64,000 nucleotides of DNA. It comes from Vicinamibacterales bacterium. GTDB taxonomy: Bacteria > Acidobacteriota > Vicinamibacteria > Vicinamibacterales > JAMQPK01. The stretch's first letter is position 1; the number at the start of each line of letters is the position of its first letter. Location of the stretch: NCBI GenBank assembly GCA_035281225.1, contig DATEEI010000097.1:16496-80495 (forward strand). The letters are read 5' to 3'. The notes under the pieces are model-generated. The model ran no database searches. It was not told where the DNA came from and saw only the letters and a list, made by a program, of their open reading frames with translations. Made by a program: the position numbers and the translations under genes. Positions 1 through 64,000 of this stretch are shown piece after piece.

Positions 1-12
1 TGGCACAGCCCT

Positions 13-1769
<1,757 letters not shown>

Positions 1770-1773
<4 letters not shown>

Positions 1774-3320
1774 GAAATGTCGGTGATGTGAATGTTCCAG
1801 TTTCGATCGTCGCGGGCCGGGAAATCGGTTCGGAAGTGCCCACCGCGGCTCTCTTCGCGCCGCAACGCTGCCCTGGCGATGAGCGCGGCGACGGTGACAA
1901 TGCTGGCCCGGCGCCAGCTTTCGTGGTCGAACGTCGGCCGGCTGGCCAAGTGATCCTCGATCGCCGCCTCCTGCTCTTGCAGCGCGCCGACGGCATCGCG
2001 CAGGCTCCTGCCAGTGCGGAACAGGGCGACCGACTTCCACATCATCGCGCGGACTTCTGCCTCGTTCATCTCGCGCGTCGCGCATTGCGGAGAGAGCGCG
2101 GGAGTCTCGCGGTGCATCGGCTCCGGCAGGTCGGCATCCTGCACCGGATCGGCCATCGCGCGACCGGCACGCGCCCCGAACACGAGCCCCTCGAGCAGCG
2201 AGTTGCTGGCGAGACGATTGGCCCCATGCACTCTGGTGCACGCAACCTCCCCGGCAGCGAAAAGGCCGGGCACGGAGGTGCGTCCTTGAAGATCCGCTTC
2301 CACTCCTCCCATCACGTAATGGGCGGCGGGCCCGACCGGAATCAGATCGCGCGCCAGATCGAAGCCGGCTCTCAGACAGACCGCGGCGATGGTCGGAAAC
2401 CGACGGCGCACGTCTTCGGCATTCAAGTGCCGGAGGCTGAGGAAAATCGGCCCGCCCGAACGCTCCGCCTCGAGCACGATGCTGCGCGACACGATATCGC
2501 GCGGCGCCAAATCGCCGGCGGCGTGATAACGCGACATGAAAGGCTCGCCGACCGCATCGACCAGCTGCGCGCCTTCGCCGCGCAACGCCTCGGAGAGAAG
2601 GAATCGCGGCGCGTCTTCCGCATCGAGCACGGTCGGATGAAACTGTACGAACTCCATGTCGGCGATGCGCGCGCCGGCGCGATACGCGAGCGCCACGCCA
2701 TCGCCAGTCGCCACGGCCGGATTCGTCGTCTGCTCGAAGACCTGACCCGCTCCTCCCGTTGCGAGCAGGGTTGCCCGGCCGAATACGCGGCCGGCCTCGC
2801 CCCGTTCGTCGATGAATCGCACACCGAGGCAACGGCCGTCTTCGACAATCGCGCTGACCGCCAGCGTGTTCTTGAGCACGCTGATGCGCGCGCTGGACGA
2901 GGCGCGCTCCCAGAGTGCGCGGCCAATCTCGCGGCCGGTCGCGTCGCTCGCATGCAGGACGCGCCGGACGCTATGCGCTCCCTCCGAGGCCAGCGCGGGA
3001 TGGCCCTGCGCGTCGCGATCGAAGCGCACGCCCCAGTCCACGAGCTCGCGTGTGTAGTGCGGACCTTCGTCGCAGAGCACGCCCACGGCGCGCTCGTCGC
3101 ACAACCCATCGCCGGCAATCATGGTGTCGCGCGCGTGAAGCTCCGGAGAATCGTCCGGACCGATGGCGGCGGCAATGCCGCCCTGCGCGTATTCGGTGTT
3201 GCTCTCGCTGGGATCGGCTTTGGTGATGATGATGATGTTGCCGGCAGGCGCCAATTCGACCGCGGCGCGGAGGCCGGCGATTCCGCTGCCAACGATTATG
3301 AAGTCACCGCGTGCTTCCAC
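1770..3320 (-). CDS. nadB: L-aspartate oxidase
   Basis: 516 aa, GTG start. FAD-binding IIVGSGIAGL, YAQGGIAA and HGANRLASNSLLEGLVFG are typical of NadB/SdhA-type flavoproteins. The stop overlaps the proS ATG (ATGA). Confidence 0.92.
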
Positions 3321-3388
3321 TGGCCGTATACTAACGCATTGGTGATCGCCCTTTCCTATCGCGCAATCACCAATCGCCCAATCTCGAC

Positions 3389-4471
3389 ATGCTAAGAGTC
3401 GACGTCTCGGCCGGATCTCATCGCTATCCCATTTACATCGAACATGGCCTGACGGCGCAGATCGGCCGGCTCATCGCGCAGTCGCCAAGCCCGGCCTCGC
3501 GTCAGTTTTTCGTCTCGAGCCCGCTCGTGTGGAAGCTGCACGGGAAGGCGATGGCAAAGTCGGTGCCGAAGACCGAGCCGATCCTGCTTCCAGATGGGGA
3601 AAAGTTCAAGCAGCTCGGCACCGCCGCGCGCGCGTACGAATCGCTCATCAAGCTCGAGGCCGATCGCGGAGCGGGCATCATCGCCGTCGGCGGTGGCGTC
3701 ATCGGCGACATGGCGGGCTTCATCGCCGCGACCTACCTGCGCGGGGTCAAGCTGATCCACGTGCCAACGACATTGCTGGCGCAGGTGGACAGCGCCATCG
3801 GCGGCAAGGTGGGCGTGAACCATCCTCTCGGAAAGAACCTGATCGGCGCGTTCCATCACCCGGCGCTCGTCGCCATCGATCCGGCGTTCCTCGAAACGCT
3901 GCCACGGCGGGAGTTTCGCTCGGGCCTCTACGAGGTCATCAAATACGGGATGACCTCGAGCCGCGATCTGTTCGAGCGCATCGACCGAGACATGGATGCG
4001 ATCTTTGCGCGCAAGGCCGACGCGCTCGTGCCGATCATCGGCGAGTCGTGCTCCATCAAGGCCGCCGTCGTTGGACTCGATGAGCGCGAGGCCGGACCTC
4101 GCCGCATGCTGAATTTCGGCCATACCGCAGGCCATGCGCTCGAGGCCGTCACGAAGTACAAACGGTTCAGGCACGGCGAGGCGATCGCCTACGGCATGCT
4201 CGTCGCCGCCGAAATCGCGATCGCTCGCGGCGTGATGCCCAAGGCGGATCGACGCGCGCTGGGCCAGATCATCATGAAGCTCGGCCCGCTTCCTCCGGTC
4301 GGCGATCTGTCGATCCGCGACGTGCTAGGGGCCATGAAGCACGACAAGAAGGTCGTCGACGGCACGCTGCACTACGTGCTGTGCACCGGCATCGGCTCGT
4401 GGAAGACGGTGACGGATGTGACGGAGTCGGAGCTCGCGGCAGCGCTGAAGAAGACGGGGCTGAAGAAATGA
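3389..4471 (+). CDS. aroB: 3-dehydroquinate synthase
   Basis: 360 aa. Motifs GGGVIGDMAGFIAATYLRG, VPTTLLAQVDSAIGGKVGVN and HGEAIAYG (metal ligands) are typical AroB. Confidence 0.93.
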   Translation: MLRVDVSAGSHRYPIYIEHGLTAQIGRLIAQSPSPASRQFFVSSPLVWKLHGKAMAKSVPKTEPILLPDGEKFKQLGTAARAYESLIKLEADRGAGIIAVGGGVIGDMAGFIAATYLRGVKLIHVPTTLLAQVDSAIGGKVGVNHPLGKNLIGAFHHPALVAIDPAFLETLPRREFRSGLYEVIKYGMTSSRDLFERIDRDMDAIFARKADALVPIIGESCSIKAAVVGLDEREAGPRRMLNFGHTAGHALEAVTKYKRFRHGEAIAYGMLVAAEIAIARGVMPKADRRALGQIIMKLGPLPPVGDLSIRDVLGAMKHDKKVVDGTLHYVLCTGIGSWKTVTDVTESELAAALKKTGLKK

Positions 4472-4486
4472 CGCTGCGCCCCGCTG

Positions 4487-4619
4487 AGAGGGATGAGGGC
4501 AGAGGGCAGACGTGACCCTCCTGCTTGAAATTTTCGATGGGCGGGAATCGATACTTGAAATATCTGCGTACTCGGAGAGGTCTGGCAATTCGGATTCTGC
4601 CCTCTGCCCTCATCCCTCT
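4487..4619. repeat. perfect 24-bp inverted repeat (agagggatgagggcagagggcaga / tctgccctctgccctcatccctct) flanking an 85-bp core, between convergent genes
   Basis: Left arm 4487-4510 is the exact reverse complement of right arm 4596-4619. Both arms are built from GCCCTCT-type heptads. The element lies between the aroB stop (4471) and the regulator stop (4633). Confidence 0.85.
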
Positions 4620-4632
4620 GCCCTGTCAAAGA

Positions 4633-6012
4633 TCAGTTAATTCCGTACTCCTTCAGCTTCCCCAGCAGTGCCTTGAACTGAATCCCGAGAATATCGGCGG
4701 CTCTGCCTCGGTCGCCGCCGCCGTCCCTCATCGCCTGCTCAATTTTTCTCTTTTCCACTTCTGTCAGCGCCCGGCGTGTGACATCGGCCAAGGTGCCGGA
4801 CAAATCGAACGTCGCCCACGGGCTTGGGGGGCCGGCGACGACCTGCGCGTGCTGCGACAGGTTCAAGTGGCGCGAGTGAATCGAATCGGTCTCGGAGAGA
4901 ATGACCGCCCGCTCGATGCAATTCTGCAGCTCGCGCACGTTACCAGGCCACCCATACTGCTGAAGCTCGTCGATGGCCGACTGCGCCAGCGTGACGGGCT
5001 TCTTCATGTCACGGCTGAACCGTTCGACGAAGTGCCGCGCGAGAATGGGAATGTCTTCGGGGCGATCGCGAAGCGGTGGAATCGTGATCGGAAAGACCGA
5101 TAGGCGGAAATACAGATCTTCGCGGAACTGTTTCGCCGCCACGGCCGCCCGCAGACCCTTGTTGGTCGCCGCGACGATGCGCACGTCAACGTGCAGCGAG
5201 GCCGTGCCTCCGACCCGTTCGAAACGGCGCTCTTCGAGCGCCCGCAGAATCTTCGACTGCAATGAGAGCGGCAGATCGCCAATCTCATCCAAAAAGAGCG
5301 TGCCTCGGTGCGCGACCTCGAACTTCCCAAGCTTGCGGCCCACGGCGCCCGTGAACGCGCCTTTTTCATGACCAAAAAGCTCAGTCTCAAGAAGGTTGTC
5401 CGGAATTGCCGCGCAGTTGATCGCGACGAACGGACCGTCGGATCGGGTGCCAAGCGCGTGAAGCGCGCGCGCAAATAGTTCCTTTCCGGTTCCGCTCTCC
5501 CCTTCGAGCAAGACAGTTGCATCCGTCCCGGCTCCCCGCTGCAGCGAGACCACCGCCTGCTTGAGCGCACGTGACTCGCCGATGATGGTCGGAGCCCCTC
5601 GTCGGGAGGCAAGCTCCTCCTTGAGCAGGACGTACTCTGTCATCACGCGCCGCTGCTTGAGCGCACGTTCGACCATGAGCATCAGGTGATCCGGATCGAC
5701 GGGCTTTGCGAGAAAGTCGAGCGCACCTTCCTTCATCGCCGCCACCGCATCCTGAATACTGCCGTAGGCCGTCATCACGATAACGGGCAGCTCCGGATCC
5801 AGCTCCTTCGCCGCGCGCAGCACGCCAAATCCGTCGCCTTCGGGAAGCCGGAGATCGGTCAGCACGAGCGCCGGTCGATCGTCCTGCATCGCCTTGAGGG
5901 CCTCACGCTGGTCCCGGGCTTCCAAGACGGTATGGCCCTGGCCTTCGATGGCCAGCTTGAGCATGGTTCGGAGTGAGTCTTTGTCTTCGACGAGAAGAAT
6001 GGAGGGAGGCAC
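4633..6012 (-). CDS. sigma-54-dependent response regulator (NtrC/PilR2-like)
   Basis: 459 aa. Receiver domain (LVLTDLRLPEGDG), AAA+ Walker A GESGTGKE, the GAFTGA sigma-54 contact motif and a C-terminal HTH. It is the last gene of the minus-strand minor-pilin operon. Confidence 0.9.
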   Translation of the reverse strand: MPPSILLVEDKDSLRTMLKLAIEGQGHTVLEARDQREALKAMQDDRPALVLTDLRLPEGDGFGVLRAAKELDPELPVIVMTAYGSIQDAVAAMKEGALDFLAKPVDPDHLMLMVERALKQRRVMTEYVLLKEELASRRGAPTIIGESRALKQAVVSLQRGAGTDATVLLEGESGTGKELFARALHALGTRSDGPFVAINCAAIPDNLLETELFGHEKGAFTGAVGRKLGKFEVAHRGTLFLDEIGDLPLSLQSKILRALEERRFERVGGTASLHVDVRIVAATNKGLRAAVAAKQFREDLYFRLSVFPITIPPLRDRPEDIPILARHFVERFSRDMKKPVTLAQSAIDELQQYGWPGNVRELQNCIERAVILSETDSIHSRHLNLSQHAQVVAGPPSPWATFDLSGTLADVTRRALTEVEKRKIEQAMRDGGGDRGRAADILGIQFKALLGKLKEYGIN

Positions 6013-6029
6013 TAAAAAGCGTGGATTGT

Positions 6030-6617
6030 TCAGCGTAACCAGCCGGAGGGAACGCCTTCGCGGCGCGCCTCGTCTTCGATGGCTGTGATTGCTTTCGTTT
6101 GAGCCTCGATATCGGCCTTCAGACGATCCTGTTCGGCAATCGCCGCGAGTCGTTTCTTCTCGACCACCGCTCGCTTGGCCGGATCGCTCACGTTCACGAA
6201 CTCGGTGTAGAGCCCGTTGATTTGGCTTTGCATCGCGTCGAGGAACGCTTTGCTCCGCTGAAGCGTCGTGCGTGCCGCAGAGAGACGGTCTCGCCAGTAT
6301 TTCTCGTCTTTCGTGGCAGCGGCCGCTTCGCCCTTCTTGGCGTCCGCCGCTTTCGCATCACCCGCCTTCACGTCTCCGGACGGGGCTTGCGCAGCCGGCT
6401 TGGCGGCCGTCGGTGCCGGAGTGACGGGTGGCGCAGGCGGTTCAACCCCCGGCTTCAGATCACCGTTGGTGTACACCTTCGCCGGAGGGGCTTTCGTCGC
6501 CTTCCGGCGCGCCTCTTCGGCCCGCGCAACATCAGCAAGCGATTGCGCCTCTAACTCCAGTGGAATCAGGATGATCGCGGCAATTAGCGTAGCGAGGAAA
6601 AGAGAGAGTCTTGGCAT
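6030..6617 (-). CDS. secreted coiled-coil protein, minor-pilin-operon associated (paralog 1)
   Basis: The internal ATG at 6615-6617 gives 195 aa, MPRLSLFLATLIAAIILIPLELEA|QSLADVARAEEARRK..KVYTNGDL. After a signal peptide come a P/A-rich linker and a helical C-terminus. The upstream part of track ORF 6030..6827 overlaps the pilX-like gene. Confidence 0.7.
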   Translation of the reverse strand: MPRLSLFLATLIAAIILIPLELEAQSLADVARAEEARRKATKAPPAKVYTNGDLKPGVEPPAPPVTPAPTAAKPAAQAPSGDVKAGDAKAADAKKGEAAAATKDEKYWRDRLSAARTTLQRSKAFLDAMQSQINGLYTEFVNVSDPAKRAVVEKKRLAAIAEQDRLKADIEAQTKAITAIEDEARREGVPSGWLR

Positions 6618-6675
6618 GCTTGTACTGTGATTTTTCCTGTCTGTCTTATCGGCCGAAACCTTGAAATCCATCGTA

Positions 6676-7218
6676 CTACCAGACCTCGATCCACGAAAGC
6701 GTCCCTTGCTGCCGCGAAACCACTGCCTCCACAGCCCTTCGCGTTCCACGAGGCCCGAATGCTTCTGCCCGTAGTGCCAGCACATCAGGCTGTCCGCGCG
6801 GATCGTCTGCAACCCACACGACAACATAAGACGTTGAGTGCCGCTCGCTGACCGCCTGAAGCCGACTAAGGGGGCTAAAGGCGAACAGGCGCCAGCCGCG
6901 GCTATCCAAGCTGGCGGTGATCACCGTGAGGCTCAACACCGAGCCGTCGCTGAGCTGACGGTCGCCTTGCGGTGGCCCATCGACGAAGGTTGACAATGTC
7001 AGCCCTGCCGATATGGAGCCCCAATCTGCCAACGTCGCAAGCTCCTGGCTGACGATCTCCAGGCCTGCCTCTGCCGCGTAGAATCCCTCCTGCGCGAGAC
7101 CGTAGTTTCCTGCGATCTGCATTTCCGTGTTGGTGATGATGACCAATGAAGCGCCGAGCGCTCCGAGCAGGACGAGCGCCATCATCGCAAGCACCAGCGA
7201 GCCGCGCTCGTTCCTCAT
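6676..7218 (-). CDS. PilX_N-domain minor pilin-like protein (GspK-like, short form)
   Basis: 180 aa. N-terminus ERGSLVLAMMALVLLGALGASLVIITNTEMQIAGN resembles a PilX N-terminal domain. The C-terminal LSWIEVW matches the LSWRE(I/V)R end of the two long paralogs. Confidence 0.7.
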   Translation of the reverse strand: MRNERGSLVLAMMALVLLGALGASLVIITNTEMQIAGNYGLAQEGFYAAEAGLEIVSQELATLADWGSISAGLTLSTFVDGPPQGDRQLSDGSVLSLTVITASLDSRGWRLFAFSPLSRLQAVSERHSTSYVVVWVADDPRGQPDVLALRAEAFGPRGTRRAVEAVVSRQQGTLSWIEVW

Positions 7219-8129
7219 GGTCTCAGGCCTAAATTGCGAGGCGTCACGTCGAACGTGATTTCCTGATCGACCAGCGGCGCGCGCAGAAGCGGTTGTTGTT
7301 GCCGCACCTGCAACGTGATGCGGATACGCCTGATGAGCAGGAGGTCTGCGTCATAGCGGGTGGTAAAGGCAGGATCGGGCAACCAGGGGCCGTCGGTGAG
7401 TTGCGCTCGATCGAATCGCCCTGCGCCGCCGTAGTACTCAAAACGAAGCGCCGCTACATCGTCTACCACCGGCAGATCCGTGCGGTCGCCATCGTATTTC
7501 ATCAATTGGCCGTGCCCGGTGGATGGATCCGTCTGCACCCAGTATGTCGCTGCCACGACTGGCGCGACGGTCGTGCCCGGCGCATACGATTTCGACAGCG
7601 TCCTGCCCTCGTGCACCAGCGCAAGTGACGCGGGCTGCACCTCCAGGATGCGAAACGTATCGTACGCACCGCTTTCATCGCATATCACTGCAAGCTCGTT
7701 TGCGGCGAAACTGCAGAGCGGACTTCCCGCCGGGCAACCGGGCTGTGCGTTGACGAGCACAATGTTCCCCTCCTCTGTCGCGACCCGCAAGGTCGTCCCG
7801 GCTCCAGATGTCGGGACATAGAGAACGGAGATGCGGTCGTCGAAGAATGTCCCGGGAGGATCGGGAGAACGCGCGCCCGTGCGAAAGGGCAGGACGGGAG
7901 GAAACGTTCCGCCTGGTCGCGACCCGGCGGTGACGATGTCCTTGAAGATCGCGTCGGAGGCCACCCGAATACGTTGCTGCACATCGGACAAGTCGGGATG
8001 CGCGAACATGCCGTACGCCGGATTTATCAGCTCGAAGATGGCTGCCGATAGCACGAGCATGATCGCCATCGCTACGATCATTTCGACGAAGGAGAAACCC
8101 GACGTCACCGCGCGACGGTCAGCGCACAT
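7215..8129 (-). CDS. PilW-like minor pilin (prepilin-type N-terminal cleavage/methylation domain)
   Basis: The internal ATG at 8127-8129 gives MCADRRAVTSG|FSFVEMIVAMAIMLVLSAAIF, a class III signal peptide with Glu+5. 304 aa; 4-bp overlap with the downstream gene. Confidence 0.75.
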   Translation of the reverse strand: MCADRRAVTSGFSFVEMIVAMAIMLVLSAAIFELINPAYGMFAHPDLSDVQQRIRVASDAIFKDIVTAGSRPGGTFPPVLPFRTGARSPDPPGTFFDDRISVLYVPTSGAGTTLRVATEEGNIVLVNAQPGCPAGSPLCSFAANELAVICDESGAYDTFRILEVQPASLALVHEGRTLSKSYAPGTTVAPVVAATYWVQTDPSTGHGQLMKYDGDRTDLPVVDDVAALRFEYYGGAGRFDRAQLTDGPWLPDPAFTTRYDADLLLIRRIRITLQVRQQQPLLRAPLVDQEITFDVTPRNLGLRP

Positions 8130-8529
8130 TCCGGCCCCGTATGGTAACGAGGTGTACTTCGCCGATGTGTCGGTGTGCGTGTTGGGCCGAGACCTGAATG
8201 AGCACGGCGTTCGGCACGAGCGCCACCGATCGAACTGACCAGCGCCTGACGTACAGCGCCCCTGCGCAAGCGAGAGGCCCTTCACAAACCACCTCGCCGC
8301 TGCTGTTCAGGTGCTCGACGGCGGCTTCGACATCCACCAGCGCGGGCTCGGCCCGCAACTGCTCCACCTTCTGCGTTGCAGCAATCATGGCGAGCGTCCG
8401 GTACTTCGCCTCTGCGTTCACCTTGATGCTGACCGCCGCGAGCTGCGCGAGAACGACGAGGGCGCCCGTGAGCAAGCCGATGGCGATCGTGATTTCGACG
8501 AGGGTGAATCCGGTGCCCGAATCGCGCAT
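8119..8529 (-). CDS. PilV/GspI-like minor pilin
   Basis: The ATG at 8527-8529 gives MRDSGTG|FTLVEITIAIGLLTGALVVLAQL, a prepilin motif. 136 aa; first gene of the minus-strand minor-pilin operon. Confidence 0.75.
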   Translation of the reverse strand: MRDSGTGFTLVEITIAIGLLTGALVVLAQLAAVSIKVNAEAKYRTLAMIAATQKVEQLRAEPALVDVEAAVEHLNSSGEVVCEGPLACAGALYVRRWSVRSVALVPNAVLIQVSAQHAHRHIGEVHLVTIRGRNVR

Positions 8530-8778
8530 GCGGGAGGGACTGCAACAGCGACTCCAGCCGCCATGCCCCGGGCAAGCGCGGGAGGTGGCAATAACTGCCA
8601 TGCGCAGCCGCAGTGAGCAGTGCAGTTCTGCTCACCCCCTGCCGGCGATCTCCCGGCCTTTGGGACCGTAGGCTGACGAATCCGCAAGTACGCCTGCAGA
8701 ATCGTCAGTTCGTGTTCCAGAACTGCACAGGGGGCCCCACGATCGGCCTCTTTTGCTAGGAAAAATGGTTGGCTAGAC

Positions 8779-8793
8779 GGCACGGTGGTTGCC
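8779..8793 (+). promoter_or_regulatory. candidate sigma-54 (-24/-12) promoter for the plus-strand minor-pilin operon
   Basis: cGGCACGgtggTTGCc has GG (8779-80) and GC (8791-92) separated by exactly 10 nt, very like the pilA promoter TGGCACGggcgTTGC. Caveat: it overlaps the TTG start in the ORF track and sits only ~15 nt before the alternative GTG at 8807. Confidence 0.4.
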
Positions 8794-9325
8794 TCTACAC
8801 TCACCGGTGTCGAAGCAACAGCATCGCGGTTTCTCGGTGATCGAGCTCCTGGTTACTGTGGCGATCGTCGCCCTCATGTCGGCGATGGCGGTCCCCGTGA
8901 TGAGCGGGGCGCGCCGTCGTGCGGCGGTGGCCGCGGCCCAACGCGAGGTGGCTGGACAGATCCGCGCGGCACGGTTTGCGGCGATCACCAGCAACAAGAT
9001 CATGCGGGTACGCTTCGCCTGCCCGGCCGCAGGTCAGTATCGTGTGATTGAGCTTACCGGTGTGTCATCGATCGACACAGACTCGAACCGATGCTCGTAT
9101 CCATGGCAACCGGACTCGGATCCGGCGACGGTACCGAATTTCGATGGACCGATCATGAACCTCCCGGAGGGCGTTTCATTCGCCGCGACGCAGAATTTGG
9201 AAATCAGTACGAGAGGAATCGTCACAGTGACAACCGGCTCACTGCCGGGAACGATCCAGGTAACCGATGGCTCTAGCACATTTACTATCACGGCATCTGC
9301 TTCCGGCCGCATTCAGACGCCGTAA
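8789..9325 (+). CDS. GspH/FimT-like minor pilin
   Basis: Prepilin motif ..KQQHRG|FSVIELLVTVAIVALMSAMAVP. The track start is TTG at 8789. GTG at 8807 would give a typical short leader, MSKQQHRG. Confidence 0.75.
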   Translation: MPLHSPVSKQQHRGFSVIELLVTVAIVALMSAMAVPVMSGARRRAAVAAAQREVAGQIRAARFAAITSNKIMRVRFACPAAGQYRVIELTGVSSIDTDSNRCSYPWQPDSDPATVPNFDGPIMNLPEGVSFAATQNLEISTRGIVTVTTGSLPGTIQVTDGSSTFTITASASGRIQTP

Positions 9326-9752
9326 GCGAGGGACGGCCCGCGACGAGCGCGGCTTTACCTTTGTGGAGGCGGTGATTGCGATCGGCATTCTGGCCGGCGG
9401 CATGGTCGCCGTGGCGCAGCTGCTCGTCTACTCGCTCCAGATGCACCACCTGGGACGTCGCACCTCCGAAGCCTCCGCCCTGGCAGCGGCAAAGCTCGAA
9501 GAGCTTCAGAAACAGAACTTTGACACCTCCACGGCGGTCGCGATCACGCCGGTGAGCCCGGACCCGCTCGGCCAGAACGTCGCGAACCACTTCGATACGA
9601 CCACCGCGGGATATACGAGGCGCTGGAAGGTCCTAGCGCACTCCTCCGGCAATGCCAATCTCAGGGAGGTCACTCTACGCGTGATTCCTCCGAACACCGA
9701 CCTGAACAGGTTTCGCACGGTTGAAGTCACGACAATTTTGAGGAGATGGTAA
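9267..9752 (+). CDS. PilV/GspI-like minor pilin
   Basis: Prepilin motif RDERG|FTFVEAVIAIGILAGGMVAVAQL. ATG 9267 is the only canonical in-frame start. It gives an unusually long 29-aa leader and a 59-nt overlap with the upstream gene. Confidence 0.7.
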   Translation: MALAHLLSRHLLPAAFRRRKRGTARDERGFTFVEAVIAIGILAGGMVAVAQLLVYSLQMHHLGRRTSEASALAAAKLEELQKQNFDTSTAVAITPVSPDPLGQNVANHFDTTTAGYTRRWKVLAHSSGNANLREVTLRVIPPNTDLNRFRTVEVTTILRRW

Positions 9753-10414
9753 GTAGCGTGATCCCCTCACCAGACAGGAATCAGGCGGGCTTTACCCTGA
9801 TCGAACTGCTGATGGCGATGGCCGTCAGCACCGCGATCATGGGGAGCCTCGTGCTCGTCAGTGCCCAGATGACCCGGTCGTACTACTCGCAGCTCGACGG
9901 CGCGGCCGTTCAGCAGGAGGGGCGCTATGCGCTCGACTTGATCGTCCGCACTCTGCAATCGGCCGGCAACAACCCCGAAACAATTGTGACCAGCCCTTGC
10001 CCGACAGCCGGCACCACGTTTCGCGCGATTCAACGCAACCCAAACGGCGCCGCCACACAGAACAACATACGCATCCACTCGGACCTGAACGGCAACGGCG
10101 TTCTCGGCGGCGCGACGACCGGCACCTGCCCCGATACGTATGAAGACATCACTTTCGCACTGAACACAACGACCCAAACGATCACCATGGACGACAACAT
10201 GATTGCCGGCGGCGCAGCTCTGGACATGACCGACACCGTGATCACCGGGCTGACCTTCGCCTATCTCGATTGCGCTCGGGCGGCGACCACCGACGACGAC
10301 GACGTTTGTTACGTTCAGGTGACCGTGACGTCGCAAACACCCACGGTCAACAACAACACGGGCGTGAAAACCACATACACAAACAACGCGGAAGTACGGA
10401 TGCGAACGAGATGA
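9746..10414 (+). CDS. PilW/GspJ-like minor pilin
   Basis: 222 aa with prepilin motif DRNQAG|FTLIELLMAMAVSTAIMGSLVLV. Overlaps both neighbouring genes. Confidence 0.75.
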   Translation: MVSSVIPSPDRNQAGFTLIELLMAMAVSTAIMGSLVLVSAQMTRSYYSQLDGAAVQQEGRYALDLIVRTLQSAGNNPETIVTSPCPTAGTTFRAIQRNPNGAATQNNIRIHSDLNGNGVLGGATTGTCPDTYEDITFALNTTTQTITMDDNMIAGGAALDMTDTVITGLTFAYLDCARAATTDDDDVCYVQVTVTSQTPTVNNNTGVKTTYTNNAEVRMRTR

Positions 10415-11799
10415 CACCACATCAATCATTTGCGGGCAGACGTTCAGAGCAAGGTGCGGCGCTGGTGATGGCGATCATTTGTCTGTTTCTCATCACCGGC
10501 CTGGCGACAGCCATGCTCACGAGCGCACGAACCGAGCGGTTGATCGCCACCAACGAGGAACGGGCCGTGCTCGCGCGAATGGCGGCCGAGGCGGGCCTGA
10601 ATCACGGTATTCAAGTCGTCGCCGAGCACCTCTCCTCGTTTCAGTATGCGAACATCCCCGCGGCTGCCAGTGATCTCTTCGACGGCCCGGATGATATCGC
10701 CGGCAACACAGACGATGGCATCCTGTCGGAGTATGGCCTCAATGCTGTGAGCACGACGACGACGCTGAGTGCGTCAGACCGCACCACGTACGACGTGCGG
10801 GCCTACGACGACGATAACGCTACCGCGCGCAGCATCACCCAAAGCACGGACGATCTCGGGCGTATCGGAGAGCAGGATCCGGCGAACGTCACGACCGATC
10901 TCAACAGGCGTGTCACGGTGCAGTCCACTGGATATGGGCCGGCGGGAACGACCACGCGTCTCGAAGTGACTCTAGGCGCCGTGCTGTTGCCTGCAATCGT
11001 TACAGGAGGCAACCTTACGATAACCGGCAATGTGGACGTCGGAGGCACGCTCGGCGGCGTGCACTCGAACGGCGATTTCGTCATAAACGGCAATGCTTTC
11101 AGTGCGGAACAGAACTGCACGGCCAGCGGGACATCGAATGACAACTTTGGCAACTGCAGCGCAACGGGGATCAACGATGATGGCCGTCCGAGTGTGACGC
11201 TACCGAATGTTCAGGCGTCGGACTACCTGGACGAGGCGAGATACCGCCTGAATGCCGACGGCACCGTCCTCAGTAGAGCCACTCCCGGGGCAGCGCTGGT
11301 AGCCTGCACAGGCGCGTGTCTTACCCCGCTCGGTTGGACGTTCAGCGGTGGCACATGGACACCGGGGGGAAGTCCCGACTATGGCGGCTACTATGTCGAG
11401 GGCGACATTACCGTCTCCTCTAACATATCGAATATCTCCATATTCTCCACGGGGTCGTTAACCAGCAACAACAATATGTCCCCGATTGATCCCAACAATG
11501 GCAACGCAGCGATCGCCCAGTGGGCGACAACAGCGTTCCTCGTCCTGAACGGAGATTTTCTGTCTGGCCCCTCCAACCTGGGATTAGCAGCAAATGACGC
11601 TATCGGAATCATTCTGGTTCGGGAGCAGATACGCATGCACGGCAACCACAACGTTTACGGCCAGTTAATCGCCCAGAATGCTTCAAACCTCTCGAGCACA
11701 GTGACAAGCAACGATTTCAACGGAAACATCAACATCCAGTACAGCGCAACGGCGGGCCTCTCCTCCTTCAACGTCCTGTCCTGGAGAGAAATCCGATGA
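10411..11799 (+). CDS. large PilX_N-domain protein (GspK-like; candidate pilus tip protein), copy 1
   Basis: The ATG at 10411 overlaps the upstream stop (ATGA). 462 aa: MTPHQSFAGRRSEQGAALVMAIICLFLITGLATAMLTSARTERLIATNEE, then a G/N/T-rich repetitive region (GGNLTITGNVDVGG..). C-terminal LSWREIR. Confidence 0.75.
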   Translation: MTPHQSFAGRRSEQGAALVMAIICLFLITGLATAMLTSARTERLIATNEERAVLARMAAEAGLNHGIQVVAEHLSSFQYANIPAAASDLFDGPDDIAGNTDDGILSEYGLNAVSTTTTLSASDRTTYDVRAYDDDNATARSITQSTDDLGRIGEQDPANVTTDLNRRVTVQSTGYGPAGTTTRLEVTLGAVLLPAIVTGGNLTITGNVDVGGTLGGVHSNGDFVINGNAFSAEQNCTASGTSNDNFGNCSATGINDDGRPSVTLPNVQASDYLDEARYRLNADGTVLSRATPGAALVACTGACLTPLGWTFSGGTWTPGGSPDYGGYYVEGDITVSSNISNISIFSTGSLTSNNNMSPIDPNNGNAAIAQWATTAFLVLNGDFLSGPSNLGLAANDAIGIILVREQIRMHGNHNVYGQLIAQNASNLSSTVTSNDFNGNINIQYSATAGLSSFNVLSWREIR

Positions 11800-12329
11800 T
11801 GCGACACAGAATGCTCGTCGCGATCGTTCTGTTCGGCGCCGTTCATGCGGCGCATGGGCAGTCTCTCGCCGACGTCGCTGATAAGGAAGCCGCGCGACGA
11901 AAGACCATCAGCACCTCGGGTCGTGTGTACACGAACCAGGACCTGCCGGAGACGGCGAAACCCGCGTCCGCGCCAGCGTCCACGACCGCATCGGAAGCCG
12001 CGACCGCTACGCCCGAAGCCGAAGCATCCGTGAAGGAAACAGGCACAGTCGAACCGGTACGCCCGGCTGGAAACGACAAACACTGGCGTCAGCGTGCCAG
12101 CGACTACCGACGTCGCTTGAATGAAGCGCGGGGCCACGTCGCAGCCGTTGAAGGCCGGCTGGAGACCTTGCGCGCCGAGAAACAGACACCGGCTACCGCG
12201 GCTGAAATCGCGCTCTCGGAAAAAGATCTCCGCAAATTTCAACGCAATCTCGCATCAGCCGAGAAGAATTGGGCGCGTCTCGAGTCTGATGCGCGCGCCG
12301 CGGGCACAGCGGCCTTGCTACAGGAGTAG
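11796..12329 (+). CDS. secreted coiled-coil protein (paralog 2)
   Basis: 177 aa, start overlapping the upstream stop (ATGA). Signal peptide ..VHAAHG|QSLADVADKEAARRK..RVYTNQDL, then a T/A/P-rich linker and a helical C-terminus. Confidence 0.75.
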   Translation: MMRHRMLVAIVLFGAVHAAHGQSLADVADKEAARRKTISTSGRVYTNQDLPETAKPASAPASTTASEAATATPEAEASVKETGTVEPVRPAGNDKHWRQRASDYRRRLNEARGHVAAVEGRLETLRAEKQTPATAAEIALSEKDLRKFQRNLASAEKNWARLESDARAAGTAALLQE

Positions 12330-12491
12330 CCGGCCGCCTCCGACATCCACACCGAAGCCGCCCGTAACCGCTCACCTCGTTGCCGCTCACCGAGCGTCTC
12401 CGCACACAACACGAATCTCATCTTGCAAAATCGCTAGCAAATTCGCATGGCTCGATCGGCCGTGGTCTTGCACTATTTGGACGCGAACGAG

Positions 12492-13892
12492 ATGACGACT
12501 CATGGATCGTGCGCGGACGCACGTTCGGAACAAGGCGCAGCCCTGGTGATGGCAATCATCAGCCTCTTCCTCATCACCGGCCTCGCGACAGCCATGCTCA
12601 CGAGCGCGCGCACCGAGTCGTTGATCGCCACCAACGAGGAACGGGCTGTGCTCGCGCGGATGGCCGCCGAGGCAGGACTGAATCACGGCGTTCAGGTCGT
12701 CGCCGAGCGGCTCGCCCTCTGGCAAACCGTTCCGTTTGCGACGACTCAGCTCGCCGTAACCGACCTCCTGAACGGTCCGGACAACGACAGCGCGACCACA
12801 GCCGACAACGGCATCCTGTCGGAGTACGGCCTCAATGCTGCGAATGCGACCACGACGCTGAATGCCACGGAGGGAACTCGGTATGAGGTGCGTGCCTATG
12901 ACGATGACGACGCGGCGGCGCGCGGAATCACGCTAAGCAGCGTCGACCTCACTCGTATCGGAGAACAAAATCCGGCGACCAGCACAACCCCCTATACCGA
13001 CCTCAACAGCCGCATCGTTGTGCAGTCAATCGGCTATGGACCGGCGGGCACCAGCACGCGCTTCGAAGCCATGCTTGGCACGGTGCAGATGCCTGCGGTG
13101 GTCAGCAACGGCGACCTGAATTTCAACGGCAACGTGACCCTGGCAGGAGCGCAGGGCGGCGCCCACTCGAACAGCGATCTGGACATCGACGGCAACTCTT
13201 TCAGCGCGACGCAAAACTGCACGGCCAGCGGAGCGGCAACCGGGAACCTGACAAATTGCGCCGGAGGCACCAACGGCTCGTCATTTCCGACCCTCACCGT
13301 CCCAAACGTCCTGCCGACCGACTACCTCGACGAGGCGAGATACCGCCTGAATGCCGGCGGCACCGTCGAGATGAGGTCGGCCCCCGCCGGCGCGTTTGCG
13401 GCCTGCACGGGTACGTGTCTGACCGGTCTCAATTGGACCTTTGGGGGCGGCACCTGGACTCTGAACGGGACCCCGCCCACGGGCGGCTACTTTGTCGAGG
13501 GCAACGTGGATATTGCCGGTAGCGCCACGGGAGTGTCGATATTCGCGACGGGGTCGCTGACGATGAGCGGGAACCGAAATTTAGCGCCTCCTGCCCTTCT
13601 TAGCTCCGGCAACATTTGGGCAACCACGGCGTTTCTCGTTCTGAATGGAGACCTCAGCGTCAGTGGAACCCCCAACCTGGGAACCAGCGCGCTGCCGGGG
13701 CTCATCCTTATTCGCGAGCAGATATCGATGTCCGGAAACGTGACCGTTTTCGGGCAGTTGCTGATGCAGGATGCGTCAAACATCTCCAATACGGTCGGGA
13801 CCAACGACATCTCGGGTTCCGTCAACATCACCTATACCGGAGCAGGCGGTCTCTCCGCCTTTACCATCCTTTCCTGGAGGGAAGTCCGATGA
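12492..13892 (+). CDS. large PilX_N-domain protein, copy 2 (tandem paralog of 10411..11799)
   Basis: Start placed at ATG 12492 by alignment with copy 1 (MTTHGSCADARSEQGAALVMAIISLFLITGLATAMLTSARTESLIATNEE). The DNA is also clearly homologous from about 9 nt upstream of the start. C-terminal LSWREVR. Confidence 0.75.
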   Translation: MTTHGSCADARSEQGAALVMAIISLFLITGLATAMLTSARTESLIATNEERAVLARMAAEAGLNHGVQVVAERLALWQTVPFATTQLAVTDLLNGPDNDSATTADNGILSEYGLNAANATTTLNATEGTRYEVRAYDDDDAAARGITLSSVDLTRIGEQNPATSTTPYTDLNSRIVVQSIGYGPAGTSTRFEAMLGTVQMPAVVSNGDLNFNGNVTLAGAQGGAHSNSDLDIDGNSFSATQNCTASGAATGNLTNCAGGTNGSSFPTLTVPNVLPTDYLDEARYRLNAGGTVEMRSAPAGAFAACTGTCLTGLNWTFGGGTWTLNGTPPTGGYFVEGNVDIAGSATGVSIFATGSLTMSGNRNLAPPALLSSGNIWATTAFLVLNGDLSVSGTPNLGTSALPGLILIREQISMSGNVTVFGQLLMQDASNISNTVGTNDISGSVNITYTGAGGLSAFTILSWREVR

Positions 13893-14428
13893 CGCGACAG
13901 ATGCTGCTCGGCGTCGTGGTTGTGTTTGTCTCGGCTGACACAGCGCGGAGTCAGTCGCTCGCCGAGGTGGCTATGGAGGAAGAAGCCCGGCGAAAGACCG
14001 TCAATACGCAGAGCCGCGTGTACACCAACAAGGATCTGGCGGAGACCGTCAGCCCCAACCCGACGCCATCACCGGCAGCGGTAACCGCGCCGGACGCAAC
14101 AACTGGCAAACTCCAATCTGACTCGGCGACGAAGCTAGCCAGCACCGCCGGATCGATCGACCGGGATATCGAAGAGAAGCAGTGGCGCAACCTGGCGCGG
14201 GATTACCGGATCCGTCTCAGCGAACGGCGGGACCACGTCGCAGCGGTAGAAAGCCGGCTGCAGACTCTGCGAGCCGATACGCAGACACCTGCAGTCGCGA
14301 GCGAGATTCGGCTCGCAGAAAAAGATCTGAGAAAATTTCGATTTAATCTGGAATTGGTGGAAAAGGATTGGGCGCGGATCGAGGAAGAGGCGCGCAAGGC
14401 AGGCGCATCCGCCTTGCTGCGCGAATAG
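13889..14428 (+). CDS. secreted coiled-coil protein (paralog 3)
   Basis: The ATG at 13889 overlaps the upstream stop (ATGA). 179 aa: MTRQMLLGVVVVFVSADTARS|QSLAEVAMEEEARRK..RVYTNKDL. Collinear with paralog 2. Confidence 0.75.
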   Translation: MTRQMLLGVVVVFVSADTARSQSLAEVAMEEEARRKTVNTQSRVYTNKDLAETVSPNPTPSPAAVTAPDATTGKLQSDSATKLASTAGSIDRDIEEKQWRNLARDYRIRLSERRDHVAAVESRLQTLRADTQTPAVASEIRLAEKDLRKFRFNLELVEKDWARIEEEARKAGASALLRE

Positions 14429-14434
14429 CGCCCG

Positions 14435-15691
14435 TCAAACGACAGGAGCCATCGGCAAGACCACTTGAAAACTGGCGCCTCCAGACGCGGACGTCATCAC
14501 TTGGATCCGTCCGTTGTGCGTGACGATGATCTTTTGCACGAGGGCGAGCCCCAATCCCGTCCCACGCCCCTTCGTCGTCACGAACGGCCGGAAAATCCGC
14601 TCCCGATCTTCAGGCGCCACGCCCGGTCCGTTATCGTCGACGGTCACGCGCACGTTCCCCGCCTCGACTTTCCCATCGATCACAACCTCCGGAGCAATGG
14701 ACGCGTCGACGCACGCCTCCACCGCGTTCCTCAGGAGGTTGCTGAACGCTTGCCGCAGCAACACATCATCTCCCTGAATCACTGGAAACTCGCCGCGGAT
14801 CGTCACGTCGCCGCCATGCGCTCGCGCGTCGTTGCGTAGCTCCTCGGCAGTGCGCTCCGCGATCGCGCGAAGATCGACGGGTGACAACGTCAGCTGTGCA
14901 GGGCGCGCGAAGTTCAGAAAATTCGTCACGACCTCCCCGAGTGCTTCCGTCTCCTGTCGAATACCCAGCACATGGGGATGAAAGGAGGCCGGCACGACGT
15001 TCAGGTCGATCAAACGGGAATAGCCGTGAATGGTTGCCAGACCGTTCCGAAACTCATGGGCAATGCCGGCGGTGAGCTCGCCAACCTGTGCAAGGCTTTC
15101 CTTCAGGCGCAGCTGCTCTTCCATCTCCACGACGGGCGTGAGGTCCGTGAAGAGACAGATCACGCCGTGAGGCTCCCCCTGCTCGTCCGATAAAGGCGAC
15201 ACGCTGACGCCGAGATATCCAGGGGAGCTTCCTGCCGGCCCGACGCACAACTGCCGCCGGATAATCGGCTTGCCCGCATTGAGGCATTCTTCGATGACCA
15301 GCGCGAGCGGCGGGGGCAGAAGCTCTCGATACGTCCGCTCGAGGGTAGCCTCAGGCAAGTGCAGGAGCTTCCGGCCGGCCGGATTCAGGATGCGGAGCCG
15401 GCTATCACTGCCGACCACGAGCAGTCCGGATGACAGGCTCTCGACGATCTCGCTGCTGAGCCGCTCGGATGCCTCGGCTCGCGCCGACATCTCGCGTTCC
15501 TGCGCCTTGAGCTTCGTGAGCGCCTCGTGAAGGGCCGCGGTTACGAACGCGCTCTCGGTGGTGCTCTCGCTGAGCGAGCGCCTCGAATCTCGCGCGGCGG
15601 CGGCAAATCGCAGCACCGCGAGGATAAGGACGCCGACCAGGGCGGCCACGATGGCGGTGAGGCCGATGATGGCGAGGACGGTTGGATTCAT
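14435..15691 (-). CDS. PAS-domain sensor histidine kinase (NtrB/PilS2-like)
   Basis: 418 aa. N-terminal TM helix, H-box AHEFRNGLATIHGY, and N/G boxes NLLRNAVEA, DDNGPGV, GTGLGLA. Confidence 0.88.
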   Translation of the reverse strand: MNPTVLAIIGLTAIVAALVGVLILAVLRFAAAARDSRRSLSESTTESAFVTAALHEALTKLKAQEREMSARAEASERLSSEIVESLSSGLLVVGSDSRLRILNPAGRKLLHLPEATLERTYRELLPPPLALVIEECLNAGKPIIRRQLCVGPAGSSPGYLGVSVSPLSDEQGEPHGVICLFTDLTPVVEMEEQLRLKESLAQVGELTAGIAHEFRNGLATIHGYSRLIDLNVVPASFHPHVLGIRQETEALGEVVTNFLNFARPAQLTLSPVDLRAIAERTAEELRNDARAHGGDVTIRGEFPVIQGDDVLLRQAFSNLLRNAVEACVDASIAPEVVIDGKVEAGNVRVTVDDNGPGVAPEDRERIFRPFVTTKGRGTGLGLALVQKIIVTHNGRIQVMTSASGGASFQVVLPMAPVV

Positions 15692-15726
15692 CGTCGATCG
15701 TCGATCGTCGATTGTCGATCGTCAGT
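15692..15726. repeat. heptad array cgtcgat x3, tgtcgat, cgtcagt, filling the whole pilD-kinase spacer
   Basis: Read directly. 7-bp period from the base after the kinase start codon (15689-15691) into the pilD stop codon (15722-15724). Confidence 0.85.
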
Positions 15727-16483
15727 AGTAAAAAGAGGCATACCAGTCCACGATGCGGTCGCCCGCAGCCGCGGCGACGAGCGCGGCGACGGCGAGGAAG
15801 GTGCCGAAGGGCAGCGCGTATTTCATGTCGCCTCGTTTGAGTGCGATCATGCCGACGCCGACAATCGAACCGATGAACGACGAGAGAATCAACGTCAACA
15901 ACGTGAGCTTCCACCCGAGGAAAGCGCCGATCATCGCCAGCATCTTCACGTCGCCGAACCCCATCCCCTCCTCACCTCGAATCCGGAAGTAGGCCTCCCC
16001 CATCAACCACAGTGAGCCTCCTCCGACCACGATGCCAATCGCGGAGCTCAACCAACCAGGCGGAAGAAAGAAGCTGAGCAGAAAACCGAGCACGATTCCC
16101 GGCAACGTGATGCGGTCGGGCAGAATGCGATGCTCGAGGTCGATGACGAACAGCACGATCATCGCGCACGCGAACACGATTCGCGCGTATAGCAATGGCG
16201 GTGCGAACAGCAGGACAGCGGCGAAAAACACGATAGCGGTCACCAGCTCGATTGCGGGGTACTGCAAGGAGATGGGCGCGCCGCAGGCACGGCAGCGGCC
16301 ACCGAGCATCAGATAGCTGAGAACGGGGATGTTGTCGCGCGCGCTCACGATCGCGCGGCAATGCGGGCAACGCGAGGAAGGCCACACAACCGACTCGCGC
16401 AGAGGCAGGCGATGGATGCACACATTGAGAAAGCTGCCGACCACCAGCCCGAATACGGACGCGATGAGCGCGGACGCAATCAT
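15722..16483 (-). CDS. pilD: prepilin peptidase / N-methyltransferase (A24 family)
   Basis: 253 aa. N-terminal CPHC..CRAC zinc motif, a polytopic membrane body and GFGDVKMLAMIGAFLG around the catalytic Asp. Confidence 0.92.
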   Translation of the reverse strand: MIASALIASVFGLVVGSFLNVCIHRLPLRESVVWPSSRCPHCRAIVSARDNIPVLSYLMLGGRCRACGAPISLQYPAIELVTAIVFFAAVLLFAPPLLYARIVFACAMIVLFVIDLEHRILPDRITLPGIVLGFLLSFFLPPGWLSSAIGIVVGGGSLWLMGEAYFRIRGEEGMGFGDVKMLAMIGAFLGWKLTLLTLILSSFIGSIVGVGMIALKRGDMKYALPFGTFLAVAALVAAAAGDRIVDWYASFYY

Positions 16484-17415
16484 CTCAGAACAGGAGGCGG
16501 GGCCGATGCTGCCATCTCCGGTGCGGCGGCGGGCTCGGTGGGCAATGGGCTCAATGACGACCCACGCCCGAGGCCCACATCACCGGTGGCGGCATCCAGC
16601 AGATACGGTGTGCCAGTGGGATCGAGGGGGACACCACGCAGCAGGCCTGCGGTCACGAGCTCGTTCCACGACCGCGCGTTTCGTCCGGCTCTCGCCGTAA
16701 AACCCTCTGATACGCGCTGCAGTTCATCGATCTGATCGAGCGCATCCAGCTGCGTCAATCGGCGGTGCGACGTCTCCCGAAGCCAGGCACTTTCCGACTG
16801 CGTGAGCTGCTGCCACATGAAGCGGGAGGCTTGCCGATCGCCGCCTCGCGCGAGCATCACCGCCGCATACGTCTTCAACCACCATGGGGCGCCCGGCCGA
16901 TCTCCTCCACGCTTAAACCACTCGGCCGCCTGCCTGTAATCGTGGAGATGCCAGTAGTAGATGAACCCGATGTCGTGATAGTAGTCCCACTTGTCCGGTG
17001 TCCTCCCAATGCCCTTCTTGAGCAAGGCGATCGCCAAATCGGATCGCCCGGCGCCGTTCGGCCGCGATTCGGCGAGAAAGGGTGCGCCAAACCGGTACGC
17101 AATCACAAATTGCGGATCGAGCGTCGTCGTGAGGTCGAGCAATGGGTAGAGCAGGTCATAGGTCTTCACGCCCTCCGTCTTGAGGTGTTCGCGGCCGTAG
17201 TGCTGAAGAGCTCTTATCCAGTACGCATCGGCAAGTATGGCATCGTAGGACAGGGCAATCTTCTCGATCATGCGGCCCGAGCTGACATACAGGAGCTGGT
17301 TGTCGGTTGGGCCAGGAGCGTAGGCACGATCGCGTGCCATCTGCAGACCGGTCGCGGCGATCGCCAGGCATGCGAGCGTCATCGCAAACGCGAGCGCTCG
17401 AGCGTTCCGGGTCAT
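16480..17415 (-). CDS. membrane-anchored helical-repeat (TPR-like) protein; possible accessory protein of the pilus-linked ABC transporter
   Basis: 311 aa with an N-terminal signal/anchor (ALAFAMTLACLAIAATG) and W/Y-rich helical repeats. 4-bp overlaps with both the ABC permease and pilD. Function inferred from context only. Confidence 0.55.
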   Translation of the reverse strand: MTRNARALAFAMTLACLAIAATGLQMARDRAYAPGPTDNQLLYVSSGRMIEKIALSYDAILADAYWIRALQHYGREHLKTEGVKTYDLLYPLLDLTTTLDPQFVIAYRFGAPFLAESRPNGAGRSDLAIALLKKGIGRTPDKWDYYHDIGFIYYWHLHDYRQAAEWFKRGGDRPGAPWWLKTYAAVMLARGGDRQASRFMWQQLTQSESAWLRETSHRRLTQLDALDQIDELQRVSEGFTARAGRNARSWNELVTAGLLRGVPLDPTGTPYLLDAATGDVGLGRGSSLSPLPTEPAAAPEMAASAPPPVLR

Positions 17416-18218
17416 TTGAAATCCCGTCGCGCGAAGATGAATGTTGCCACGACCAGGAGCGCCGCAATGTAGACCAGCGCGTAGGCAGTGTTGAACAACA
17501 GGAGCCCTGCCGGCACGTGAACGCCGTGCACAACCTGGGCCTTGACGTCGAGCGGCGCAAGGTTCGGCAGAAGGTAATACATCGCCCGGGCGAGATACGC
17601 GATTGGTCGAGAGTCGACGACCGCTTCGAAGTTCTTCAGGTCAGCGTTGAAGTGACCAATAATGTAGAGCCCAAACGTGAGTCCCGCCGCCAGCATTGGG
17701 CTCGAGAACGTCGAGAACAGCAGAGCCACGGCTGTGACGATCATCAACTGGAGGCCGATCATCGCAATGGCTTTGAGGAGCGCCGGATCGAGGGCCGACG
17801 CTCCCCAGTGCGGCCTGAACCACGAGCCGTCCATCCAGGCCATCACACCAAGAACCGTGTAGAACGCCACGGTCATCACCGCAATGTTGACCAGGAGGGT
17901 CAGCACCAGACCGAGGTACTTTCCCATGACGAGCTGCCGGCGGCTGATCGGTTTCGCGAGGAGAGCATAAATGCTGCGCCGCTCGACCTCCTTCGATACC
18001 AGGCCAATGCCGATGAACACCGCGATGAACGACCCGAACAACGACATCGCCGCCAACCCGAGATCCTTGATGATCTTGATTTCCTGCCCGGCCGAGAGCT
18101 GGCCCAGCAGATAGGACACGCCCATCAGCATCAGGGCGAACAGCACGAGGTTGTACGGCACCTTGTCGCGGACCGACTCCCTGAAAACGTTCACGGCGAT
18201 GTGGCGAATCGCGCTCAT
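17412..18218 (-). CDS. ABC-2 type transporter permease (PilI-like)
   Basis: The real start, ATG 18216-18218, overlaps the ATPase stop. 268 aa, MSAIRHIAVNVFRESVRDKVPYNLVLFALMLMG..., with six predicted TM helices. The upstream part of the track ORF is a spurious extension. Confidence 0.8.
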   Translation of the reverse strand: MSAIRHIAVNVFRESVRDKVPYNLVLFALMLMGVSYLLGQLSAGQEIKIIKDLGLAAMSLFGSFIAVFIGIGLVSKEVERRSIYALLAKPISRRQLVMGKYLGLVLTLLVNIAVMTVAFYTVLGVMAWMDGSWFRPHWGASALDPALLKAIAMIGLQLMIVTAVALLFSTFSSPMLAAGLTFGLYIIGHFNADLKNFEAVVDSRPIAYLARAMYYLLPNLAPLDVKAQVVHGVHVPAGLLLFNTAYALVYIAALLVVATFIFARRDFK

Positions 18219-19153
18219 CTCGGCCGCTGCTTCTGGACCTGCGCAACAAAGTAGTCTTCCAGCGTTTCGCGAAGCGGGTTCAGCGAAATGAGATACGCGC
18301 CCTCTGTCATCAGATCCGTCAACAGGAGATCCGGCGTCGGGTTCAGTGGCAGCTCCAGCGCGTACTGGTTCTCGGCCACGCGCGCCACCTTCGTGATTCG
18401 ACCGGCATGTTTGTGGAGCGTGTCTGGAGAGAGCCCGCCCACGACCAGGTCCCAGCCACGGACCTGGAACGCATGAATTTCGGACATGCGTCCCGTAGCT
18501 ACCAGCTTTCCCTGCGCGAGAATCGCCACACGACTGCAGAGGGCTTCGGCGTCCGCCAGCACGTGCGAGCTGAAGAAGACCGTGCACCCGCGATCGCGGA
18601 GCCGCAGAATGAGATTGCGCACTTCCCTGCGACCGAGTGGGTCGAGACCCGACATCGGCTCGTCGAGGAACACGACATCAGGATCGTTCAGGATGGCCTG
18701 CGCGATCCCGACCCGCTGAAGCATGCCCTTGGAGAATTTCCGAAGGGGAAGACGACGCTCAGCCGCAATGCCTACCTCGTCGAGCAGCGCAGACACACGG
18801 CGGCGGCGATCCGCAGCGGCATAGCCGAACAGGCTCGCGAAATAGGACAGCAGCTCTTCGGCGGTCAGATAATCGTAGAAATACGGGCTTTCCGGCAGGT
18901 ATCCGATGCGGCGCTTCACGCCAACATCGCCCACAGGCCGTCCAAGAACTTCGGCGCGTCCCGACGTGGGATAAATCAGCTGCATCAACAGCTTGAGCGT
19001 GGTGGTCTTTCCCGCACCGTTGGGCCCAAGAAACCCGAAGGTCTCGCCCTGCTCGACGGCGAGCGTCAAACCCTCCAGCGCGCGGTAGGATCGCGGACGC
19101 CAGAACCCGACTGCAAAACTCTTCGAGAGGCTGTCGGTCTCGATCGCTAACAT
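18215..19153 (-). CDS. ABC transporter ATP-binding protein (PilH-like)
   Basis: 312 aa. Walker A GPNGAGKTT, signature-like FSKGMLQRVG, Walker B VVFLDEPMSGLD. Confidence 0.92.
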   Translation of the reverse strand: MLAIETDSLSKSFAVGFWRPRSYRALEGLTLAVEQGETFGFLGPNGAGKTTTLKLLMQLIYPTSGRAEVLGRPVGDVGVKRRIGYLPESPYFYDYLTAEELLSYFASLFGYAAADRRRRVSALLDEVGIAAERRLPLRKFSKGMLQRVGIAQAILNDPDVVFLDEPMSGLDPLGRREVRNLILRLRDRGCTVFFSSHVLADAEALCSRVAILAQGKLVATGRMSEIHAFQVRGWDLVVGGLSPDTLHKHAGRITKVARVAENQYALELPLNPTPDLLLTDLMTEGAYLISLNPLRETLEDYFVAQVQKQRPR

Positions 19154-19192
19154 TCGCCCTGTATTATCGACCGAAACAGGAAGGGGGAGATT

Positions 19193-27293: not shown

Positions 27294-28708
27294 TTCAGAT
27301 TGTATTTCTTAGCGTAGTACCGGAACGACCGGTAGGGAATGCCCAGGAGCTCCGCGGCCTTCACCTGAACGCCGCCCGCCCGGGCGAGCGCCTGCGTAAT
27401 GTATTCCTTCTCGAGGCCTTCGACGTGCCTTTCGAGGTTGAAGCCGGACTCGGGCAGCAGGCCGGCGGCGGCTGGCCCTTTCGGCACCCGTTTGACGATG
27501 TGCTCGGGCAGGCTCTCAGGAAGAATCGCCTGGCTCTTCTCCAGGGCGACCGATCGTTCGATCACGTTTTCCAGCTCGCGGATGTTGCCCGGCCACTCGT
27601 AGGCCTCGAGCAGATCGATGGCGGTCTGGGACAGCGCGTGAATGTTCTTGCCCATCTGATCCCGATACTTCACCAGGAAGTAATCGGCCAGCAGCAGGAT
27701 GTCTTCGACCCGTTCCCGGAGCGGCGGAAGGTGAATCGGAATGACGTTGATTCGATAGAACAGGTCTTCGCGAAACTTTCCTTCGGCGACCATTCTGGCG
27801 AGATCCTGGTTCGTGGCTGCAATGACACGCATGGCCACGTCGAGCTCTTCGACCCCGCCCAGCCTGCGGAACTTGCGTTCCTGAAGCACGCGAAGGAGCT
27901 TCACCTGCATCAGCGGGTTCATTTCCCCAATCTCGTCGAGAAAGAGCGTACCGCCCTCAGCGGATTCGATCAGGCCTTTCTTATTCACAGTGGCGCCGGT
28001 GAAGGCGCCTTTCATGTGCCCGAACAGCTCCGACTCGAGCAGCGTCTCCGGAATGGCGCCGCAGTTGACAGCGACGAACGGACGATCGCGCTTCAGCGAA
28101 TAGAAGTGAATGGCGCGCGCCACCCATTCCTTCCCGGTGCCCGACTCACCGGTAATGAGGACCGTGCTGTCGGTCCGCGCGATCTGCTCGATCAGCTTGA
28201 ACACGTCGAGCATCTTCTCGCTGCGGCCAACGATGTTGGCAAACTGGTGCGTCGTCCCAAGCGCGCGCTTGAGGAGCACGTTCTCCTGCCGCAGCTGGCG
28301 CTGCTCGAGCGCGTTGCGAACCTTGATCTTCAGTTCGTCGACGTCGAAAGGTTTGCTCAGGTAATCGTGAGCGCCGAGGCGCATGGCCTCTATAGCCGTG
28401 TCGGCCGCCGCGAAGGCTGTAATCATGACGACGAGAATGTCCTGATCGATCCGCTTTGCAGCGCGAAGGACATCGACGCCGCTCATGTCGGGCATCTTGA
28501 CGTCAGAAATCAACAGATCGAACCGCGACCGTTCGAGCTGCTCGATGCCCAATTGACCGCTCTCCGCAACCGTCACGTCGTAGCCTTCGCGGCGCAGGAC
28601 GATCGACAATAGCTCGCGCATCGATCGCTCATCGTCCACGACGAGTAGCCGAGCCTGTGCAACCTGCGTCTTCACCGCCGTGCCGTTTTCCACTTCGGGC
28701 TGATTCAC
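27290..28708 (-). CDS. pilR: sigma-54-dependent response regulator PilR
   Basis: 472 aa, GTG start. Receiver ([13 protein letters not shown]), [14 protein letters not shown], and a C-terminal HTH ([20 protein letters not shown]). Directly downstream of pilS. Confidence 0.9.
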
Positions 28709-28722
28709 GTTTGCGTCACCAC

Positions 28723-28781
28723 GGTCCGGCTAAAGCCGGACACTACGAACATGGGTCCGGCTAAAGCCGGACACTACGAAC
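28723..28781. repeat. tandem 31-bp-period duplication of the pilS 3' end (28-bp unit ggtccggctaaagccggacactacgaac x2), each copy holding a hairpin
   Basis: Identical units at 28723-28750 and 28754-28781. On the minus strand each reads GTTCGTAGTGTCCGGCTTTAGCCGGACC (VRSVRL-stop) with stem GTCCGGC/GCCGGAC and loop TTTA. The pilS stop codon TAG spans the loop's last two nucleotides (TA) and the first G of the 3' stem arm. Confidence 0.9.
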
Positions 28782-30434
28782 TTCACGCACTGGCAGGCGG
28801 ACAGACACCGTCGTGCCGCGGCCTGGGGTCGAACTGACCTGGATTTCACCACCATAGTCGCTGACGATACGGTGCACGATCGCCAGACCGAGGCCGGTCC
28901 CTTTCGAGAACGAGCCCCGGAAGGGCTGGAAGATCGCGTCCAGCTCATCGGCGGGAATACCCACGCCTTCATCCGCCACGTCGAGCACGACCGTATCGTG
29001 ACCGTCGTCGGCTCCAGGCTGAATGCGAGCGCCGAGAATCAAACGGCCGCCGCTGCGCATGGCGCGAAGGCCGTTGGTCGCAAGATTCCACACGATCTGC
29101 CGAATCTGATTCTCGTCGGCCTCGAACCCCACGTCGGTCGCCGGAACCTGCACTTCGATAATGTGGCCTTCCTGTACTTCGGAGCTGTTCCGGAGCAGCA
29201 GAGCGGCATCGTTGAGGACCCGCCGGACATCAAACCGTGCCGTCGACAACCGCTGGGGACGCGCGTAGGCCAGAAACGATGAGATCGTGGCGTTGAGGCG
29301 CTCCGATTCACGCAGGACGATATCCATCAGCTGTGCCTGCTCGTCGGTGAGAGGCAGCTCCTGGCGAAGAATCTGGATCGAGCCCGACATCGACGCGAGC
29401 GGGTTCCGAATCTCGTGAGCGATGCCGGCCGCCATTTCTCCGACGGCGGCCAGACGCTGACGAAGCCTCGCTTCGCGCTCCAGCCTCTTGAAGTCCGTCA
29501 CATCCTGGAACGCAAACAGCAACCCGGCGTTTCCGCCCGGCGTCTGCAACTGCGTGGCGGTGAACCCCAACTCGATCTGCCGTCGGTCGCCGGTGCGATA
29601 GGGCGCCTCGATGCGGCGGCCGCGTCCTTCTGCGGCGCCCTGACGCAGATCGGTCGCAACAGGAGGCGGTAGCTCCAGGACATCCTCGATGCGACGACCG
29701 ATAACGGAAAGCGCCGAATGACCGGTGATCGTCTCAGCCGCCCGGTTGAAGCTGACGATGCGGCCGAGCCGATCGGTAGTCGCAAGGCCGCTCGCGAGGC
29801 TGTCGATGACATGCTGATTGAATGCCTGCAGATCGGCGATTTGACTCGACGCCTGTTCGAGCCGCGCGCCCGCGCGCTGCAATCGATAGGCGAGCGAGCC
29901 GCTGAGAAACGCGATCGAGAAAAACAGAAAGACATTCAGGCCGGTCGTATAAGCGACGATGCGGCGCGGCGGCAGCGCGCCTTCGTGCCCAAGGAGCGGT
30001 AGGCCCATGAGGCCGGCGAGTCCGAAATACTGCATCACCACGATGCCAACATAGAGCAGCGCGCTGAGCGTCGCGATCATCACGCCGCCGCGGCGGGACT
30101 GCACGCTGCTGGCGGCAGCGATGGGCAGCACGTACAGCGCGGCGAAGTAGCTGGTGAGACCTCCCGTGACGGTAATGAAACCCGAGACGACGATCGCGTC
30201 GCAGGCAAGCTGAACGTCGACGACCCACCGATAGCGCTCGGCCCAATTCAACGTCAGGAGCCACAGGACGTTGAGCGCAAACGTCAGACCGATGAGTACA
30301 AAGAGGGGTTCGCCAGGAAAATCGGCAGGTGACGTGAGCTGGACGAACACCGCCGAGCCGAGCAGCAGCGTGCTGATGCCGACGCGAATCGCGATCAGCC
30401 AGAAGAGTTTGCGACGAATGTCGCGCTCCTGCAC
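28761..30434 (-). CDS. pilS: sensor histidine kinase PilS
   Basis: 557 aa. Six N-terminal TM helices of PilS type, a PAS domain, H-box AHEIRNPLASMSGS and an HATPase_c domain (DEGVGI, GTGLGLAIV). Confidence 0.88.
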   Translation of the reverse strand: MQERDIRRKLFWLIAIRVGISTLLLGSAVFVQLTSPADFPGEPLFVLIGLTFALNVLWLLTLNWAERYRWVVDVQLACDAIVVSGFITVTGGLTSYFAALYVLPIAAASSVQSRRGGVMIATLSALLYVGIVVMQYFGLAGLMGLPLLGHEGALPPRRIVAYTTGLNVFLFFSIAFLSGSLAYRLQRAGARLEQASSQIADLQAFNQHVIDSLASGLATTDRLGRIVSFNRAAETITGHSALSVIGRRIEDVLELPPPVATDLRQGAAEGRGRRIEAPYRTGDRRQIELGFTATQLQTPGGNAGLLFAFQDVTDFKRLEREARLRQRLAAVGEMAAGIAHEIRNPLASMSGSIQILRQELPLTDEQAQLMDIVLRESERLNATISSFLAYARPQRLSTARFDVRRVLNDAALLLRNSSEVQEGHIIEVQVPATDVGFEADENQIRQIVWNLATNGLRAMRSGGRLILGARIQPGADDGHDTVVLDVADEGVGIPADELDAIFQPFRGSFSKGTGLGLAIVHRIVSDYGGEIQVSSTPGRGTTVSVRLPVREVRSVRL

Positions 30435-30442
30435 CGATGCTC

Positions 30443-31675
30443 CTAGACCAGCTTGCTGATCAAATCGAAGATGGGCAGGTACATCGCAATGACGATGCCT
30501 CCGACGGCTCCGCCGAGGAATGCGATCATGATCGGCTCGAGTAACGTGAGGAGGCCCGCCACCGCCGTGTCAACTTCCTCCTCGTAGAAGTCGGCGATCT
30601 TGGCCAGCATCGTGTCGAGCGCACCGGTGGTTTCGCCGACCGCAATCATCTGCGTCACCATCGGAGGAAAGACCCCTGTTTCCTTCAGCGGGGCCGAAAT
30701 CGTCTCGCCGCGTTCGATGCTCGTCCGCGTCACCTGGATAGCGGCCTCGATCACCGAATTGCCCGACGTCCGCGCGGTAATGTCGAGACCGTCGAGAATC
30801 GGCACGCCGGAGCTCAAGAGCGTTGACAGCGTTCGGCAGAACCGCGCCACGGCGATCTTGCGCATTAGGAGGCCCAGCACCGGCAGCTTCAATGTGATGG
30901 CGTCGATCTGGTGTCGCCCGGCCACGGTCGCATAGTACGCCTTGAACCCCCAGCCGATCGCGACGATGCCAACGATGATGAATGGCATGAAGCTGACGAG
31001 AAAATCACTGAGCCAGATGACGATGCGCGTCGGCAGCGGCAGCTCGGCGCCGAGGCCCGCAAACAGGGCCGCGAAGGTGGGAATGACCTTCCAGAGAATG
31101 ACGCCGACGACGACCACGGCAATCACGATGACCGCGATCGGATAGATCATCGCGGACTTGACCTGGCCCTTGAGCTTGACGGCCTTCTCGATATAGGTCG
31201 CAAGCCGCTTCAGAATCGTGTCGAGAATACCGCCGGCTTCGCCCGCTGCGATCATGTTCGTAAAAAGCGGGTCGAAGACCTTCGGGTGCTTCTTCATCGC
31301 ATCGGCCAGCGATGCGCCGCTCTCGACGTCCTCACGCGTAACCAAAATCGTCTCAGCGAAGTTCTTGTCTTCCTCCTGCGATCCAAGGATCTGGAGACAT
31401 TGCACGAGCGGGAGGCCGGCATCGATCATGACCGAGAACTGCCGCACGAACACGGCCAGGTTCTTCGGGTTGACCTTCTTACCCACCTTTCCCTTCTTCG
31501 GAGTGGCGGCCGCTTTCTCCTTCCCACCCTCCCGCTCTTTCGCGGGCGCGATGCGGGTGACCATCACCTGCTCGCGGCGCAACGCCGCAACTGCCGCGTC
31601 GGCAGTGTCGGCGATGCGCTCGCCGCTGATGGTCTCTCCTCCGCGTGTCCGTCCCGAAAAGGCAAACGTCGGCAT
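30443..31675 (-). CDS. pilC: type IV pilus inner-membrane platform protein PilC (GspF family)
   Basis: 410 aa with two GspF-type repeats and three TM segments. Sits between pilT and pilS. Confidence 0.93.
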   Translation of the reverse strand: MPTFAFSGRTRGGETISGERIADTADAAVAALRREQVMVTRIAPAKEREGGKEKAAATPKKGKVGKKVNPKNLAVFVRQFSVMIDAGLPLVQCLQILGSQEEDKNFAETILVTREDVESGASLADAMKKHPKVFDPLFTNMIAAGEAGGILDTILKRLATYIEKAVKLKGQVKSAMIYPIAVIVIAVVVVGVILWKVIPTFAALFAGLGAELPLPTRIVIWLSDFLVSFMPFIIVGIVAIGWGFKAYYATVAGRHQIDAITLKLPVLGLLMRKIAVARFCRTLSTLLSSGVPILDGLDITARTSGNSVIEAAIQVTRTSIERGETISAPLKETGVFPPMVTQMIAVGETTGALDTMLAKIADFYEEEVDTAVAGLLTLLEPIMIAFLGGAVGGIVIAMYLPIFDLISKLV

Positions 31676-31679
31676 ACGG

Positions 31680-32825
31680 CTATCTCCTTACGGTCGTCCC
31701 AGGCATTGGAGGACGCATGCCAGGCCGTGGGCCGAGACCGGCGCCCTGCACGACTCCGACACCCCGCGTAATCATCTGATCCAGCTCATCCTTCAGCGAC
31801 GAAGCTGTCATCGCCGCTTCCATCGTGACCTGCTTGCTTATGTACAGGCTGGCCAGTGACTGGTTGAAGGTCTGCGTGCCCAATTTTTCCTGGCCCGCCT
31901 GCATCGACGAATAGATCTGGTGGATCTTGTCCTCGCGGATCAAGTTTCGAATCGCCGGCGTCGGTATGAGAATTTCCTGCGCGACCACACGGCCGTGACC
32001 GCCCACCTTCGGCAGCAGCGCCTGACAGACGATGCCCTCGAGCACCAGCGACAGCTGTGTACGGATCTGTGACTGCTGGTGTGACGGGAACATGTCGATG
32101 ATGCGGTTGATCGTCTGCGCCGCCGAGTTGGTATGCAGCGTGCCGAACGTCAAATGGCCCGTCTCGGCGATGCGTAGCGCCGCCTCGGTCGTTTCGAGAT
32201 CGCGCAACTCGCCGATGAGGACGATATCGGGATCCTCTCGAAGAGCGGCGCGCAGCGCCTCGGTGAACCCGTGCGTGTCGCTGTGCACCTCGCGCTGGTT
32301 GACGAGACAGCCCTTGTGCTGGTGGATGTACTCGATCGGATCCTCGATCGTGAGAATGTGCTCGTTCCGCTCGCTGTTGATCTTGTCGATCATCGCGGCC
32401 AGCGTCGTCGATTTGCCGCTGCCCGTCGGACCGGTGACCAGCACGAGGCCGCGCGGCCGCTCGGCGAGCGTGGCAAGGACCTGCGGCAACCCCAGTTCCT
32501 TGAACCCTTTGATCTGCTCGGGAATCAGCCGATAGACGGCGCCGACGGCGCCACGCTGGTTGAAGACGTTCGAGCGGAAGCGGGCGATCCCTCGGATGCC
32601 GAAAGAGAAGTCGAGCTCCAACGCCTCTTCGAAGCGCTTCTTCTGCGCGTCGGTCATGACGCTATAGGCCAGCTGCTTGGTTTCGGTCGGCGTCAGATCG
32701 GGCAGTTCCAGCCGCCTGAGCTTGCCGTGGACGCGGATCTGCGGTGGCGAGCTGATCGCCAGATGGAGGTCCGAGCCCTCCAGGTCGACTGTCATCTTGA
32801 GCAATTCAGGCAATGTTGGTGGCAT
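31680..32825 (-). CDS. pilT: twitching motility retraction ATPase PilT
   Basis: 381 aa. Walker A GPTGSGKST and the PilT-specific AIRNLIREDKIHQI motif. Confidence 0.93.
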   Translation of the reverse strand: MPPTLPELLKMTVDLEGSDLHLAISSPPQIRVHGKLRRLELPDLTPTETKQLAYSVMTDAQKKRFEEALELDFSFGIRGIARFRSNVFNQRGAVGAVYRLIPEQIKGFKELGLPQVLATLAERPRGLVLVTGPTGSGKSTTLAAMIDKINSERNEHILTIEDPIEYIHQHKGCLVNQREVHSDTHGFTEALRAALREDPDIVLIGELRDLETTEAALRIAETGHLTFGTLHTNSAAQTINRIIDMFPSHQQSQIRTQLSLVLEGIVCQALLPKVGGHGRVVAQEILIPTPAIRNLIREDKIHQIYSSMQAGQEKLGTQTFNQSLASLYISKQVTMEAAMTASSLKDELDQMITRGVGVVQGAGLGPRPGMRPPMPGTTVRR

Positions 32826-32840
32826 AGGTTCCCTTCGCTC

Positions 32841-34598
32841 TCATTTCACCGTTTCCCGCGCAACCTCTTCTATCGTCGTGAGGCCTTCTTTGACTTTACG
32901 GAGCCCGCTCATCCGGAGGGTGAGCATCCCTTCCTCGATGGCCTTCCGGCGCAACTCGAGGCCAGACGCGCCCACGAGCACGAGCTCGCGGAGCTCATCG
33001 GTAATGTCCATCACTTCGTACAAGCCGGCGCGTCCCTTGTAGCCGGTGTTGTTGCACTTCGAGCAGCCCTTGCCCATTTTAGGGACCACCGACTGGGCGT
33101 CTTCAGCTGAAAACCCTGCCTGCACGAGCGCCTGCGCAGGCATGGGGTGATCGGTCTTGCAGTTCGTACAGATGCGGCGCACGAGACGCTGCGCGCAAAT
33201 CAGGTTGACCGAGCTCGCGACAAGGAATGGCTCGATGCCCATGTTCATCAACCGGTTGATCGTGCTCGGCGCGTCGTTGGTGTGAAGCGTGGAGAGCACG
33301 AGGTGGCCGGTGAGCGCCGCCTTGACGGCAATCTCGGCCGTTTCGAAGTCTCGGATTTCGCCGACGAGGATGATGTTGGGATCCTGACGGAGAAACGATC
33401 GAAGCGCAGCAGCGAAGTTCAACCCGATGTTCTCCCGCACCTGCACTTGGTTGATGCCGGGCAGGTTGAACTCGACCGGATCCTCCGCCGTCATGATGTT
33501 CGTTTCCGGCGTGTTGATTTTGGCGATCGACGAGTAGAGCGTGTTGGTCTTGCCGCTGCCGGTGGGGCCTGTGACGAGCACCATCCCCCACGGCCGCTGA
33601 ATCGCCGCCTCGAATTTCGTCAGCGACTCCTGCTCGAAGCCGAGCTTCGTCATGTCGAGCATCAGCTTGTCCTTGTCGAGCAGACGCATGACGATCTTTT
33701 CGCCGAACAGCGTCGGCAGACAGGAGACGCGGAAATCGATGTCTTTCGAATTACCGTTGTCCGAGTACCGAATCTTGATGCGGCCGTCCTGCGGCAGGCG
33801 CTTCTCGGCGATGTCGAGCTTCGCCATGATCTTGATGCGCGACGTGATCGCGTCGCGCATCTTCATGGGTGGCGCCATGATGTTGTAGAGAATGCCGTCG
33901 ACGCGATAGCGGACGCGGAACTCCTTTTCGTACGGCTCGATGTGGATGTCGCTCGCACCCTTTTGGATGGCCGACATCAGCACGACGTTCACCAGCTTGA
34001 TGACCGGCGCCTCCCCGCCCTGCTTCTCGAGCGACTCGGCGCTGATCTCCTCCATTTCCTGGAGGACTTCGACGTCGTCGGCGCCGGCGATGGACATCTC
34101 CTCCATCGACTTGGTCGCAATCTCGAGCGCGCTCGGTCCGCCCCCGAATCCGCCGGCCGACACGGCCTTCGTCGCGACCGAGTAGTAGCGCGTGATCGAG
34201 TCTGCGACCGCCGTCTCGGAGGCGACCACCGGCTCCACGTTGTAGCCCGTCATGAACTTGATGTCATCCATGGCGAACACGTTGGTGGGGTCGGTCATGG
34301 CGATCGTGAGCGTCGCCCCCGATCGGCTGAGCGGAATGATCTGGTATTTCTGTGCGGTCTCGGATGGGATCAGCTTGATGACGGCCGGATCGATCTCGAA
34401 CTGCGTCAGATTGATAGACGGAACGCCGTACTGCTTGCTGAGGAGAGCGGTGATCTCCTCGTCCTTGACGATGCCGAGTTTGACCAACGTGAAGGCGAGC
34501 TTCCCCCCATTAGCCTTTTGATAATTCAAGGCGTCCTGAAGCTGATCAGGCGTGATCCGCTTTTCTTTTAGAAGAATTTCGCCGATGCGAACGGCCAT
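32841..34598 (-). CDS. pilB: type IV pilus assembly ATPase PilB (GspE family)
   Basis: 585 aa. N-terminal T2SSE_N domain, Walker A GPTGSGKTNT and a tetracysteine motif CTNCK..CSKCNNTGYKGR. Confidence 0.93.
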   Translation of the reverse strand: MAVRIGEILLKEKRITPDQLQDALNYQKANGGKLAFTLVKLGIVKDEEITALLSKQYGVPSINLTQFEIDPAVIKLIPSETAQKYQIIPLSRSGATLTIAMTDPTNVFAMDDIKFMTGYNVEPVVASETAVADSITRYYSVATKAVSAGGFGGGPSALEIATKSMEEMSIAGADDVEVLQEMEEISAESLEKQGGEAPVIKLVNVVLMSAIQKGASDIHIEPYEKEFRVRYRVDGILYNIMAPPMKMRDAITSRIKIMAKLDIAEKRLPQDGRIKIRYSDNGNSKDIDFRVSCLPTLFGEKIVMRLLDKDKLMLDMTKLGFEQESLTKFEAAIQRPWGMVLVTGPTGSGKTNTLYSSIAKINTPETNIMTAEDPVEFNLPGINQVQVRENIGLNFAAALRSFLRQDPNIILVGEIRDFETAEIAVKAALTGHLVLSTLHTNDAPSTINRLMNMGIEPFLVASSVNLICAQRLVRRICTNCKTDHPMPAQALVQAGFSAEDAQSVVPKMGKGCSKCNNTGYKGRAGLYEVMDITDELRELVLVGASGLELRRKAIEEGMLTLRMSGLRKVKEGLTTIEEVARETVK

Positions 34599-34638
34599 CT
34601 CGTATCCATAATTATGACATTTATTGTCATTTAGTGAC

Positions 34639-35574
34639 TTAAAATGTTACTCTCACCCCTGCGCCCCACTCTGTCTCACCTTCACCGCGCGGCTTGGTCA
34701 TCTGACCTTCCGCAAAGACAGAACGAGGGAGTCTGACGGTCAAACCTCCCGAAAAGGCGCGATGCTCCTTGTTCAACATGTTCCATCGCAGCCCGACTCG
34801 GGCCCCAACCCGCCCTCCCGAGAGCCAATACTCTCCCCCAACCGCTGCCATCCGCAGATCGGCGGTCTCACCGGGCGTCTTCGTCAGATCGGCGTCAAAA
34901 GCCACTGAAAACGGCCCATGAAGTCCCGCCGGCAGTGACCTGGGCGCCAGCGCCAGGCCGGCACGAACCTGTCGCGTCATGGCCACCGATCCGTGCTGCC
35001 CTTCAAACTCGGGCTTTCGAAGATTCCTTCCAGAAATCCCGGCACGGAGGCTGCCCACCGACACGAGTGCCCCTGCATCCAAGTCCACGGTCGTCCGGGA
35101 CTCGAAAGCCTCACCCCCTCCTCTGACCAGTCGCGCAGTTGTTCCGATAACAAGCCCGGATACAACACTTTGCACAAACGTGACCCCGATATTTGAGGTC
35201 GTGAGAGGACGGACGTGCACCTTCCCCGATCCCTCGTTTTGTCGGTCAGGTGGGGCTTGAACTGTATGTGTGCGATAGAAGCTCAGACCCAGAACGGGCA
35301 TCGTCGCGCCTACGAACAGCTGCGAACCGGCCTCGCTGGGGTCTAAACCGAGCGCCCGTGAGGGCGTCGGGCCTCCCGATATCTGAAAATCGAAGTTCGC
35401 TCCGGTCGCGATACCGGCCGGATTCCAGTAGATCGCGCTGGCGTCATCGGCAACCGCCACAAAGGCGCCTCCCATGCCCTCGGCGCGAGTACCGATACCT
35501 CCGAAGGTTTGGGCGGCTACTGAAGTTGAAAGTGCGAAGAGTAACAAGAGCGCCAAAGCAGCGACTGTACGCAT
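34639..35574 (-). CDS. outer-membrane beta-barrel protein (PorV/TraF_2/FadL-like N-terminal motif)
   Basis: 311 aa. Signal peptide ..STSVAA|QTFGG, motif AEGMGGAFVAVADDASAIYWNPAG, alternating beta-strand pattern and a C-terminal ..GVRVTF. Confidence 0.7.
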   Translation of the reverse strand: MRTVAALALLLLFALSTSVAAQTFGGIGTRAEGMGGAFVAVADDASAIYWNPAGIATGANFDFQISGGPTPSRALGLDPSEAGSQLFVGATMPVLGLSFYRTHTVQAPPDRQNEGSGKVHVRPLTTSNIGVTFVQSVVSGLVIGTTARLVRGGGEAFESRTTVDLDAGALVSVGSLRAGISGRNLRKPEFEGQHGSVAMTRQVRAGLALAPRSLPAGLHGPFSVAFDADLTKTPGETADLRMAAVGGEYWLSGGRVGARVGLRWNMLNKEHRAFSGGLTVRLPRSVFAEGQMTKPRGEGETEWGAGVRVTF

Positions 35575-35634
35575 GCTCGAAGTTTACCGCTCTGGACAGC
35601 GATAGCTGGCACGAGCGCGTCCCGCTTCGGTAGA

Positions 35635-37113
35635 ATGCCCGTCGTGCGTGCATTCGTGAGATTTGTCGTCGAACTGACCCTCACGACGGTCGCTCTGACC
35701 ATTGCGCCTTTCTACTCCATCCAGTCCAAAGCCGCACTCATCGATCCCGACATCTGGTGGCACATCCGGCTGGGAGACTGGATTGCCTCGCATCGCGGTG
35801 TGCCGAGCGTTGGCGTTTTGTCCCAGCACTTCGAGCGACCATGGGTGGCATATAGCTGGGGGTTCGACCTGCTCGTATCCGCCGTGCACCGCTTCTATGG
35901 GCTTCCAGGCATCGTCGGATTTCTAATCTGCTTCCAGGTTCTGATTTCCCTTGTCTTTCTCGTGGCGATCCGGCACCTAGCCGGCAACCCCTGGTGGTCC
36001 TGGCTCATCGGCGCACTCTCGATTTACGCGTTCTACATCAACCCTCTTCGCCCGGGGCTGTTTACGCTCCTCTTCTTCACGCTCGAACTACTCGTGATCT
36101 TCGACGCCGAGCGTCGAGCGGATGACAGGCGACTGCTCTGGATGGGTCCCCTGTTCATGTTGTGGGCGAACTTTCACATCCAATTCGTCTACGGGCTGTT
36201 CGTGTTCGGTCTGTACGTGGCAGCGCGGCTGGCCGCCGGCTATCGAGAGACATCAGCCTCCGCTACGGGCCCGCGCGCCCTATTGCTAGGCTCACTCGTT
36301 CTGGCGGCCGCCTGTTCGTGCATCGGGCCTAACGGCGTCACGCTGTACAAGGTCGCGTTCAACTTCGCCGCGCATCCTGCGATCTATCAGGTCATTCAGG
36401 AACTGTCGGCGATGAACTTTCGACGGCCCGAGCACTACGTGCAGCTGTTGCTCCTGATGGCCGCGTGCTTTGCCGCGGGGCGGTCGCGCCGCATCGATCT
36501 ATTTCTGCCGCTGCTCCTGGTCGTGACAGCATTCGTGTCGTTCCGCTCGTTGCGGGACTCCTGGTTCGTGTCTATCGCCGCAGGCTTCGTCCTTGCCGAA
36601 AGCGCGAGAGGCGGAGCGCGCAAATCAGGGATCAACCCGGCAGGAGCGCAGCCGCTGGTTCGTCCGGCGATTCAGTACGCACTTGCCGCAGTGTTAGCGA
36701 TAGGTGCGTCATTCGTCATGGTGACACGGCAAGGCATCACTATGCCGGCGCTGGCAGCTGTGATCGATCGGGTGTATCCCCTTCGTGCGACGGACTTCAT
36801 CAGGGAATCCGGATTGAAGGGCCCGATGTATAACGACTTCAACTGGGGTGGGTTCCTCATCTATCGTCTGCCGAATCACCCTGTCTCGATGGATTCCCGC
36901 ACCGATCTGTACGGCGACGAACTTCTCGCGCAATCTCGGAGGACCAACAATGCGACTCCAGGTTGGCAACAGGATCCGCATGTGACGCGCGCGAACTTCA
37001 TCCTCATACAAAACTGGTATCCCTTGGCCGCAGCGCTCGCAAACGACAGGCAGTTCCGGCTTGTGTACCGGGACCATATTGCCGTCATATTCGTGCGCGA
37101 ACCGCCCGGATAG
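35635..37113 (+). CDS. polytopic membrane protein of unknown function (possibly GT-C-like)
   Basis: 492 aa with about 12 TM helices. First loop LIDPDIWWHIRLGDWI and a soluble C-terminal domain. The exact start is uncertain: a TAGAAT -10-like hexamer overlaps the ATG. Confidence 0.55.
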   Translation: MPVVRAFVRFVVELTLTTVALTIAPFYSIQSKAALIDPDIWWHIRLGDWIASHRGVPSVGVLSQHFERPWVAYSWGFDLLVSAVHRFYGLPGIVGFLICFQVLISLVFLVAIRHLAGNPWWSWLIGALSIYAFYINPLRPGLFTLLFFTLELLVIFDAERRADDRRLLWMGPLFMLWANFHIQFVYGLFVFGLYVAARLAAGYRETSASATGPRALLLGSLVLAAACSCIGPNGVTLYKVAFNFAAHPAIYQVIQELSAMNFRRPEHYVQLLLLMAACFAAGRSRRIDLFLPLLLVVTAFVSFRSLRDSWFVSIAAGFVLAESARGGARKSGINPAGAQPLVRPAIQYALAAVLAIGASFVMVTRQGITMPALAAVIDRVYPLRATDFIRESGLKGPMYNDFNWGGFLIYRLPNHPVSMDSRTDLYGDELLAQSRRTNNATPGWQQDPHVTRANFILIQNWYPLAAALANDRQFRLVYRDHIAVIFVREPPG

Positions 37114-37156
37114 GTGAACTCCGGAACAAAGCGACTTTCGGGCTCGTCTTAGCCTT

Positions 37157-37876
37157 GTGACAAGTAAACTTTTGACTGACTCGCACAGTAATCCACTGCG
37201 GCGCCTGATCGGGATGGTGCGATCGCCGCGCGCAACCCTCACGAGCGCGATCGCGCGCCCGCGATCGCTCGAGCTCGCCGTGCTGATCGTCTCGATCTCT
37301 GCCGCCTGCAGCGTTGGTTTTCTTCTGACACAAGTCGGGCAGCTCGCTGCACTCGATCAACAAGTACGACAGCTCGAGTCATTCGGCGTGGTGGTGACCG
37401 AGGAGGCCTACGCGAATTTCCGCAGCTGGATACCGTATCGACCGGTCATCAGCGCAGCGGTCATCGTCGTTGGATGGCCAATCCTTTGGCTGGCCTTGGC
37501 CGGCATCCTGAAATCGGCCGGCGATCGGATGGGCGGCACCGCCAGCTTCGCGCAGGTGCTGACGGTTGTGGTGCACGCGTCGGCGATCTTCGCGCTCCGG
37601 TCGCTGATTGCCGCGCCCTTGAATTACGCGCGCGAGTCGATAGGCGGCGCGACCAGCTTGAGCGCGATCATGCCGGCCTTCGGCGAATCGACATTCCCGG
37701 CGAGGCTGCTCGGCGCGGCCGATATCTTCGTGCTCTGGTGGATGGTACTGGTAGCAATGGGACTCGGGATTCTGTATGCGACACGGACGCTGCCGATCGC
37801 GCGGTGGCTGCTCGGCGCGTACGCGGCGGGCGCAGTGGCGCTGGCGCTTACCCAGGCTTTGCGAGGAGGCATCTAG
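37157..37876 (+). CDS. Yip1-domain-like membrane protein
   Basis: 239 aa, GTG start, five predicted TM helices. Family assignment is by overall pattern only. Confidence 0.5.
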   Translation: MTSKLLTDSHSNPLRRLIGMVRSPRATLTSAIARPRSLELAVLIVSISAACSVGFLLTQVGQLAALDQQVRQLESFGVVVTEEAYANFRSWIPYRPVISAAVIVVGWPILWLALAGILKSAGDRMGGTASFAQVLTVVVHASAIFALRSLIAAPLNYARESIGGATSLSAIMPAFGESTFPARLLGAADIFVLWWMVLVAMGLGILYATRTLPIARWLLGAYAAGAVALALTQALRGGI

Positions 37877-39211
37877 TTGTCGAGAACCAAGAAAATCATC
37901 ATCGCCGTCGTGGCCTTGCTTGTGATCGGATCGGCCGGAGGCTATGCGTGGTGGTCGAGACGCTCAACGGCGCCCGTGGTCACGGTCGAGACGATTCGAA
38001 CGCGCGATCTCGAGGCGCTGGTGTCCGCGTCTGGGAAAATCCAGCCGAAGCGCTTCGTCAACATCAGCGCGGACACCTCAGGCCGCGTCGTCGATCTGGC
38101 CGTCAACGAAGGCGACCGCGTGACGCTGGGCCAGTTCCTCATGCAGATTGACCCGCGCACGCTCCGCACGCGCGTCGAGAGCGGCCAGGCCGCGCTCAGC
38201 GGCGCCCAGGCGTCGCTCGAACAGGCACGTCAGGCCGTTGAGACCGCCCGCGTGCAGCTCAGCGTGGCGCAGCAGAACCTGCGCCGTCAGCAGGAGCTCT
38301 GGAAGCAGCAACTCACCCCGCGCGAAGTACTTGACCGCGCCGAGAACGACGTGAAAATTGCGCAATCCGCGCTGGCTGAGCGCGAGAAGCAGGTGCGCAC
38401 GCAGGAGCTCCGGATCGGACAGGACCGCGCGCAGCTGGCCAGCGCGCAATTCGATCTCAGCAAAGTGCGCATCGAATCGCCGATTGCCGGCATCGTGACA
38501 CGCCGAAACATTCAGGAGGGCGAAACAGCGGTTGTCGGAACGATGAACAACGCCGGTACGGTGCTGCTGACGGTGGCCGATATGTCGGTCATACAGGCGG
38601 AAGTAGAGGTTGACGAGACGAACATTCCGAACGTGTCGCTCGGACAGATCGCAAAAATCACGATCGATGCGATTCCAGATCGCACGTTCAAGGGACACGT
38701 CACCGAGATTGGCAACAGCCCGATCCAGGCGGCCGGTCAGGCCGCAACAACCCAGCAGGCGACGAACTTCAAGGTCGTCGTGGTGCTCGACGAGGACGTC
38801 CCCGACGTTCGCCCCGGATTCACGTGTACGGCCGAGATCACGACGGCGACGAGAAAGGCCGTCGTCAGCGTGCCGATTCCCGCGGTGGCCGTCCGCGAGC
38901 TGGTGTACGACGCGAAAGGGAAGGTCGTGAAGCCGGCGCGTACCGAGAACAAACGGCCGGCGCAGACGCCGGCGGCACCCGTCGAGCTCGCCGAGGGGCA
39001 AACGCGCAAAGAGACCGAGGGCGTATTCGTGATCCGCGACGGGCGGGCGGAATTTCTGCCGATCAAGATCGGTATCGCGGGCGATCGATTCTTCGAGGTT
39101 CTGTCTGGGCTCAAGGCCGGCGATCAAGTGATCACCGGGCCGTTCAACAATGTGCGCAATATGAATGACGGTGACCAAGTCAGGGTGCAGCCGCCGCCGA
39201 AGACGTCGTGA
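37877..39211 (+). CDS. efflux periplasmic adaptor (HlyD/MacA family)
   Basis: 444 aa. TTG start preceded by GAGGAGG. N-terminal anchor, a long coiled-coil hairpin (..QAALSGAQASLEQARQAVETARVQL..) and beta-barrel domains. Confidence 0.85.
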   Translation: MSRTKKIIIAVVALLVIGSAGGYAWWSRRSTAPVVTVETIRTRDLEALVSASGKIQPKRFVNISADTSGRVVDLAVNEGDRVTLGQFLMQIDPRTLRTRVESGQAALSGAQASLEQARQAVETARVQLSVAQQNLRRQQELWKQQLTPREVLDRAENDVKIAQSALAEREKQVRTQELRIGQDRAQLASAQFDLSKVRIESPIAGIVTRRNIQEGETAVVGTMNNAGTVLLTVADMSVIQAEVEVDETNIPNVSLGQIAKITIDAIPDRTFKGHVTEIGNSPIQAAGQAATTQQATNFKVVVVLDEDVPDVRPGFTCTAEITTATRKAVVSVPIPAVAVRELVYDAKGKVVKPARTENKRPAQTPAAPVELAEGQTRKETEGVFVIRDGRAEFLPIKIGIAGDRFFEVLSGLKAGDQVITGPFNNVRNMNDGDQVRVQPPPKTS

Positions 39212-40434
39212 ACAAGTACCTCGACGCGGCGGGCATCGCTCTCAGCGCGATCTGGTCGGCCAAGCTCCGGTCGCTGATGACCGTGCTCGGCAACATCGTC
39301 GCGGTCACGTCGATCATCGCGGTCGTGTCCCTGATCCAGGGGCTGAATGCCTCGGTCAAGCAGGCGATTCTGAACGAAGCGGGCGCCGATTCGTTTATCG
39401 TTCAGCAGTTTGGAATCGTCCGAAGCGATGACGAGTGGCTTCGTGTGCAGTCGAATCCGCGCATCACGCGGCAAGACGCGATCGCCGTGAAGCGGTTCAG
39501 CCCGCTCGTCTCGGCGGTGATGCTGAGCTCTCAAGGTCGCGCGCGTGTGACCTATCGCGACGCGTCGATCGACCGCGTCGAGATCACAGGCGTCACGCCG
39601 GAGTACGTGAATTTCTCCAGCTACGATGCCGAGCGCGGCCGGCTCATCAGCCCGACGGAGGTCGATGTCGCCCGTCCGGTCACGGTGATTGGTGCGCAGC
39701 TGGCGGAACGCCTGTTCGGCCTGGACATCGACCCTGTCGACAAGACGATCCAGATCCAAGGCATCCATTTCCGCGTCATCGGCGTCAGCGCGAAGCGCGG
39801 AACCGTGCTGGGCACGACGCAGGATGAGTTCGCGATTATTCCGCTCGCTCAGTTTCAGCAGATGTTCGGCGCGCGCAGGCAGTTGTCGATGTCGGTCAAA
39901 CCACGCGAGTTCGGCGAGATCAATGCCGCCATCGACGACACCACGCTCGCACTCAGAATCGCGCGCCGCCTGAAACCGAGCCAGCCGGACAACTTCGCGA
40001 TTTTCAGCTCGGACACGGTCCTCGGCCTCTATCAGACCGCCACAAGCGGGATTTTCGCAGTGCTGATCGGAGTTGTGGCGTTGTCGCTCGTGGTCGGCGG
40101 CATCGTCATCATGAATATCATGCTGATGGTCGTCACCGAGCGCACGCGCGAGATTGGCCTCCGCAAGGCCCTCGGCGCACGACGATCCGACATCACGACG
40201 CAGATTCTGACGGAGTCGGTCGTCCTGTCGGTATTTGGCGGCTTCGTCGGGACCGTTCTCGGAGCGATCATCGCGATCACGATCTCAAAGCTGACGCCGA
40301 TCCCGGCCTCGGTTCAGCTCTGGTCGGTCGGGCTCGGCATCGGCATCACCGCCTTCGTTGGTCTGTTTTTCGGACTGTATCCCGCGACGCGCGCCGCCCG
40401 GCTGGATCCGATTGAGGCCATGCGACGCGAATGA
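39208..40434 (+). CDS. MacB-type ABC transporter permease (FtsX domain)
   Basis: 408 aa. TM1, a large periplasmic domain, then the FtsX core with ERTREIGLRKALGA. Confidence 0.88.
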   Translation: MNKYLDAAGIALSAIWSAKLRSLMTVLGNIVAVTSIIAVVSLIQGLNASVKQAILNEAGADSFIVQQFGIVRSDDEWLRVQSNPRITRQDAIAVKRFSPLVSAVMLSSQGRARVTYRDASIDRVEITGVTPEYVNFSSYDAERGRLISPTEVDVARPVTVIGAQLAERLFGLDIDPVDKTIQIQGIHFRVIGVSAKRGTVLGTTQDEFAIIPLAQFQQMFGARRQLSMSVKPREFGEINAAIDDTTLALRIARRLKPSQPDNFAIFSSDTVLGLYQTATSGIFAVLIGVVALSLVVGGIVIMNIMLMVVTERTREIGLRKALGARRSDITTQILTESVVLSVFGGFVGTVLGAIIAITISKLTPIPASVQLWSVGLGIGITAFVGLFFGLYPATRAARLDPIEAMRRE

Positions 40435-41741
40435 AAACCCCGAGAATCCGCTACGGCCTTCTCCGCGAAGTCATCGTCATGGCCTTCGATACCGTCCGCA
40501 CGAACAAGCTGCGATCGGGGCTGACGGTGCTTGGCGTCGTGATCGGGATTACGTCGATCGTCGCCATGACGGCTCTTATCCGCGGCTTCGATACGTCGCT
40601 CCAGGAGAGCCTCAGCACGGCGATGGGTCCTCGCGCGATATTCGTCCAACGATTCGGCATCCTCAGCTTCGCCAGTGGCCGGGAGTTCTCCGAAGTCATC
40701 AAGCGGCCGACGCTGACGATGGGCGATGCGCGTGCATTGGAAGAGCAGGCGACCACGCTGGAGATCGTGGACATCCAGATCGGCCGCGGACCTGGCCAAA
40801 CCATCAGTCGGCGCGTCTCGTACAGGGATCAGAAAACCCGGCCCATGTTTGTCTTCGGCTCTGGCGAGCGGTATGCCGAAGGCACCCGCATTCCGATGAC
40901 GGCCGGCCGATTCTTCAGTGGAATCGAGGTCCAGCATCGCAGCAATGTCGCCGTCATCGGACACGGCGTCTACCAGCTGCTATTCCAGGAGAGAGGTATC
41001 GATCCTGTTGGGAAGACCGTGCGTATCGGCAGCGATCAGTTCACCGTCGTTGGCGTCTTCGGCTCGGTCCCGTCGCCGGGCAATTTCACCGTCAACCAGG
41101 ACGACTTCGTCGTCATGCCGCACACGACATTTCAGCGTGTGTACGGAGTGAGCATCGTTCAATCGTTCCGCGGACGACTGGGAATGCCCGTGATGATTTC
41201 GGTAGCGCCACGAGAGGGAGTCAGCCAGGCCGCCGCGGTCGACGAGATCGAGCGCATCATGCGCACGCGCCACGGCCTCCGACTGGACGAGCCCAACGAC
41301 TTCGATATCGTCACGCACGATGCCCTCATGCGCGTGTGGGATCAGATCAGCCGTGCGACGTTCTTTGCACTCGTCGTCATCTCGTCTATTGCCTTGATGG
41401 TTGGCGGCATCGGCGTGATGGCGATCATGTCCATCTCGGTGACCGAGCGAACGCGCGAGATCGGCGTTCGTCGGGCGCTCGGCGCGCGCAAGCGTGAAGT
41501 GCTGTTTCAGTTTCTCACCGAAGCCGTCTTCCTGACATCCGTAGGCGGGCTGCTCGGTATCGTCCTGGGCAGCGCCATCGGACTCGCAGTGCATTTCTTC
41601 ACGGGCTTCCCTGTCTCTCTTCCCATGTGGTCGTTCGCGCTCGGCCTCGGCTTTTCTGCGACCGTCGGGATCGCGTTCGGCATGTATCCCGCAATCCGCG
41701 CCGCCCGGCTGGATCCCATTGAAGCGTTGAGGTACGAATAG
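40431..41741 (+). CDS. MacB-type ABC transporter permease (FtsX domain), second copy
   Basis: 436 aa with the same architecture and ERTREIGVRRALGA. 4-bp overlap with the upstream permease. Confidence 0.88.
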   Translation: MKTPRIRYGLLREVIVMAFDTVRTNKLRSGLTVLGVVIGITSIVAMTALIRGFDTSLQESLSTAMGPRAIFVQRFGILSFASGREFSEVIKRPTLTMGDARALEEQATTLEIVDIQIGRGPGQTISRRVSYRDQKTRPMFVFGSGERYAEGTRIPMTAGRFFSGIEVQHRSNVAVIGHGVYQLLFQERGIDPVGKTVRIGSDQFTVVGVFGSVPSPGNFTVNQDDFVVMPHTTFQRVYGVSIVQSFRGRLGMPVMISVAPREGVSQAAAVDEIERIMRTRHGLRLDEPNDFDIVTHDALMRVWDQISRATFFALVVISSIALMVGGIGVMAIMSISVTERTREIGVRRALGARKREVLFQFLTEAVFLTSVGGLLGIVLGSAIGLAVHFFTGFPVSLPMWSFALGLGFSATVGIAFGMYPAIRAARLDPIEALRYE

Positions 41742-41744
41742 ACT

Positions 41745-41772
41745 CAGCTGCCAGCTACCAGCTGCGAGCTTG
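41745..41772. repeat. heptad array cagctgc cagctac cagctgc gagcttg (left flank of the four-helix-bundle gene)
   Basis: Read directly. Begins 4 nt after the permease stop. Reverse complement of the array at 42224-42251. Confidence 0.8.
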
Positions 41773-41841
41773 CAGAGCGTCACGGCCCGAAAACTGCACC
41801 TCAGACTAGCCAGAATCGCTAGATATTCAGGAGGCTCTGCG

Positions 41842-42213
41842 ATGCAGGACTTCAAGAAGCTTGTGGTGTGGCACAAATCTCACAACCTGGTCTTGGACGT
41901 GTACGCAAAAACCGCAAGCTTTCCGAAGGCGGAGATGTTCGGCATCACCGCTCAGGTGCGACGCGCTTCGGTGTCGATCGCGGCGAACATCGCCGAGGGC
42001 AGCTCAACTGGGAGCGACAAGGAGTTTGCGCGCTTTCTGCGAGTCTCAGCCGCGTCTGCCAGCGAGGTCGAATATTTTTCGATCCTCGTCGTGGACCTCG
42101 GACTATTGGATGTGCGAGCGGCCGACCGATGGGGACGAGATGTATCTGAAATCAGACGAATGATCTTCGGACTATTAGGCACCTTCTCAAAGCCAAAGTC
42201 GCATCCGCCCTGA
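41842..42213 (+). CDS. four-helix-bundle protein (23S rRNA intervening-sequence / S23-like family)
   Basis: ATG 41842 is preceded by AGGAGG. 123 aa, MQDFKKLVVWHKSHNLVLDVYAKTASFPKAEMFGITAQVRRASVSIAANIAEGS..EVEY, which is typical of this family. Confidence 0.85.
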   Translation: MQDFKKLVVWHKSHNLVLDVYAKTASFPKAEMFGITAQVRRASVSIAANIAEGSSTGSDKEFARFLRVSAASASEVEYFSILVVDLGLLDVRAADRWGRDVSEIRRMIFGLLGTFSKPKSHPP

Positions 42214-42223
42214 ACCAAACCGG

Positions 42224-42251
42224 CAGCTGGCCACTGGTAGCTGGTAGCTGT
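42224..42251. repeat. heptad array cagctgg ccactgg tagctgg tagctgt (right flank, inverted relative to 41745-41772)
   Basis: Read directly. Ends at the sigma-factor stop codon (42252). Confidence 0.8.
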
Positions 42252-42890
42252 CTAGTTCCTCTTCGCCGCCAGGTCCGTGGTCAGCCGCTTGACCGCGCGG
42301 TTCACGGCCATTCTGGCGGCGTCGACGGTGCGCAGTCCAAACCGGTGGGCGATCTCTGCAAGGCTCCACTGCACTTCGATGCGGCCGACGACCAGCTCGC
42401 GGTCTTTCGGCGAGAGGCGAGACAGCCCGTCACGATAGTGCTCGTAGGCCTCTTCCTGAATGGCAAACTCGAGCGGAGATGTCCGGTCTGACGGATGATC
42501 GTCAGGCAGCTCGAGCGGCGGTGGCTGGCGGACGATGCGCCGCACTTCGTCACGGATCCGGTTGATCACCGATTGGCGCAGATAGGCCTGCATGGCCCCG
42601 ACGTGCCGCGGCTCGAACGTGTCGAGGTTGTTGATGGCGTGCATTGCCGCCTCCTGAACCAGATCGCCCGTGTCCATACGGCCGCGCGCCGCTGCGGGGA
42701 GGCGGCCATGAGCCCATCGCTTGAGCGGTGGCAGGCAGCGCTCGAGCAGGGCTTCCATCGCCGGCCGGTCTCCACCGCGTGCACGCACGATCAGCTCCAT
42801 GGTCGGCTCATCGCTCAGCAGGAGCTGGGGCGCAGGCTCATTCTCCGCAGGATACTCAGGCTTCGTCATCGCGTGTTCGAGCAGGATCAT
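42252..42890 (-). CDS. ECF-type RNA polymerase sigma factor (ECF43-like, kinase-associated)
   Basis: Sigma2 region ..LKRWAHGRLPAAARGRMDTGDLVQEAAMHA.. and sigma4 ..WSLAEIAHRFGLRTVDAARMAVNRAVKRL. Start placed at the MILLEH.. ATG (42890). The longer track ORF (to 42962) would overlap the divergent kinase gene. Confidence 0.82.
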   Translation of the reverse strand: MILLEHAMTKPEYPAENEPAPQLLLSDEPTMELIVRARGGDRPAMEALLERCLPPLKRWAHGRLPAAARGRMDTGDLVQEAAMHAINNLDTFEPRHVGAMQAYLRQSVINRIRDEVRRIVRQPPPLELPDDHPSDRTSPLEFAIQEEAYEHYRDGLSRLSPKDRELVVGRIEVQWSLAEIAHRFGLRTVDAARMAVNRAVKRLTTDLAAKRN

Positions 42891-42949
42891 AGCTTCTCCG
42901 GTCAGAAACTCGGTATCGAGTATTCTTCCGAGCTGGTGGCCGGTAGCTG

Positions 42950-43861
42950 GTGGCTGAATCAATGATTGGGCAAACCGTTTCGCATTACATAATCGTAGGT
43001 AAGCTTGGGGTCGGCGGCATGGGGGTCGTTTACGATGCCGAGGATCAGCACCTCCCCCGCAGGGTTGCCCTGAAATTCCTGTCCGAGGAGCTCGCCGGGG
43101 ACGCCGACGCGACGCGACGCCTGAAGCGAGAGGCGCAGATCATCGCGCTCCTGAACCATCCGCACATCTGCACGGTGTACGAAATCGCGGAGCACGAAGG
43201 CCGTGCCTTCATCGCGATGGAGCGTCTTGACGGCAGGACCCTCAAGGCGCACATGGCGCGCAAGGAGCTCGAAACGGCGGAGATTCTCGGGATCGCGCTT
43301 CAGATTGCCCAGGCGCTCGAAGCGGCGCACGCCAAGGGCATCGTCCATCGCGATATCAAGCCTGGAAACATTTTTGTCGATGAAGGCGGGCGCGTGAAGG
43401 TGCTGGACTTCGGCTTGGCCCGGCGTCTTCCAAACCCTGCAGAACACAGCGTCGCGACACCGACCGACGGATCGACGATACCGGGCCGGCCGGTTGGAAC
43501 CGCGAGCTACATGGCGCCCGAGCGGATTCTGCAGTTGCCGCTCGACCCGCGCTGCGATCTCTTTTCGCTCGGCGTTGTGATCTACGAGATGGCCACGGGG
43601 AGGCTCCCGTTCGCGGGCGCCTCCCCTGCCGAAACCGTGACCAACATCCTCGAACGGGAACCGATCCCTGCGACGCAGCTTTCACCGGACCGGCCGGGAC
43701 AGCTTGACCGTATCGTGACCAAGCTCGTCGCCAAGCGCGCGGAGGACCGGTACGAGTCGGCCGGTGCCCTGCGCACCGATTTAGAGGCGCTTCGGAATCG
43801 GTCGAGCCTTCCGCTGATTAAACGTGTGCTTGGCAGGTGGTTCGCTACCAGTCGACCCTGA
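42950..43861 (+). CDS. Ser/Thr protein kinase, soluble kinase-domain-only
   Basis: 303 aa. [43 protein letters not shown]. Start is GTG 42950 or ATG 42962. Confidence 0.9.
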
Positions 43862-44201
43862 CTTCCCAAGGTCCTTTTGTTCCCTTGGTGATCTCCTCCT
43901 GCGTCCGTGGAATGGCGGGTACGCGAATGTCGAGCTCGTAGTCATCGGTCGGCGCATTCTTGCTCAGGTACGCAAGCAGGTCGGCCAATGACTTTCGTCC
44001 TCCCTGTCCGGTGAATCTCAACCGCACTCGCAAATAACCCCGATGGCCTTTGCCGGCAGAATTGCCTTTTCCGTCCGTTCCTTCGCCAATCAGTTCCACC
44101 GGTATCGGATCGCGCCCGGTAATCGTTGTGTCCCCAGCGCGATCGGAGTGCGAGACCGCCCAGTGCATGCTCTCGTTGGTGCCAAAGTTTCCAGATCCCA
44201 T
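43845..44201 (-). CDS. hypothetical small protein downstream of the large kinase
   Basis: 118 aa with a strong SD (GAGGAGGG, 4 nt before the ATG). No family recognised. The 3' end overlaps the convergent kinase gene by 17 bp. Confidence 0.55.
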
Positions 44202-44273
44202 TTAACCCTCCTCTAATGAGCCATAAACCCAGGGTGACGAACCGTACAACGAACGAAGTGGAGATCTTGAACA

Positions 44274-47200
44274 TCATTCGACCAACGGCCGAATTGTCGC
44301 TCTCGAAACGAAGCGGCTTCGGTACTGCTCGGAAAGCGAACTTCGAATCTGCGCAATGAGCTTCGTGGCAGAGGAACGTTCGGTGGCAGCCGCGATCGTT
44401 TCTCCTCGCCGCGCGAGCGCCAATCCGCGCCAATAGTGCGCTTGCGCGTTCAACTCAGGCCCGACCGTCACGCTCCCGAGCTCTAACGTGCGGAGGACTT
44501 TGGCATATTGCCGCTCCTGAAACTCCTTCCGCGCCCGTTGGAGCGCGCACTCGGCCCGCACGTGAGCCTTATGGAAGGATCTCAACGCTGCTGACTCCAC
44601 ACCAAGATAACATTGAGCTACCAACGTGGCGGCGCCAGGTACATCTCTCACGGCTGACGCGACCGCGTGCTGAAAATGCGTTCGTGCGGCGTCGGGTGAT
44701 CCGGACTCCAAAGAGAGCTCACCGAATGATTCGTACAGCTGCGGCGCAAGCCTCATTGCTCCGGTCGACTCGACCTGCGCCAGCGCCTGTTCGAGATGCT
44801 GCTTCGCACCGTCAAAGTCTCCCAGACGAACGAGCACACGGCCCAACGTGATGTGCACCTCAGGGACGCTGCTGTCAGAGGCCAGTGCGTCCACGAGAAT
44901 CGTGCGAGCGCCCTCGTAGTCGCTCTGCAGAACCGCGACGTCCGCCGTAGTAACTCTGAGCAACGTCAGCCGGTTCTTCAGGTCACGTTCCGTCGCTATG
45001 CTCGTCGCCTTCTGCAGAATTCGCCGCGCCTCAGCTAGACGGCCTGAAGCCGCTTCGCTCTCACCCTGAACCTGCATCGCAAAGACCTCAAAATCCGCGT
45101 AGCCCAGCTTGCGGAACGTGGCGAGCGCATTCGTGAGACGATGTGTGACCTCGGCGGGATCGAGCCCGAGCACAATCTGCAAATTCACCGCAGTCACTTC
45201 AAGCTCCGCAGCGCGGCGCTCGTTGCCTATCTGTCGGTAGACATCCCGGCTGCGCTCGTAATACGCGACCGCCTCGGAAGTGCGACCCATCGCTTCCTGA
45301 GCAACGCCGAGATTCATCAAGGCGACTCCCTCCAGACGTCGGTTTCCCACCTGCACGCCGCGGGAGAGAGCCTCCTGAAATGACTGCGCTGCCGCCGGGT
45401 AATTGGGTTCCCGAGCGGCTGCCAATCCAAGGTACTGATGGATCCGGGCAAGCCCATACGGGTAACCGAGCGATCTAAAGATCTCGTGCGCTGTCTCTAT
45501 TTCCGCTCTTCCTGCCTTCAAATTGCGCTGTTGGAGAAGTGCGTCAGCGTGACACAGTAGCGCTTGCGCTTCGCCCCCCCGATTGCCGGAAGTACGAAAA
45601 GCCCTCAGCGCGATTTGTGCGTGTCGCTCCGAGAGCGGATAGTCATCGAGAAAGGCGTATAGCTGACAAAGATCGACGTGCACACGTCGGTATTCAGGAT
45701 CGACCGCAAGCACGCGATGGTACGCTTCGACGGCAGGCTCGTTCCGGTTTTGTCTCTTAAGAAAATCAGCAAGTTCAATTTGCAGAGAGGGATCGTCGGT
45801 ATGGAGGCCACTCAACTCGCGGTAGAAGTGCTCCGCGCTTGTGAGATTGTTCTGGCTCTCCGCAAGAACGGCAGCGGCAAGGACAGCGCTGGATCTCGGC
45901 GTGTGGGCGCCAACGAGCTGGGATCCCGCTCTCGCCGCAGCCTCCGCGCCTTTCAGATCGCCCAATAGAAGTGACGTCTTGCTCAGCCATATGTAACTGA
46001 GAACGCGTTGCCCATCCAGCTCAACCGCGCGCATGAACGCGGCACGCGCGGTGCCATACTCCAGCTGTTCGTAGGCGTTCGAGCCCTCCTCGAACGCTCG
46101 AGCGGCCTCAAGCGTCGGGAAGCGCGCGGCTTCCGCGTTGGTCGTCGGTGGCCGATGCGGCCAATTGAGCTTGAACTGCGCCTGAATCCGCGAGGCCAGC
46201 GCCACCATCAATCGCTGAGCCGTCTCTTGGGGCAACGCCGAGGTGATGGAGTCGGTTCGGACGGTGGCGATATTTGTTCCGGTCTCCACATTCCGTACCT
46301 CCGCTTCCGCAACCCACGCTCCGTCGCGGTACTCGAGCGCTGGAACGATCAGAAATCTCACCCTGGCATCGCGGGCGATGGCTTGAATCGCATCCCGGCC
46401 TGATATGTCGCCGGCGCCGAGCAGATATCCGCGAAGAGCCTCAAGCAGACGCGAGTAAGTGGTAACACGCAGATTTGGCGAGTCCCGGAGTTCCCCGATC
46501 AACGATTGAGTCAGGGTCAACCGATACGCATCCAGAGCGCGCTCACCCGTATGATTCGCCACCGGCACGATAGCGATCGGCGTGCGGGGCAATGGCCTGG
46601 CGAGCCAGAGATAACCAGCGGCTGCACCGATGGCGAGCACGGTCGCTGCCACCACCACCGCCATCGTTCGCGAGCCACGCCGTATTCTTCCCTCTGCCCT
46701 CTCCCCTCTCCCCTCTCCCCTCTTCCCTCTTCCCTCTTCCCTCTGCCCTCTTCCCTCTTCCCTCTGCCCTCCCCCCTCCACCAGCACCGCTTCCGTCCGC
46801 ATGTCGAGCGGCATGCTGCGCCCTTGCAGGTGCCGCAACGCGCGGCAGAGGTCTCTGGCGTTCTGATACCGCTCGGCCGGATCCTTGGCGAGCGCGCGCC
46901 GGACGATCGGCACGATACCTTCAGGGAGGTCCGGCACCGTATCATCGAGCGGCGCAGGCTCCTCATTCTTGATAGCGTAGAACACCGCTTCCGGATAGGA
47001 CCCCTTGAACGGGCCGCCGCCCGTCAGCATTTCGTAGAGCACGACGCCGAGCGCCCAGATATCGCTGCGCTCGTCGGCTTCCTCGCCCCGCGCCTGCTCC
47101 GGCGACATGTACGCGACCGTACCGATCGTCGATCCTTCGAGCGTCAGCTTGAGCGCCGCGTCTGCAAGCTTCGCGAGCCCGAAGTCCAGAATCTTCACGC

Positions 47201-47573
47201 CGTCTTCGGTGACCACGAGGTTGCTGGGCTTGATGTCGCGATGCACGACACCCTGCGAATGCGCCTTCGCCAATCCTTCGGCGATCTCCGCGGCGATCTC
47301 GACCGCCTCCGCGGCAGCCAGAGGGCCCTGCTCGAGCTTCTGCTTCAGCGTCGGCCCGTCATAGTGGGCCATCACGATGAACAGCTGTCCGTCCGCGGTC
47401 TGCTCGACGTCGTGAATGATGCAGATATTCCGGTGATTCGTCGCAGAGGCGGCTTGCGCCTCCCGAAGGAACCGCTGCTTGGCGCCGGCGTCGTGGCACC
47501 ACTGCGGTGGCAGAAATTTGAGGGCGACGGCGCGCTCGAGCTTCGTGTCGCGCGCCAGATACACGACTCCCAT
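44274..47573 (-). CDS. membrane Ser/Thr protein kinase with extracytoplasmic domain and TPR repeats
   Basis: HRDIKPSNLVV, DFGLAKL, YMSPEQ; a single TM helix MAVVVAATVLAIGAAAGYLWLA; then a TolB_N-like segment and more than 10 TPR-like repeats. The ATG at 47573 falls inside the Gly-loop (..GGGG-MGVVY), so the true start must be upstream (see findings). Confidence 0.88.
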   Translation of the reverse strand: MGVVYLARDTKLERAVALKFLPPQWCHDAGAKQRFLREAQAASATNHRNICIIHDVEQTADGQLFIVMAHYDGPTLKQKLEQGPLAAAEAVEIAAEIAEGLAKAHSQGVVHRDIKPSNLVVTEDGVKILDFGLAKLADAALKLTLEGSTIGTVAYMSPEQARGEEADERSDIWALGVVLYEMLTGGGPFKGSYPEAVFYAIKNEEPAPLDDTVPDLPEGIVPIVRRALAKDPAERYQNARDLCRALRHLQGRSMPLDMRTEAVLVEGGGQREEGRGQREEGRGKRGEGRGERAEGRIRRGSRTMAVVVAATVLAIGAAAGYLWLARPLPRTPIAIVPVANHTGERALDAYRLTLTQSLIGELRDSPNLRVTTYSRLLEALRGYLLGAGDISGRDAIQAIARDARVRFLIVPALEYRDGAWVAEAEVRNVETGTNIATVRTDSITSALPQETAQRLMVALASRIQAQFKLNWPHRPPTTNAEAARFPTLEAARAFEEGSNAYEQLEYGTARAAFMRAVELDGQRVLSYIWLSKTSLLLGDLKGAEAAARAGSQLVGAHTPRSSAVLAAAVLAESQNNLTSAEHFYRELSGLHTDDPSLQIELADFLKRQNRNEPAVEAYHRVLAVDPEYRRVHVDLCQLYAFLDDYPLSERHAQIALRAFRTSGNRGGEAQALLCHADALLQQRNLKAGRAEIETAHEIFRSLGYPYGLARIHQYLGLAAAREPNYPAAAQSFQEALSRGVQVGNRRLEGVALMNLGVAQEAMGRTSEAVAYYERSRDVYRQIGNERRAAELEVTAVNLQIVLGLDPAEVTHRLTNALATFRKLGYADFEVFAMQVQGESEAASGRLAEARRILQKATSIATERDLKNRLTLLRVTTADVAVLQSDYEGARTILVDALASDSSVPEVHITLGRVLVRLGDFDGAKQHLEQALAQVESTGAMRLAPQLYESFGELSLESGSPDAARTHFQHAVASAVRDVPGAATLVAQCYLGVESAALRSFHKAHVRAECALQRARKEFQERQYAKVLRTLELGSVTVGPELNAQAHYWRGLALARRGETIAAATERSSATKLIAQIRSSLSEQYRSRFVSRATIRPLVE
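46691..46781. repeat. 13 tandem heptads CCCTCTN inside the kinase CDS
   Basis: cctctgc cctctcc x3 cctcttc x3 cctctgc cctcttc x2 cctctgc cctcccc cctccac. Translated on the minus strand as GGGQREEGRGQREEGRGKRGEGRGERAEGR. Confidence 0.9.
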
Positions 47574-47740
47574 ACCGCCGCCGCCAAGTCTGGCGTCGAT
47601 GCGGTACTGCGCGATGGTGGTGCCGATTAGCGGGTCGTGAGGACTGTGGTGCAGGAGCGGTAGCCTAACACAGAGCTTGCCTTGCCGAATGTTGGAGGTA
47701 TGATCGCCGTTTATCCCTGACTTTCGGAGGACTCACGTCT

Positions 47741-49837
47741 ATGAAGGTCTATGATGCGGCGAACATCCGGAATGTCGCGCTGGTCGGCCATAGCGGTTCC
47801 GGAAAAACCCAACTGGCGTCGGCCGCCCTCTTCGACGCCGGCGCGGTCAACCGCCTCGGCAAGGTGGACGAGGGCACTACGGTCACTGACTTCGACGAAG
47901 AGGAAATCGCCCGCAAGCACACGCTCTCCGCCAGCCTCGCCTACGCCGAGTGGAACAAGACCAAAATCAACATCATCGATACGCCCGGTATCGCGAGCTT
48001 TCTCGCCGACTCGCGCGCGGCGCTCCGCGTGGCCGATGCGGCGATCGTGGTCGTCGATGGCGTCTCCGGCGTTCAGGTGCAGACCGAAAAGGCCTGGCAG
48101 GCCGCAGAGGAGTTCGGGCTTCCGCGCCTTGTCGTGGTGAACCGGCTCGATCGCGAGCGCGCGAGCCTCGAACGGACGCTGGCCTCCATCCACGGCACGT
48201 TGAGCCGCACGGTCATTCCCATTCAACTCCCCATCGGTGAGGAGAAAGCGTTTCGCGGGGTCGTTGATCTCATCGCGCAGAAGGCATACGTGTATCAGGC
48301 GGACGGCAGCGGCAAACTTGCTGAATCAGCCATCCCCGCGGACATGGCCGACGCCGCCGCATCGGCGCGCGAGGCGCTGATCGAAATGGTCGCGGAAGCC
48401 GATGAGTCGCTCATGGAACAGTTTTTCGAGGCCGGGACCTTGACGCAGGAACAGCTCGTATCGGGTCTGCGGAGCGCCACGGCCTCGGGAAAGACGTTTC
48501 CCCTGCTCTGTACCTCCTCCGGCCTGAACGTCGGCGTCCAGCCGCTGCTAGACGCGATCGTCGGCTACGTACCCTCGCCGGCGGAGCGTCCGATTAGGAT
48601 CCTCGATCCCAAGACAGGAGAGGAAACCGAACGGCCGGTCTCGGAGACCGGTCCGGCGTCGGCGTTCGTGTGGAAGACGATCGCGGATCCGTTCGCCGGC
48701 CGCATCACGCTCTTCCGTGTCATGTCAGGCGTGCTCAAAACCGATTCTACGGTTCACAACAAGACGCGCGACACGACGGAGCGGCTCAGCCACGTCGTGC
48801 TGCTTCAGGGCAAGACCCAGACAAACGTGCCGGAACTGCGGGCTGGCGACCTCGGTGCGGTTCCCAAACTGAAAGATACGCTGACCAACGACACCCTCGG
48901 CGACAAATCCGACTCGACGATCTTTCCGGCGCTGAAATTTCCTGAGCCGGTCCTGTCCTATGCCATCGAGCCGAAGAGCCGCGGCGACGAAGACAAGATC
49001 AGCACGTCGATGCACCGCCTCGAAGAAGAAGATCCGTCCATCGGCTACAGCCGCGATCCGCAGACCAAAGAGCTGCTGCTTTCAGGTCAGGGGCAGCTGC
49101 ACATCGAGGTGACCGTCGCGAAGCTCAAGCGCCGGTTCGGCGTCGACGTCAACCTCAAGCCGCCGCGCATTCCATATCGCGAGACCATCAAGGCCGCGAC
49201 CGAAGCGCACGGCCGGCACAAGAAGCAGACGGGCGGCCACGGCCAGTTCGGCGACTGCAAGATCAAGGTCGAGCCTCTGCCGCGCGGCACCGATTTCGAA
49301 TTCGTCGACGACATCTTCGGAGGATCAATACCGCGACAGTTCATCCCGGCCGTCGAAAAAGGGATCCAGGACGCGCGCGTGCGCGGGTACCTCGCGGGCT
49401 ACCCAATGGTCGACTTCCGCGTGACGGTGTTCGACGGGTCGTATCACGACGTCGACTCCAACGAGCTTTCGTTCAAGCTCGCGGGCTCACTCGCGTTCAA
49501 GGATGCCATGACGCGCGCCCGCCCCACCATTCTCGAGCCCATCATGCACGTGGACGTCTACGCGCCCTCAGATTTCGCGGGCGATCTCATGGGCGATCTC
49601 AACGGGCGGCGCGGCCGCATCGGCGGAATGGATACGCGCGGCGCGACGACCGTCATCAAGGCCCAGGTGCCAATGGCAGAGATGCTCACGTACGAGCAGC
49701 ATCTGACATCGGCGACCGGCGGCCGCGGGAGCTACCACATGGAATTCTCACACTATGAGGAAGTGCCCTCGCCACTCCAACCGAAGATCATTGCGGCGAG
49801 CAAGGCCGAGCGGGGAGCGGTGCAGGAAGCGGAATAG
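47741..49837 (+). CDS. elongation factor G paralog (EF-G2-like)
   Basis: 698 aa with full EF-G domain order, but a G1 motif VALVGHSGSGKT instead of AHIDAGKTT. DTPG and NRLD are present. Not located in a str operon. Confidence 0.88.
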   Translation: MKVYDAANIRNVALVGHSGSGKTQLASAALFDAGAVNRLGKVDEGTTVTDFDEEEIARKHTLSASLAYAEWNKTKINIIDTPGIASFLADSRAALRVADAAIVVVDGVSGVQVQTEKAWQAAEEFGLPRLVVVNRLDRERASLERTLASIHGTLSRTVIPIQLPIGEEKAFRGVVDLIAQKAYVYQADGSGKLAESAIPADMADAAASAREALIEMVAEADESLMEQFFEAGTLTQEQLVSGLRSATASGKTFPLLCTSSGLNVGVQPLLDAIVGYVPSPAERPIRILDPKTGEETERPVSETGPASAFVWKTIADPFAGRITLFRVMSGVLKTDSTVHNKTRDTTERLSHVVLLQGKTQTNVPELRAGDLGAVPKLKDTLTNDTLGDKSDSTIFPALKFPEPVLSYAIEPKSRGDEDKISTSMHRLEEEDPSIGYSRDPQTKELLLSGQGQLHIEVTVAKLKRRFGVDVNLKPPRIPYRETIKAATEAHGRHKKQTGGHGQFGDCKIKVEPLPRGTDFEFVDDIFGGSIPRQFIPAVEKGIQDARVRGYLAGYPMVDFRVTVFDGSYHDVDSNELSFKLAGSLAFKDAMTRARPTILEPIMHVDVYAPSDFAGDLMGDLNGRRGRIGGMDTRGATTVIKAQVPMAEMLTYEQHLTSATGGRGSYHMEFSHYEEVPSPLQPKIIAASKAERGAVQEAE

Positions 49838-49838
49838 G

Positions 49839-49865
49839 GAAGGGCAAACACGACGTTTACCCTTC
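49839..49865. terminator. hairpin between the convergent EF-G paralog and rplQ genes
   Basis: gaagggcaaac-acgac-gtttacccttc, 10/11 bp stem starting 2 nt after the EF-G stop. No U-tract on either strand, so terminator function is uncertain. Confidence 0.4.
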
Positions 49866-49897
49866 GCCCCTCCCTTGCCCCTGATGGGATACGAGCT

Positions 49898-50488
49898 CTA
49901 GCCTGCCTTCTGCGGCGTGGTGCGCTTGGCGCTTCGCCCCTTCGTCTGGGCGGCGCGCGACGATTTCTTGCTGCCGGGATCGGCATCCTCGGAGCTCTTG
50001 CCACGCAGGCGATCCGCCGCCGCGCGGAGACGCCCGCCGACACCGGACTTCGGCTTGGGAGCCGCTGCCGCCTTCGTGTCTTTCGGCGCCGCCTTCGGAT
50101 CGTACTCGCTGCCGACGAGCTCGAGCTGCGCGAGCTCGGCACTGTCGCCGCGGCGGAAGCCGAGGCGCAGGATTCTCGTGTAACCGCCCGGCCGCTCGGC
50201 AAACCGCGGCGCGATGGTCTCGAACAGCTTACCGACTACGTCGCGATCGGCGAGCTCACGCGCGACAAGACGGCGCGCGTGGAGCATCTTGCCGTTGGTC
50301 TCGCCGCCAGCCAGGCCTCGCTTGGCGACCGTGATCAGCCGCTCGACGAACGGCCTCAACTCCTTGGCCTTCGGCACGGTGGTTTCGATATGCTCGTAGC
50401 GGATCAGCGCCGTCGCCTGATTGCGCAGCATGGCAACCCGGTGCTCGGTGACCCGCCCCAGTTTTCGATGTGCAACTCTATGACGCAT
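49898..50488 (-). CDS. rplQ: 50S ribosomal protein L17
   Basis: [53 protein letters not shown]. 196 aa, including a ~75-aa K/A/P-rich C-terminal tail. Confidence 0.95.
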
Positions 50489-50506
50489 GGTGTTCTCTCA
50501 ACGTGA

Positions 50507-51493
50507 CTATTCGGCCCGATTCGCAGCCGGCTGATCGATCCGCATGCCCAGGCTCAGGCCCATGCTGGTCAGGATCTCCTTGATCTCGTTCAGCGACTTG
50601 CGGCCGAAGTTCTTCGTCTTCAGCATCTCGCCTTCGGTCTTCTGCACGAGCTCACGGATGGTCCTGATGTTGGCGTTCTTCAGACAGTTATACGACCGGA
50701 CCGAGAGCTCCAGCTCTTCGACGCTCTTGTCGAGATTCTCGTTGAGCGATCCCGTCTGCTGCTGCTCGGCCTGCGCGTCGGTCTGATCGTCGGCCGATTC
50801 TTCCAGGTTGATGAAAATATTCAAATGGTCGCGCACGAGCTTCGCCGACAGCGAGATCGCGTCGCGCGGTGTAACCGATCCGTTGGTCCAGATATCGACA
50901 GTGAGCTTGTCGTAGTCGGTGGTCTGGCCGAGGCGTGCCGCCTCGACGAGGTAGTTCACCTTCTTCACGGGCGAGTGCACCGAGTCGATCGGGATCCAGC
51001 CGATGCCGAGATCCTCGTCGAAGTTCTTGTCGGCCGAGATGTAGCCGCGGCCGCGCTTCAGCCGCATCTCCATGTTGAGCTTGCCGCCTTCGGACACGGT
51101 CGCGATCTTGGCGTCCGGCTCCAGAATCTCCACGTCGCCGTCGGTCTGAATGTCGCGCGCCTTGACTTCGCCCGCCTTCTCGACGCGCAGATACAGCGTC
51201 TTCGTTGTATCGGTGTGCATCTTCAGCGGCACCTGCTTCAGGTTGAGGATGATGTCGGTCGCATCCTCGACCACGCCCGGAATGGGCGAAAACTCATGCA
51301 GCACGCCGTCGATCTTCACGGCGGTAATCGCCGCACCCTCGATGGAGGAGAGCAGCACGCGCCGCAGCGCGTTGCCGATGGTGGTGCCGAACCCGCGCTC
51401 GAATGGCTGGGCGTAGAACCGCCCGAAGCGATCCGTTAACGTTTCACGCTCTAACTCGAGCCGCTTCGGACGCTGAAAACCTTTCCACAACAT
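50507..51493 (-). CDS. rpoA: DNA-directed RNA polymerase alpha subunit
   Basis: 328 aa with NTD and CTD (..[24 protein letters not shown]..). Alpha operon position. Confidence 0.96.
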
Positions 51494-51609
51494 GTCGTAT
51501 GTCCTTCCCTACCGGCCTTGCGGCCTCAGACCTGCAAGTGTGATCACCGGCCTCCCACCGCAGGTCTGTAAGGCTGCGGGCCAGTGACTGGGTAAAGGGG
51601 TCTGACCCC

Positions 51610-52239
51610 TTATTTACTGTACAACTCCACGATGAGCTGCTCCTGCACGGGCAGATTGATCTGCTCGCGCGTCGGCAGCGAGGCGACTTTGCCCGAGAGC
51701 CCGTTCGGATCGAACGACAGCCACTCCGGAATGCCGCGGCCTTTCACTTCTTCAATCGCGTGCTGAATCGTCGGCGCCTGCCGGCTCGACTCGCGCACCG
51801 TGACGACATCACCTACACGGACCGAATAGGACGGCACGTCGACTTTCCGGCCGTTCACGAGGAAGTGGCCGTGCCGGACGAGCTGACGCGCCTGCGGCCG
51901 CGACGTCGCGAGGCCCAGCCGATAGGTAACGTTGTCCAGCCGGCGCTCGAGCAGCTGCAACAGCGTCTCGCCCGTGATGCCGCGCTGCCGTTCAGCCGAC
52001 TCGAAGTAGCGTCGGAACTGATCTTCGAGAACGCCATAGATGCGCTTGACCTTCTGCTTCTCACGAAGCTGAACGCCGTAGCCGACCATCTTGGCCTTCC
52101 GCGTCTTGCCGTGCTGCCCTGGCGGGAAATTGCGCTTCTCGATCGCGCACTTCTCCGTGTAACAGCGCTCTCCCTTGAGGAAGAGCTTCATGCCTTCTCG
52201 CCGGCAGAGCCGGCACACCGGACCTACGTATCGTGCCAT
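51610..52239 (-). CDS. rpsD: 30S ribosomal protein S4
   Basis: [26 protein letters not shown].., 209 aa. Confidence 0.96.
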
Positions 52240-52250
52240 TAATTGATCCT

Positions 52251-52285
52251 TCTCAGCTTCCAGCTGCCAGCTCTCAGCTGCCAGT
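52251..52285. repeat. heptad array tctcagc ttccagc tgccagc tctcagc tgccagt (rpsK-rpsD spacer)
   Basis: Read directly; 5 units with a 7-bp period. Confidence 0.85.
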
Positions 52286-52294
52286 GGAATTTAG

Positions 52295-52738
52295 TTATAC
52301 GCGTCGCCTCTTCGGCGGCCGGCAGCCATTGTGCGGAATCGGCGTGACGTCGCGAATCGACTTCACCTCAATGCCGATCGTCTGCAGCGCCCTGATCGCC
52401 GACTCGCGGCCTGAACCCGGGCCCTTCACGCGCACTTCAACCGAGCGCAGCCCCACCGTCTTCGCAACGTTGCCGGCAGCAATCGCGGCCTGGGTCGCGG
52501 CGAACGGCGTGCCCTTCCGCGAGCCCTTGAAGCCGACGCCGCCCGCGCTCGACCAGGCAATCACGTTCCCTTCGATGTCGGTGATCGTGATCATCGTGTT
52601 GTTGAACGACGCGTGGATGTGCGCGTAGCCGGTGTGCACGATCCGCTTCTCGCCACGCTTCTTGAACGTCTTGCGTGGCTTCTTCGCGCCCTTTTCGCCT
52701 TTTTCCGGTGCGGCGCCTTCTGCGTCAGTCTTGGCCAT
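52295..52738 (-). CDS. rpsK: 30S ribosomal protein S11
   Basis: ..[45 protein letters not shown].. 147 aa with a K/E-rich N-terminal extension. Confidence 0.96.
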
Positions 52739-52753
52739 CTGTTTCTTCGCTCC

Positions 52754-52830
52754 TAGCTACCAGCTACGAGCCACCAGCTACCAGCAGGTTCCAGCGAAAA
52801 CTGGAAGCTGGCAGCTGAAAGCTGGCAGCT
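52754..52830. repeat. heptad arrays tagctac cagctac gagccac cagctac cagcagg, then the inverted ctggaag ctggcag ctgaaag ctggcag (rpsM-rpsK spacer)
   Basis: Read directly. Central perfect hairpin ttccag-cgaaaa-ctggaa at 52789-52806. Confidence 0.85.
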
Positions 52831-53203
52831 ATTCAACCTTCTTCTTCGCGACCGCGCCCTTGCGCGGTCCTTTGCGCGTCCGTGCGTTGGTGCGCGTGCG
52901 CTGGCCGCGGACCGGCAGCGCTCGGCGGTGACGCCCGCCGCGGTAGCTGCCGATTTCCATCAGCCGCTTGATGTTCAGCGAAATCTCCTTCCGGAGGTCG
53001 CCTTCGACGCCGCCCTGCTCCTCGAGCACGCGGCTGATCTTGCGTACGTCGTCCTCGGACAGATCCTTCACGCGGATGTCAGGACTGACCCCCGCCTCCG
53101 TGAGAACCTTGTTCGATCGGTGCCGCCCGATACCGTAAATGTAGGTGAGGCCGATTTCGACCCGCTTCGTGCGCGGGAGATCGACTCCAGCAATTCTCGC
53201 CAT
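52829..53203 (-). CDS. rpsM: 30S ribosomal protein S13
   Basis: [26 protein letters not shown].., 124 aa. Confidence 0.96.
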
Positions 53204-53213
53204 AACTCTTTGT

Positions 53214-53255
53214 CCTCGACTGTCGACTGTCGACTACCGACTGCCGACTGTTAAC
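53214..53255. repeat. heptad array cctcgac tgtcgac tgtcgac taccgac tgccgac tgttaac (rpmJ-rpsM spacer)
   Basis: Read directly. The last unit contains the rpmJ stop codon (53251-53253). Confidence 0.85.
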
Positions 53256-53364
53256 CCTGCCTCTGCTTGTGTTTCTGGTTCGAGCAGATTACGCGAACCA
53301 CTCCGCGCCGGCGGACGATCTTGCACTTATCGCAGATGCGCTTGACTGACGCTCGTACCTTCAT
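53251..53364 (-). CDS. rpmJ: 50S ribosomal protein L36
   Basis: Not in the ORF track (37 aa). Manual translation gives [37 protein letters not shown], with the CxxC..C..H zinc ribbon. The 5' 38 nt overlap the map 3' end. Confidence 0.92.
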
Positions 53365-54139
53365 TGTCTCGTTCCTTCGCTGGCGCGCGCTGCAGAAGAG
53401 AGAGCACATCTGCACCGTCCGCCGTTACTGCAACCGTGTGCTCGAAATGGGCCGACAGGCTGCGATCCGACGTGATCGCGGTCCATCCGTCCTTCAGCAC
53501 CTTGACGCCGGCTTCTCCCAGGTTGACCATCGGCTCAATCGCGAGCACCATGCCTTCAGCCAGCCGCGGGCCGCGCCCCGGGTCCCCATAGTTCGGAATC
53601 TGCGGTTCTTCATGCAACTCGGCGCCGATGCCGTGTCCCACGAACTCACGCACCACCGAAAACCCAAACTTCTCCACGTGGCTTTGAACCGCGTGGCCGA
53701 GGTCGGACACACGCGCTCCTGGTCGAACCACTTCGATCGCCTTCCACAGCGCCTCTTCCGTTACGCGAAGCAAATCGGCTGCCTTCGGCGAAATACTGCC
53801 AATCCCAACCGTCACCGCAGAGTCTCCAAAAAACCCGCCCATCTTTGCGCCCAGGTCGATCGAGATGATGTCACCCTCGCGCAACGCGACCTTCGCCGAC
53901 GGGATTCCGTGCACGACCTGCTCATTCACCGACGCACAAATCGTCGCGGGGTATCCTTTGTAGCCCTTGAACGCAGGCACCGCACCACCTGCGACAATCC
54001 CTCGCTCGGCCAGCGCATCGAGATCTTCCGTCGTCACCCCAGGTGCCGCCGCCTCGCGCAGCTGTTCGAGCACGTGACCGACGAGCTGATTCACCTCACG
54101 CAGACGCTTTAGCTCAGCGGCCGATCGACAGACGATCAC
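53327..54139 (-). CDS. map: type I methionine aminopeptidase
   Basis: 270 aa. ..[10 protein letters not shown].. and metal ligands (D..D..H..E..E pattern). 4-bp overlap with adk. Confidence 0.94.
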
Positions 54140-54801
54140 GGCCGCCGTCCCGACGCAACCGGGACCATAGCATCGATGCCTGCCGCCAGATCAGCCGCAA
54201 CCCGATCCGGTGCCTGCGCGCCGTTGATCGATCGAAACGTTGGGCGCCCGCGATAGTAATCCAGCAGCGGCTTACTCTCCCGCGCGTACACCTCGAGCCG
54301 GTGCTGCCTCACGTGCTCGTCTCCGTCGTCCGCGCGGGTGATCATGCGTCCCCCACAGCGCTCGCACTTTTCCCTGTCGATCGAGTCTGGCTCGGCAATC
54401 GACGCGCATTGACTGCACACGCGGCGCCCTTCCATCCGGTGCAACAGCTCCTCATCGGGCACTGCCAAATCGACGATGACCAGCGGCACTCCCTGCAACA
54501 TGCGGTCGAGGGCCTGCGCCTGAGGAACCGTCCGGGGGAACCCGTCGAGGATGTAGCCCCTGGCGGTATCCGGGCGCTCCAGCCGCTCCTTCACGATGCC
54601 GACCATCTCGTCGTCCCCAAGCAGCTCTCCACGATCCATCAGCGCTTTGGCTCGCAAGCCAAGCTCGCTGCCTCCGGCAGCTGCCTCGCGCAGGATGTCG
54701 CCGGTCGAGATCTTCGGGATGCTTCTCGCCAGTGCCAGTCGAACGGCCTGCGTACCCTTACCCGACGCGGGCGGTCCCAACATGACCACATTGAGCGCCA
54801 T
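54136..54801 (-). CDS. adk: adenylate kinase (zinc-lid type)
   Basis: GPPASGKGTQA P-loop. Lid CSQC..CERCGG. 221 aa. Confidence 0.95.
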   Translation of the reverse strand: MALNVVMLGPPASGKGTQAVRLALARSIPKISTGDILREAAAGGSELGLRAKALMDRGELLGDDEMVGIVKERLERPDTARGYILDGFPRTVPQAQALDRMLQGVPLVIVDLAVPDEELLHRMEGRRVCSQCASIAEPDSIDREKCERCGGRMITRADDGDEHVRQHRLEVYARESKPLLDYYRGRPTFRSINGAQAPDRVAADLAAGIDAMVPVASGRRP

Positions 54802-56199
54802 CTATGCGCGCCGTCCACGGATCCGAGTCTTCTTCATGAAGCCGTCATAGTGCCTCATGATGAGCTGCGATTCGACCTGCTGAATCGTGTCCATCGCGAC
54901 GCCGACGATGATGAGCAGCGTGGTACCGCCGAAGATGAACGTGACACCCATGCCTTCGGTGATGAACCTCGGCAGAATGGCATCGAGTCGTTCGCCGATA
55001 AAAGGAATCGGCGCGACGCGGAAGCCGGTAATCAGAAAGTCCGGCAGAATCGCGATCAACGCGAGGTACACGGCGCCGGCCAGCGTGATGCGCGTCAGGA
55101 TCGTATCGATGTACTCGGCGGTCCGCTTGCCCGGCCGGATTCCCGGCACGAACCCACCGTACTTCCTCATGTTTTCAGCCACATCATCGGGATTGAAGAT
55201 GATGGCGGTGTAGAAATACGCGAAGAAGATGATCAGCGTGATGTAGAGCAGGACGTAGAGCGGCATGCCCATCTGCAGCTGATCGGTCACACGCATAATC
55301 CAGTGACCCGGATCGCTCGCGAACATCTGCCCAATCGTTGCCGGAAACGCCAGAATCGACGACGCAAAGATGACGGGGATGACGCCGCCGGTATTCACCT
55401 TCAGCGGAATGTGGGTGCTGGCCCCTCCGTACATCCGGCGTCCGACCACCCGCTTGGCATACTGCACCGTGATCCGCCGGCTCCCGCGCTCCACGAAAAT
55501 AATCGCCGCCACGACCAGTACCATCACCGCGAGCAGCAGGATGAGCCGGATCAGCCCCATCTGGCCCGTTCTCAGCTGATCGAACGTGGTAATCACGGCT
55601 GTCGGCAGGCCGACCACGATACCCGCATAAATAATGAGGGACATGCCGTTGCCGATGCCCCGCTCGGTGATCTGCTCGCCGAGCCACATGATGAGCGTCG
55701 TGCCTGTCGTCAGCGTCAGCACCGTGAGGAGACGGAATCCCCAGCCGGGGTTATAGACGAGCGGCAACCCGCCGGCAATCTCTGTCGAGCGCTCCAGCCA
55801 GATCGCAATGCTCAGTGCCTGTACGACGCTGAGCAGGATGGTGCCGTATCGCGTGTACTGCGTGATCTTCCGGCGTCCGAGCTCGCCTTCGTTCTTGATG
55901 CGTTCGAGGTACGGCCAGACCACAGTCAGCAGCTGCAGGATGATCGACGCGCTGATATACGGCATGATGCCGAGCGCGAAGATCGTCATCCTCGAGAGGT
56001 TCTGTCCCGAGAACATGTCGTAGAGACCGAACATCGTGCTGCGCGCCTGCTCGGCCAACTGGGCGAGCGCCGCCGTGTTCACGCCGGGGGTCGGAATGTG
56101 ACCACCGATGCGATACACGATGAGCAGTGCAAGCGTGAAGAGCACGCGCTTGCGGAGCTCGGCGATGGCGAACAGGTTCTTGACGCTGTCGATAGCCAT
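54802..56199 (-). CDS. secY: preprotein translocase subunit SecY
   Basis: 465 aa with 10 TM helices. Typical ..GIMPYISASIILQLL.. and spc operon position. Confidence 0.96.
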   Translation of the reverse strand: MAIDSVKNLFAIAELRKRVLFTLALLIVYRIGGHIPTPGVNTAALAQLAEQARSTMFGLYDMFSGQNLSRMTIFALGIMPYISASIILQLLTVVWPYLERIKNEGELGRRKITQYTRYGTILLSVVQALSIAIWLERSTEIAGGLPLVYNPGWGFRLLTVLTLTTGTTLIMWLGEQITERGIGNGMSLIIYAGIVVGLPTAVITTFDQLRTGQMGLIRLILLLAVMVLVVAAIIFVERGSRRITVQYAKRVVGRRMYGGASTHIPLKVNTGGVIPVIFASSILAFPATIGQMFASDPGHWIMRVTDQLQMGMPLYVLLYITLIIFFAYFYTAIIFNPDDVAENMRKYGGFVPGIRPGKRTAEYIDTILTRITLAGAVYLALIAILPDFLITGFRVAPIPFIGERLDAILPRFITEGMGVTFIFGGTTLLIIVGVAMDTIQQVESQLIMRHYDGFMKKTRIRGRRA

Positions 56200-56204
56200 G
56201 TTTC

Positions 56205-56648
56205 TTACAGGGTTTCTGCGGCTCCGCCGGCTGCCGCAATCTTCTCGGCGGCCTTGCCGCTGAACTTATGCGCGCGAATCGTGAGCCCCTTGGTGATCTC
56301 GCCGCGACCAAGCACCTTGACGCGCTCGGCCGATGGCGGGATGAGCCGGCGCTCTCGAAGCAAATCCAGCGTGACCACAGTGCCGGCATCGAATCGCTCG
56401 CCGAGCGTGTCGAGATTCACGACGGCGTACTCGACGCTGAACGGGTTATGGAACCCGCGCTTCGGCACACGACGCTTGAGCGGCATCTGGCCGCCTTCGA
56501 ACCCGCGCTTGCGCTTGAACCCCGAGCGCGATTTCGCACCCTTGTGTCCCCGTCCCGCCTGCGTGCCTTGACCGGTGCCGTGGCCGCGGCCGACGCGCTT
56601 CTTGGAGTGCTTCGCGCCCTTGGGCGGCTTGAGATTTGAGAGATCCAT
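56205..56648 (-). CDS. rplO: 50S ribosomal protein L15
   Basis: MDLSNLKPPKGAKHSKKRVGRGHGTGQGTQAGRGHKG.., 147 aa. Confidence 0.96.
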   Translation of the reverse strand: MDLSNLKPPKGAKHSKKRVGRGHGTGQGTQAGRGHKGAKSRSGFKRKRGFEGGQMPLKRRVPKRGFHNPFSVEYAVVNLDTLGERFDAGTVVTLDLLRERRLIPPSAERVKVLGRGEITKGLTIRAHKFSGKAAEKIAAAGGAAETL

Positions 56649-56650
56649 CG

Positions 56651-56857
56651 TTATTGCACCTCGAGGAGGTGACGAACCTTGTGAATCATGCCCCGTATCG
56701 ACGGCGTATCCGCCAGCTCGACCGTGTGGCGAATGCGGCGCAGGCCAAGGCTTTCGACCACCGCCGCCTGCTTCCTGCCGAATCCAATCGTGCTCTTCAC
56801 GAGCGTCACTTTGACGCGCTTGGTATCGGCCTGTTTCTTCGCTGCTTTTTTAGCCAT
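56651..56857 (-). CDS. rpmD: 50S ribosomal protein L30
   Basis: ..VKVTLVKSTIGFGRKQAAVVESLGLRRIRHTVE.., 68 aa. Confidence 0.93.
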   Translation of the reverse strand: MAKKAAKKQADTKRVKVTLVKSTIGFGRKQAAVVESLGLRRIRHTVELADTPSIRGMIHKVRHLLEVQ

Positions 56858-56861
56858 AACC

Positions 56862-56939
56862 CTTCGTCGTGTTCCCTGTTGCTTCGTGCTCTTCGTGCCT
56901 TCGTGATGCTTCGTGTCTTCGTGGTCAGTGTCTTCGTGG
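56862..56939. repeat. six exact CTTCGTG copies plus one degenerate copy (rpsE-rpmD spacer)
   Basis: Exact copies start at 56882, 56891, 56899, 56909, 56917 and 56932 (spacing 8-15 nt). The degenerate copy cttcgtc is at 56862. Confidence 0.85.
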
Positions 56940-57461
56940 TTACTTCGACACCATCTCCTCGAGATCCTTACCGCGCAATCTCGCGACGGACGAAGGCTCC
57001 TTGAGGTTCTCGAGCCCGTTGAACGTCGCCCGCACCACGTTGTGCGGATTCGCAGAGCCGAGTGATTTCGTCAGCACGTTGTGCAGGCCGGCCGCCTCCA
57101 CCACCGCGCGCACGGCGCCGCCGGCGATGATGCCGGTGCCGTCCGGCGCCGGCTTCAGCAGCACGCTGCCCGATCCAAACGTACCGACCACGGTATGCGG
57201 AATCGTCGTCCCCTGCAGCGGCACCCGGATTAATCCCTTCTTGGCCGACTCGATGCCCTTCTTGATGGCCGACGGCACTTCCTTCGCCTTGCCGACACCG
57301 AAACCCACAACGCCGTGGCCGTCGCCGACGACGACCAGCGCGCTGAAGCTCAGGTTCTTGCCACCTTTGACGACCTTCGTGACGCGGTTGATCGACACCA
57401 CGGTGTCCTTGATGTCGAGCTGGGCCGGATCGATCTTTTCGCGAACTCGCTGAATAGCCAC
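56940..57461 (-). CDS. rpsE: 30S ribosomal protein S5
   Basis: ..[42 protein letters not shown].. 173 aa, GTG start sharing 1 nt with the rplR stop. Confidence 0.96.
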
Positions 57462-57835
57462 TAGAACTCCAGTCCTGCTTTACGCGCCGCATCGGCGACC
57501 GCCTGAATCCGGCCGTGGTACAGGTAGCCGTTGCGATCGAAAACCACTTTAGTGATGCCCTTGTCTTTGAGGCGCTGCGCGATCGTCTGTCCGATGAGTT
57601 CCGCGCCGGCTTTGTTGTTGCCGCGCGTCTTGCCCTTCAGTCCCGACTTGACCGCCGCTTCGGTGGTCCCGGCCGACGCGACGGTCTTGCCCGTCATGTC
57701 GTCGATGACCTGCACGTAAATGTGCGACGAGCTTCGATAGACAGTCAGCCGCGGGCGATCCTGATCGCCGGCGATGCGCTTGCGCAGTCGAAGCTTGATG
57801 CGATAACGCCGATCTTCTCTCGTCTTGATACGCAT
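57461..57835 (-). CDS. rplR: 50S ribosomal protein L18
   Basis: ..[48 protein letters not shown], 124 aa. Confidence 0.96.
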
Positions 57836-57845
57836 AGTCTGTTCG

Positions 57846-57901
57846 CTCTTGGCTCTAGGCTTTGGGCTCTCGGCCTTGGGCCTGCCCTCATCCCTCTGCC
57901 C
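57846..57901. repeat. eight-unit heptad array ctcttgg ctctagg ctttggg ctctcgg ccttggg cctgccc tcatccc tctgccc (rplF-rplR spacer)
   Basis: Read directly. The last 20 nt (gccctcatccctctgccct) repeat the motif of 4600-4626. Confidence 0.85.
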
Positions 57902-58440
57902 TACTTGGTTCCCGTCTTGCCGGCTTTCTTCTTCAGCACTTCGCCGGTGAAGCGCACGCCCTTCTGCTTGTAGGGATCCGGTTGGCGCAGTCGGCGGATG
58001 TTGGCGGCGACCTGCCCCACCAACTGGCGATCAACGCCGGTGACGGTGATGTGCGTCTGCTTATCGATCACGATGTCGATGCCGGGCGGTACGTCGAACA
58101 CGACCGGATGCGAGTAGCCGAGCGCAAAGACGACCTGCTTGCCGCGCAGCTCAGCACGATAGCCGACGCCGACGATGTCGAGCTCGCGCTTGAACCCTTC
58201 GGTCACACCGAGCACACCGTTGGCAGCGAGGCTGCGCGCGAGGCCGTGGAACTTGCCGAGCTCGGGATCCTCGCGCGTAAGCGCGGCCTTGAGCTGGCCG
58301 TCGACAACCTCGAAGGCGATGCCCGGCGGAATCCGCTGCGTCAGCTTGCCTTTCGGTCCCTGAATATCCAGCGCGTCCGGGTTCACCTTGACGGTGACGC
58401 CCTTGGGCAGCGCGATCGGTTTTTTACCAATACGTGACAT
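57901..58440 (-). CDS. rplF: 50S ribosomal protein L6
   Basis: [19 protein letters not shown].., 179 aa. Confidence 0.96.
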
Positions 58441-58445
58441 GTTTT

Positions 58446-58473
58446 TTCAGCTCTCAGCTACCGGCTCAACAGT
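58446..58473. repeat. heptad array ttcagct ctcagct accggct caacagt (rpsH-rplF spacer)
   Basis: Read directly; 4 units. Confidence 0.75.
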
Positions 58474-58892
58474 TACCAAATATTGCACAGCACTTCGCCG
58501 CCGACGCCGGCGCGCATGGCGGCGCGGCCGGTCATCACGCCGCGCGACGTGGTCAAAATGCTCGTGCCGAGGCCGCCAAGCACCGGCGGCACGTCGGTGC
58601 TGCGGAAGTACACGCGGCGCCCGGGCCGGCTAATGCGCTCGAGGCCTGTGATGACCTTTTCGCCGTGCGGCCCATATTTCAGAAAGATGCGGACCATCTG
58701 GCGCGGCGCGACGGCTTTGGCCGCCTCAGGCGATTTCTCGTCGACGAGCTTGAAGCCCTGGATGTACCCCTCGTCCTCGAGAATGCGCGCAATCTCCACC
58801 TTGAGCTTCGAGGCGGGGACGTCCACTCGGGAATGCTTGGCGATGACGGCATTCCGGAGGCGCGTGAGCATATCGGCAATCGGGTCTGTCAT
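58473..58892 (-). CDS. rpsH: 30S ribosomal protein S8
   Basis: MTDPIADMLTRLRNAVIAKHSRVDVPASK.., 139 aa. Confidence 0.96.
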   Translation of the reverse strand: MTDPIADMLTRLRNAVIAKHSRVDVPASKLKVEIARILEDEGYIQGFKLVDEKSPEAAKAVAPRQMVRIFLKYGPHGEKVITGLERISRPGRRVYFRSTDVPPVLGGLGTSILTTSRGVMTGRAAMRAGVGGEVLCNIW

Positions 58893-58925
58893 GTGTTGGT
58901 TCTCTACTCGTTCACTGTTTCTGTT

Positions 58926-58999
58926 CCAGCCGGTAGCTTGTAGCTCGTAGCCTGTAGCGAGCCTTTCCTACCGCCTACCAGCTACCACCTACCAACTAC
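58926..58999. repeat. heptad arrays gtagctt gtagctc gtagcct gtagcga, then the inverted ctaccgc ctaccag ctaccac ctaccaa (rpsN-rpsH spacer)
   Basis: Read directly. About 11 units in strict 7-bp register; GTAGC and CTACC(GCTAC)-type halves face each other. Confidence 0.85.
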
Positions 59000-59174
59000 T
59001 CTTTGTCACTCCCGCGACGTCGCCCTGCAGCGCCAGCTTGCGGAAGCAGAGGCGGCAGAGCGCGAACTTGCGAAGGTAGGCCCGCGGCCGGCCGCACAGG
59101 TGGCAGCGGTTCCGCAGGCGGACCTTGAATTTCGGAGCCTTGTGTTCCTTGGCGATCTTTGCTGTAGTGGCCAT
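58989..59174 (-). CDS. rpsN: 30S ribosomal protein S14, zinc-binding type Z
   Basis: 61 aa with [22 protein letters not shown]. Confidence 0.94.
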
Positions 59175-59176
59175 AC

Positions 59177-59728
59177 TTATCTCTGTTCCTGAGCTCTGAA
59201 CGGCATCCCAATCAACTGAAGCAGCTTGCGCGCTTCTTCATCGGTCCGCGCGCTGGTGACGACCGAGACGTTCATGCCGCGCGCTTTGTCCACCTTCATG
59301 TAGTCGATTTCCGGAAACAGCAGCTGATCCTTGAGCCCGAGCGTGAAATTGCCCCGGCCGTCGAACCCCTTGGGCGACACGCCGCGAAAATCGCGCACGC
59401 GCGGGAGCGCGATCGTCACGAGGCGGTCGAGGAACTCGTACATCCGGTCGCCCCGCAGCGTCACGCTGGTCGCAATCGGCTGTCCCTTGCGCACCTTGAA
59501 GGCGGCGATCGACTTCTTCGCGCGGCGCACGACGGGCTTCTGCCCCGTGATGCGTGCGAGCTCGTCGGCGCCCACCTCGATGATCTTGGCATTCGAGGTC
59601 GCCTCGCCGAGGCCCATGTTCACGACGACCTTCTGGATCTTCGGGACGGCCATCACGTTCTTGTAGCCGAACTCTTTCTTGAGCGCCGGCACGACTTCCT
59701 TGACGTAGCGATCTCTCAGGCGGCTCAT
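59177..59728 (-). CDS. rplE: 50S ribosomal protein L5
   Basis: The real start, ATG 59726-59728, overlaps the rplX stop. [39 protein letters not shown].., 183 aa. Confidence 0.95.
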
Positions 59729-60057
59729 TTGTCGACCACTCCCTCGCACTTCCGGCAGATGCGGACCTTGCGGCCGTCGCCGAGAATCTTGCGGCCGATG
59801 CGCGTCTGCGCGCCGCATTCAGGGCACAGGAGCTGGACGTTCGACGCGTGCAGCGACGCTTCCCGCTCGACGATGCCCCCCTTGACGTTTCGCTGCGGGT
59901 TCGGCTTCGTGTGGCGTTTGATCATGTTCACGCCCTCGACCACGAGCCGGTTCTTCGCAGGGACGACCTTCAACACACGTCCGCGCTTGCCGCGGTCCTT
60001 GCCCGCGATCACGAGGACGTTGTCGTTCTTCCGAATGGGACTCTGCAATAAAGACAT
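59725..60057 (-). CDS. rplX: 50S ribosomal protein L24
   Basis: ..[24 protein letters not shown].. KOW motif, 110 aa. Confidence 0.95.
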
Positions 60058-60061
60058 ATAA

Positions 60062-60128
60062 ACCGTCTACCGTTTGCCGTTTACTGTTTGCCGTTCGGTG
60101 AACGGTGAACTGTCAACGGTGAACTAAC
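60062..60128. repeat. heptad arrays accgtct accgttt gccgttt actgttt gccgttc, then the inverted ggtgaac ggtgaac tgtcaac ggtgaac (rplN-rplX spacer)
   Basis: Read directly. Central hairpin ccgttc-ggt-gaacgg. Confidence 0.85.
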
Positions 60129-60496
60129 TACAGCACCTCAGGTGCAAGCGAAATAATCTTCATGAACCGGCGCTCGCGCAGTTCGCGAGCCACCGGTCCG
60201 AACACGCGCGTGCCGATCGGTTCGCGCTGGTCGTTGATCAGCACGGCCGCGTTGCGATCGAAGCGGATATAGCTGCCGTCCTTGCGGCGCTGCTCCTTCA
60301 CCGTCCGGACGATCACCGCTTTCACGACCTGGCCTTTCTTGACGGTGCCGTCGGGGATGGCTTCCTTCACCGACGCCGTGACGACATCGCCGAGACGCGC
60401 GTAGCGCCCGGTCGAGCCGCCAATCGGATTGATGACCGCGATCTTGCGCGCACCGGAGTTGTCGGCGACGTCGAGGATCGATCGCATCTGAATCAT
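60128..60496 (-). CDS. rplN: 50S ribosomal protein L14
   Basis: [22 protein letters not shown].., 122 aa. Confidence 0.96.
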
Positions 60497-60499
60497 GGC

Positions 60500-60754
60500 T
60501 TAGACCTCCAGCGCCTTTCGGATGACGCGCGTGAGGACCCACCGCTTGCGCTTGCTCAGCGGCCGGCTCTCGACAATGGCGACGCGATCGCCGATCTTGG
60601 CGGTGTTCTCCTCGTCGTGCGTCACGAACTTCGACGTCCGACGCTGGGTTTTGCCGTAGAGCCCGTGCCGCACCTGCCACTCGACAGCGACGACGCAGGT
60701 CTTCTGCATCTTGTTGCTGACGACGACGCCTTCCTTCTCAGATTTCTCAGCCAT
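60500..60754 (-). CDS. rpsQ: 30S ribosomal protein S17
   Basis: ..[40 protein letters not shown].., 84 aa. Confidence 0.95.
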
Positions 60755-60767
60755 GTGCTTCTATGCT

Positions 60768-60837
60768 CTCCGTTTACCGTTTGTCGTTCGCCGTTGACCG
60801 TGTCGCACGGTGCACGGTTGACCGTCAACGGTCAACG
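60768..60837. repeat. heptad arrays ctccgtt taccgtt tgtcgtt cgccgtt gaccgtg, then tcgcacg gtgcacg gttgacc gtcaacg gtcaacg (rpmC-rpsQ spacer)
   Basis: Read directly. Same CCGTT/AACGG family as 60062-60128, with palindromes accgtgtcgcacggt and cgttgaccgtcaacg. Confidence 0.85.
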
Positions 60838-61029
60838 CTTCCGTTGTTTCTCCGTCATGATCGTCTTGATGCACGCCAGGTCCCTGCGCGTATGGCGCAG
60901 CTTCAGCGGCGCATCGAGCTGCCCGAGCGACTGCTGAATGCGCATCCGGAACAGCTGATCCTCGAGCTCTTTCGCGCGCGATTCCAGATCGTCCACAGAA
61001 AGATCGCGCAGTTCCGCCACGTCCATCAT
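60832..61029 (-). CDS. rpmC: 50S ribosomal protein L29
   Basis: The real start, ATG 61027-61029, overlaps the rplP stop (ATGATG). [38 protein letters not shown].., 65 aa. Confidence 0.93.
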
Positions 61030-61451
61030 GACGCTTTCTCCTCGGCGAACCGGGTCGCGAACTTCGTGAGGATGGGCAGCTTCGACGCCGCCAGCCGCAG
61101 CGCTTCGCGCGCCTCGGTCTGGGTCACCCCTTCCATCTCGAACAAAATCCGTCCCGGCCGCACCACGCACACCCACTGGTCCGGCGCGCCTTTGCCCTTG
61201 CCCATTCGCGTTTCCTGCGGCTTCTTGGTAATCGGCTTGTCAGGAAACACGCGCACCCAGATCTTGCCGCCGCGCTTGATGAACCTCGTCATCGCGACGC
61301 GGGCCGCCTCGATCTGCCGGTCGGTCAGCCAGCACGGCTCCATCGCACGGAGTCCGAAGTCTCCGAACGACACGTCGGAGCCGCGCCACGCTTTGCCCTT
61401 CATGCGGCCGCGTTGCTGCTTCCGGTACTTGACCTTCTTCGGCATTAACAT
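61026..61451 (-). CDS. rplP: 50S ribosomal protein L16
   Basis: [21 protein letters not shown].., 141 aa. Confidence 0.96.
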
Positions 61452-61555
61452 TTCGTTATCCCTCGTGGGGCCCCACCCCCACTCGGCTGCCGTCGCTTAC
61501 GCTCCGGATCTTGTTGCGATCAATCCGGTGCTTGGTGACGGACGCTGTCTGAGCT

Positions 61556-61583
61556 AATCCCTAGTCCCGAATCACCAATCCCT
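61556..61583. repeat. heptad array aatccct agtcccg aatcacc aatccct (end of the rpsC-rplP spacer)
   Basis: Read directly. The 11-mer aatcaccaatc also occurs at 3365-3375. Confidence 0.7.
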
Positions 61584-62286
61584 ACGCTCGCGCCTCGCGC
61601 GGCCCCGATGGCCGGCGTGGAGCACGCTCCCTGAATTCCTGTTCCTCGCGCGCCGTCTTCGGTGTCAGGCGCTCGCCCTTATAAAGCCACGTCTTGACGC
61701 CGATCTGACCGTATGTCGTGCTCGCCTCGGCGAACCCGTAATCGATGTCCGCCCGCAGCGTCTGCAGCGGCAGCTGCCCGTGCAGGTACCACTCGGAACG
61801 CGCGATCTCCGCGCCATTGAGGCGCCCCGACACGCGCACCTTGATACCCCGCGCGCCGAACCGCAGCGCCGATTCAACCGCTTTGCGCATCGCACGGCGA
61901 AACGCCACGCGCTTCTCGAGCTGCTGGGCCACCGACTCCGCGATGAGCTGCGCGTCGAGCTCCGGCTTCTGAATCTCCTGGATGTTGATGAACACCTCGC
62001 GGTTCGTCCGCTTCTGGATTTCGGCCTTGAGCTTCTCGACCTCCGTCCCCTTGCGGCCGATGATGATGCCCGGCCGGGAAGTATGAATGTCGATCTTCAG
62101 CTTGTTGGCCGCGCGCTCGGTCTCAATTTTGGCGACGCCGGCGTGCGCGAACCGCTTCTTGAGGTCGGCGCGCAACGCCAGATCCTCGTGGAGCAGCTTC
62201 GCGTAGTCGCGATCGGCGAACCAGCGCGACTTCCACGTCTTGTTGAACCCGAGCCGAAATCCGTACGGATGTACTTTTTGACCCAC
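61582..62286 (-). CDS. rpsC: 30S ribosomal protein S3
   Basis: GTG start after [30 protein letters not shown].., 234 aa. Confidence 0.96.
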
Positions 62287-62295
62287 AGCAGCTCC

Positions 62296-62353
62296 TCGTT
62301 ACTTCTTACTTCTTACTTCTTACTTCCCACTTCTTACTTTTCGTGCTTCTTAC
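62296..62353. repeat. heptad array tcgttac ttcttac x3 ttcccac ttcttac ... ttcttac (rplV-rpsC spacer, extending into the rplV 3' end)
   Basis: Read directly. The unit containing tta (62334-62336) supplies the rplV stop codon, and the array continues about 17 nt into the coding sequence (..KSKKHEK). Confidence 0.85.
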
Positions 62354-62828
62354 TTTTCGCGGCCGTTTTCTTCGCCGGCGTCGCACGCTTGCGTACGGGT
62401 GTCGTCGCCGTCTCTCCGGCCTCAGGTTTCGCCTTGGCCGTCCGGCCCTTCGGCGCCGGTGTCGCCACCGCCGCAATCGCCAGCGGCCGCTCCGATACGC
62501 GCACTGTCAGATGCGCGGTGCGCTTCACGACACGGAACGCCCGGCCCATCGGGGCAGGACGAATTCGCTTCATCGACGGCCCCTGGTTGGCGTAGCACGC
62601 CGAGACGAACAGACGATCGACGTCGCCGCCGAAGCCTTCCTTCTGCTGCGCGTTGGCAATCGCCGATCGCAGCAGCTTGGCGATGTCGTGTCCGATCCCC
62701 TTGCGCGTGAACAGCAGTGTAGCGAGCGCACGATTCACATCGCGCCCGCGGATCAAATCCATCACCAGTCCGGCCTTCTGAGCCGACGTGCGGACGTACT
62801 TCGCTGTCGCGTGAGCTTCAATCGCCAT
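62334..62828 (-). CDS. rplV: 50S ribosomal protein L22
   Basis: MAIEAHATAKYVRTSAQKAGLVMDLIRGRDVNRAL.. 164 aa, including a ~50-aa A/K/T/P-rich C-terminal tail. Confidence 0.95.
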   Translation of the reverse strand: MAIEAHATAKYVRTSAQKAGLVMDLIRGRDVNRALATLLFTRKGIGHDIAKLLRSAIANAQQKEGFGGDVDRLFVSACYANQGPSMKRIRPAPMGRAFRVVKRTAHLTVRVSERPLAIAAVATPAPKGRTAKAKPEAGETATTPVRKRATPAKKTAAKSKKHEK

Positions 62829-62831
62829 GGA

Positions 62832-63164
62832 CTAGCCCCCCGCCTTCGCCCCGCCGCCACCAGCGGCGGGCGGCGCCGCGGCGGCCACCTGCGCGGCCTT
62901 TTCCGTCTTGGTCGTGTGTCCCTTGAACTGGCGGGTCGGCGAGAACTCGCCCAGCTTCTGCCCCACCATGTTTTCGGTCACGTACACGGGGATGAATTTC
63001 CTGCCGTTGTGTACCGCGAGCGTGTGTCCCACCATTTCGGGAATCACGGTCGAGCGGCGCGACCAGGTCTTCACCACTTTCTTCTCGTTATCGCGATTCA
63101 TCGCCTCGATCTTCTCGAGGAGCGGCGTATCAACGAACGGTCCCTTTTTCAGTGATCGGCTCAT
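62832..63164 (-). CDS. rpsS: 30S ribosomal protein S19
   Basis: Real start ATG 63162-63164. [52 protein letters not shown]. 110 aa with an A/G-rich tail. Confidence 0.95.
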
Positions 63165-63172
63165 AACAACTC

Positions 63173-64000
<828 letters not shown>

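What the first reader, a model, noticed from the sequence alone, without database searches (positions are those of the whole stretch)
6030..14428. Three paralogous small secreted coiled-coil proteins, each directly following a PilX_N (GspK-like) gene
The three proteins are 6030-6617 (minus), 11796-12329 and 13889-14428 (plus). They share:
- a Sec-type signal peptide;
- a conserved mature N-terminus QSLA(D/E)VA..(E)EARRK, then 6-8 residues, then (K/R)VYTN.DL;
- a low-complexity P/A/T-rich linker;
- a (D/E)K.WR motif;
- a ~90-aa heptad-rich helical C-terminus.

Two of the three starts overlap the stop of the preceding PilX_N gene (ATGA), which implies stoichiometric co-expression.

No PilY1-like gene is present in either minor-pilin operon. 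I do not recognise this family. Its fixed position after the tip-type minor pilin suggests a pilus-tip accessory, chaperone or adhesin partner that has not been described.
Basis: partly seen in the sequence, partly recalled or inferred. Interest (0 to 1): 0.66.

Follow-up and report, generated by a model that had tools for sequence, protein, structure and literature searches.

The report
Exported hairpin proteins closing minor-pilin operons
Three related small exported proteins, each encoded right after a tip-type minor pilin gene in a soil acidobacterial type IV pilus cluster, belong to a large unnamed family that almost always ends minor-pilin operons, so it is probably an untested pilus accessory factor.

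Summary
Genes 6030-6617(-), 11796-12329(+) and 13889-14428(+) encode paralogs sharing five parts: a Sec-type signal peptide, an invariant mature N-terminus (QSLADVA..E..RRK, then KVYTNxDL), a disordered Pro/Ala/Thr linker, a (D/E)KxWR motif and an ~85-residue helical hairpin (AlphaFold2 pLDDT >97). Each follows a PilX_N gene, two with ATGA overlaps.

No Pfam, NCBIfam, PDB or Foldseek match names the family. It is large (3937 clusters at 50% identity) and was seen only in Acidobacteriota, mostly Vicinamibacterales.

In 108 related loci, 94% of family genes are the last gene of a type IVa minor-pilin operon. They follow:
- PilX in 56%;
- a zinc-ribbon-TM-TPR protein in 35%;
- PilY1 in 3%.

So the position after PilX is not fixed, and the family co-occurs with PilY1. 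Starting from the large PilX instead, 5 of 5 loci had the family gene next. The large-PilX/partner pair is tandemly duplicated in the window.

A mirror-tree test found no co-evolution with PilX or PilW. The N-terminal peptide is far more conserved than the hairpin.

Best reading: a lineage-specific exported accessory protein of the pilus priming/tip module. Its mechanism is inferred, not shown. A TcpF/CofJ-like tip-docked exoprotein is the main rival.

The parts
6030..6617 (-). CC1, 195 aa. It has a signal peptide, the N-terminal motif, a disordered linker, a helical hairpin and a C-terminal GVPSGWLR. It is the last gene of the minus-strand minor-pilin operon, and the NtrC-type regulator gene starts 17 nt downstream.
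11796..12329 (+). CC2, 177 aa, a paralog. Its ATG overlaps the stop of the large PilX gene (ATGA).
13889..14428 (+). CC3, 179 aa, a paralog 51% identical to CC2. Its ATG overlaps the stop of the second large PilX gene (ATGA). An alternative start lies 4 codons downstream.
6676..7218 (-). Small PilX-type (GspK-like) minor pilin, 180 aa, upstream of CC1.
   Evidence: Pfam PilX_N 26.1 bits; phmmer hits to PilX genes of related loci
7215..8129 (-). PilW/GspJ-like minor pilin. The ORF runs to 8285, and the likely start lies just before the GFSFVE prepilin motif.
   Evidence: N_methyl and TIGR02532 matches; sequence
8119..8529 (-). PilV/GspI-like minor pilin. The ORF runs to 8601, and the likely start is the Met before GFTLVE.
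   Evidence: TIGR02523 and TIGR01707 matches below cut-off; sequence
8789..9325 (+). FimT/GspH-like minor pilin, first gene of the plus-strand operon. GTG at 8807 is the more likely start.
   Evidence: Pfam N_methyl and GspH; sequence
9267..9752 (+). PilV-like minor pilin. The start codon is uncertain.
9746..10414 (+). PilW-like minor pilin.
10411..11799 (+). Large PilX-type minor pilin, 462 aa. It has a PilX_N helix and a beta-rich, solenoid-like C-terminal domain. It is the partner gene of CC2.
12447..13892 (+). Second large PilX-type minor pilin, 60% identical to the first, and the partner gene of CC3. With CC3 it forms a tandem duplicate of the PilX/CC2 gene pair.
4633..6012 (-). Sigma54-dependent NtrC/PilR-type response regulator. 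It is the conserved downstream neighbour of CC1-type genes.
14435..15691 (-). PAS histidine kinase with one N-terminal TM helix and no periplasmic domain. It is convergent with CC3 and is a conserved neighbour of the large-PilX operon.
15722..16483 (-). Prepilin peptidase (PilD).

Best explanation
These are members of an unnamed, Acidobacteriota-restricted family of Sec-exported, non-pilin accessory proteins of the type IVa pilus minor-pilin (priming/tip) module.

Shown:
- The protein is made from the last gene of the minor-pilin operon.
- In two of the three window copies it is translationally coupled to the PilX-type pilin gene.
- It has a signal peptide and an almost invariant ~30-residue mature N-terminal peptide.
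- A 45-60-residue disordered Pro/Ala/Thr tether follows the peptide.
- An ~85-residue antiparallel helical hairpin follows the tether.

Inferred:
- After signal-peptide cleavage the protein stays in the periplasm.
- It helps the minor-pilin complex (with or without PilY1) to assemble or stay stable before pilus extension. This is the kind of role shown for TfcP in Myxococcus and proposed for TfpY in Pseudomonas.
- The invariant N-terminal peptide docks on a component common to all modules, such as a conserved part of the machine.
- The more variable hairpin is a second binding or oligomerisation module.

My confidence that it is a pilus-associated accessory protein is about 0.8. My confidence in the periplasmic assembly/stability mechanism is about 0.3-0.35. 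The figure given is a compromise.
For: Gene neighbourhood:
- Among 43 family genes in 41 loci, 38 lie in minor-pilin operons: 25 after PilX-type genes, 10 after the TPR protein and 3 after PilY1 (39 loci from species genomes and two look-ups; two more contigs).
- In 80 metagenome loci picked only by the N-terminal peptide pattern, 64 of 65 readable cases directly follow PilX or the TPR protein; in the 65th (L106) an unidentified stretch separates the TPR gene and the family gene.
- Sampling from the other partner, the large PilX at 31-46% identity, gave a family gene directly after it in 5 of 5 loci. Three of those loci lie outside the main pil cluster.

Coupling and duplication:
- Two copies have ATGA overlaps preceded by GGAG.
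- The two-gene unit (large PilX plus partner) is tandemly duplicated, and both copies keep the overlap.

Protein features:
- The signal-peptide features and the invariant Gln at +1 hold across 120 homologs.
- No Cys is present, so there is no lipobox and no heme-binding motif (sequences).
- The architecture comes from AlphaFold2.
- The N-terminal peptide is 52-79% identical across subfamilies, against 14-30% for the hairpin.
- The hairpin evolves more slowly than PilX and PilW: mean distance 0.72 against 1.06 and 1.27.

Precedents for lineage-specific exported or periplasmic accessory proteins encoded with pilin genes, which act on priming and are not built into the pilus: TfcP (PMC8833165) and TfpY (PMC11841053).
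Against: - No experiment or complex prediction links the protein physically to any pilus component.
- A partial Mantel test on 18 loci recovered PilX-PilW co-evolution (r 0.32, p 0.0008). It gave none for the new protein with PilX (r -0.18) or PilW (r -0.25 to -0.32).
- The hairpin fold is generic. Foldseek gave only non-significant hairpin matches.
- Some operons with two minor-pilin modules carry only one copy (L030, L105, L113).
- Three distant members have no pilus gene within 6 kb (L031, L033, L038).
- The sampling leans toward close relatives, because both scans used patterns taken from the conserved N-terminal peptide.
Confidence: 0.5

Rival explanations
1. It is a tip-docked exoprotein or adhesin that works like TcpF and CofJ of type IVb pili. 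After Sec export, the conserved mature N-terminal peptide binds the minor-pilin tip complex. Pilus extension then carries the small hairpin through the secretin. Outside the cell it stays at the tip as an adhesin or bridging factor, or it is released.
For: - The layout matches TcpF and CofJ: a Sec signal peptide, a flexible N-terminal segment of the mature protein that acts as the export or docking signal for the tip minor pilin, and a gene inside the pilus operon (PMC10120004, PMC6048534, PMC9565799).
- Here the mature N-terminus is invariant from residue +1 and is separated from the folded domain by a disordered tether.
- The gene sits next to the tip-type pilin.
- An ~85-residue hairpin is slim enough to pass a secretin.
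- The FadA hairpin adhesin is among the structural look-alikes.
- Distant members outside pilus loci keep the N-terminal peptide, as expected for a portable signal.
Against: - There is no homology to TcpF or CofJ, and those belong to type IVb systems with trimeric large minor pilins.
- The TcpF export signal is specific to its own pilus. Here the peptide is nearly the same in paralogs whose PilX partners differ greatly.
- The peptide was found on no other kind of protein in about 0.9 Mb of related loci.
- The hairpin is more conserved than the minor pilins, which is unusual for an exposed adhesin.
- The mirror-tree test found no co-evolution with PilX or PilW.
Confidence: 0.2
2. It is an envelope tether or secretin-associated factor. 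The N-terminal peptide and the hairpin bind two different envelope structures, for example secretin or peptidoglycan at one end and the inner-membrane platform at the other. The Pro/Ala-rich linker spans the periplasm. The protein positions or gates the machine, loosely like the SlkA/SlkB plugs of PilQ.
For: - The protein has two modules joined by a long disordered Pro/Ala/Thr linker.
- The N-terminal peptide is conserved regardless of which minor-pilin module is adjacent.
- The protein evolves at a rate closer to core proteins than to minor pilins.
- Small periplasmic proteins that bind PilQ are known (PMC13392014).
- One distant member lies upstream of a class A penicillin-binding protein gene.
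Against: - The Slk genes are not in minor-pilin operons, and no similarity to them was tested or seen.
- No secretin gene lies next to the family genes.
- Having one copy per minor-pilin module, and the co-duplication with the large PilX, fit a module-specific role better than a general machine role.
Confidence: 0.12
3. It has a regulatory role. The protein reports the state of the minor-pilin complex to the flanking two-component system (PAS histidine kinase and sigma54-type response regulator), giving feedback control of the operon.
For: - CC1-type genes lie immediately upstream of the NtrC-type regulator gene in nearly all loci. The whole operon is often bracketed as kinase, then pilV-W-X, then the new gene, then regulator.
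- Feedback of minor pilins and PilY1 on their own operon is reported in Myxococcus and Pseudomonas (PMC8833165).
Against: - The kinase has a single N-terminal TM helix and no periplasmic domain to receive a periplasmic signal.
- CC2, CC3 and the L122, L123 and L125 genes are not next to any regulator gene.
- The hairpin shows no co-evolution with NtrC beyond phylogeny (r 0.07).
Confidence: 0.08
4. It is a general periplasmic protein with no pilus-specific function, and its gene is merely syntenic with the pilus cluster in this lineage.
For: - The fold is generic.
- Distant members occur beside glycoside hydrolase, peptidase, cupin and PBP genes.
- All loci come from one phylum, so shared ancestry inflates the counts.
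Against: - The linkage persists when the operon sits at different genome positions (L122, L123, L125).
- It persists across three different upstream partners.
- It persists after duplication within one genome.
- It persists at 31% identity of the partner pilin.
- Translational coupling is present.
Confidence: 0.07

Closest known systems
TcpF (Vibrio cholerae TCP) and CofJ (ETEC CFA/III), exoproteins of type IVb pili
   Same: - Sec signal peptide.
- A flexible N-terminal segment of the mature protein that binds the tip minor pilin.
- A folded domain behind that segment.
- A gene inside the pilus operon (PMC10120004, PMC6048534).
   Different: - No sequence or fold similarity.
- Those systems are type IVb and have a single large trimeric minor pilin.
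- Here the system is type IVa with a PilV/W/X set.
- Here the N-terminal peptide is partly helical in the model and is shared by paralogs with different partners.
- Export has not been shown.
TfcP of Myxococcus xanthus (non-canonical cytochrome c in the minor-pilin/PilY1 cluster_1)
   Same: - A small, lineage-restricted protein with a type I signal peptide.
- Encoded in the minor-pilin operon.
- Periplasmic, and stabilises the priming complex without entering the pilus (PMC8833165).
- The surrounding pil cluster has a Myxococcus-like gene order.
   Different: - TfcP has a heme-binding CxxCH domain. The new proteins have no Cys at all and a helical hairpin fold.
- TfcP acts through PilY1 and calcium. 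The window has no PilY1.
TfpY/TfpX/TfpZ (FimB-like) pilin accessory proteins of Pseudomonadota
   Same: - Encoded directly after a pilin gene.
- Proposed to prime assembly together with the minor pilins.
- Not detected in pili.
- Function otherwise unknown (PMC11841053).
   Different: - TfpY-like proteins have three TM helices and a mixed alpha/beta periplasmic domain, and they follow the major pilin gene.
- The new family is soluble after cleavage, all-helical, and follows minor-pilin genes.
PilY1, the non-pilin tip protein of type IVa pili
   Same: - A non-pilin protein with a Sec signal.
- Encoded after pilX in minor-pilin operons.
   Different: - PilY1 is about 1000 aa with a beta-propeller.
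- The new family gives no PilY1 Pfam match and co-occurs with PilY1 in many loci.
Generic antiparallel helical hairpins: DksA coiled coil, FadA adhesin, AcrA hairpin, Skp arms
   Same: - A two-helix antiparallel coiled coil of 80-90 residues.
- DksA also shows a weak sequence match around the hairpin tip.
   Different: - None of the matches is significant. The best is E 0.17-0.2.
- DksA is cytoplasmic and has a zinc finger.
- Nothing here points to a shared function.

Membership tests
PilX_N / GspK-like minor pilins (the upstream genes, not the new proteins) | Match to Pfam PF14341 at the N-terminal hydrophobic helix | tested here: met
   - 6676-7218(-) scores 26.1 bits against a cut-off of 25.5.
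- The two large genes score 22.5 and 15.9 bits, below the cut-off.
- Relatives of the two large genes carry PF14341 and the name PilX.
PilY1 | PilY1 beta-propeller domain (PF05567), with a size of about 1000 aa | tested here: not met
   - CC1-3 give no PF05567 match.
- They are 177-195 aa and all-helical.
- A genuine PilY1 from L001 scores 45 bits and co-occurs with the family.
PilN/PilO/GspL/GspM alignment-complex proteins | An uncleaved N-terminal TM anchor, then a coiled coil, then a ferredoxin-like periplasmic domain | tested here: not met
   - No Pfam or NCBIfam match.
- There is an AxA-type cleavage site with an invariant Gln at +1.
- The model shows only a hairpin and no alpha/beta domain.
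TcpF/CofJ type IVb exoproteins | Sequence or fold homology to TcpF or CofJ | tested here: not met
   Neither appears in the Pfam scan, the PDB sequence search or the Foldseek search.
TcpF/CofJ type IVb exoproteins | Pilus-dependent export driven by the N-terminal segment binding the tip minor pilin | not testable with these tools
   This needs secretion assays or complex modelling.
TfcP (T4aP formation cytochrome c) | Cytochrome c domain with a CxxCH heme motif | tested here: not met
   CC1, CC2 and CC3 contain no cysteine.
DksA/TraR | Coiled coil followed by a C4 zinc finger, in a cytoplasmic RNA polymerase-binding protein | tested here: not met
   - TIGR02420 scores 17 bits against a cut-off of 115.5.
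- The PDB sequence match has E 0.17.
- There is no Cys, and a signal peptide is present.
Outer-membrane or inner-membrane lipoproteins (pilotins such as PilF/Tgl, or PilP) | Lipobox with Cys at +1 | tested here: not met
   There is no Cys. The mature N-terminus is an invariant Gln.
The new family itself (working definition) | All four elements together:
- a signal peptide;
- QSLA(D/E)VA..E..RRK, then x6-8, then (K/R)VYTNxDL;
- a disordered Pro/Ala/Thr linker;
- (D/E)(K/E)xWR at the start of a helical hairpin. | tested here: met
   All three window proteins meet it.

The most novel reading that the evidence does not exclude
The invariant mature N-terminal peptide is a docking or export signal read by the type IVa minor-pilin tip complex. 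In that case these soil Acidobacteriota would use an ordinary type IVa pilus to carry or secrete small hairpin proteins, one per tip module. This would be a TcpF/CofJ-type mechanism outside enteric type IVb pili, with a portable signal also found on a few proteins encoded elsewhere in the genome.
Probability: 0.18. Interest if true: 0.65.

Novelty: new variant of a known kind. Interest (0 to 1): 0.42.

Why it matters
Type IV pili are started and tipped by a minor-pilin complex. Which extra, non-pilin proteins that complex needs differs between lineages and is poorly mapped outside Proteobacteria and Myxococcus.

This family is abundant in soil metagenomes (thousands of sequence clusters). It is tied to minor-pilin operons about as tightly as PilY1 is elsewhere, and it has no name or model in Pfam or NCBIfam.

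Defining it would improve annotation of Acidobacteriota genomes. It would also give pilus researchers a small, simple candidate for a new accessory, docking or cargo component. If the N-terminal peptide proves to be a docking signal, it would extend the TcpF/CofJ principle to type IVa pili.

Tried and rejected
- Pfam and NCBIfam scans of the three proteins and of four distant members gave nothing above cut-off.
- A profile search of PDB sequences gave only DksA at E 0.17.
- The N-terminal peptide profile against PDB gave nothing meaningful.
- Foldseek of the CC1 model gave only generic hairpins, none with E below 0.001.
- A protein search with the N-terminal peptide alone returned only 41-93-aa fragments. 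These are probably truncated gene calls, so it said nothing about other architectures. The first attempt was too short to run.
- A diverse alignment was too variable for a metagenome scan. The peptide-only alignment worked.
- A literature search for the motif strings and for Acidobacteria minor pilins found nothing relevant.
- Promoter and terminator scans around the operons were at chance level. Sigma54 boxes across the window were also at chance level overall.
- The mirror-tree test for co-evolution with PilX and PilW was negative.
- I considered and rejected PilY1 substitute, PilN/O-like protein, lipoprotein pilotin, cytochrome (TfcP-like) and DksA relative. The reasons are in the membership table.


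Full report
**1. What is in the window**

The region lies inside a complete type IVa pilus gene cluster. The cluster genes are:
- PilB (32841-34598), PilT (31680-32825) and PilC (30443-31675);
- PilS (28761-30434) and PilR (27290-28708);
- a TPR protein;
- two pilin genes (19805-20566 and 19193-19750);
- an ABC ATPase and an ABC-2 permease;
- a 311-aa protein;
- PilD (15722-16483);
- a PAS histidine kinase (14435-15691).

All of these are on the minus strand. From my own knowledge, this order resembles the Myxococcus xanthus pil cluster.

Two divergent minor-pilin operons sit between the kinase and a sigma54-type response regulator (4633-6012):
- The minus-strand operon is PilV-like, PilW-like, small PilX (6676-7218), then CC1 (6030-6617).
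- The plus-strand operon is FimT/GspH-like, PilV-like, PilW-like, large PilX (10411-11799), CC2 (11796-12329), a second large PilX (12447-13892), then CC3 (13889-14428).

G+C content is about 62% throughout.

**2. Checking the observation**

The three small proteins are paralogs:
- CC2 and CC3 are 51% identical (E 6e-59).
- CC1 and CC2 are 30% identical (E 9e-11).
- A profile of the family finds only these three in the window.

All listed features are present:
- a short basic N-terminus, a hydrophobic core and an AxA-type site before an invariant Gln;
- QSLA(D/E)VA..E.ARRK, then 6-8 residues, then (K/R)VYTNxDL;
- a Pro/Ala/Thr-rich stretch;
- (D/E)KxWR;
- a helical C-terminus.

AlphaFold2 on a 120-sequence alignment gives three regions for CC1:
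- a short helix at 27-40 with moderate confidence;
- a disordered region at 54-99 (pLDDT below 50);
- an antiparallel two-helix hairpin (105-142 and 146-186) with pLDDT above 97.

Large hydrophobic residues follow a single a/d stripe on each helix. Many surface polar residues are conserved.

The ATGA overlaps at 11796-11799 and 13889-13892 are real and are preceded by GGAG. CC1 starts 58 nt after its PilX gene and ends 17 nt before the regulator gene. No PilY1 homolog exists in the window.

**3. Is the family known?**

- No Pfam or NCBIfam model reaches its cut-off.
- The PDB sequence search gives only the DksA coiled coil at E 0.17.
- Foldseek gives generic hairpins (DksA, ING4, FadA, CT398, AcrA, Skp), none with E below 0.001.
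- Every source name is 'hypothetical protein'.
- No paper was found.

The family is nevertheless large:
- 3937 clusters at 50% identity with E up to 0.001, of which 1527 have E up to 1e-10.

All 37 hits in one-genome-per-species data are Acidobacteriota, mostly Vicinamibacterales or subdivision 6. One is in Terriglobia. Those scans used narrow patterns, so absence from other phyla is not established.

**4. Neighbourhood census**

I classified ORFs by phmmer against the window's proteins and those of locus L001. The results were:

- *Genome and look-up loci.* There are 43 family genes. 25 follow a PilX-type gene, 10 follow a ~290-aa protein, 3 follow PilY1 directly and 5 are elsewhere.
- *The ~290-aa protein.* It has a cytoplasmic zinc ribbon, one TM helix, a Pro/Ala linker and periplasmic TPRs. 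It usually lies in the order PilX-PilY1-TPR-CC.
- *The 5 elsewhere.* One follows PilD. One is divergent from a minor-pilin operon. Three have no pilus gene nearby.
- *Metagenome contigs.* In 80 contigs selected only by the peptide pattern QSLA[DE]VA[RK][AKQ], 65 had a readable upstream gene: small PilX in 33, large PilX in 3, the TPR protein in 28 and other in 1.
- *Pfam check.* Pfam confirmed PilX_N or TPR on the upstream ORFs that were tested.

Together, 102 of 108 family genes (94%) are the last gene of a minor-pilin module.

The downstream gene is one of three things:
- usually the NtrC-type regulator, followed by dehydroquinate synthase on the other strand;
- the convergent kinase, for the large-PilX type;
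- the next PilV-W-X module.

L001 has two modules, each ending with its own copy. L030, L105 and L113 have two modules but only one copy.

**5. Reciprocal test**

The large PilX has only 21 detectable homologs. Some are named 'Tfp pilus assembly protein PilX' or 'PilX/CcmA (bactofilin)'.
- In all five contexts examined, at 31-46% identity, the next gene overlaps or abuts it and is a family member (profile E 1e-15 to 1e-52).
- Three of these loci (L122, L123, L125) are FimT/GspH-PilV-PilW-PilX-CC cassettes away from the main pil cluster.

So the linkage does not depend on the flanking kinase or regulator genes.

In the window, the large PilX and its partner form a tandemly duplicated two-gene unit. 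The pilins are 60% identical and the partners 51%. Both junctions keep the ATGA overlap.

**6. Which part is conserved, and with what does it co-vary?**

- Across subfamilies the N-terminal peptide stays 52-79% identical, while the hairpin drops to 14-30%.
- The peptide profile hits only family members in all the loci and the window fetched up to that point (L001-L041, about 0.55 Mb). In this sample it is not a signal shared with other protein types.
- A C-terminal G-[VI]-P-x-x-W-[LI]-[RQ] ending is also family-wide, but it is degenerate in CC2 and CC3.

I ran a partial Mantel (mirror-tree) test on 18 loci holding CC, PilX, PilW, NtrC and dehydroquinate synthase:
- The positive control worked: PilX-PilW given NtrC, r 0.32, p 0.0008.
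- CC-PilX gave r -0.18.
- CC-PilW gave r -0.25 for the whole protein and -0.32 for the hairpin alone.
- Mean Kimura distances were NtrC 0.37, dehydroquinate synthase 0.53, hairpin 0.72, PilX 1.06 and PilW 1.27.

This is weak evidence, because the sample is small and from one orthologous group. It argues against a fast-evolving, partner-specific interface in the CC1 group. It fits binding to something conserved.

**7. Mechanism**

*Shown:*
- an exported (Sec-type) small protein with two conserved modules joined by a flexible tether;
- co-transcription, and in two cases translational coupling, with the last minor pilin;
- near-obligate genomic linkage to minor-pilin modules with or without PilY1.

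*Inferred as most likely:*
- The protein is a periplasmic accessory factor of the priming/tip complex. Its role is comparable to TfcP, which stabilises PilY1 and the minor pilins without entering the pilus (PMC8833165), or to TfpY (PMC11841053).
- The invariant N-terminal peptide docks on a shared component.

*Main rival:* the TcpF/CofJ principle. [quoted passage not shown] The architecture here matches that layout well, but the pilus type, the fold and the lack of peptide specificity between paralogs differ.

*Less likely:*
- a secretin or envelope tether, with the Slk plug proteins as precedent (PMC13392014);
- a regulatory role, because the kinase has no periplasmic domain;
- mere synteny.

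**8. Verdict**

The family is new and pilus-linked. However, the position after PilX is not fixed, the family is not a PilY1 replacement, and no direct evidence yet supports a tip-partner role.
- It is best filed as a new, lineage-specific variant of the known class of non-pilin accessory proteins encoded in minor-pilin operons.
- Interest is moderate.

Noticed in passing
window 20440-20455 (-): There is a perfect sigma54 -24/-12 box (TGGCACGGGCGTTGCT). It lies about 80 nt upstream of the likely true start of the pilin gene inside ORF 19805-20566(-), which fits PilR/sigma54 control of the major pilin. Across the whole window such boxes are at chance level.
   Followed up: partly
window 8778-8793 (+): A weaker GGCAC-N5-TTGC box lies 14 nt upstream of the probable GTG start (8807) of the FimT/GspH-like gene. 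That gene heads the plus-strand minor-pilin operon, next to the sigma54-type regulator system.
   Followed up: no
window 10411-11799 and 12447-13892 (+): The large PilX proteins have a long N-terminal pilin helix followed by a beta-rich, solenoid-like domain (AlphaFold2 pLDDT 78). The best Foldseek hits are an ice-binding protein and adhesin solenoids, none significant. JGI names a relative 'PilX/CcmA bactofilin'. They may be the tip adhesin in this PilY1-less cluster.
   Followed up: partly
L001 4669-5538; also L012, L017, L018, L020, L024, L026, L028, L030 and many metagenome loci: A conserved ~290-aa protein lies between PilY1 (or PilX) and the family gene in about a third of related operons. 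It has a cytoplasmic zinc ribbon, one TM helix, a Pro/Ala linker and periplasmic TPRs. It is absent from the window's minor-pilin operons.
   Followed up: partly
L031 5935-6549, L033 5983-6537, L038 5968-6882: Distant family members lie outside pilus loci. Their neighbours are GH16, an M10 peptidase and cupin genes in L031 and L033, and an AAA ATPase and a class A penicillin-binding protein in L038. The L038 protein (Terriglobia) has two tandem hairpin units.
   Followed up: partly
window 4633-6012 to 14435-15691: Both minor-pilin operons sit between a PAS histidine kinase and an NtrC-type regulator. In relatives these form one co-directional unit: kinase, pilV-W-X, CC, regulator. The window's plus-strand operon looks like an insertion into that unit.
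   Followed up: partly
window 20586-22250 (-), 22266-24017 (+), 23956-25488 (-): Three large ORFs lie inside the pil cluster. Two have no Pfam match. One has a weak ALG3/GT-C-like match (E 3e-4), so it may be a membrane glycosyltransferase.
   Followed up: no
L027, L029, L032 and the hits: Many family genes in long-read MAG assemblies are split by apparent frameshifts. This probably explains the many 41-93-aa 'proteins' that carry only the signal peptide and the N-terminal motif.
   Followed up: no

What the first reader, a model, noticed from the sequence alone, without database searches (positions are those of the whole stretch)
41745..42251. Four-helix-bundle (23S IVS family) gene sits in a ~500-bp segment bounded by inverted heptad arrays
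The left boundary is cagctgc cagctac cagctgc (41745-41765). The right boundary is cagctgg ccactgg tagctgg tagctg (42224-42250). They are reverse complements of each other, matching about 16 of the first 18 positions.

They bracket only the 123-aa four-helix-bundle gene and its AGGAGG ribosome-binding site. The segment is wedged between the end of the MacB-type permease operon (stop 41741) and the end of the ECF sigma gene (stop 42252).

Members of this protein family are known from intervening sequences of 23S rRNA and from scattered small insertions, and their function is unresolved. Here the flanks belong to the same CCAGCTA heptad family seen in ribosomal spacers (52251, 52754, 58446) and at 42930-42957. 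The association may mean the heptad arrays mark insertion boundaries or recombination sites for small cassettes.
Basis: partly seen in the sequence, partly recalled or inferred. Interest (0 to 1): 0.6.

Follow-up and report, generated by a model that had tools for sequence, protein, structure and literature searches.

The report
Four-helix-bundle gene inside heptad-repeat hairpin
A small gene of the "23S rRNA intervening-sequence protein" family sits in the loop of a long hairpin built from mirror-image 7-base repeats. This gene-plus-arms package is typical of the family across bacteria, and the unexplained 7-base repeat arrays of bacterial genomes turn out to be tied to the presence of such genes.

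Summary
Arms 41745-41770 and 42225-42250 are 26 nt long and 85% complementary. They enclose only a 123-aa PF05635 gene and its ribosome-binding site.

The pattern is not chance. By eye, 9 of 10 PF05635 genes in this genome lie between inverted heptad arrays. An automatic detector finds 7 of 10, against 0.08% of random windows.

Relatives show this same site filled, decayed or empty. Gene-bearing and decayed loci keep complementary arms; empty ones hold a single array.

In 105 loci from many phyla, 63% have significant flanking inverted repeats, almost all of period 7. These include the published Xanthomonas-type and cyanobacterial heptamers.

In two phyla, period-7 arrays near rplN occur almost only in genomes that carry these genes (0/30 against 15/30, and 2/20 against 16/20). 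Gene-less arrays also use the same units as that genome's cassette arms.

Best reading: an IVS-type hairpin cassette outside rRNA, inherited vertically here and sometimes lost, belonging to one system with the genome's heptad arrays. How the arms work is inferred, not shown; RNase III excision of the stem is the nearest tested analogy. No transposition, target duplication or enzyme was seen.

This scan has noted the same class before on other DNA.

The parts
41739..41741 (+). Stop codon (TAG) of the upstream MacB/FtsX-type permease gene (40431-41741). The left arm starts 4 nt later.
   Evidence: PF12704 MacB_PCD E 7e-36, PF02687 FtsX E 1e-21
41745..41770 (.). Left arm: heptad array CAGCTGC CAGCTAC CAGCTGC GAGCT
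   Evidence: TRF period 7, 3.7 copies; 26 nt, 85% complementary to 42225-42250; pairs with the right arm in the MFE and centroid folds
41771..41841 (+). Leader between the left arm and the start codon, with Shine-Dalgarno AGGAGG at 41829-41834. No sigma-70-type promoter or intrinsic terminator was predicted.
41842..42213 (+). 123-aa four-helix-bundle protein gene (PF05635, 23S rRNA intervening-sequence protein / S23p / Avd-like). It carries the family motif RRASVSIAANIAEG.
   Evidence: E 5e-32, covers 1-105 of 106 profile positions; PDB 2gsc XCC0516 E 3e-14; 2rld; orthologs of the family under purifying selection, dN/dS 0.03-0.14
42224..42250 (.). Right arm: heptad array CAGCTGG CCACTGG TAGCTGG TAGCTG, the reverse complement of the left arm
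42252..42254 (-). Stop codon of the convergent ECF-type sigma factor gene (42252-42962, minus strand), 1 nt from the right arm
   Evidence: Sigma70_r2 E 2e-8
42930..42957 (.). Third array of the same unit family (TAGCTGG type), in the divergent sigma/kinase spacer. It is gene-less.
52253..52825 (.). Gene-less arrays of the same unit family in the S4-S11 and S11-S13 spacers (52253-52280, 52753-52787, and the inverted partner 52805-52825)
58446..58998 (.). Further gene-less arrays of the same family in the L6-S8 spacer and the spacer after S8 (58446-58466, 58927-58947, 58971-58998)

Best explanation
The 507-bp segment is a single-gene hairpin cassette. It holds a PF05635 gene with its own ribosome-binding site. 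The protein is a pentamer-forming, nucleic-acid-binding type of four-helix bundle, the family of S23p and of DGR Avd. Two complementary heptad-repeat arms close the cassette.

It has the same build as the ORF-bearing intervening sequences of 23S rRNA, but it lies between a transporter operon and a convergent sigma gene.

Shown:
- The arms pair into a stem of 26 nt or more that loops out the whole gene.
- This gene-in-heptad-hairpin build is typical of the family in this genome, genus and order, and in at least 13 phyla.
- At this site the cassette is old in the genus, the protein is conserved under purifying selection, and some lineages have let the gene decay or lost it.
- Both arms change their unit together between species.
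- Gene-less heptad arrays elsewhere occur almost only in genomes that carry such genes. They use the same units as those genomes' cassette arms.

Inferred:
- Read-through transcripts from the MacB operon, and antisense ones from the sigma gene, fold the arms into a long double-stranded stem. By analogy with the Coxiella and Leptospira IVS, RNase III cuts this stem. The insert is thereby removed from host transcripts and does little harm between genes.
- The protein acts on heptad-repeat nucleic acid. The cassette arms are the source of, or are kept uniform with, the genome's dispersed heptad arrays.
For: Anatomy. RNA fold of 41735-42262: the MFE and centroid structures both close the cassette by left arm x right arm. 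dG is -213 against -187 +/- 5.9 kcal/mol for shuffles (z -4.5). RNase III is encoded in the genome.

Family-wide build:
- 9 of 10 paralogs here, each with its own unit; P about 2e-20 against random windows.
- About half of 87 loci from the genus and 8 other families of the order, under a strict detector.
- In 120 loci from many phyla, the 300-nt flanks hold 117 period-7 arrays against 1-14 for any other period from 5 to 10.
- 66 of 105 loci have an upstream/downstream inverted repeat above the 99th percentile of cross-locus controls. 27 are strict same-unit inverted heptads, in at least 13 phyla.
- Array density is 6.6 per 10 kb near the gene against 0.51 far from it.
- Known repeats appear as arms: GGGAATG/ATTCCCC in Pseudoxanthomonas and GGGACTG/AGTCCCC in a cyanobacterium (compare PMC4692102).
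- The Coxiella 23S IVS has tandem GACAGAT heptads before the S23p ORF, with the RNase III cut at the first repeat (PMC4990558).

Allelic series at this site:
- Seven relatives have an intact or nearly intact gene with arms of 23-32 paired nt. Units are CAGCTRC, AGCTRTC, TCAGTTY and CCGTTTG.
- Three have decayed or truncated genes that still have arms.
- Six have no gene and no complementary partner.
- MacB is 80-93% and sigma 72-83% identical, but the cassette protein only 44-63%.
- In the tree, the proteins at this site fall in one group (support 88) that also holds two copies from another family of the order, with related units.
- dN/dS is 0.03-0.14 with dS above 1.

Link to genome-wide arrays:
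- In about 20 kb around rplN, with no PF05635 gene inside, 30 Acidobacteriota genomes without the gene have 0 arrays in 555 kb. 30 genomes with 3 or more copies have 65 arrays in 559 kb, in 15 genomes (Fisher 6e-6).
- Cyanobacteria: 2/20 against 16/20 genomes (1.7e-5).
- Exact-unit match between gene-less arrays and cassette arms is 0.42 within a genome against 0.04 between genomes (permutation P below 5e-5).
- Lineage-specific versions of the unit co-vary.
- The gene-less arrays at this site in G010 and G011 match arms of PF05635 genes elsewhere in those genomes.
Against: - Stem formation and RNase III cutting are therefore untested here.
- Arm mismatches show no excess of sense-strand G.U-compatible changes (81 against 93, and 135 against 151). 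Most mismatches are transversions. There is thus no sign of selection on a sense-RNA stem. All arm properties, including the polarity with a G-rich 5' arm, are strand-symmetric, which fits a DNA-level process equally well.
- In about half of the Acidobacteria copies a sigma-54-type promoter lies between the left arm and the start codon. The gene's own mRNA would then lack the left arm.
- The link to arrays is an association among related genomes. Three of 58 genomes without the gene still have arrays; one cyanobacterium has 12 in 20 kb. Half of the gene-rich Acidobacteriota have none near rplN.
- 'One unit family per gene' is not statistically supported in this genome (P 0.56).
- Loops of gene-less hairpins share no sequence, so they are not copies of one progenitor.
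- My cross-phylum sample was drawn with the canonical RRAxxS[IV]xxNIAEG motif and may over-represent armed genes. An earlier check in this scan gave much lower strict fractions.
Confidence: 0.6

Rival explanations
1. Mobile DNA cassette. The gene plus arms is a transposable or recombining unit. The arms are its terminal inverted repeats or recombination sites, and gene-less hairpins are non-autonomous or footprint derivatives. The element moves at the DNA level, for example by hairpin or cruciform recognition, or by homologous exchange with arrays of the same unit.
For: - The cassette is present, decayed or absent at one syntenic site.
- The family sits at many unrelated intergenic sites, often starting at the neighbour's stop codon. 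It also sits inside cas operons (PMC3936711) and in 23S rRNA (PMC4990558).
- This genome has 53 gene-less hairpins with the same units and the same polarity.
- Arrays are confined to genomes with the gene, and units match within a genome.
- Arm properties are strand-symmetric, with no RNA wobble bias.
Against: - No target-site duplication at this or the other loci.
- The cassette holds no recombinase, transposase or nuclease domain, and the genome has no reverse transcriptase.
- Paralogs within the genome are only 16-45% identical, so there has been no recent copying.
- The tree puts the proteins of this site in one group (support 88, with two copies from another family of the order), with stepwise unit drift. 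This means vertical descent.
- Empty sites keep a single array rather than a clean joint.
- Hairpin loops are not conserved.
Confidence: 0.3
2. The arms are transcriptional or regulatory devices rather than excision signals. They would act as a bidirectional insulator or terminator between the convergent MacB and sigma genes. For example, a C-rich outward-facing RNA could load Rho, a G-rich 5' arm could form a quadruplex, or the arrays could bind a regulator that controls the small gene.
For: - The cassette fills the gap between two convergent genes and no intrinsic terminator is predicted there.
- Relatives without the cassette have a classical GC-rich hairpin in the same gap.
- The 5' arm is G-rich in 20 of 23 cassettes across phyla (P 5e-4) and in 34 of 48 gene-less hairpins here. 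Any transcript leaving the loop is therefore C-rich.
- G-rich heptads form quadruplexes in vitro (PMC4692102). Paired heptanucleotide sites were read as regulator sites in Geobacter (PMC2700814).
Against: - Units differ between loci and species, so one sequence-specific regulator cannot serve them all.
- This window's own unit (CAGCTRC) is nearly palindromic and not G-rich.
- The idea does not explain why both arms carry the same unit, or why this one gene family is enclosed about a thousand times more often than random windows of the genome.
Confidence: 0.15
3. Coincidence: in a genome whose spacers are full of heptad arrays, a small gene simply happens to have arrays on both sides.
For: - The genome has about 190-520 period-7 arrays, depending on threshold.
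- A few ordinary genes are also flanked by same-unit inverted arrays: Hsp20, Ku, a PspC-like protein and a cupredoxin.
Against: - The rate is 0.076% of random windows against 7-9 of 10 PF05635 genes.
- The same build is seen in phyla whose genomes have few arrays elsewhere (near 6.6 against far 0.51 per 10 kb).
- The arms stay complementary in every gene-bearing relative and are missing in every gene-less one.
Confidence: 0.01
4. The gene is the accessory protein (Avd) of a diversity-generating retroelement.
For: It belongs to the same Pfam family as Avd (PMC10053308 lists PF05635).
Against: - The whole genome (100% complete by markers) has no RVT_1 reverse transcriptase.
- The neighbours are a MacB permease, a sigma factor and a kinase.
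- There is no template/variable repeat pair.
Confidence: 0.01

Closest known systems
ORF-bearing intervening sequences (IVS) of 23S rRNA genes (Leptospira: Ralph and McClelland 1993; Coxiella burnetii: Warrier et al. 2016, PMC4990558)
   Same: - The same protein family (S23p = PF05635).
- The same size class: the Coxiella IVS is 428 nt (abstract, PMC4990558); the 485-759 nt range for Leptospira is from my own knowledge.
- The gene lies in the loop of a long stem formed by terminal inverted repeats.
- Coxiella has tandem heptamers (GACAGAT) in the 5' arm, at the RNase III cut site.
- The element is regarded as selfish, and its ORF is decaying in some strains.
   Different: - This copy is not in rRNA. 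It lies between protein-coding genes.
- The arms are pure heptad arrays whose unit differs from locus to locus.
- The protein is under purifying selection.
- The same units fill many gene-less spacers of the genome.
- RNase III processing is untested here.
Intergenic heptanucleotide repeat arrays: STRR of cyanobacteria, GGGAATC / GGGGAYT repeats of Xanthomonas and Nostoc (Rehm et al. 2015, PMC4692102), TAACTGA repeats of Beggiatoaceae (PMC4679880), paired heptanucleotide sites of Geobacter metallireducens (PMC2700814)
   Same: - Period-7 tandem arrays in spacers, often as convergent pairs on opposite strands, with the G-rich strand first.
- The Xanthomonas-type and cyanobacterial units recur as cassette arms in my sample (L178, L207).
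   Different: In the text searches I ran, none of those papers mentions PF05635, S23p or a four-helix-bundle gene. Here the arrays enclose such a gene and track its presence across genomes.
REP/REPIN sequences and their RAYT genes
   Same: - A dispersed family of short hairpin-forming repeats.
- A single-copy gene that is itself flanked by those repeats in inverted orientation.
- The repeats are found only where the gene family is present, and unit families are genome-specific.
   Different: - RAYTs are HUH transposases with a known cleavage chemistry. PF05635 is a 120-aa helical bundle with no known catalytic site.
- The repeats here are tandem arrays of variable length, not fixed palindromes.
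- One gene per repeat family is not statistically supported here.
Avd of diversity-generating retroelements (Bordetella phage bAvd)
   Same: - The same Pfam family, with a pentameric four-helix-bundle architecture.
- The PDB relatives 2gsc and 2rld have 5 chains per entry.
- Lin et al., as cited in PMC3936711, describe Xcc0516 as five four-helix bundles.
   Different: There is no reverse transcriptase, no template/variable repeats and no target gene.

Membership tests
PF05635 / TIGR02436 four-helix-bundle protein (23S rRNA IVS protein, S23p) | Significant match to the family profile over its full length | tested here: met
   E 5e-32, 110.6 bits against a cut-off of 33.8, profile positions 1-105 of 106
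PF05635 / TIGR02436 four-helix-bundle protein (23S rRNA IVS protein, S23p) | Conserved motif GxxRxxxSxxxNxxE (PMC3936711) | tested here: met
   The translation reads ITAQVRRASVSIAANIAEG. The alignment agrees.
PF05635 / TIGR02436 four-helix-bundle protein (23S rRNA IVS protein, S23p) | Homopentamer of four-helix bundles | not tested
   Evidence is indirect only. The closest solved relatives, 2gsc and 2rld, have 5 chains per entry. No structure was predicted here.
23S rRNA intervening sequence (IVS) | Located inside a 23S rRNA gene (helix 25 or 45) | tested here: not met
   No rRNA in the window or in the other nine loci of this genome. The neighbours are protein-coding genes.
23S rRNA intervening sequence (IVS) | Terminal inverted repeats form a long stem that encloses the ORF | tested here: met
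   (26 nt at 85% complementarity; fold z -4.5)
23S rRNA intervening sequence (IVS) | Stem cleaved by RNase III, so the insert is removed from the host transcript | not testable with these tools
Heptanucleotide long simple-sequence repeats / STRR-type arrays | Tandem arrays of a 7-nt unit in intergenic DNA, greatly in excess over other periods | tested here: met
   193 strict period-7 arrays against at most 13 for any other period from 4 to 12.
Transposable element with terminal inverted repeats (IS / MITE type) | Target-site duplication and a transposase, or near-identical copies at several sites | tested here: not met
   No direct repeat at the outer borders. The single ORF has no transposase domain. 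Paralogs are 16-45% identical.
REP/RAYT (REPIN) system | The gene is flanked by the repeat family it is associated with, and the repeats depend on the presence of the gene | tested here: met
   (an association, with 3 exceptions among 58 genomes)
REP/RAYT (REPIN) system | HUH-type Y1 transposase encoded by the flanked gene | tested here: not met
   the only Pfam match is PF05635
Diversity-generating retroelement (Avd role) | An adjacent reverse transcriptase and a template/variable repeat pair | tested here: not met
   no RVT_1 in the genome. Neighbours are listed.

The most novel reading that the evidence does not exclude
PF05635 proteins are the trans-acting partners of bacterial heptanucleotide repeat arrays, as RAYTs are of REPINs. 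Each cassette carries arms of its own unit. The protein, a pentameric nucleic-acid binder, recognises or stabilises heptad-repeat DNA or RNA, and so seeds, spreads or homogenises arrays of that unit in spacers across the genome. The 23S rRNA IVS, the cyanobacterial STRR and the Xanthomonas GGGAATC repeats would then be faces of one previously unrecognised genetic system.
Probability: 0.35. Interest if true: 0.9.

Novelty: new variant of a known kind. Interest (0 to 1): 0.78.

Why it matters
Two old puzzles meet here:
- What are the S23p/IVS proteins for? They have been known since 1993 and two crystal structures exist, but no function is known.
- Why do some bacteria carry hundreds of 7-base tandem repeats? 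These are the STRR of cyanobacteria, described around 1990 (from my own knowledge), and the heptanucleotide excess that later papers note (PMC4692102).

The locus shows that the gene normally lives inside a heptad hairpin. Genome comparisons show that the arrays follow the gene and share its units.

Both questions therefore become directly testable:
- Bind the purified protein to its own heptads.
- Delete the genes in Xanthomonas or Anabaena and watch the arrays.
- Map RNA ends with and without RNase III.

The result also explains rRNA intervening sequences as one landing place of a much wider cassette class. It warns annotators that these small genes and their arms break operons and assemblies.

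Tried and rejected
I used a back-translated motif pattern instead, which biases the sample to canonical family members.
- 'One heptad family per gene' (strict REP/RAYT logic) was tested by drawing 9 arrays at random. It is not significant (P 0.56).
- An RNA-stem signature, meaning an excess of sense G.U-compatible mismatches, is absent.
- A MITE-like origin of gene-less hairpins was checked. The loops share no sequence and hold no sigma-54 motif.
- A true rRNA location was checked. There is no Rfam hit in the window or in the other nine own loci.
- No sigma-70 promoter or intrinsic terminator was found in the cassette.
- The DGR reading is rejected, because the genome has no reverse transcriptase.
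- Replacement of the cassette by foreign copies at this site was considered, because the protein is 44-63% identical while the flanks are 72-93%. The tree groups the site's proteins together and the units drift stepwise, so fast in-place divergence is more likely.
- GC3-based gene calling for a genome-wide 'wrapped gene' census was dropped as unreliable. Random windows were used instead.
Full report
THE OBSERVATION

The left array is CAGCTGC CAGCTAC CAGCTGC at 41745-41765. The right array is CAGCTGG CCACTGG TAGCTGG TAGCTG at 42224-42250. They are reverse complements in 16 of the first 18 positions.

The repeat finder extends the arms to 41745-41770 and 42225-42250. That gives 26 nt, 85% complementary, 454 nt apart, with alternative pairings shifted by whole heptads.

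Between the arms lies one ORF, 41842-42213, of 123 aa. It matches PF05635 (23S_rRNA_IVP) at E 5e-32 over the whole profile. AGGAGG sits 8 nt before its ATG.

The left arm begins 4 nt after the stop of a MacB/FtsX permease gene. The right arm ends 1 nt before the stop of a convergent ECF-type sigma gene.

One detail needs correcting. The 'ribosomal spacers' with the same heptad family are spacers between ribosomal-protein genes. The window has no rRNA or tRNA.

IS IT MORE THAN CHANCE?

The window's genome is 4.19 Mb in 139 contigs, 62% G+C. It is rich in period-7 arrays: 193 under a strict rule against at most 13 for any other period from 4 to 12. Under a lax rule there are about 516, falling into roughly a dozen unit families.

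Even so, a random 315-bp window has same-unit inverted arrays on both sides in only 0.076% of trials. Seven of the ten PF05635 matches in the genome do by the same detector, and nine of ten by eye (P about 2e-20).

Each paralog has its own unit: GGTAGCT, CAGCTRC, GGGCTCT, CAGTCGG, GGGTTCT, GTCCAGA, GATCGGC, AATCTAG and AGTAAGA. The tenth copy is truncated and bare.

Inverted same-unit pairs in the genome are bimodal. There are 58 with gaps under 200 nt (plain hairpins), none at 200-300 nt, and a second group at 300-600 nt made mostly of these genes. A few ordinary genes are also wrapped (Hsp20, Ku, a PspC-like protein, a cupredoxin), so wrapping is not exclusive to this family.

THE SAME SITE IN RELATIVES

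Orthologs of the sigma gene in the genus brought in 15 loci with MacB on the far side. In all but one (G018) a heptad array starts right after the MacB stop, but the content differs.
- An intact gene between complementary arms occurs with unit CAGCTRC (this genome), AGCTRTC (G004), TCAGTTY (G015) and CCGTTTG (G020, G005, G008, G006).
- A decayed or 5'-truncated gene still between complementary arms occurs in G016, G021 and G014.
- No gene and a single array, or none, occurs in G010, G011, G001, G009, G002 and G018.

All gene-bearing or decayed loci keep 19-32 paired arm positions. All gene-less loci score at background.

MacB is 80-93% identical to this genome's copy and sigma 72-83%, but the cassette protein only 44-63%.

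In a tree of 72 acidobacterial family members, the proteins of this site fall in one group (support 88) that also holds two copies from another family of the order. One of those two has the TCAGTTT-type unit. Clades in general share related units.

Where it can be measured, dN/dS is 0.03-0.14 with dS above 1. The protein is therefore functional. Neutral sites are saturated between these species, yet the arrays stay regular and the two arms change unit together.

I read this as an old resident cassette that diverges fast in place and is sometimes lost, not as repeated insertion.

HOW GENERAL IS IT?

Under a strict detector, about half of 87 family members from five genus genomes and eight other families of the order have same-unit inverted heptads on both sides. 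More have an array on one side.

A back-translated motif pattern (RRAxxS[IV]xxNIAEG) pulled 120 loci from a species-level genome collection. All 80 that I tested are family members.
- Their 300-nt flanks hold 117 period-7 arrays, against 1-14 for periods 5, 6, 8, 9 and 10.
- 66 of 105 loci have an upstream/downstream inverted repeat above the 99th percentile of cross-locus controls.
- 27 are strict same-unit inverted heptads.

The strict cases come from Bacteroidota, Verrucomicrobiota, Elusimicrobiota, Chloroflexota, Actinomycetota, Bacillota, Alpha- and Gammaproteobacteria, Cyanobacteriota, Gemmatimonadota, Calditrichota, Dormiibacterota, Patescibacteria and Acidobacteriota.

Arrays are 13 times denser within 400 nt of the gene than further away.

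The arms in a Pseudoxanthomonas locus are GGGAATG/ATTCCCC. Those in a cyanobacterial locus are GGGACTG/AGTCCCC. These match or closely resemble (GGGAATG against GGGAATC) the heptamers described as unexplained, often convergent, repeats in Xanthomonas and Nostoc (PMC4692102).

The Coxiella 23S IVS, which carries the same gene family, has tandem GACAGAT heptads at the RNase III cut site (PMC4990558).

This sample is biased to canonical family members. An earlier check in this scan reported much lower strict fractions for the whole family.

THE LINK TO GENE-LESS ARRAYS

I took about 20 kb around rplN as a standard sample. None of these stretches holds a family member.
- Acidobacteriota: 30 genomes without the gene (28 families) have no period-7 array in 555 kb. 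30 genomes with three or more copies (16 families) have 65 arrays in 559 kb, in 15 genomes (Fisher 6e-6). Other periods do not differ in that way (8 against 17).
- Within the order: Spearman 0.64 across 15 families.
- Cyanobacteria: 2 of 20 genomes without the gene have arrays, against 16 of 20 with it (1.7e-5).
- Exceptions exist. Three of 58 gene-less genomes have arrays, one of them 12 in 20 kb, and they lack the family even at E 0.01.

The units of gene-less arrays match the arms of the same genome's cassettes. The exact-unit match is 0.42 within a genome against 0.04 between genomes (permutation P below 5e-5). Off-diagonal values are near zero among six different families.

The version of the unit co-varies. 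The ribosomal spacers carry CAGCTRC here, AGCTRTC in G004, CCGTTTG in G020 and AGTTTTC-type units in G036. These are the units of the orthologous cassette in each genome.

In G010 and G011 the gene-less array left at the MacB site matches the arms of a family member elsewhere in the genome.

These are associations among related genomes, not experiments. Still, they tie the gene and the arrays into one system. Arrays rarely occur without the gene, while the gene often occurs without nearby arrays. That asymmetry suggests the gene is the prerequisite.

HOW IT MAY WORK

Folded as RNA, the segment closes by left arm x right arm in both the minimum-energy and the centroid structures (z -4.5). The genome encodes RNase III.

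No promoter or terminator of the usual kinds is predicted inside. The gene lies directly downstream of the MacB operon, so read-through transcripts should contain both arms. By analogy with the rRNA IVS, the stem would be cut and the insert removed from host RNA. That would explain why such cassettes are tolerated in operons, in cas loci (PMC3936711) and in rRNA.

Against a purely RNA reading:
- Arm mismatches show no excess of sense-strand wobble-compatible changes.
- Every arm property is strand-symmetric. This includes a marked polarity in which the 5' arm is G-rich on either strand: 20 of 23 cassettes across phyla (P 5e-4) and 34 of 48 gene-less hairpins here.
- About half of the acidobacterial copies carry a sigma-54-type -24/-12 motif between the left arm and a near-leaderless ATG. 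Their own mRNA would therefore lack the left arm.

Concerted change of both arms could come from selection for pairing or from template switching between inverted repeats. I could not tell these apart.

A DNA-level mobile-element reading remains possible, but it lacks the usual marks. There is no target duplication, no enzyme, no reverse transcriptase in the genome and no recent copies.

COMPARISON WITH WHAT IS KNOWN

The protein is a clear member of PF05635. Its closest solved relatives, 2gsc (Xcc0516) and 2rld, have five chains per entry. Xcc0516 is described as five four-helix bundles (cited in PMC3936711).

The element works like, and is built like, an ORF-bearing 23S IVS. It is not one, because it is not in rRNA.

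The arrays are members of the heptanucleotide repeat class known from cyanobacteria, Xanthomonas, Beggiatoaceae and Geobacter (PMC4692102, PMC4679880, PMC2700814). In the text searches I ran, those papers do not name this gene family.

The relation of gene to repeats resembles RAYT/REPIN, but the defining transposase is absent.

My literature searches found no paper that connects PF05635 with flanking heptad arrays beyond the Coxiella IVS.

This scan has noted the same class many times on other DNA and twice on this window. I re-tested those statements here. I also added the allelic series at this site, the two-phylum presence/absence test, the unit-matching test, the arm polarity, the mismatch spectrum and the selection estimate.

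VERDICT

The cassette reading is right. The 'insertion boundary' mechanism is not shown.

The most likely account is an IVS-type hairpin cassette that belongs to one system with the genome's heptad arrays. The mechanism is still open.

Noticed in passing
L003-L008 and about 40 other acidobacterial loci (e.g. G000:C32 upstream of 8120, G000:C25 upstream of 96286); not in the window copy: A sigma-54-type -24/-12 motif (YGGCAYG-N4-KTGCM) sits at a fixed distance, 10-14 nt before the ATG, in 42 of 87 family members. These copies have no Shine-Dalgarno sequence, which suggests near-leaderless mRNAs from sigma-54 promoters. The MQDF..KL subfamility, which includes the window copy, has a Shine-Dalgarno sequence instead.
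   Followed up: partly
cross-phylum loci L120-L239 and the own genome's 53 gene-less hairpins: The arms have a polarity. On either strand the 5' arm is G-rich and the 3' arm C-rich (20 against 3 cassettes; 34 against 14 hairpins). Transcripts leaving the loop in either direction are therefore C-rich.
   Followed up: partly
G000:C109:18613-19055, C118:9586-10609, C25:65193-65909, C97:6573-7147 (all outside the window, including the C97 site): Ordinary genes (Hsp20, Ku, a PspC-like membrane protein, a cupredoxin-like protein) are each flanked by same-unit inverted heptad arrays, as if looped out in the same way as the four-helix-bundle genes.
   Followed up: partly
L015-L028, L037, L038 (relatives), between the cassette and the sigma gene: Relatives carry an extra small minus-strand gene for a signal-peptide-bearing protein of about 130 aa (two tandem copies in G001), with a GC-rich terminator hairpin. 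It lies between the cassette and the sigma gene and is missing in the window's genome.
   Followed up: no
G201 (cyanobacterium, 5.3 Mb), L374: This genome has 12 period-7 arrays in 20 kb around rplN but no PF05635 match even at E 0.01. It is the clearest exception to the rule that arrays follow the gene.
   Followed up: partly
G000 contigs C116, C112, C31, C43: Four of the ten family members lie within 2.5 kb of a contig end. The cassettes or their arrays may therefore break short-read assemblies, and copies may be missing from draft genomes.
   Followed up: no
window 46686-46771: Twelve TCTTCCC heptads lie inside the 1099-aa Ser/Thr kinase gene, where they encode a GEGRG-rich linker.
   Followed up: no
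window 28723-28781: A perfect 31-bp tandem duplication, GGTCCGGCTAAAGCCGGACACTACGAACATG x1.9, contains a small palindrome. TRF reported it; I did not examine it.
   Followed up: no
L026 (G014): A decayed cassette has mismatched arm units: CCGTTTG on the left and AACTGAC on the right. It looks as if two cassette lineages had recombined.
   Followed up: no

Follow-up and report, generated by a model that had tools for sequence, protein, structure and literature searches.

How might a Ser/Thr kinase govern an ECF sigma factor that already carries the acidic residues of its sigma2.2 motif? Direct sigma phosphorylation is a recently established principle and is understood only for ECF43, where the phosphate substitutes for missing acidic residues. 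In that group the sigma2.2 DxxD motif is replaced by uncharged residues (consensus QTTA; STTA in EcfP, QATE in EcfK), and the phosphorylated Thr is the third motif residue, where 88% of members carry a Thr; the phosphate restores the charge for contact with the beta-prime clamp (PMC13147305, PMC8999054). According to reviews, the acidic motif is retained in other kinase-linked ECF groups, which must work in another way. The locus described here, part of a 64,000-nucleotide stretch of DNA from a Vicinamibacterales bacterium (the window), is a concrete system for that question (Table). With moderate confidence, we read its sigma factor (P0001) as an intact member of a large, uncharacterised, mainly Vicinamibacteria family that is coupled to kinases, distinct from ECF43 and competent for core binding. 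The kinases would most likely tune it by phosphorylation, and the module appears to be rewired or partly decayed in this genome.

Table. Features of the sigma/kinase locus, numbered from the first letter of the window
Feature	Position	Strand	Evidence or remark
ECF sigma factor gene (P0001), 212 aa, sigma2 and sigma4 only	42252..42890	minus	TIGR02937, PF04542, homologues
sigma2.2 motif D73-T74-G75-D76-L-V-Q-E	42651..42674	minus	alignment of 150 representatives
71-bp divergent spacer: heptad array (42930-42957) and deletion junction (about 42918/42919)	42891..42961		alignment with relatives
soluble Hanks-type Ser/Thr kinase (P0002), 299 aa: kinase domain and ~20-aa basic/hydrophobic tail	42962..43861	plus	PF00069, 2e-51
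118-aa ORF, downstream of TPR kinase	43845..44201	minus	no family found; fast-evolving ORF at same position in relatives
GTTC-N16-CGTT promoter-like site, GTTCAAGATCTCCACTTCGTTCGTT, upstream of 118-aa ORF	44248..44272	minus	weak candidate; only such site left in locus
membrane TPR receptor Ser/Thr kinase	44274..47627	minus	orthologues 42-81% identical adjoin sigma/soluble-kinase pair
four-helix-bundle (23S rRNA IVS protein) gene	41770..42213	plus	PF05635, 9e-32

The sigma gene lies within a minus-strand reading frame (42252-42962) that runs for 236 aa from a TTG and contains ..GRMDTGDLVQEAAMHA.. and ..AARGRMDTGDLVQEAAMHA.. Translation probably begins at the ATG at 42890: a GGAG stands 5 nt ahead of it, close homologues have lengths of 210-214 aa and the same ATG is found in all aligned orthologous loci. 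The product scores 61.6 bits against TIGR02937 (cut-off 42.9), as an ECF (sigma-70 group 4) factor should, and also matches PF04542 (Sigma70_r2), with weak r4 matches; its homologues overall number in thousands. Three substitutions at otherwise invariant sites are unique to the window's sigma, all of them conservative and amounting to no excess. A family-model search of the products of the neighbouring genes found no anti-sigma family, in agreement with an earlier note on this DNA, which had reported that no anti-sigma gene lies nearby.

That note had also described the sigma as ECF43-like, with DTGD in place of the acidic motif, and had seen in it the sequence signature expected for the EcfP mechanism. 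The DTGD sequence is indeed present, and the Thr codon lies where the note had placed it, at 42669-42671 (Thr74, acg on the minus strand). In the sigma2.2 helix this residue directly follows the N-cap Asp and, by helical geometry, sits on the L77/V78 face. The motif itself is not replaced: D73, D76, Q79 and E80 are all kept, and only the variable third position (G75) is non-acidic. Since these four residues are retained, P0001 would be able to bind RNA polymerase without being phosphorylated. Of the hallmarks of ECF43, the locus has the co-occurrence with a Hanks kinase and the lack of an anti-sigma gene. It has neither an uncharged replacement of DxxD nor a Thr at the third motif position, which is Gly here and variable in the family, the conserved Thr being second.

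Profile models point the same way. P0001 gives no match to PF07638, even at E<=10, and none to TIGR02999. The genome holds about 21 sigma-70-family genes, and two others, on contigs C13 and C85, each immediately precede a kinase gene. Their motifs read QATA-LVHE and QATA-LVNE, and they match PF07638 at 1e-51 and 1e-52; against TIGR02999 (cut-off 126 bits) the C13 sigma reaches 189. We take PF07638 and TIGR02999 to correspond to ECF43, the one backing for this here being the QATA motif of these two matching paralogues. Judged from its sequence, then, P0001 is probably not a member of ECF43, being set apart by both its motif and these models, and the EcfP signature that had been read into it is absent.

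A full HMMER scan gave 307 family representatives (50% identity clusters, E<1e-30), and residue frequencies were taken from an unbiased alignment of the best 150 of them. Among these best 150 of 307 representatives, position 73 is D/E/N in 96%, position 74 is Thr in 95% (Ala 5, Ser 1), position 76 is Asp in 99% and position 79 is Gln in 96%; position 75 is variable (D 37, G 32, E 18, also A and Q). The family signature across the same 150 representatives is [D/E]-T-x-D-LVQ[E/D]. Thr74 is kept equally in orthologues and in paralogues without an adjacent kinase, so its conservation does not track kinase adjacency.

The family as a whole is closely associated with kinases. In a sample of 69 family copies from 50 genomes of the class, a kinase domain is encoded nearby in about 84%. 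It lies within 600 nt in 37 of the 69: downstream and in tandem in 33 of these, divergently in 3 (the window's orthogroup) and upstream in tandem in 1. In a further 21 or so it lies 1.2-2.2 kb downstream on the same strand, and about 10 copies have no kinase domain within the flanking DNA examined. Natural sigma-kinase fusions occur in 3 of the 150 representatives. The tandem kinases of the family have in common an N-terminal segment of about 60 aa, 'IADGxxIDW..AE....LAEVHR', which has no Pfam match and might serve for sigma docking or be an anti-sigma-like domain. Neither the soluble kinase nor the TPR kinase of the window has this segment, so they may be tied to the sigma in a way that departs from the usual one in the family.

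The soluble kinase starts either at a GTG at 42950 (303 aa) or, more likely, at the ATG at 42962, which is favoured because its orthologues all begin with MIGQT or MVGTT. The Gly-rich loop, the catalytic Lys (VALK), HRD, DFG and YMAPE are all present, as in a genuine Hanks kinase, and these catalytic motifs are conserved in 7 orthologues that are 63-87% identical. The earlier description of a divergent, kinase-domain-only protein of 303 aa at a distance of 59-71 bp therefore stands in its essentials, with 299 aa the more probable length and an ATG-to-ATG spacer of 71 bp. The TPR kinase, reported at 44274-47573, is also there, and extends beyond that frame: its first canonical ATG is at 47573, but the reading frame stays open ahead of that codon and there encodes the kinase N-lobe (..LIGTTIAQYRIDARLGGGG). 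Ahead of the Gly loop no in-frame ATG, GTG or TTG was found, and upstream of the N-lobe there is only a non-canonical ATC at 47627. The absence of a canonical start is common to a 91%-identical relative that has both the promoter and the target gene described below, so this may be a real non-canonical start. Equivalents of the 118-aa ORF are found in five related loci (L052, L054, L056, L057 and L059).

Orthologues of the window's sigma were found in Vicinamibacterales metagenome-assembled genomes (MAGs), in two layouts. Loci with kinases have the order EF-G2, TPR kinase, small ORF, soluble kinase divergent from sigma, sec (a small secreted-type gene, see below), (four-helix-bundle gene), MacB, MacB, MacA. 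In 11 loci both kinases are absent, and EF-G2 is divergent from sigma, which is followed by sec; in an additional kinase-less clade (L074-L079) sec is divergent from sigma. All three genes (sigma, soluble kinase and TPR kinase) stay together in about 10 Vicinamibacterales MAG loci and also in the deep orthologues G025 and G100 (69% identity), where all other neighbours differ. Since the trio travels together, the earlier suggestion that two kinases could converge on this sigma is reasonable. In L057 and L058 the TPR kinase is relocated and the soluble kinase is still divergent from the sigma.

In a maximum-likelihood tree the orthogroup has support of 100/99. Rows with kinases occupy a basal, paraphyletic position, and those without kinases fall into two clades (support 100/99 and 94/94). 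The simplest reading of this topology is that kinase linkage is ancestral in the orthogroup and has since been lost at least twice. Ancestral linkage in turn supports a functional tie between the sigma and the kinases. The kinase-less clades retain the sigma with its DTGD, the autoregulatory promoter motif and sec, which argues against obligate activation by neighbouring kinases; the persistence of the sigma without them is as expected for a sigma with an intact core-binding motif.

What the sigma might control can be read from phylogenetic footprints. Of the 31 related loci scanned, 25 carry a motif tGTTC(A/G)G-N14/15-(A/G)CGTT(A/G)TTAC at 70-145 nt ahead of the sigma start, and it is also found in G025 and G100. 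A second site, GAGTTCG-N16-CGTTAACTACA, stands ahead of nearly every copy of sec found. This gene encodes a 127-aa small signal-peptide protein with no family beyond a weak DUF2911 match, and lies just downstream of the sigma in most loci, with 1-2 copies in relatives. This is the layout of a classic autoregulated ECF sigma with an adjacent target, and the conservation of the sites suggests that the sigma is autoregulated and that sec is a member of its regulon. In relatives, the sigma would thus autoregulate from tGTTC(A/G)G-N14/15-(A/G)CGTTA and drive sec from the second site. We also considered sec as a hidden anti-sigma factor; this was rejected, since it has only about 7 cytoplasmic residues before its signal/TM segment and no anti-sigma domain.

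Taken together, these results favour a model in which the sigma can by itself bind core polymerase and the kinases do not switch on a dead sigma as PknT does EcfP. Its ancestral partners, the divergent soluble kinase and the membrane TPR receptor kinase, would most likely tune it by phosphorylation, for which Thr74 is the foremost candidate site, and a relay from receptor to soluble kinase may operate between them. Such phospho-modulation is plausible on the genomic evidence. The alternative that survives best, though we think it unlikely, is that Thr74 is structural and that the sigma is not a kinase substrate at all: the kinases might instead phosphorylate some other factor, be part of the regulon or bind the sigma without modifying it, and output would be set mainly by autoregulated transcription. 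Thr74 could indeed be purely structural, given that it is invariant with or without an adjacent kinase, that the acidic motif is intact and that the kinase-less clades keep everything else. The other conserved hydroxyls, T30 and S138-P139, were disfavoured as alternative phosphosites: they fall in helix N-cap motifs (S/T-x-x-L and S-P-x-E) with free mixing of Ser and Thr, and by structural reasoning such N-caps are typical of any ECF sigma, which again suits a structural role. However, Ser and Thr interchange freely at those sites and not at position 74, and a residue that served only for capping or hydrogen bonding would not usually show such a strict preference for Thr over Ser. Moreover, the high proportion of kinase-linked copies, together with the natural fusions, makes a direct physical relationship likely, and direct phosphorylation is the mechanism shown in the only kinase-linked ECFs that have been studied.

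The window differs from its relatives in several respects that bear on the present state of the module. Compared with its closest relatives (L056, L064 and L054, with sigmas 91-92% identical), it has a clean gap of about 47 bp over ..cctGTTCGGGTTTCGTCCGTCAGACGTTATTACCC.. The segment lost in this apparent deletion is precisely the autoregulatory promoter; of about 28 orthologous loci, the window's alone shows the gap, whose junction adjoins the heptad array. The earlier note had singled out that array as a feature of the divergent promoter region; it is present, with heptads at 42935-42956, but is nothing special to the site, since these heptads recur throughout the window (15 matches, where 0.14 would be expected). 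Arrays of this class are found genome-wide, and at the divergent spacer only in the window's closest relatives. In addition, sec is absent from the window's locus, and its only paralogue elsewhere in the genome (contig C72) is 43% identical. The four-helix-bundle gene lies directly after the sigma stop, at the position of the relatives' sec, flanked by heptads at 41745-41770 and 42234-42250. No sigma-70-type promoter emerged from a scan of 42150-44350, and a whole-genome PWM scan for the sigma's own promoter returned chance-level matches only, the top ones being C80:126189 (inside an ORF) and C40:122685 (intergenic).

With the autoregulatory promoter deleted and sec missing, the module here would be transcriptionally rewired or partly decayed, perhaps in early decay, with the sigma and soluble-kinase frames intact. 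A stronger version, in which the module is decaying in this genome and the pair is a remnant with little or no current function, ranks behind a structural Thr74 and strikes us as rather doubtful. The unique promoter deletion, the loss of sec from the locus to leave only a 43%-identical paralogue, the TPR kinase without ATG, GTG or TTG before its Gly loop, and the failure of the PWM scan to find any site clearly above chance would all fit it. Yet the sigma and soluble-kinase ORFs are undamaged, with unique changes that are conservative only, and the lack of a TPR-kinase start extends to the relative whose promoter and sec are in place. The deletion, seen in one MAG assembly beside a repeat, could be an assembly artefact. 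Furthermore, the GTTC-N16-CGTT site upstream of the 118-aa ORF persists; similar sites occur at the corresponding distance in L051/L061 and L060, two further lineages that carry the kinases, and are absent from L054 and L059.

Within the preferred reading of a competent, kinase-tuned sigma, a more specific proposal can be framed, which we put forward only speculatively and rate below decay. The [D/E]-T-x-D family might represent a second mechanistic class, in which phosphorylation of Thr within an intact acidic motif would grade the affinity of a competent sigma for RNA polymerase up or down, with input from a relay running from the TPR receptor to the soluble kinase. Least probable of all, and in our view improbable, is an obligate phospho-switch like that of EcfP, with a sigma unable to bind RNA polymerase until Thr74 is phosphorylated by the adjacent kinase or kinases: conserved kinase adjacency without an anti-sigma gene, a Thr74 that is almost never Ser and so fits the Thr preference of Hanks kinases, and the one negative charge missing at Gly75 would suit it, but the four core-contact residues of the motif are retained where ECF43 is without them and has its phospho-Thr at position 3, position 75 is itself D or E in 37% of the family members aligned (best 150 of 307), two kinase-less orthologue clades keep the sigma, promoter and target gene, and the ECF43-type models fail to match. 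Kinase adjacency and a Thr near DAED are thus insufficient to infer the EcfP mechanism. What the system offers is an abundant soil-bacterial family with a near-invariant Thr in an intact motif, a predicted promoter and target to serve as reporter, and kinase-less relatives as controls.

How does this module compare with known ones? The ECF43 pairs EcfP/PknT of Vibrio parahaemolyticus and EcfK/PknS of Xanthomonas citri are alike in having no anti-sigma factor, an adjoining Hanks kinase and a Thr in the sigma2.2 DxxD region. In contrast to the D-T-G-D-LVQE of the window's sigma, with its Thr second, ECF43 has H or N at the position of the Gln. The studied ECF43 systems have one transmembrane kinase, whereas the window has a divergent soluble kinase and a separate TPR kinase; in the genome's own QATA pairs the kinase is in tandem. 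Mycobacterium tuberculosis SigH is a precedent of another kind, being a PknB substrate despite an intact acidic motif, without phosphorylation acting as an on/off switch of core binding (PMC13147305). Unlike the window's sigma, SigH has a dedicated anti-sigma factor, RshA; it is phosphorylated within the sigma2-sigma4 linker, and its kinase is not a genomic neighbour.

Among family models, the best matches of P0001 are TIGR02984 (Sig-70_plancto1; 85.8 bits, over the N-terminal half only, with the cut-off of 183.75 not reached) and the ShbA-like NF007230 (71.3 bits; cut-off 209). Sigmas of these types share with P0001 a long connector between helices 2.1 and 2.2 that ends in a DxxD-like motif. 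Among solved structures, a sequence search turned up a single weak match, chain F of PDB 9isn (ShbA-like, E=7e-6), whose motif is F-V-E-D, with no Thr. A closer parallel is offered by ECF59, ECF61, ECF62, ECF217 and ECF283, which are kinase-linked and without an anti-sigma factor, several of them keeping a DAED-like motif with a Ser/Thr in or near it (Casas-Pastor et al. 2021; PMC8999054, PMC7826278). The accounts of kinase-linked ECF groups in these sources make no mention of a [D/E]-T-x-D signature (PMC8999054, PMC7826278), and the named examples come from Planctomycetes or Actinobacteria, whereas the present family is found mainly in Vicinamibacteria (Acidobacteriota). Likened by description, these groups are the category that fits the family best.

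A gene that accompanies the sigma factor in related loci encodes a conserved 127-aa signal-peptide protein, here termed sec (..TYFTFS..VQLPGV.LPAGTYIFE...VKAWFP...GREFIY), which matches DUF2911 weakly and otherwise fell into no family that we could find. It is duplicated in many of its loci, and the promoter-like element GAGTTCG-N16-CGTTAACTACA lies upstream of every sec copy found in L051-L054 and L059-L072, that of L060 excepted. Sec is probably the main target of the sigma factor. It is missing from the window at 42214-42251.

Coordinates of the features in the window, in related loci and elsewhere in the same genome
Feature	Location	Remark
sec gene	loci L051-L054 and L059-L072	directly downstream of sigma
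Heptad arrays, CAGCTAC/CAGCTGC type	window 41745-41770, 42234-42250, 42935-42956	
118-aa ORF	window 43845-44201	past TPR kinase; positional equivalents in relatives, fast-evolving
GTTC-N16-CGTT site	window 44248-44272	upstream of 118-aa ORF
Tandem ECF sigma -> Ser/Thr kinase pair, PF07638/TIGR02999 type	contig C13:5591-7583	own genome, outside window
Tandem ECF sigma -> Ser/Thr kinase pair, PF07638/TIGR02999 type	contig C85:27264-30718	own genome, outside window

A second candidate for regulation is the 118-aa ORF, whose equivalents share a G-rich N-terminus (..S[VM].W..) and a C-terminal ..I.V.W. Since GTTC-N16-CGTT occurs approximately 45-65 nt upstream of the ORF in several lineages, it may be sigma-dependent.

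Heptad arrays stand on either side of the four-helix-bundle gene and adjoin the sigma gene at both ends, with arrays at matching positions in L054 and L056. The array in the kinase-sigma spacer is restricted to the nearest relatives of the window. Because this array immediately adjoins the 47-bp promoter deletion, we suggest that the heptads mark or promote local rearrangement.

Repeats are also found within the TPR-kinase coding sequence, where 12 tandem 7-nt units (plus-strand TCTTCCC; window 46686-46771) give rise to an EGRGxRE juxtamembrane repeat in the protein. The first ATG of this kinase falls downstream of its N-lobe (..PLIGTTIAQYRIDARLGGGG), which is encoded in the same reading frame within a region (window 47574-47732) that contains no in-frame ATG, GTG or TTG; the only plausible start is the ATC at 47627. 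In L054, a 91%-related locus, the gene call begins at the same internal ATG.

The records for L068 (CAYHHH010000099.1) and L073 (CAZCEL010000636.1) are titled 'uncultured Bifidobacteriaceae'. Their locus shows approximately 80% identity and synteny with Vicinamibacterales (EF-G, sigma, sec, four-helix-bundle gene and MacB), and they probably represent mis-binning or mislabelling of public MAGs. Separately, the orthologous sigma gene is broken into two frames in two MAGs (L077:6001-6568 and L080:6001-6619), near residue 62-70 and just ahead of the DTGD motif; the gene is there either a pseudogene with a frameshift or a product of misassembly.

Kinases in tandem with the sigma family have in common an unannotated N-terminal segment of approximately 60 aa (L..L...IADGxxIDW..AE......L..L..LAEVHR), which precedes the kinase domain or TM segments and was found in kinases downstream of family sigmas at L033, L034, L039-L050 and L084-L123. 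This segment may be a sigma-docking domain or a degenerate anti-sigma domain. In three family proteins, P0137 (709 aa), P0223 (699 aa) and P0262 (949 aa, also carrying TPR repeats), N-terminal sigma2/sigma4 regions are followed by a Pkinase domain in one polypeptide; each is either a natural fusion of sigma and kinase or a gene call that reads through. The kinases of the C13 and C85 pairs carry an 'RWRRLDRIF..AL' N-terminal extension together with membrane or sensor regions, and their partner sigmas read QATA-LVHE and QATA-LVNE in sigma2.2, the uncharged motif of the ECF43 type.

What the first reader, a model, noticed from the sequence alone, without database searches (positions are those of the whole stretch)
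46691..46781. Thirteen tandem CCCTCTN heptads inside the coding sequence of the 1099-aa Ser/Thr kinase
The 91-bp array is cctctgc cctctcc x3 cctcttc x3 cctctgc cctcttc x2 cctctgc cctcccc cctccac. It lies in the cytoplasmic linker between the kinase domain and the single TM helix, and is translated as GGGQREEGRGQREEGRGKRGEGRGERAEGR.

**Frame effect.** The unit length is not a multiple of 3. Gain or loss of 1 or 2 units would frameshift and detach the kinase domain from its TM and TPR sensor part. Changes of 3 units add or remove one 7-aa repeat. That makes this a possible slipped-strand contingency locus, although the units are imperfect; the longest identical runs are 3 units.

**G-quadruplex potential.** On the sense (mRNA) strand the array is (GGGNNNN)n with 13 G3+ tracts, a strong formal G-quadruplex motif.

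**Link to the spacers.** The motif belongs to the same family as the intergenic arrays at 4487-4626 and 57881-57901. This suggests an intergenic-type element was captured in frame.
Basis: partly seen in the sequence, partly recalled or inferred. Interest (0 to 1): 0.7.

Follow-up and report, generated by a model that had tools for sequence, protein, structure and literature searches.

The report
Seven-base repeat inside kinase linker
A 91-base run of thirteen 7-base repeats really does lie inside a soil bacterium's receptor kinase gene, but it looks like an ordinary slippage-made microsatellite tolerated in a floppy linker, not a programmed on/off switch.

Summary
Window 46691-46781 holds 13 tandem CCCTCNN units (GAGGGNN on the sense strand), the strongest tandem repeat in the window. 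It lies in a minus-strand Hanks-type Ser/Thr kinase gene of a Vicinamibacterales MAG.

- **Location.** It encodes EGGGQREEGRGQREEGRGKRGEGRGERAEGR, an unstructured segment (pLDDT <50) between the kinase domain and the single TM helix.
- **A DNA-level repeat.** All Arg and Gly codons in it are the genome's rare AGR and GGR codons. It contains an exact 21-nt in-frame duplication.
- **Orthologs.** Syntenic orthologs carry 0 to 13 units anchored at the same codon, always in frame and mostly degenerate.
- **Strains.** Strains 99.6-99.9% identical keep their 5-6-unit arrays unchanged.
- **OFF alleles.** No database protein matches the out-of-frame tails.
- **Background.** This genome and its relatives fill intergenic spacers with period-7 arrays.

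The array belongs to the known class of heptanucleotide long SSRs. The closest case is the G-rich GGGNATC repeats of Xanthomonas and Nostoc.

The contingency-locus and "captured element" readings are unsupported. The G4 motif survives in only 2 of 6 array-bearing lineages. Read-level variation at this 13-unit tract could not be tested.

Verdict: new member of a known kind, low to moderate interest.

The parts
46691..46781 (-). Heptanucleotide SSR of 13 units. It reads GAGGGNN on the sense (minus) strand and CCCTCNN on the plus strand. It encodes EGGGQREEGRGQREEGRGKRGEGRGERAEGR.
46726..46767 (-). Exact 21-nt (3-unit, 7-aa) tandem duplication inside the array: 46726-46746 equals 46747-46767, giving GQREEGR twice. 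This is the footprint of an in-frame expansion step.
   Evidence: Read directly from the sequence; peptide.
44274..47654 (-). Receptor-type Hanks Ser/Thr kinase gene: kinase, linker, TM helix, alpha/beta domain, TPR solenoid. The probable start is the conserved CTG at 47654 (1126 aa). The first ATG is at 47573 (1099 aa).
   Evidence: identical to HKY22318.1 (Vicinamibacterales MAG)
46863..47606 (-). Protein kinase domain (Pfam PF00069, aa 17-264 of the 1126-aa product).
46665..46796 (-). Unstructured juxtamembrane linker (aa 287-330, pLDDT <50, no secondary structure). It contains the array.
46602..46667 (-). Single predicted transmembrane helix (aa 330-351).
4487..4510 (+). Sibling intergenic GGG-heptad array (GAGGGAT GAGGGCA GAGGGCA). 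It lies 16 nt after the stop of the + gene 3389-4471 and forms the left arm of an inverted pair.
4596..4626 (-). Sibling intergenic GGG-heptad array just after the stop of the minus gene 4633-6012. It is the right arm of the inverted pair, which folds into a 24-bp stem.
57881..57903 (-). Sibling intergenic GGG-heptad array abutting and overlapping the stop codon (57901-57903) of the minus gene 57901-58440. It shares the core AGAGGGATGAGGGCAG with the other two.

Best explanation
The array is an ordinary long simple-sequence repeat with a 7-nt unit. It was made and is remodelled by replication slippage in a lineage (Vicinamibacterales) whose genomes readily generate period-7 arrays.

It persists inside this gene because it sits in a disordered, sequence-tolerant juxtamembrane linker of a receptor Ser/Thr kinase. 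Three units make 21 nt, or 7 aa, and all three frames of (GAGGGAA)n encode the same Gly/Arg/Glu-rich peptide. Selection therefore removes out-of-frame length changes and passes in-frame ones, so orthologs differ by whole codons.

The protein-level consequence is a variable-length, charged, flexible spacer. The G4 motif, the rare-codon run and the Shine-Dalgarno-like GAGG motifs are by-products.

Shown here: the anatomy, the DNA-level origin, the variation among orthologs, the stability among strains and the genome-wide period-7 background. Inferred: the slippage mechanism, the purifying filter on frame and the lack of a dedicated function.
For: 1. **Unstructured linker.** aa 287-330 have pLDDT <50 and no secondary structure, flanked by a confident kinase domain and TM helix.
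2. **Codon choice follows the DNA repeat.** 8 of 8 Arg codons are AGA/AGG, against 10% elsewhere in the window. 11 of 11 Gly codons are GGA/GGG, against 34%.
3. **In-frame expansion step.** There is an exact 21-nt tandem duplication inside the array.
4. **Ortholog variation.** Syntenic orthologs carry the array at the same codon with about 13, 9, 6, 5, 5, 5 or 0 units, all in frame and mostly degenerate. Array-bearing and array-less orthologs are interleaved on an NJ tree, so the array is dispensable and labile over long times.
5. **Period-7 background.** 15 of 17 TRF period-7 arrays in the window are intergenic and have many different units. Period-7 self-identity in short spacers is 0.4-0.9. 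Relatives L007 and L008 show the same.
6. **Widespread motif.** One lies in the inter-domain linker of an ABC-F ATPase in Granulicella.
7. **Literature.** Heptanucleotide units are the commonest long SSR class in many large, GC-rich genomes, and polymerase slippage was proposed as the cause (Mrazek 2007 as summarised in PMC4679880 and PMC4692102). G-rich GGGNATC heptamer arrays in Xanthomonas and Nostoc show the same stop-codon-proximal, coding-strand and inverted-pair habits as the sibling arrays here (PMC4692102).
Against: - This tract is by far the longest and purest of the orthologous set (13 units, 92% matches). It has therefore expanded recently and could be far more mutable than the 5-6-unit arrays that looked stable.
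- No population or read data exist for it. The only second assembly, L009, is 100% identical over 23.3 kb and probably comes from the same data.
- The array recurs or persists at one codon across lineages with 54-73% aa identity. That could reflect some selected role for the peptide or the nucleic acid rather than pure tolerance.
- The published studies cited here (PMC4692102, PMC4679880) report that non-triplet G-rich repeats are under-represented on the coding strand, so this case is unusual.
Confidence: 0.7

Rival explanations
1. Contingency (phase-variation) locus. Slipped-strand gain or loss of 1-2 units reversibly frameshifts the gene. Subpopulations then make a soluble ~340-aa kinase detached from its membrane sensor, or effectively no receptor. 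This would be a bet-hedging switch.
For: - The unit length is not a multiple of 3.
- A simulated change of 1 or 2 units gives 338-356-aa products that end before the TM helix, while a change of 3 units is in frame.
- 13 units is long.
- Intragenic heptanucleotide tracts with out-of-frame alleles are known in H. influenzae: (AACAACC)8-13 in an HI1369 homologue and (AATTTTG)14 in hmw1A (PMC2651432).
Against: - The tract is imperfect, with at most 3 identical units in a row.
- It lies 265 codons into the ORF rather than near the 5' end.
- Orthologous arrays are degenerate, which is unexpected if mutability were selected.
- Two sets of strains at 99.6-99.9% nt identity show zero indels across 4.4-4.9 kb, including their arrays.
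- No protein among 5.8 billion matches any out-of-frame tail of five lineages.
- The gene is a housekeeping-type signalling kinase in conserved synteny next to EF-G, not a surface antigen or R-M gene.
- The strain and tail tests have low power for this particular tract.
Confidence: 0.1
2. Functional nucleic-acid element. The sense-strand (GGGNNNN)13 would fold into RNA or DNA G-quadruplexes. Alternatively, its run of rare AGR/GGR codons and 18 Shine-Dalgarno-like GAGG/GGAG/AGGA motifs would slow ribosomes just before the TM segment is translated, tuning expression or co-translational membrane targeting.
For: - There are 13 G3+ tracts with 4-nt loops.
- ViennaRNA with G4 energies predicts three stacked three-layer quadruplexes, -63.5 against -23.0 kcal/mol without G4.
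- Related heptamer repeats form G4 in vitro (PMC4692102).
- The array is 96% purine, uses only rare Arg codons, and ends about 7 codons before the TM helix.
Against: - Only WIN and L002 keep at least 4 G3 tracts. L001, L003, L004 and L007 do not, and many close orthologs lack the array altogether.
- Composition-matched shuffles fold almost as well with G4 allowed, -51 +/- 14 kcal/mol.
- G4 motifs are not enriched in the window, 5 against 9.9 +/- 3.6 in shuffles.
- There is no Rfam match.
Confidence: 0.08
3. An intergenic-type dispersed element, of the GGG-heptad family seen after stop codons at 4487, 4596 and 57881, was inserted or copied into the gene and captured in frame.
For: - The unit family is the same. 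GAGGGCA occurs both in the intergenic copies and in the coding array.
- The three intergenic copies share an identical 16-23-nt core, which suggests copying.
- All are G-rich on the sense strand.
Against: - The coding array begins at the same codon (V/I/T-GAG-GGN-AGA) in lineages as distant as 54% aa identity. Any capture would be ancient and followed by in-situ evolution.
- The diagnostic GAGGGAT unit of the intergenic copies is absent from the coding array.
- No terminal repeats or target-site duplications flank it.
- The shared intergenic core was not found in any other fetched locus.
Confidence: 0.05
4. Assembly artefact: the unit number was mis-assembled in a short-read MAG.
For: The source is a metagenome-assembled genome (MEGAHIT-style k141 contig names).
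Against: - The array is 91 bp, shorter than the k=141 suggested by the 'k141_' contig name, and presumably shorter than the reads (inference; read length not known).
- The ORF stays open through it.
- Homologous arrays appear in independent assemblies from other samples.
Confidence: 0.02

Closest known systems
G-rich heptameric, quadruplex-forming SSRs, GGGNATC in Xanthomonas and GGGGA(C/T)T in Nostoc (Rehm et al. 2015, PMC4692102)
   Same: - 7-nt unit with a G3 tract and a 4-nt loop.
- 2-26 units, with length and sequence varying between related genomes at the same locus.
- The sibling arrays here lie within 50 bp of stop codons on the coding strand and occur as convergent inverted pairs, as described for Xanthomonas.
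- No function is known.
   Different: - The unit sequence is GAGGGNN rather than GGGAATC.
- The host is Acidobacteriota.
- This copy lies in a CDS on the coding strand, the class reported as under-represented there (7-11% intragenic).
- This genome carries many unrelated, non-G-rich heptamer units as well.
Long simple sequence repeats with heptanucleotide units (Mrazek, Guo and Shah 2007; summarised in PMC4679880 and PMC4692102)
   Same: - Tandem 7-nt units longer than chance.
- Typical of large, GC-rich, non-pathogen genomes.
- Mostly intergenic.
- The proposed origin is polymerase slippage with a 7-nt preference.
   Different: That survey found coding repeats to be mainly multiples of 3. Here a non-triplet unit survives in a CDS because 3 units restore the frame and every frame encodes the same peptide.
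SSR contingency loci, for example the intragenic heptanucleotide tracts of H. influenzae: (AACAACC)n in an HI1369 homologue and (AATTTTG)14 in hmw1A (Power et al. 2009, PMC2651432)
   Same: An intragenic 7-nt unit whose gain or loss shifts the frame and truncates the product.
   Different: Those tracts are perfect, differ between strains and include out-of-frame alleles, and they sit in surface or uptake genes of a host-adapted pathogen. Here the tract is imperfect, no out-of-frame allele was found, and the short orthologous arrays are stable between strains.
Cyanobacterial STRR heptamers and the TAACTGA intergenic repeats of Beggiatoaceae (MacGregor 2015, PMC4679880)
   Same: Heptamer direct repeats fill the short spacers just upstream of start codons, including in ribosomal-protein operons. 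The non-G-rich arrays of this window do the same at 52-62 kb.
   Different: Those systems use one or a few specific heptamers genome-wide, which suggests a binding protein. This window uses many different units. That points to a length-specific mutational process rather than a sequence-specific site.

Membership tests
Heptanucleotide long SSR (LSSR sensu Mrazek 2007) | Head-to-tail tandem copies of a 7-nt unit | tested here: met
   TRF gives period 7, 12.3 copies, 92% matches and 0% indels. The 13 units were also read directly.
Heptanucleotide long SSR (LSSR sensu Mrazek 2007) | Total length beyond what the genome's composition gives by chance | tested here: met
   15 pattern matches against 0.01 expected in dinucleotide-preserving shuffles. 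TRF score 130 is the highest in the window.
G-rich quadruplex-forming heptamer repeats (Rehm 2015) | At least 4 consecutive units, each with an intact G3 tract and a short loop | tested here: met
   13 G3+ tracts with 4-nt loops, forming an 87-nt G4 motif at 46690-46776 on the minus strand.
G-rich quadruplex-forming heptamer repeats (Rehm 2015) | G4 actually forms (K+-dependent CD signature) | not testable with these tools
   Only a prediction is available: -63.5 kcal/mol with G4 against -23.0 without. Same-composition shuffles give -51 +/- 14.
G-rich quadruplex-forming heptamer repeats (Rehm 2015) | [quoted passage not shown] | tested here: not met
   This array is intragenic on the coding strand. 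The three sibling arrays at 4487, 4596 and 57881 do meet the feature.
SSR contingency / phase-variation locus | Unit not a multiple of 3, placed so that a unit change abolishes the full-length product | tested here: met
   A change of 1 or 2 units gives 338-356 aa ending before the TM helix. A change of 3 units gives 1092 or 1106 aa in frame.
SSR contingency / phase-variation locus | Long perfect (uninterrupted) tract conferring high slippage rates | tested here: not met
   At most 3 identical units in a row. Four unit variants are interleaved.
SSR contingency / phase-variation locus | Unit number differs between closely related strains or reads, including out-of-frame (OFF) alleles | tested here: inconclusive
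   - The orthologous 5-6-unit arrays are invariant among strains 99.6-99.9% identical.
- No protein matches the out-of-frame tails.
- For the 13-unit tract only one population is available, with identical assemblies.
Hanks-type receptor Ser/Thr kinase (host gene) | Pkinase domain with catalytic HRD and DFG motifs, a single TM helix and an extracytoplasmic sensor region | tested here: met
   PF00069 at 2.6e-45 plus TPR families. HRDIKPSN and DFG are in the translation. The AF2 model has mean pLDDT 87.4 with a TM helix at 330-351.

The most novel reading that the evidence does not exclude
The 13-unit tract is a genuine slipped-strand switch in a free-living soil acidobacterium. It would reversibly uncouple a conserved receptor kinase from its membrane/TPR sensor, producing a soluble, unregulated kinase domain in a subpopulation. 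That would be phase variation of a signalling protein rather than a surface antigen, possibly with G4 formation on the lagging-strand template raising the slippage rate.
Probability: 0.08. Interest if true: 0.7.

Novelty: new member of a known kind. Interest (0 to 1): 0.3.

Why it matters
If the ordinary reading holds, the locus is mainly a clean illustration. A lineage-wide bias towards 7-nt slippage can plant a non-triplet microsatellite inside an essential-looking gene. Selection on reading frame then turns it into a variable-length peptide spacer, with 0 to 13 units at one codon across orthologs. That is useful for annotation: such tracts in Acidobacteriota MAGs need not be flagged as errors or pseudogenes. 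It also offers a natural marker of strain divergence.

It would matter more if deep sequencing showed out-of-frame subpopulations. Phase variation of a signalling kinase in a soil bacterium would be new.

Tried and rejected
1. **Strain-level variants of the 13-unit tract.** The protein-cluster look-up found only an identical NCBI copy, HKY22318.1, with a different start call. The ENA contig L009 is 100% identical over 23.3 kb. The JGI metagenome scan found nothing closer than 60% over full length. No population information came out of this.
2. **Search for OFF alleles.** I queried 5.8 billion proteins with concatenated out-of-frame tails of five lineages and got no hit. This is negative but has low power.
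3. **Internal re-initiation after the array.** An ATG (M303) lies about 25 nt past the last GAGGG, and the Met is not conserved in orthologs. Rejected.
4. **Known RNA family.** No Rfam hit on either strand at E<=1.
5. **Shared intergenic core in relatives.** AGAGGGATGAGGGCAG has no match in 165 fetched loci.
6. **G4 enrichment.** Not found in the window.
7. **Coding versus intergenic census.** My crude census of GAGGGNN x4 arrays in other genomes relies on stop-to-stop ORFs. In high-GC DNA this over-calls coding. Two long "sense ORFs" (L068, L082) had no Pfam domain and are probably spurious. Only the Granulicella ABC-F case is solid.
8. **H-DNA/triplex potential.** Considered by eye for the 96%-purine tract. 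The mirror symmetry is imperfect, so I did not pursue it.
Full report
**1. What is there**

Tandem Repeats Finder reports 46686-46771 with period 7, 12.3 copies, 92% matches, no indels and score 130. That is the highest-scoring tandem repeat in the 64 kb. A three-unit pattern (GAGGGNN x2 + GAGGG, up to 1 mismatch) matches 15 times, against 0.01 expected from dinucleotide-preserving shuffles.

Eleven of those matches tile this array. The other four mark three intergenic sites: 4488-4506 on the + strand, 4600-4625 on the minus strand and 57885-57903 on the minus strand.

The array lies in the minus-strand ORF 44274-47573, so the mRNA-sense strand reads (GAGGGNN)13. Inside the array, units 6-8 and 9-11 (46726-46746 and 46747-46767) are an exact 21-nt tandem duplication that encodes GQREEGR twice.

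**2. The host gene**

- Pfam finds a protein kinase domain (PF00069, E 2.6e-45, aa 17-264) and many TPR families across roughly aa 530-1000.
- The protein is identical to HKY22318.1, "protein kinase [Vicinamibacterales bacterium]", from a MAG contig of 222 kb.
- An AlphaFold2 model built on 50 homologues has mean pLDDT 87.4. Only three stretches fall below pLDDT 50: the N-terminal 6 residues, the activation-loop region 159-177, and 287-330.
- The 287-330 stretch has no secondary structure and contains the array-encoded peptide. It is followed directly by a helix at 330-351, the hydrophobic TM segment.

**3. The repeat is a DNA-level object, not a peptide repeat**

All 8 Arg codons in the array are AGA or AGG, which make up 10% of Arg codons elsewhere in the window's genes. 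All 11 Gly codons are GGA or GGG, against 34% elsewhere. The sense strand is 96% purine and cannot form hairpins. The codon choice is dictated by the heptad.

**4. Orthologs**

A protein search found full-length relatives in Vicinamibacterales and other Acidobacteriota. I fetched DNA for six lineages. They share synteny: a divergent EF-G gene upstream, then a ~118-aa ORF, a second small kinase and a sigma-70 gene downstream.

At the same codon, straight after a V, I or T that follows the conserved QGRSxPxDxRTE motif, the sense strand reads as follows:

| Locus | Protein, aa identity | Units at the site |
|---|---|---|
| Window | - | 13 units |
| L001 | P0002, 73% | GAGGGCA x3 plus 2 decayed units |
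| L002 | P0004, 60% | 6 units |
| L003 | P0005, 60% | about 5 decayed units |
| L004-L006 | P0006, 60% | 5 decayed units |
| L007 | P0019, 54% | about 9 barely recognisable period-7 units |
| L008 | P0003, 67% | none |

All are in frame, and all use AGR for Arg. Other relatives in the same identity range (P0008-P0015) have ordinary non-repetitive linkers.

On a neighbour-joining tree the array-bearing and array-less proteins are interleaved. The array has therefore been lost, decayed or re-expanded several times and is dispensable. The window's copy is the longest and purest, which implies recent expansion.

**5. Tests of hypermutability**

- **Frame arithmetic.** Adding or removing 1 or 2 units gives products of 338-356 aa that end before the TM helix. 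A change of 3 units gives 1092 or 1106 aa in frame.
- **Strain set L002, L010, L045.** These come from three samples and differ by 3-19 substitutions over 4.6-4.9 kb. They have no gaps and identical 6-unit arrays.
- **Strain set L004, L005, L006.** These differ by 9-12 substitutions over 4.4-5.3 kb. They have no gaps and identical 5-unit arrays.
- **OFF-allele search.** A 583-aa query made of the out-of-frame tails that OFF alleles of five lineages would produce found no protein among 5.8 billion.
- **The 13-unit tract itself.** The only other assembly, L009, is 100% identical over 23.3 kb. The JGI metagenome scan found no close relative.

The short orthologous arrays are not hypermutable. The long one remains untested at read level.

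**6. G-quadruplex**

The sense strand holds 13 G3+ tracts with 4-nt loops. ViennaRNA with quadruplex energies predicts stacked G4s at -63.5 kcal/mol, against -23.0 without G4. Shuffles of the same composition reach -51 +/- 14. G4 motifs are not enriched in the window, at 5 against 9.9 +/- 3.6.

Among orthologs, only the window and L002 keep at least 4 G3 tracts. G4 formation is plausible chemically, since related heptamers form G4 in vitro (PMC4692102). It is not a conserved property of this site.

**7. Genomic background**

- **Position of period-7 arrays.** Of 17 TRF period-7 arrays in the window, 15 lie in spacers between my crude gene calls.
- **Spacers they fill.** They occupy the short intercistronic spacers of the ribosomal-protein/SecY operon at 52-62 kb, the 30-nt spacer at 15692-15721, and the convergent spacer at 4472-4632.
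- **Many different units.** Examples are CAGCTGC, AGCTACC, TCGACTG, CGTCGAT, TTACTTC, CCGTTTG and CGGTGAA.
- **Period-7 self-identity.** It is 0.4-0.9 in these spacers, against 0.25 in coding DNA.
- **Relatives.** L007 and L008 show the same habit with yet other units at orthologous spacers.

A length-specific mutational propensity explains this better than a sequence-specific element does.

The three intergenic GGG-heptad arrays lie within about 16 nt of a stop codon (one overlaps it). Each has its G-rich strand on the sense strand of the gene it follows. Two of them form a convergent inverted pair that folds into a 24-bp stem (-76.7 kcal/mol, z = -5.3).

**8. Comparison with what is known**

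- **Mrazek et al. 2007.** As summarised in PMC4679880 and PMC4692102, they found heptanucleotide units to be the most abundant long SSR class in many genomes, especially large GC-rich ones. They proposed that 7 nt matches the DNA segment held by the polymerase, which would favour slippage.
- **Rehm et al. 2015 (PMC4692102).** They described GGGNATC and GGGGA(C/T)T arrays in Xanthomonas and Nostoc. These have 2-26 units and are about 90% intergenic. [quoted passage not shown] They vary in length between related genomes, form G4 in vitro, are under-represented on the coding strand of ORFs, and have no demonstrated function. The sibling arrays here fit that description closely. The kinase array is the rare coding-strand case.
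- **Distribution of the motif.** Hits came from Acidobacteriota, Gemmatimonadota, Planctomycetota, Verrucomicrobiota, Cyanobacteria, Myxococcota, Actinomycetota and others. One 4-unit copy lies, sense-oriented, in the linker between the second ABC domain and the C-terminal domain of a Granulicella ABC-F ATPase.
- **True intragenic heptanucleotide phase-variation candidates.** The H. influenzae examples (PMC2651432) are perfect tracts with strain-to-strain out-of-frame alleles in surface or uptake genes. None of that is seen here.

**9. Verdict**

The most likely explanation, at about 0.7, is an ordinary heptanucleotide SSR produced by slippage in a lineage prone to period-7 arrays. It is tolerated in a disordered juxtamembrane linker because three units restore the frame and every frame gives the same Gly/Arg/Glu peptide. 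Only in-frame (21-nt) changes survive.

| Rival reading | Confidence |
|---|---|
| Contingency locus | about 0.1 |
| Functional G4 or translational pause | about 0.08 |
| Captured intergenic element | about 0.05 |
| Assembly artefact | about 0.02 |

This is a new member of a known kind, of low to moderate interest. The decisive missing datum is read-level length heterogeneity at this tract.

Noticed in passing
window 47573-47735 (minus strand); L001, L002/L045, L003, L004-L006 upstream of the called starts: The kinase has no ATG, GTG or TTG upstream of its Gly-rich loop. Even so, the in-frame upstream peptide (L)HHSPHDPLIGTTVAQYRIDARLGGGG is conserved in the window and four ortholog lineages. 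A CTG codon sits at the same position in all of them (window 47654-47652), with a stop 4 codons upstream in the orthologs. A conserved CTG initiation codon is likely, giving a 1126-aa product. Gene callers chose ATG 47573 (1099 aa, lacking strand beta-1 and the G-loop) or ATA 47714 (1146 aa, NCBI). L008 instead has ATG at the 'LIG' position.
   Followed up: partly
window 15692-15721, 52240-52294, 52739-52828, 53204-53266, 57836-57900, 58441-58472, 58893-58988, 60070-60124, 61558-61581, 62287-62333; L007 1351-1382, 2502-2617, 15746-15807, 17264-17291; L008 2652-2782, 10931-10982: Short intercistronic spacers, especially in the ribosomal-protein/SecY operon, consist almost wholly of period-7 tandem arrays with many different unit sequences. 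Some are adjacent inverted pairs. Relatives have different units at the orthologous spacers. This is a lineage-wide heptamer-SSR habit, comparable to cyanobacterial STRRs and the Beggiatoaceae TAACTGA repeats, but it is not tied to one unit.
   Followed up: partly
window 4472-4632: Between two convergent genes, two GGG-heptad arrays in inverted orientation flank about 85 nt and fold into a hairpin with a 24-bp perfect stem (-76.7 kcal/mol, z = -5.3). The three intergenic GGG-heptad copies (4488+, 4600-, 57885-) share the exact core AGAGGGATGAGGGCAG, which suggests copying rather than independent slippage. Rfam gives only sub-threshold miRNA-like hairpin hits.
   Followed up: partly
window 28723-28781: There is a perfect 31-nt tandem duplication (1.9 copies, TRF score 118) of GGTCCGGCTAAAGCCGGACACTACGAACATG in the 52-nt spacer between two minus-strand genes. 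Each copy contains the small hairpin GTCCGGC-TAAA-GCCGGAC.
   Followed up: no
L100 6992-7017 (Granulicella MAG chromosome OZ240667.1): A 4-unit GAGGGNN array lies sense-oriented inside an ABC-F type ATPase (two ABC_tran domains plus ABC_tran_CTD). It encodes ...ARGREEGGGKRED... in the linker before the C-terminal domain. This is a second case of this heptad family tolerated in an inter-domain linker.
   Followed up: partly
window, whole: Canonical G4 motifs (G3+N1-7 x4) are fewer than in block-shuffled sequence: 5, all on the minus strand, against 9.9 +/- 3.6. GC skew is negative on the + strand across the whole window, and most genes are on the minus strand.
   Followed up: no
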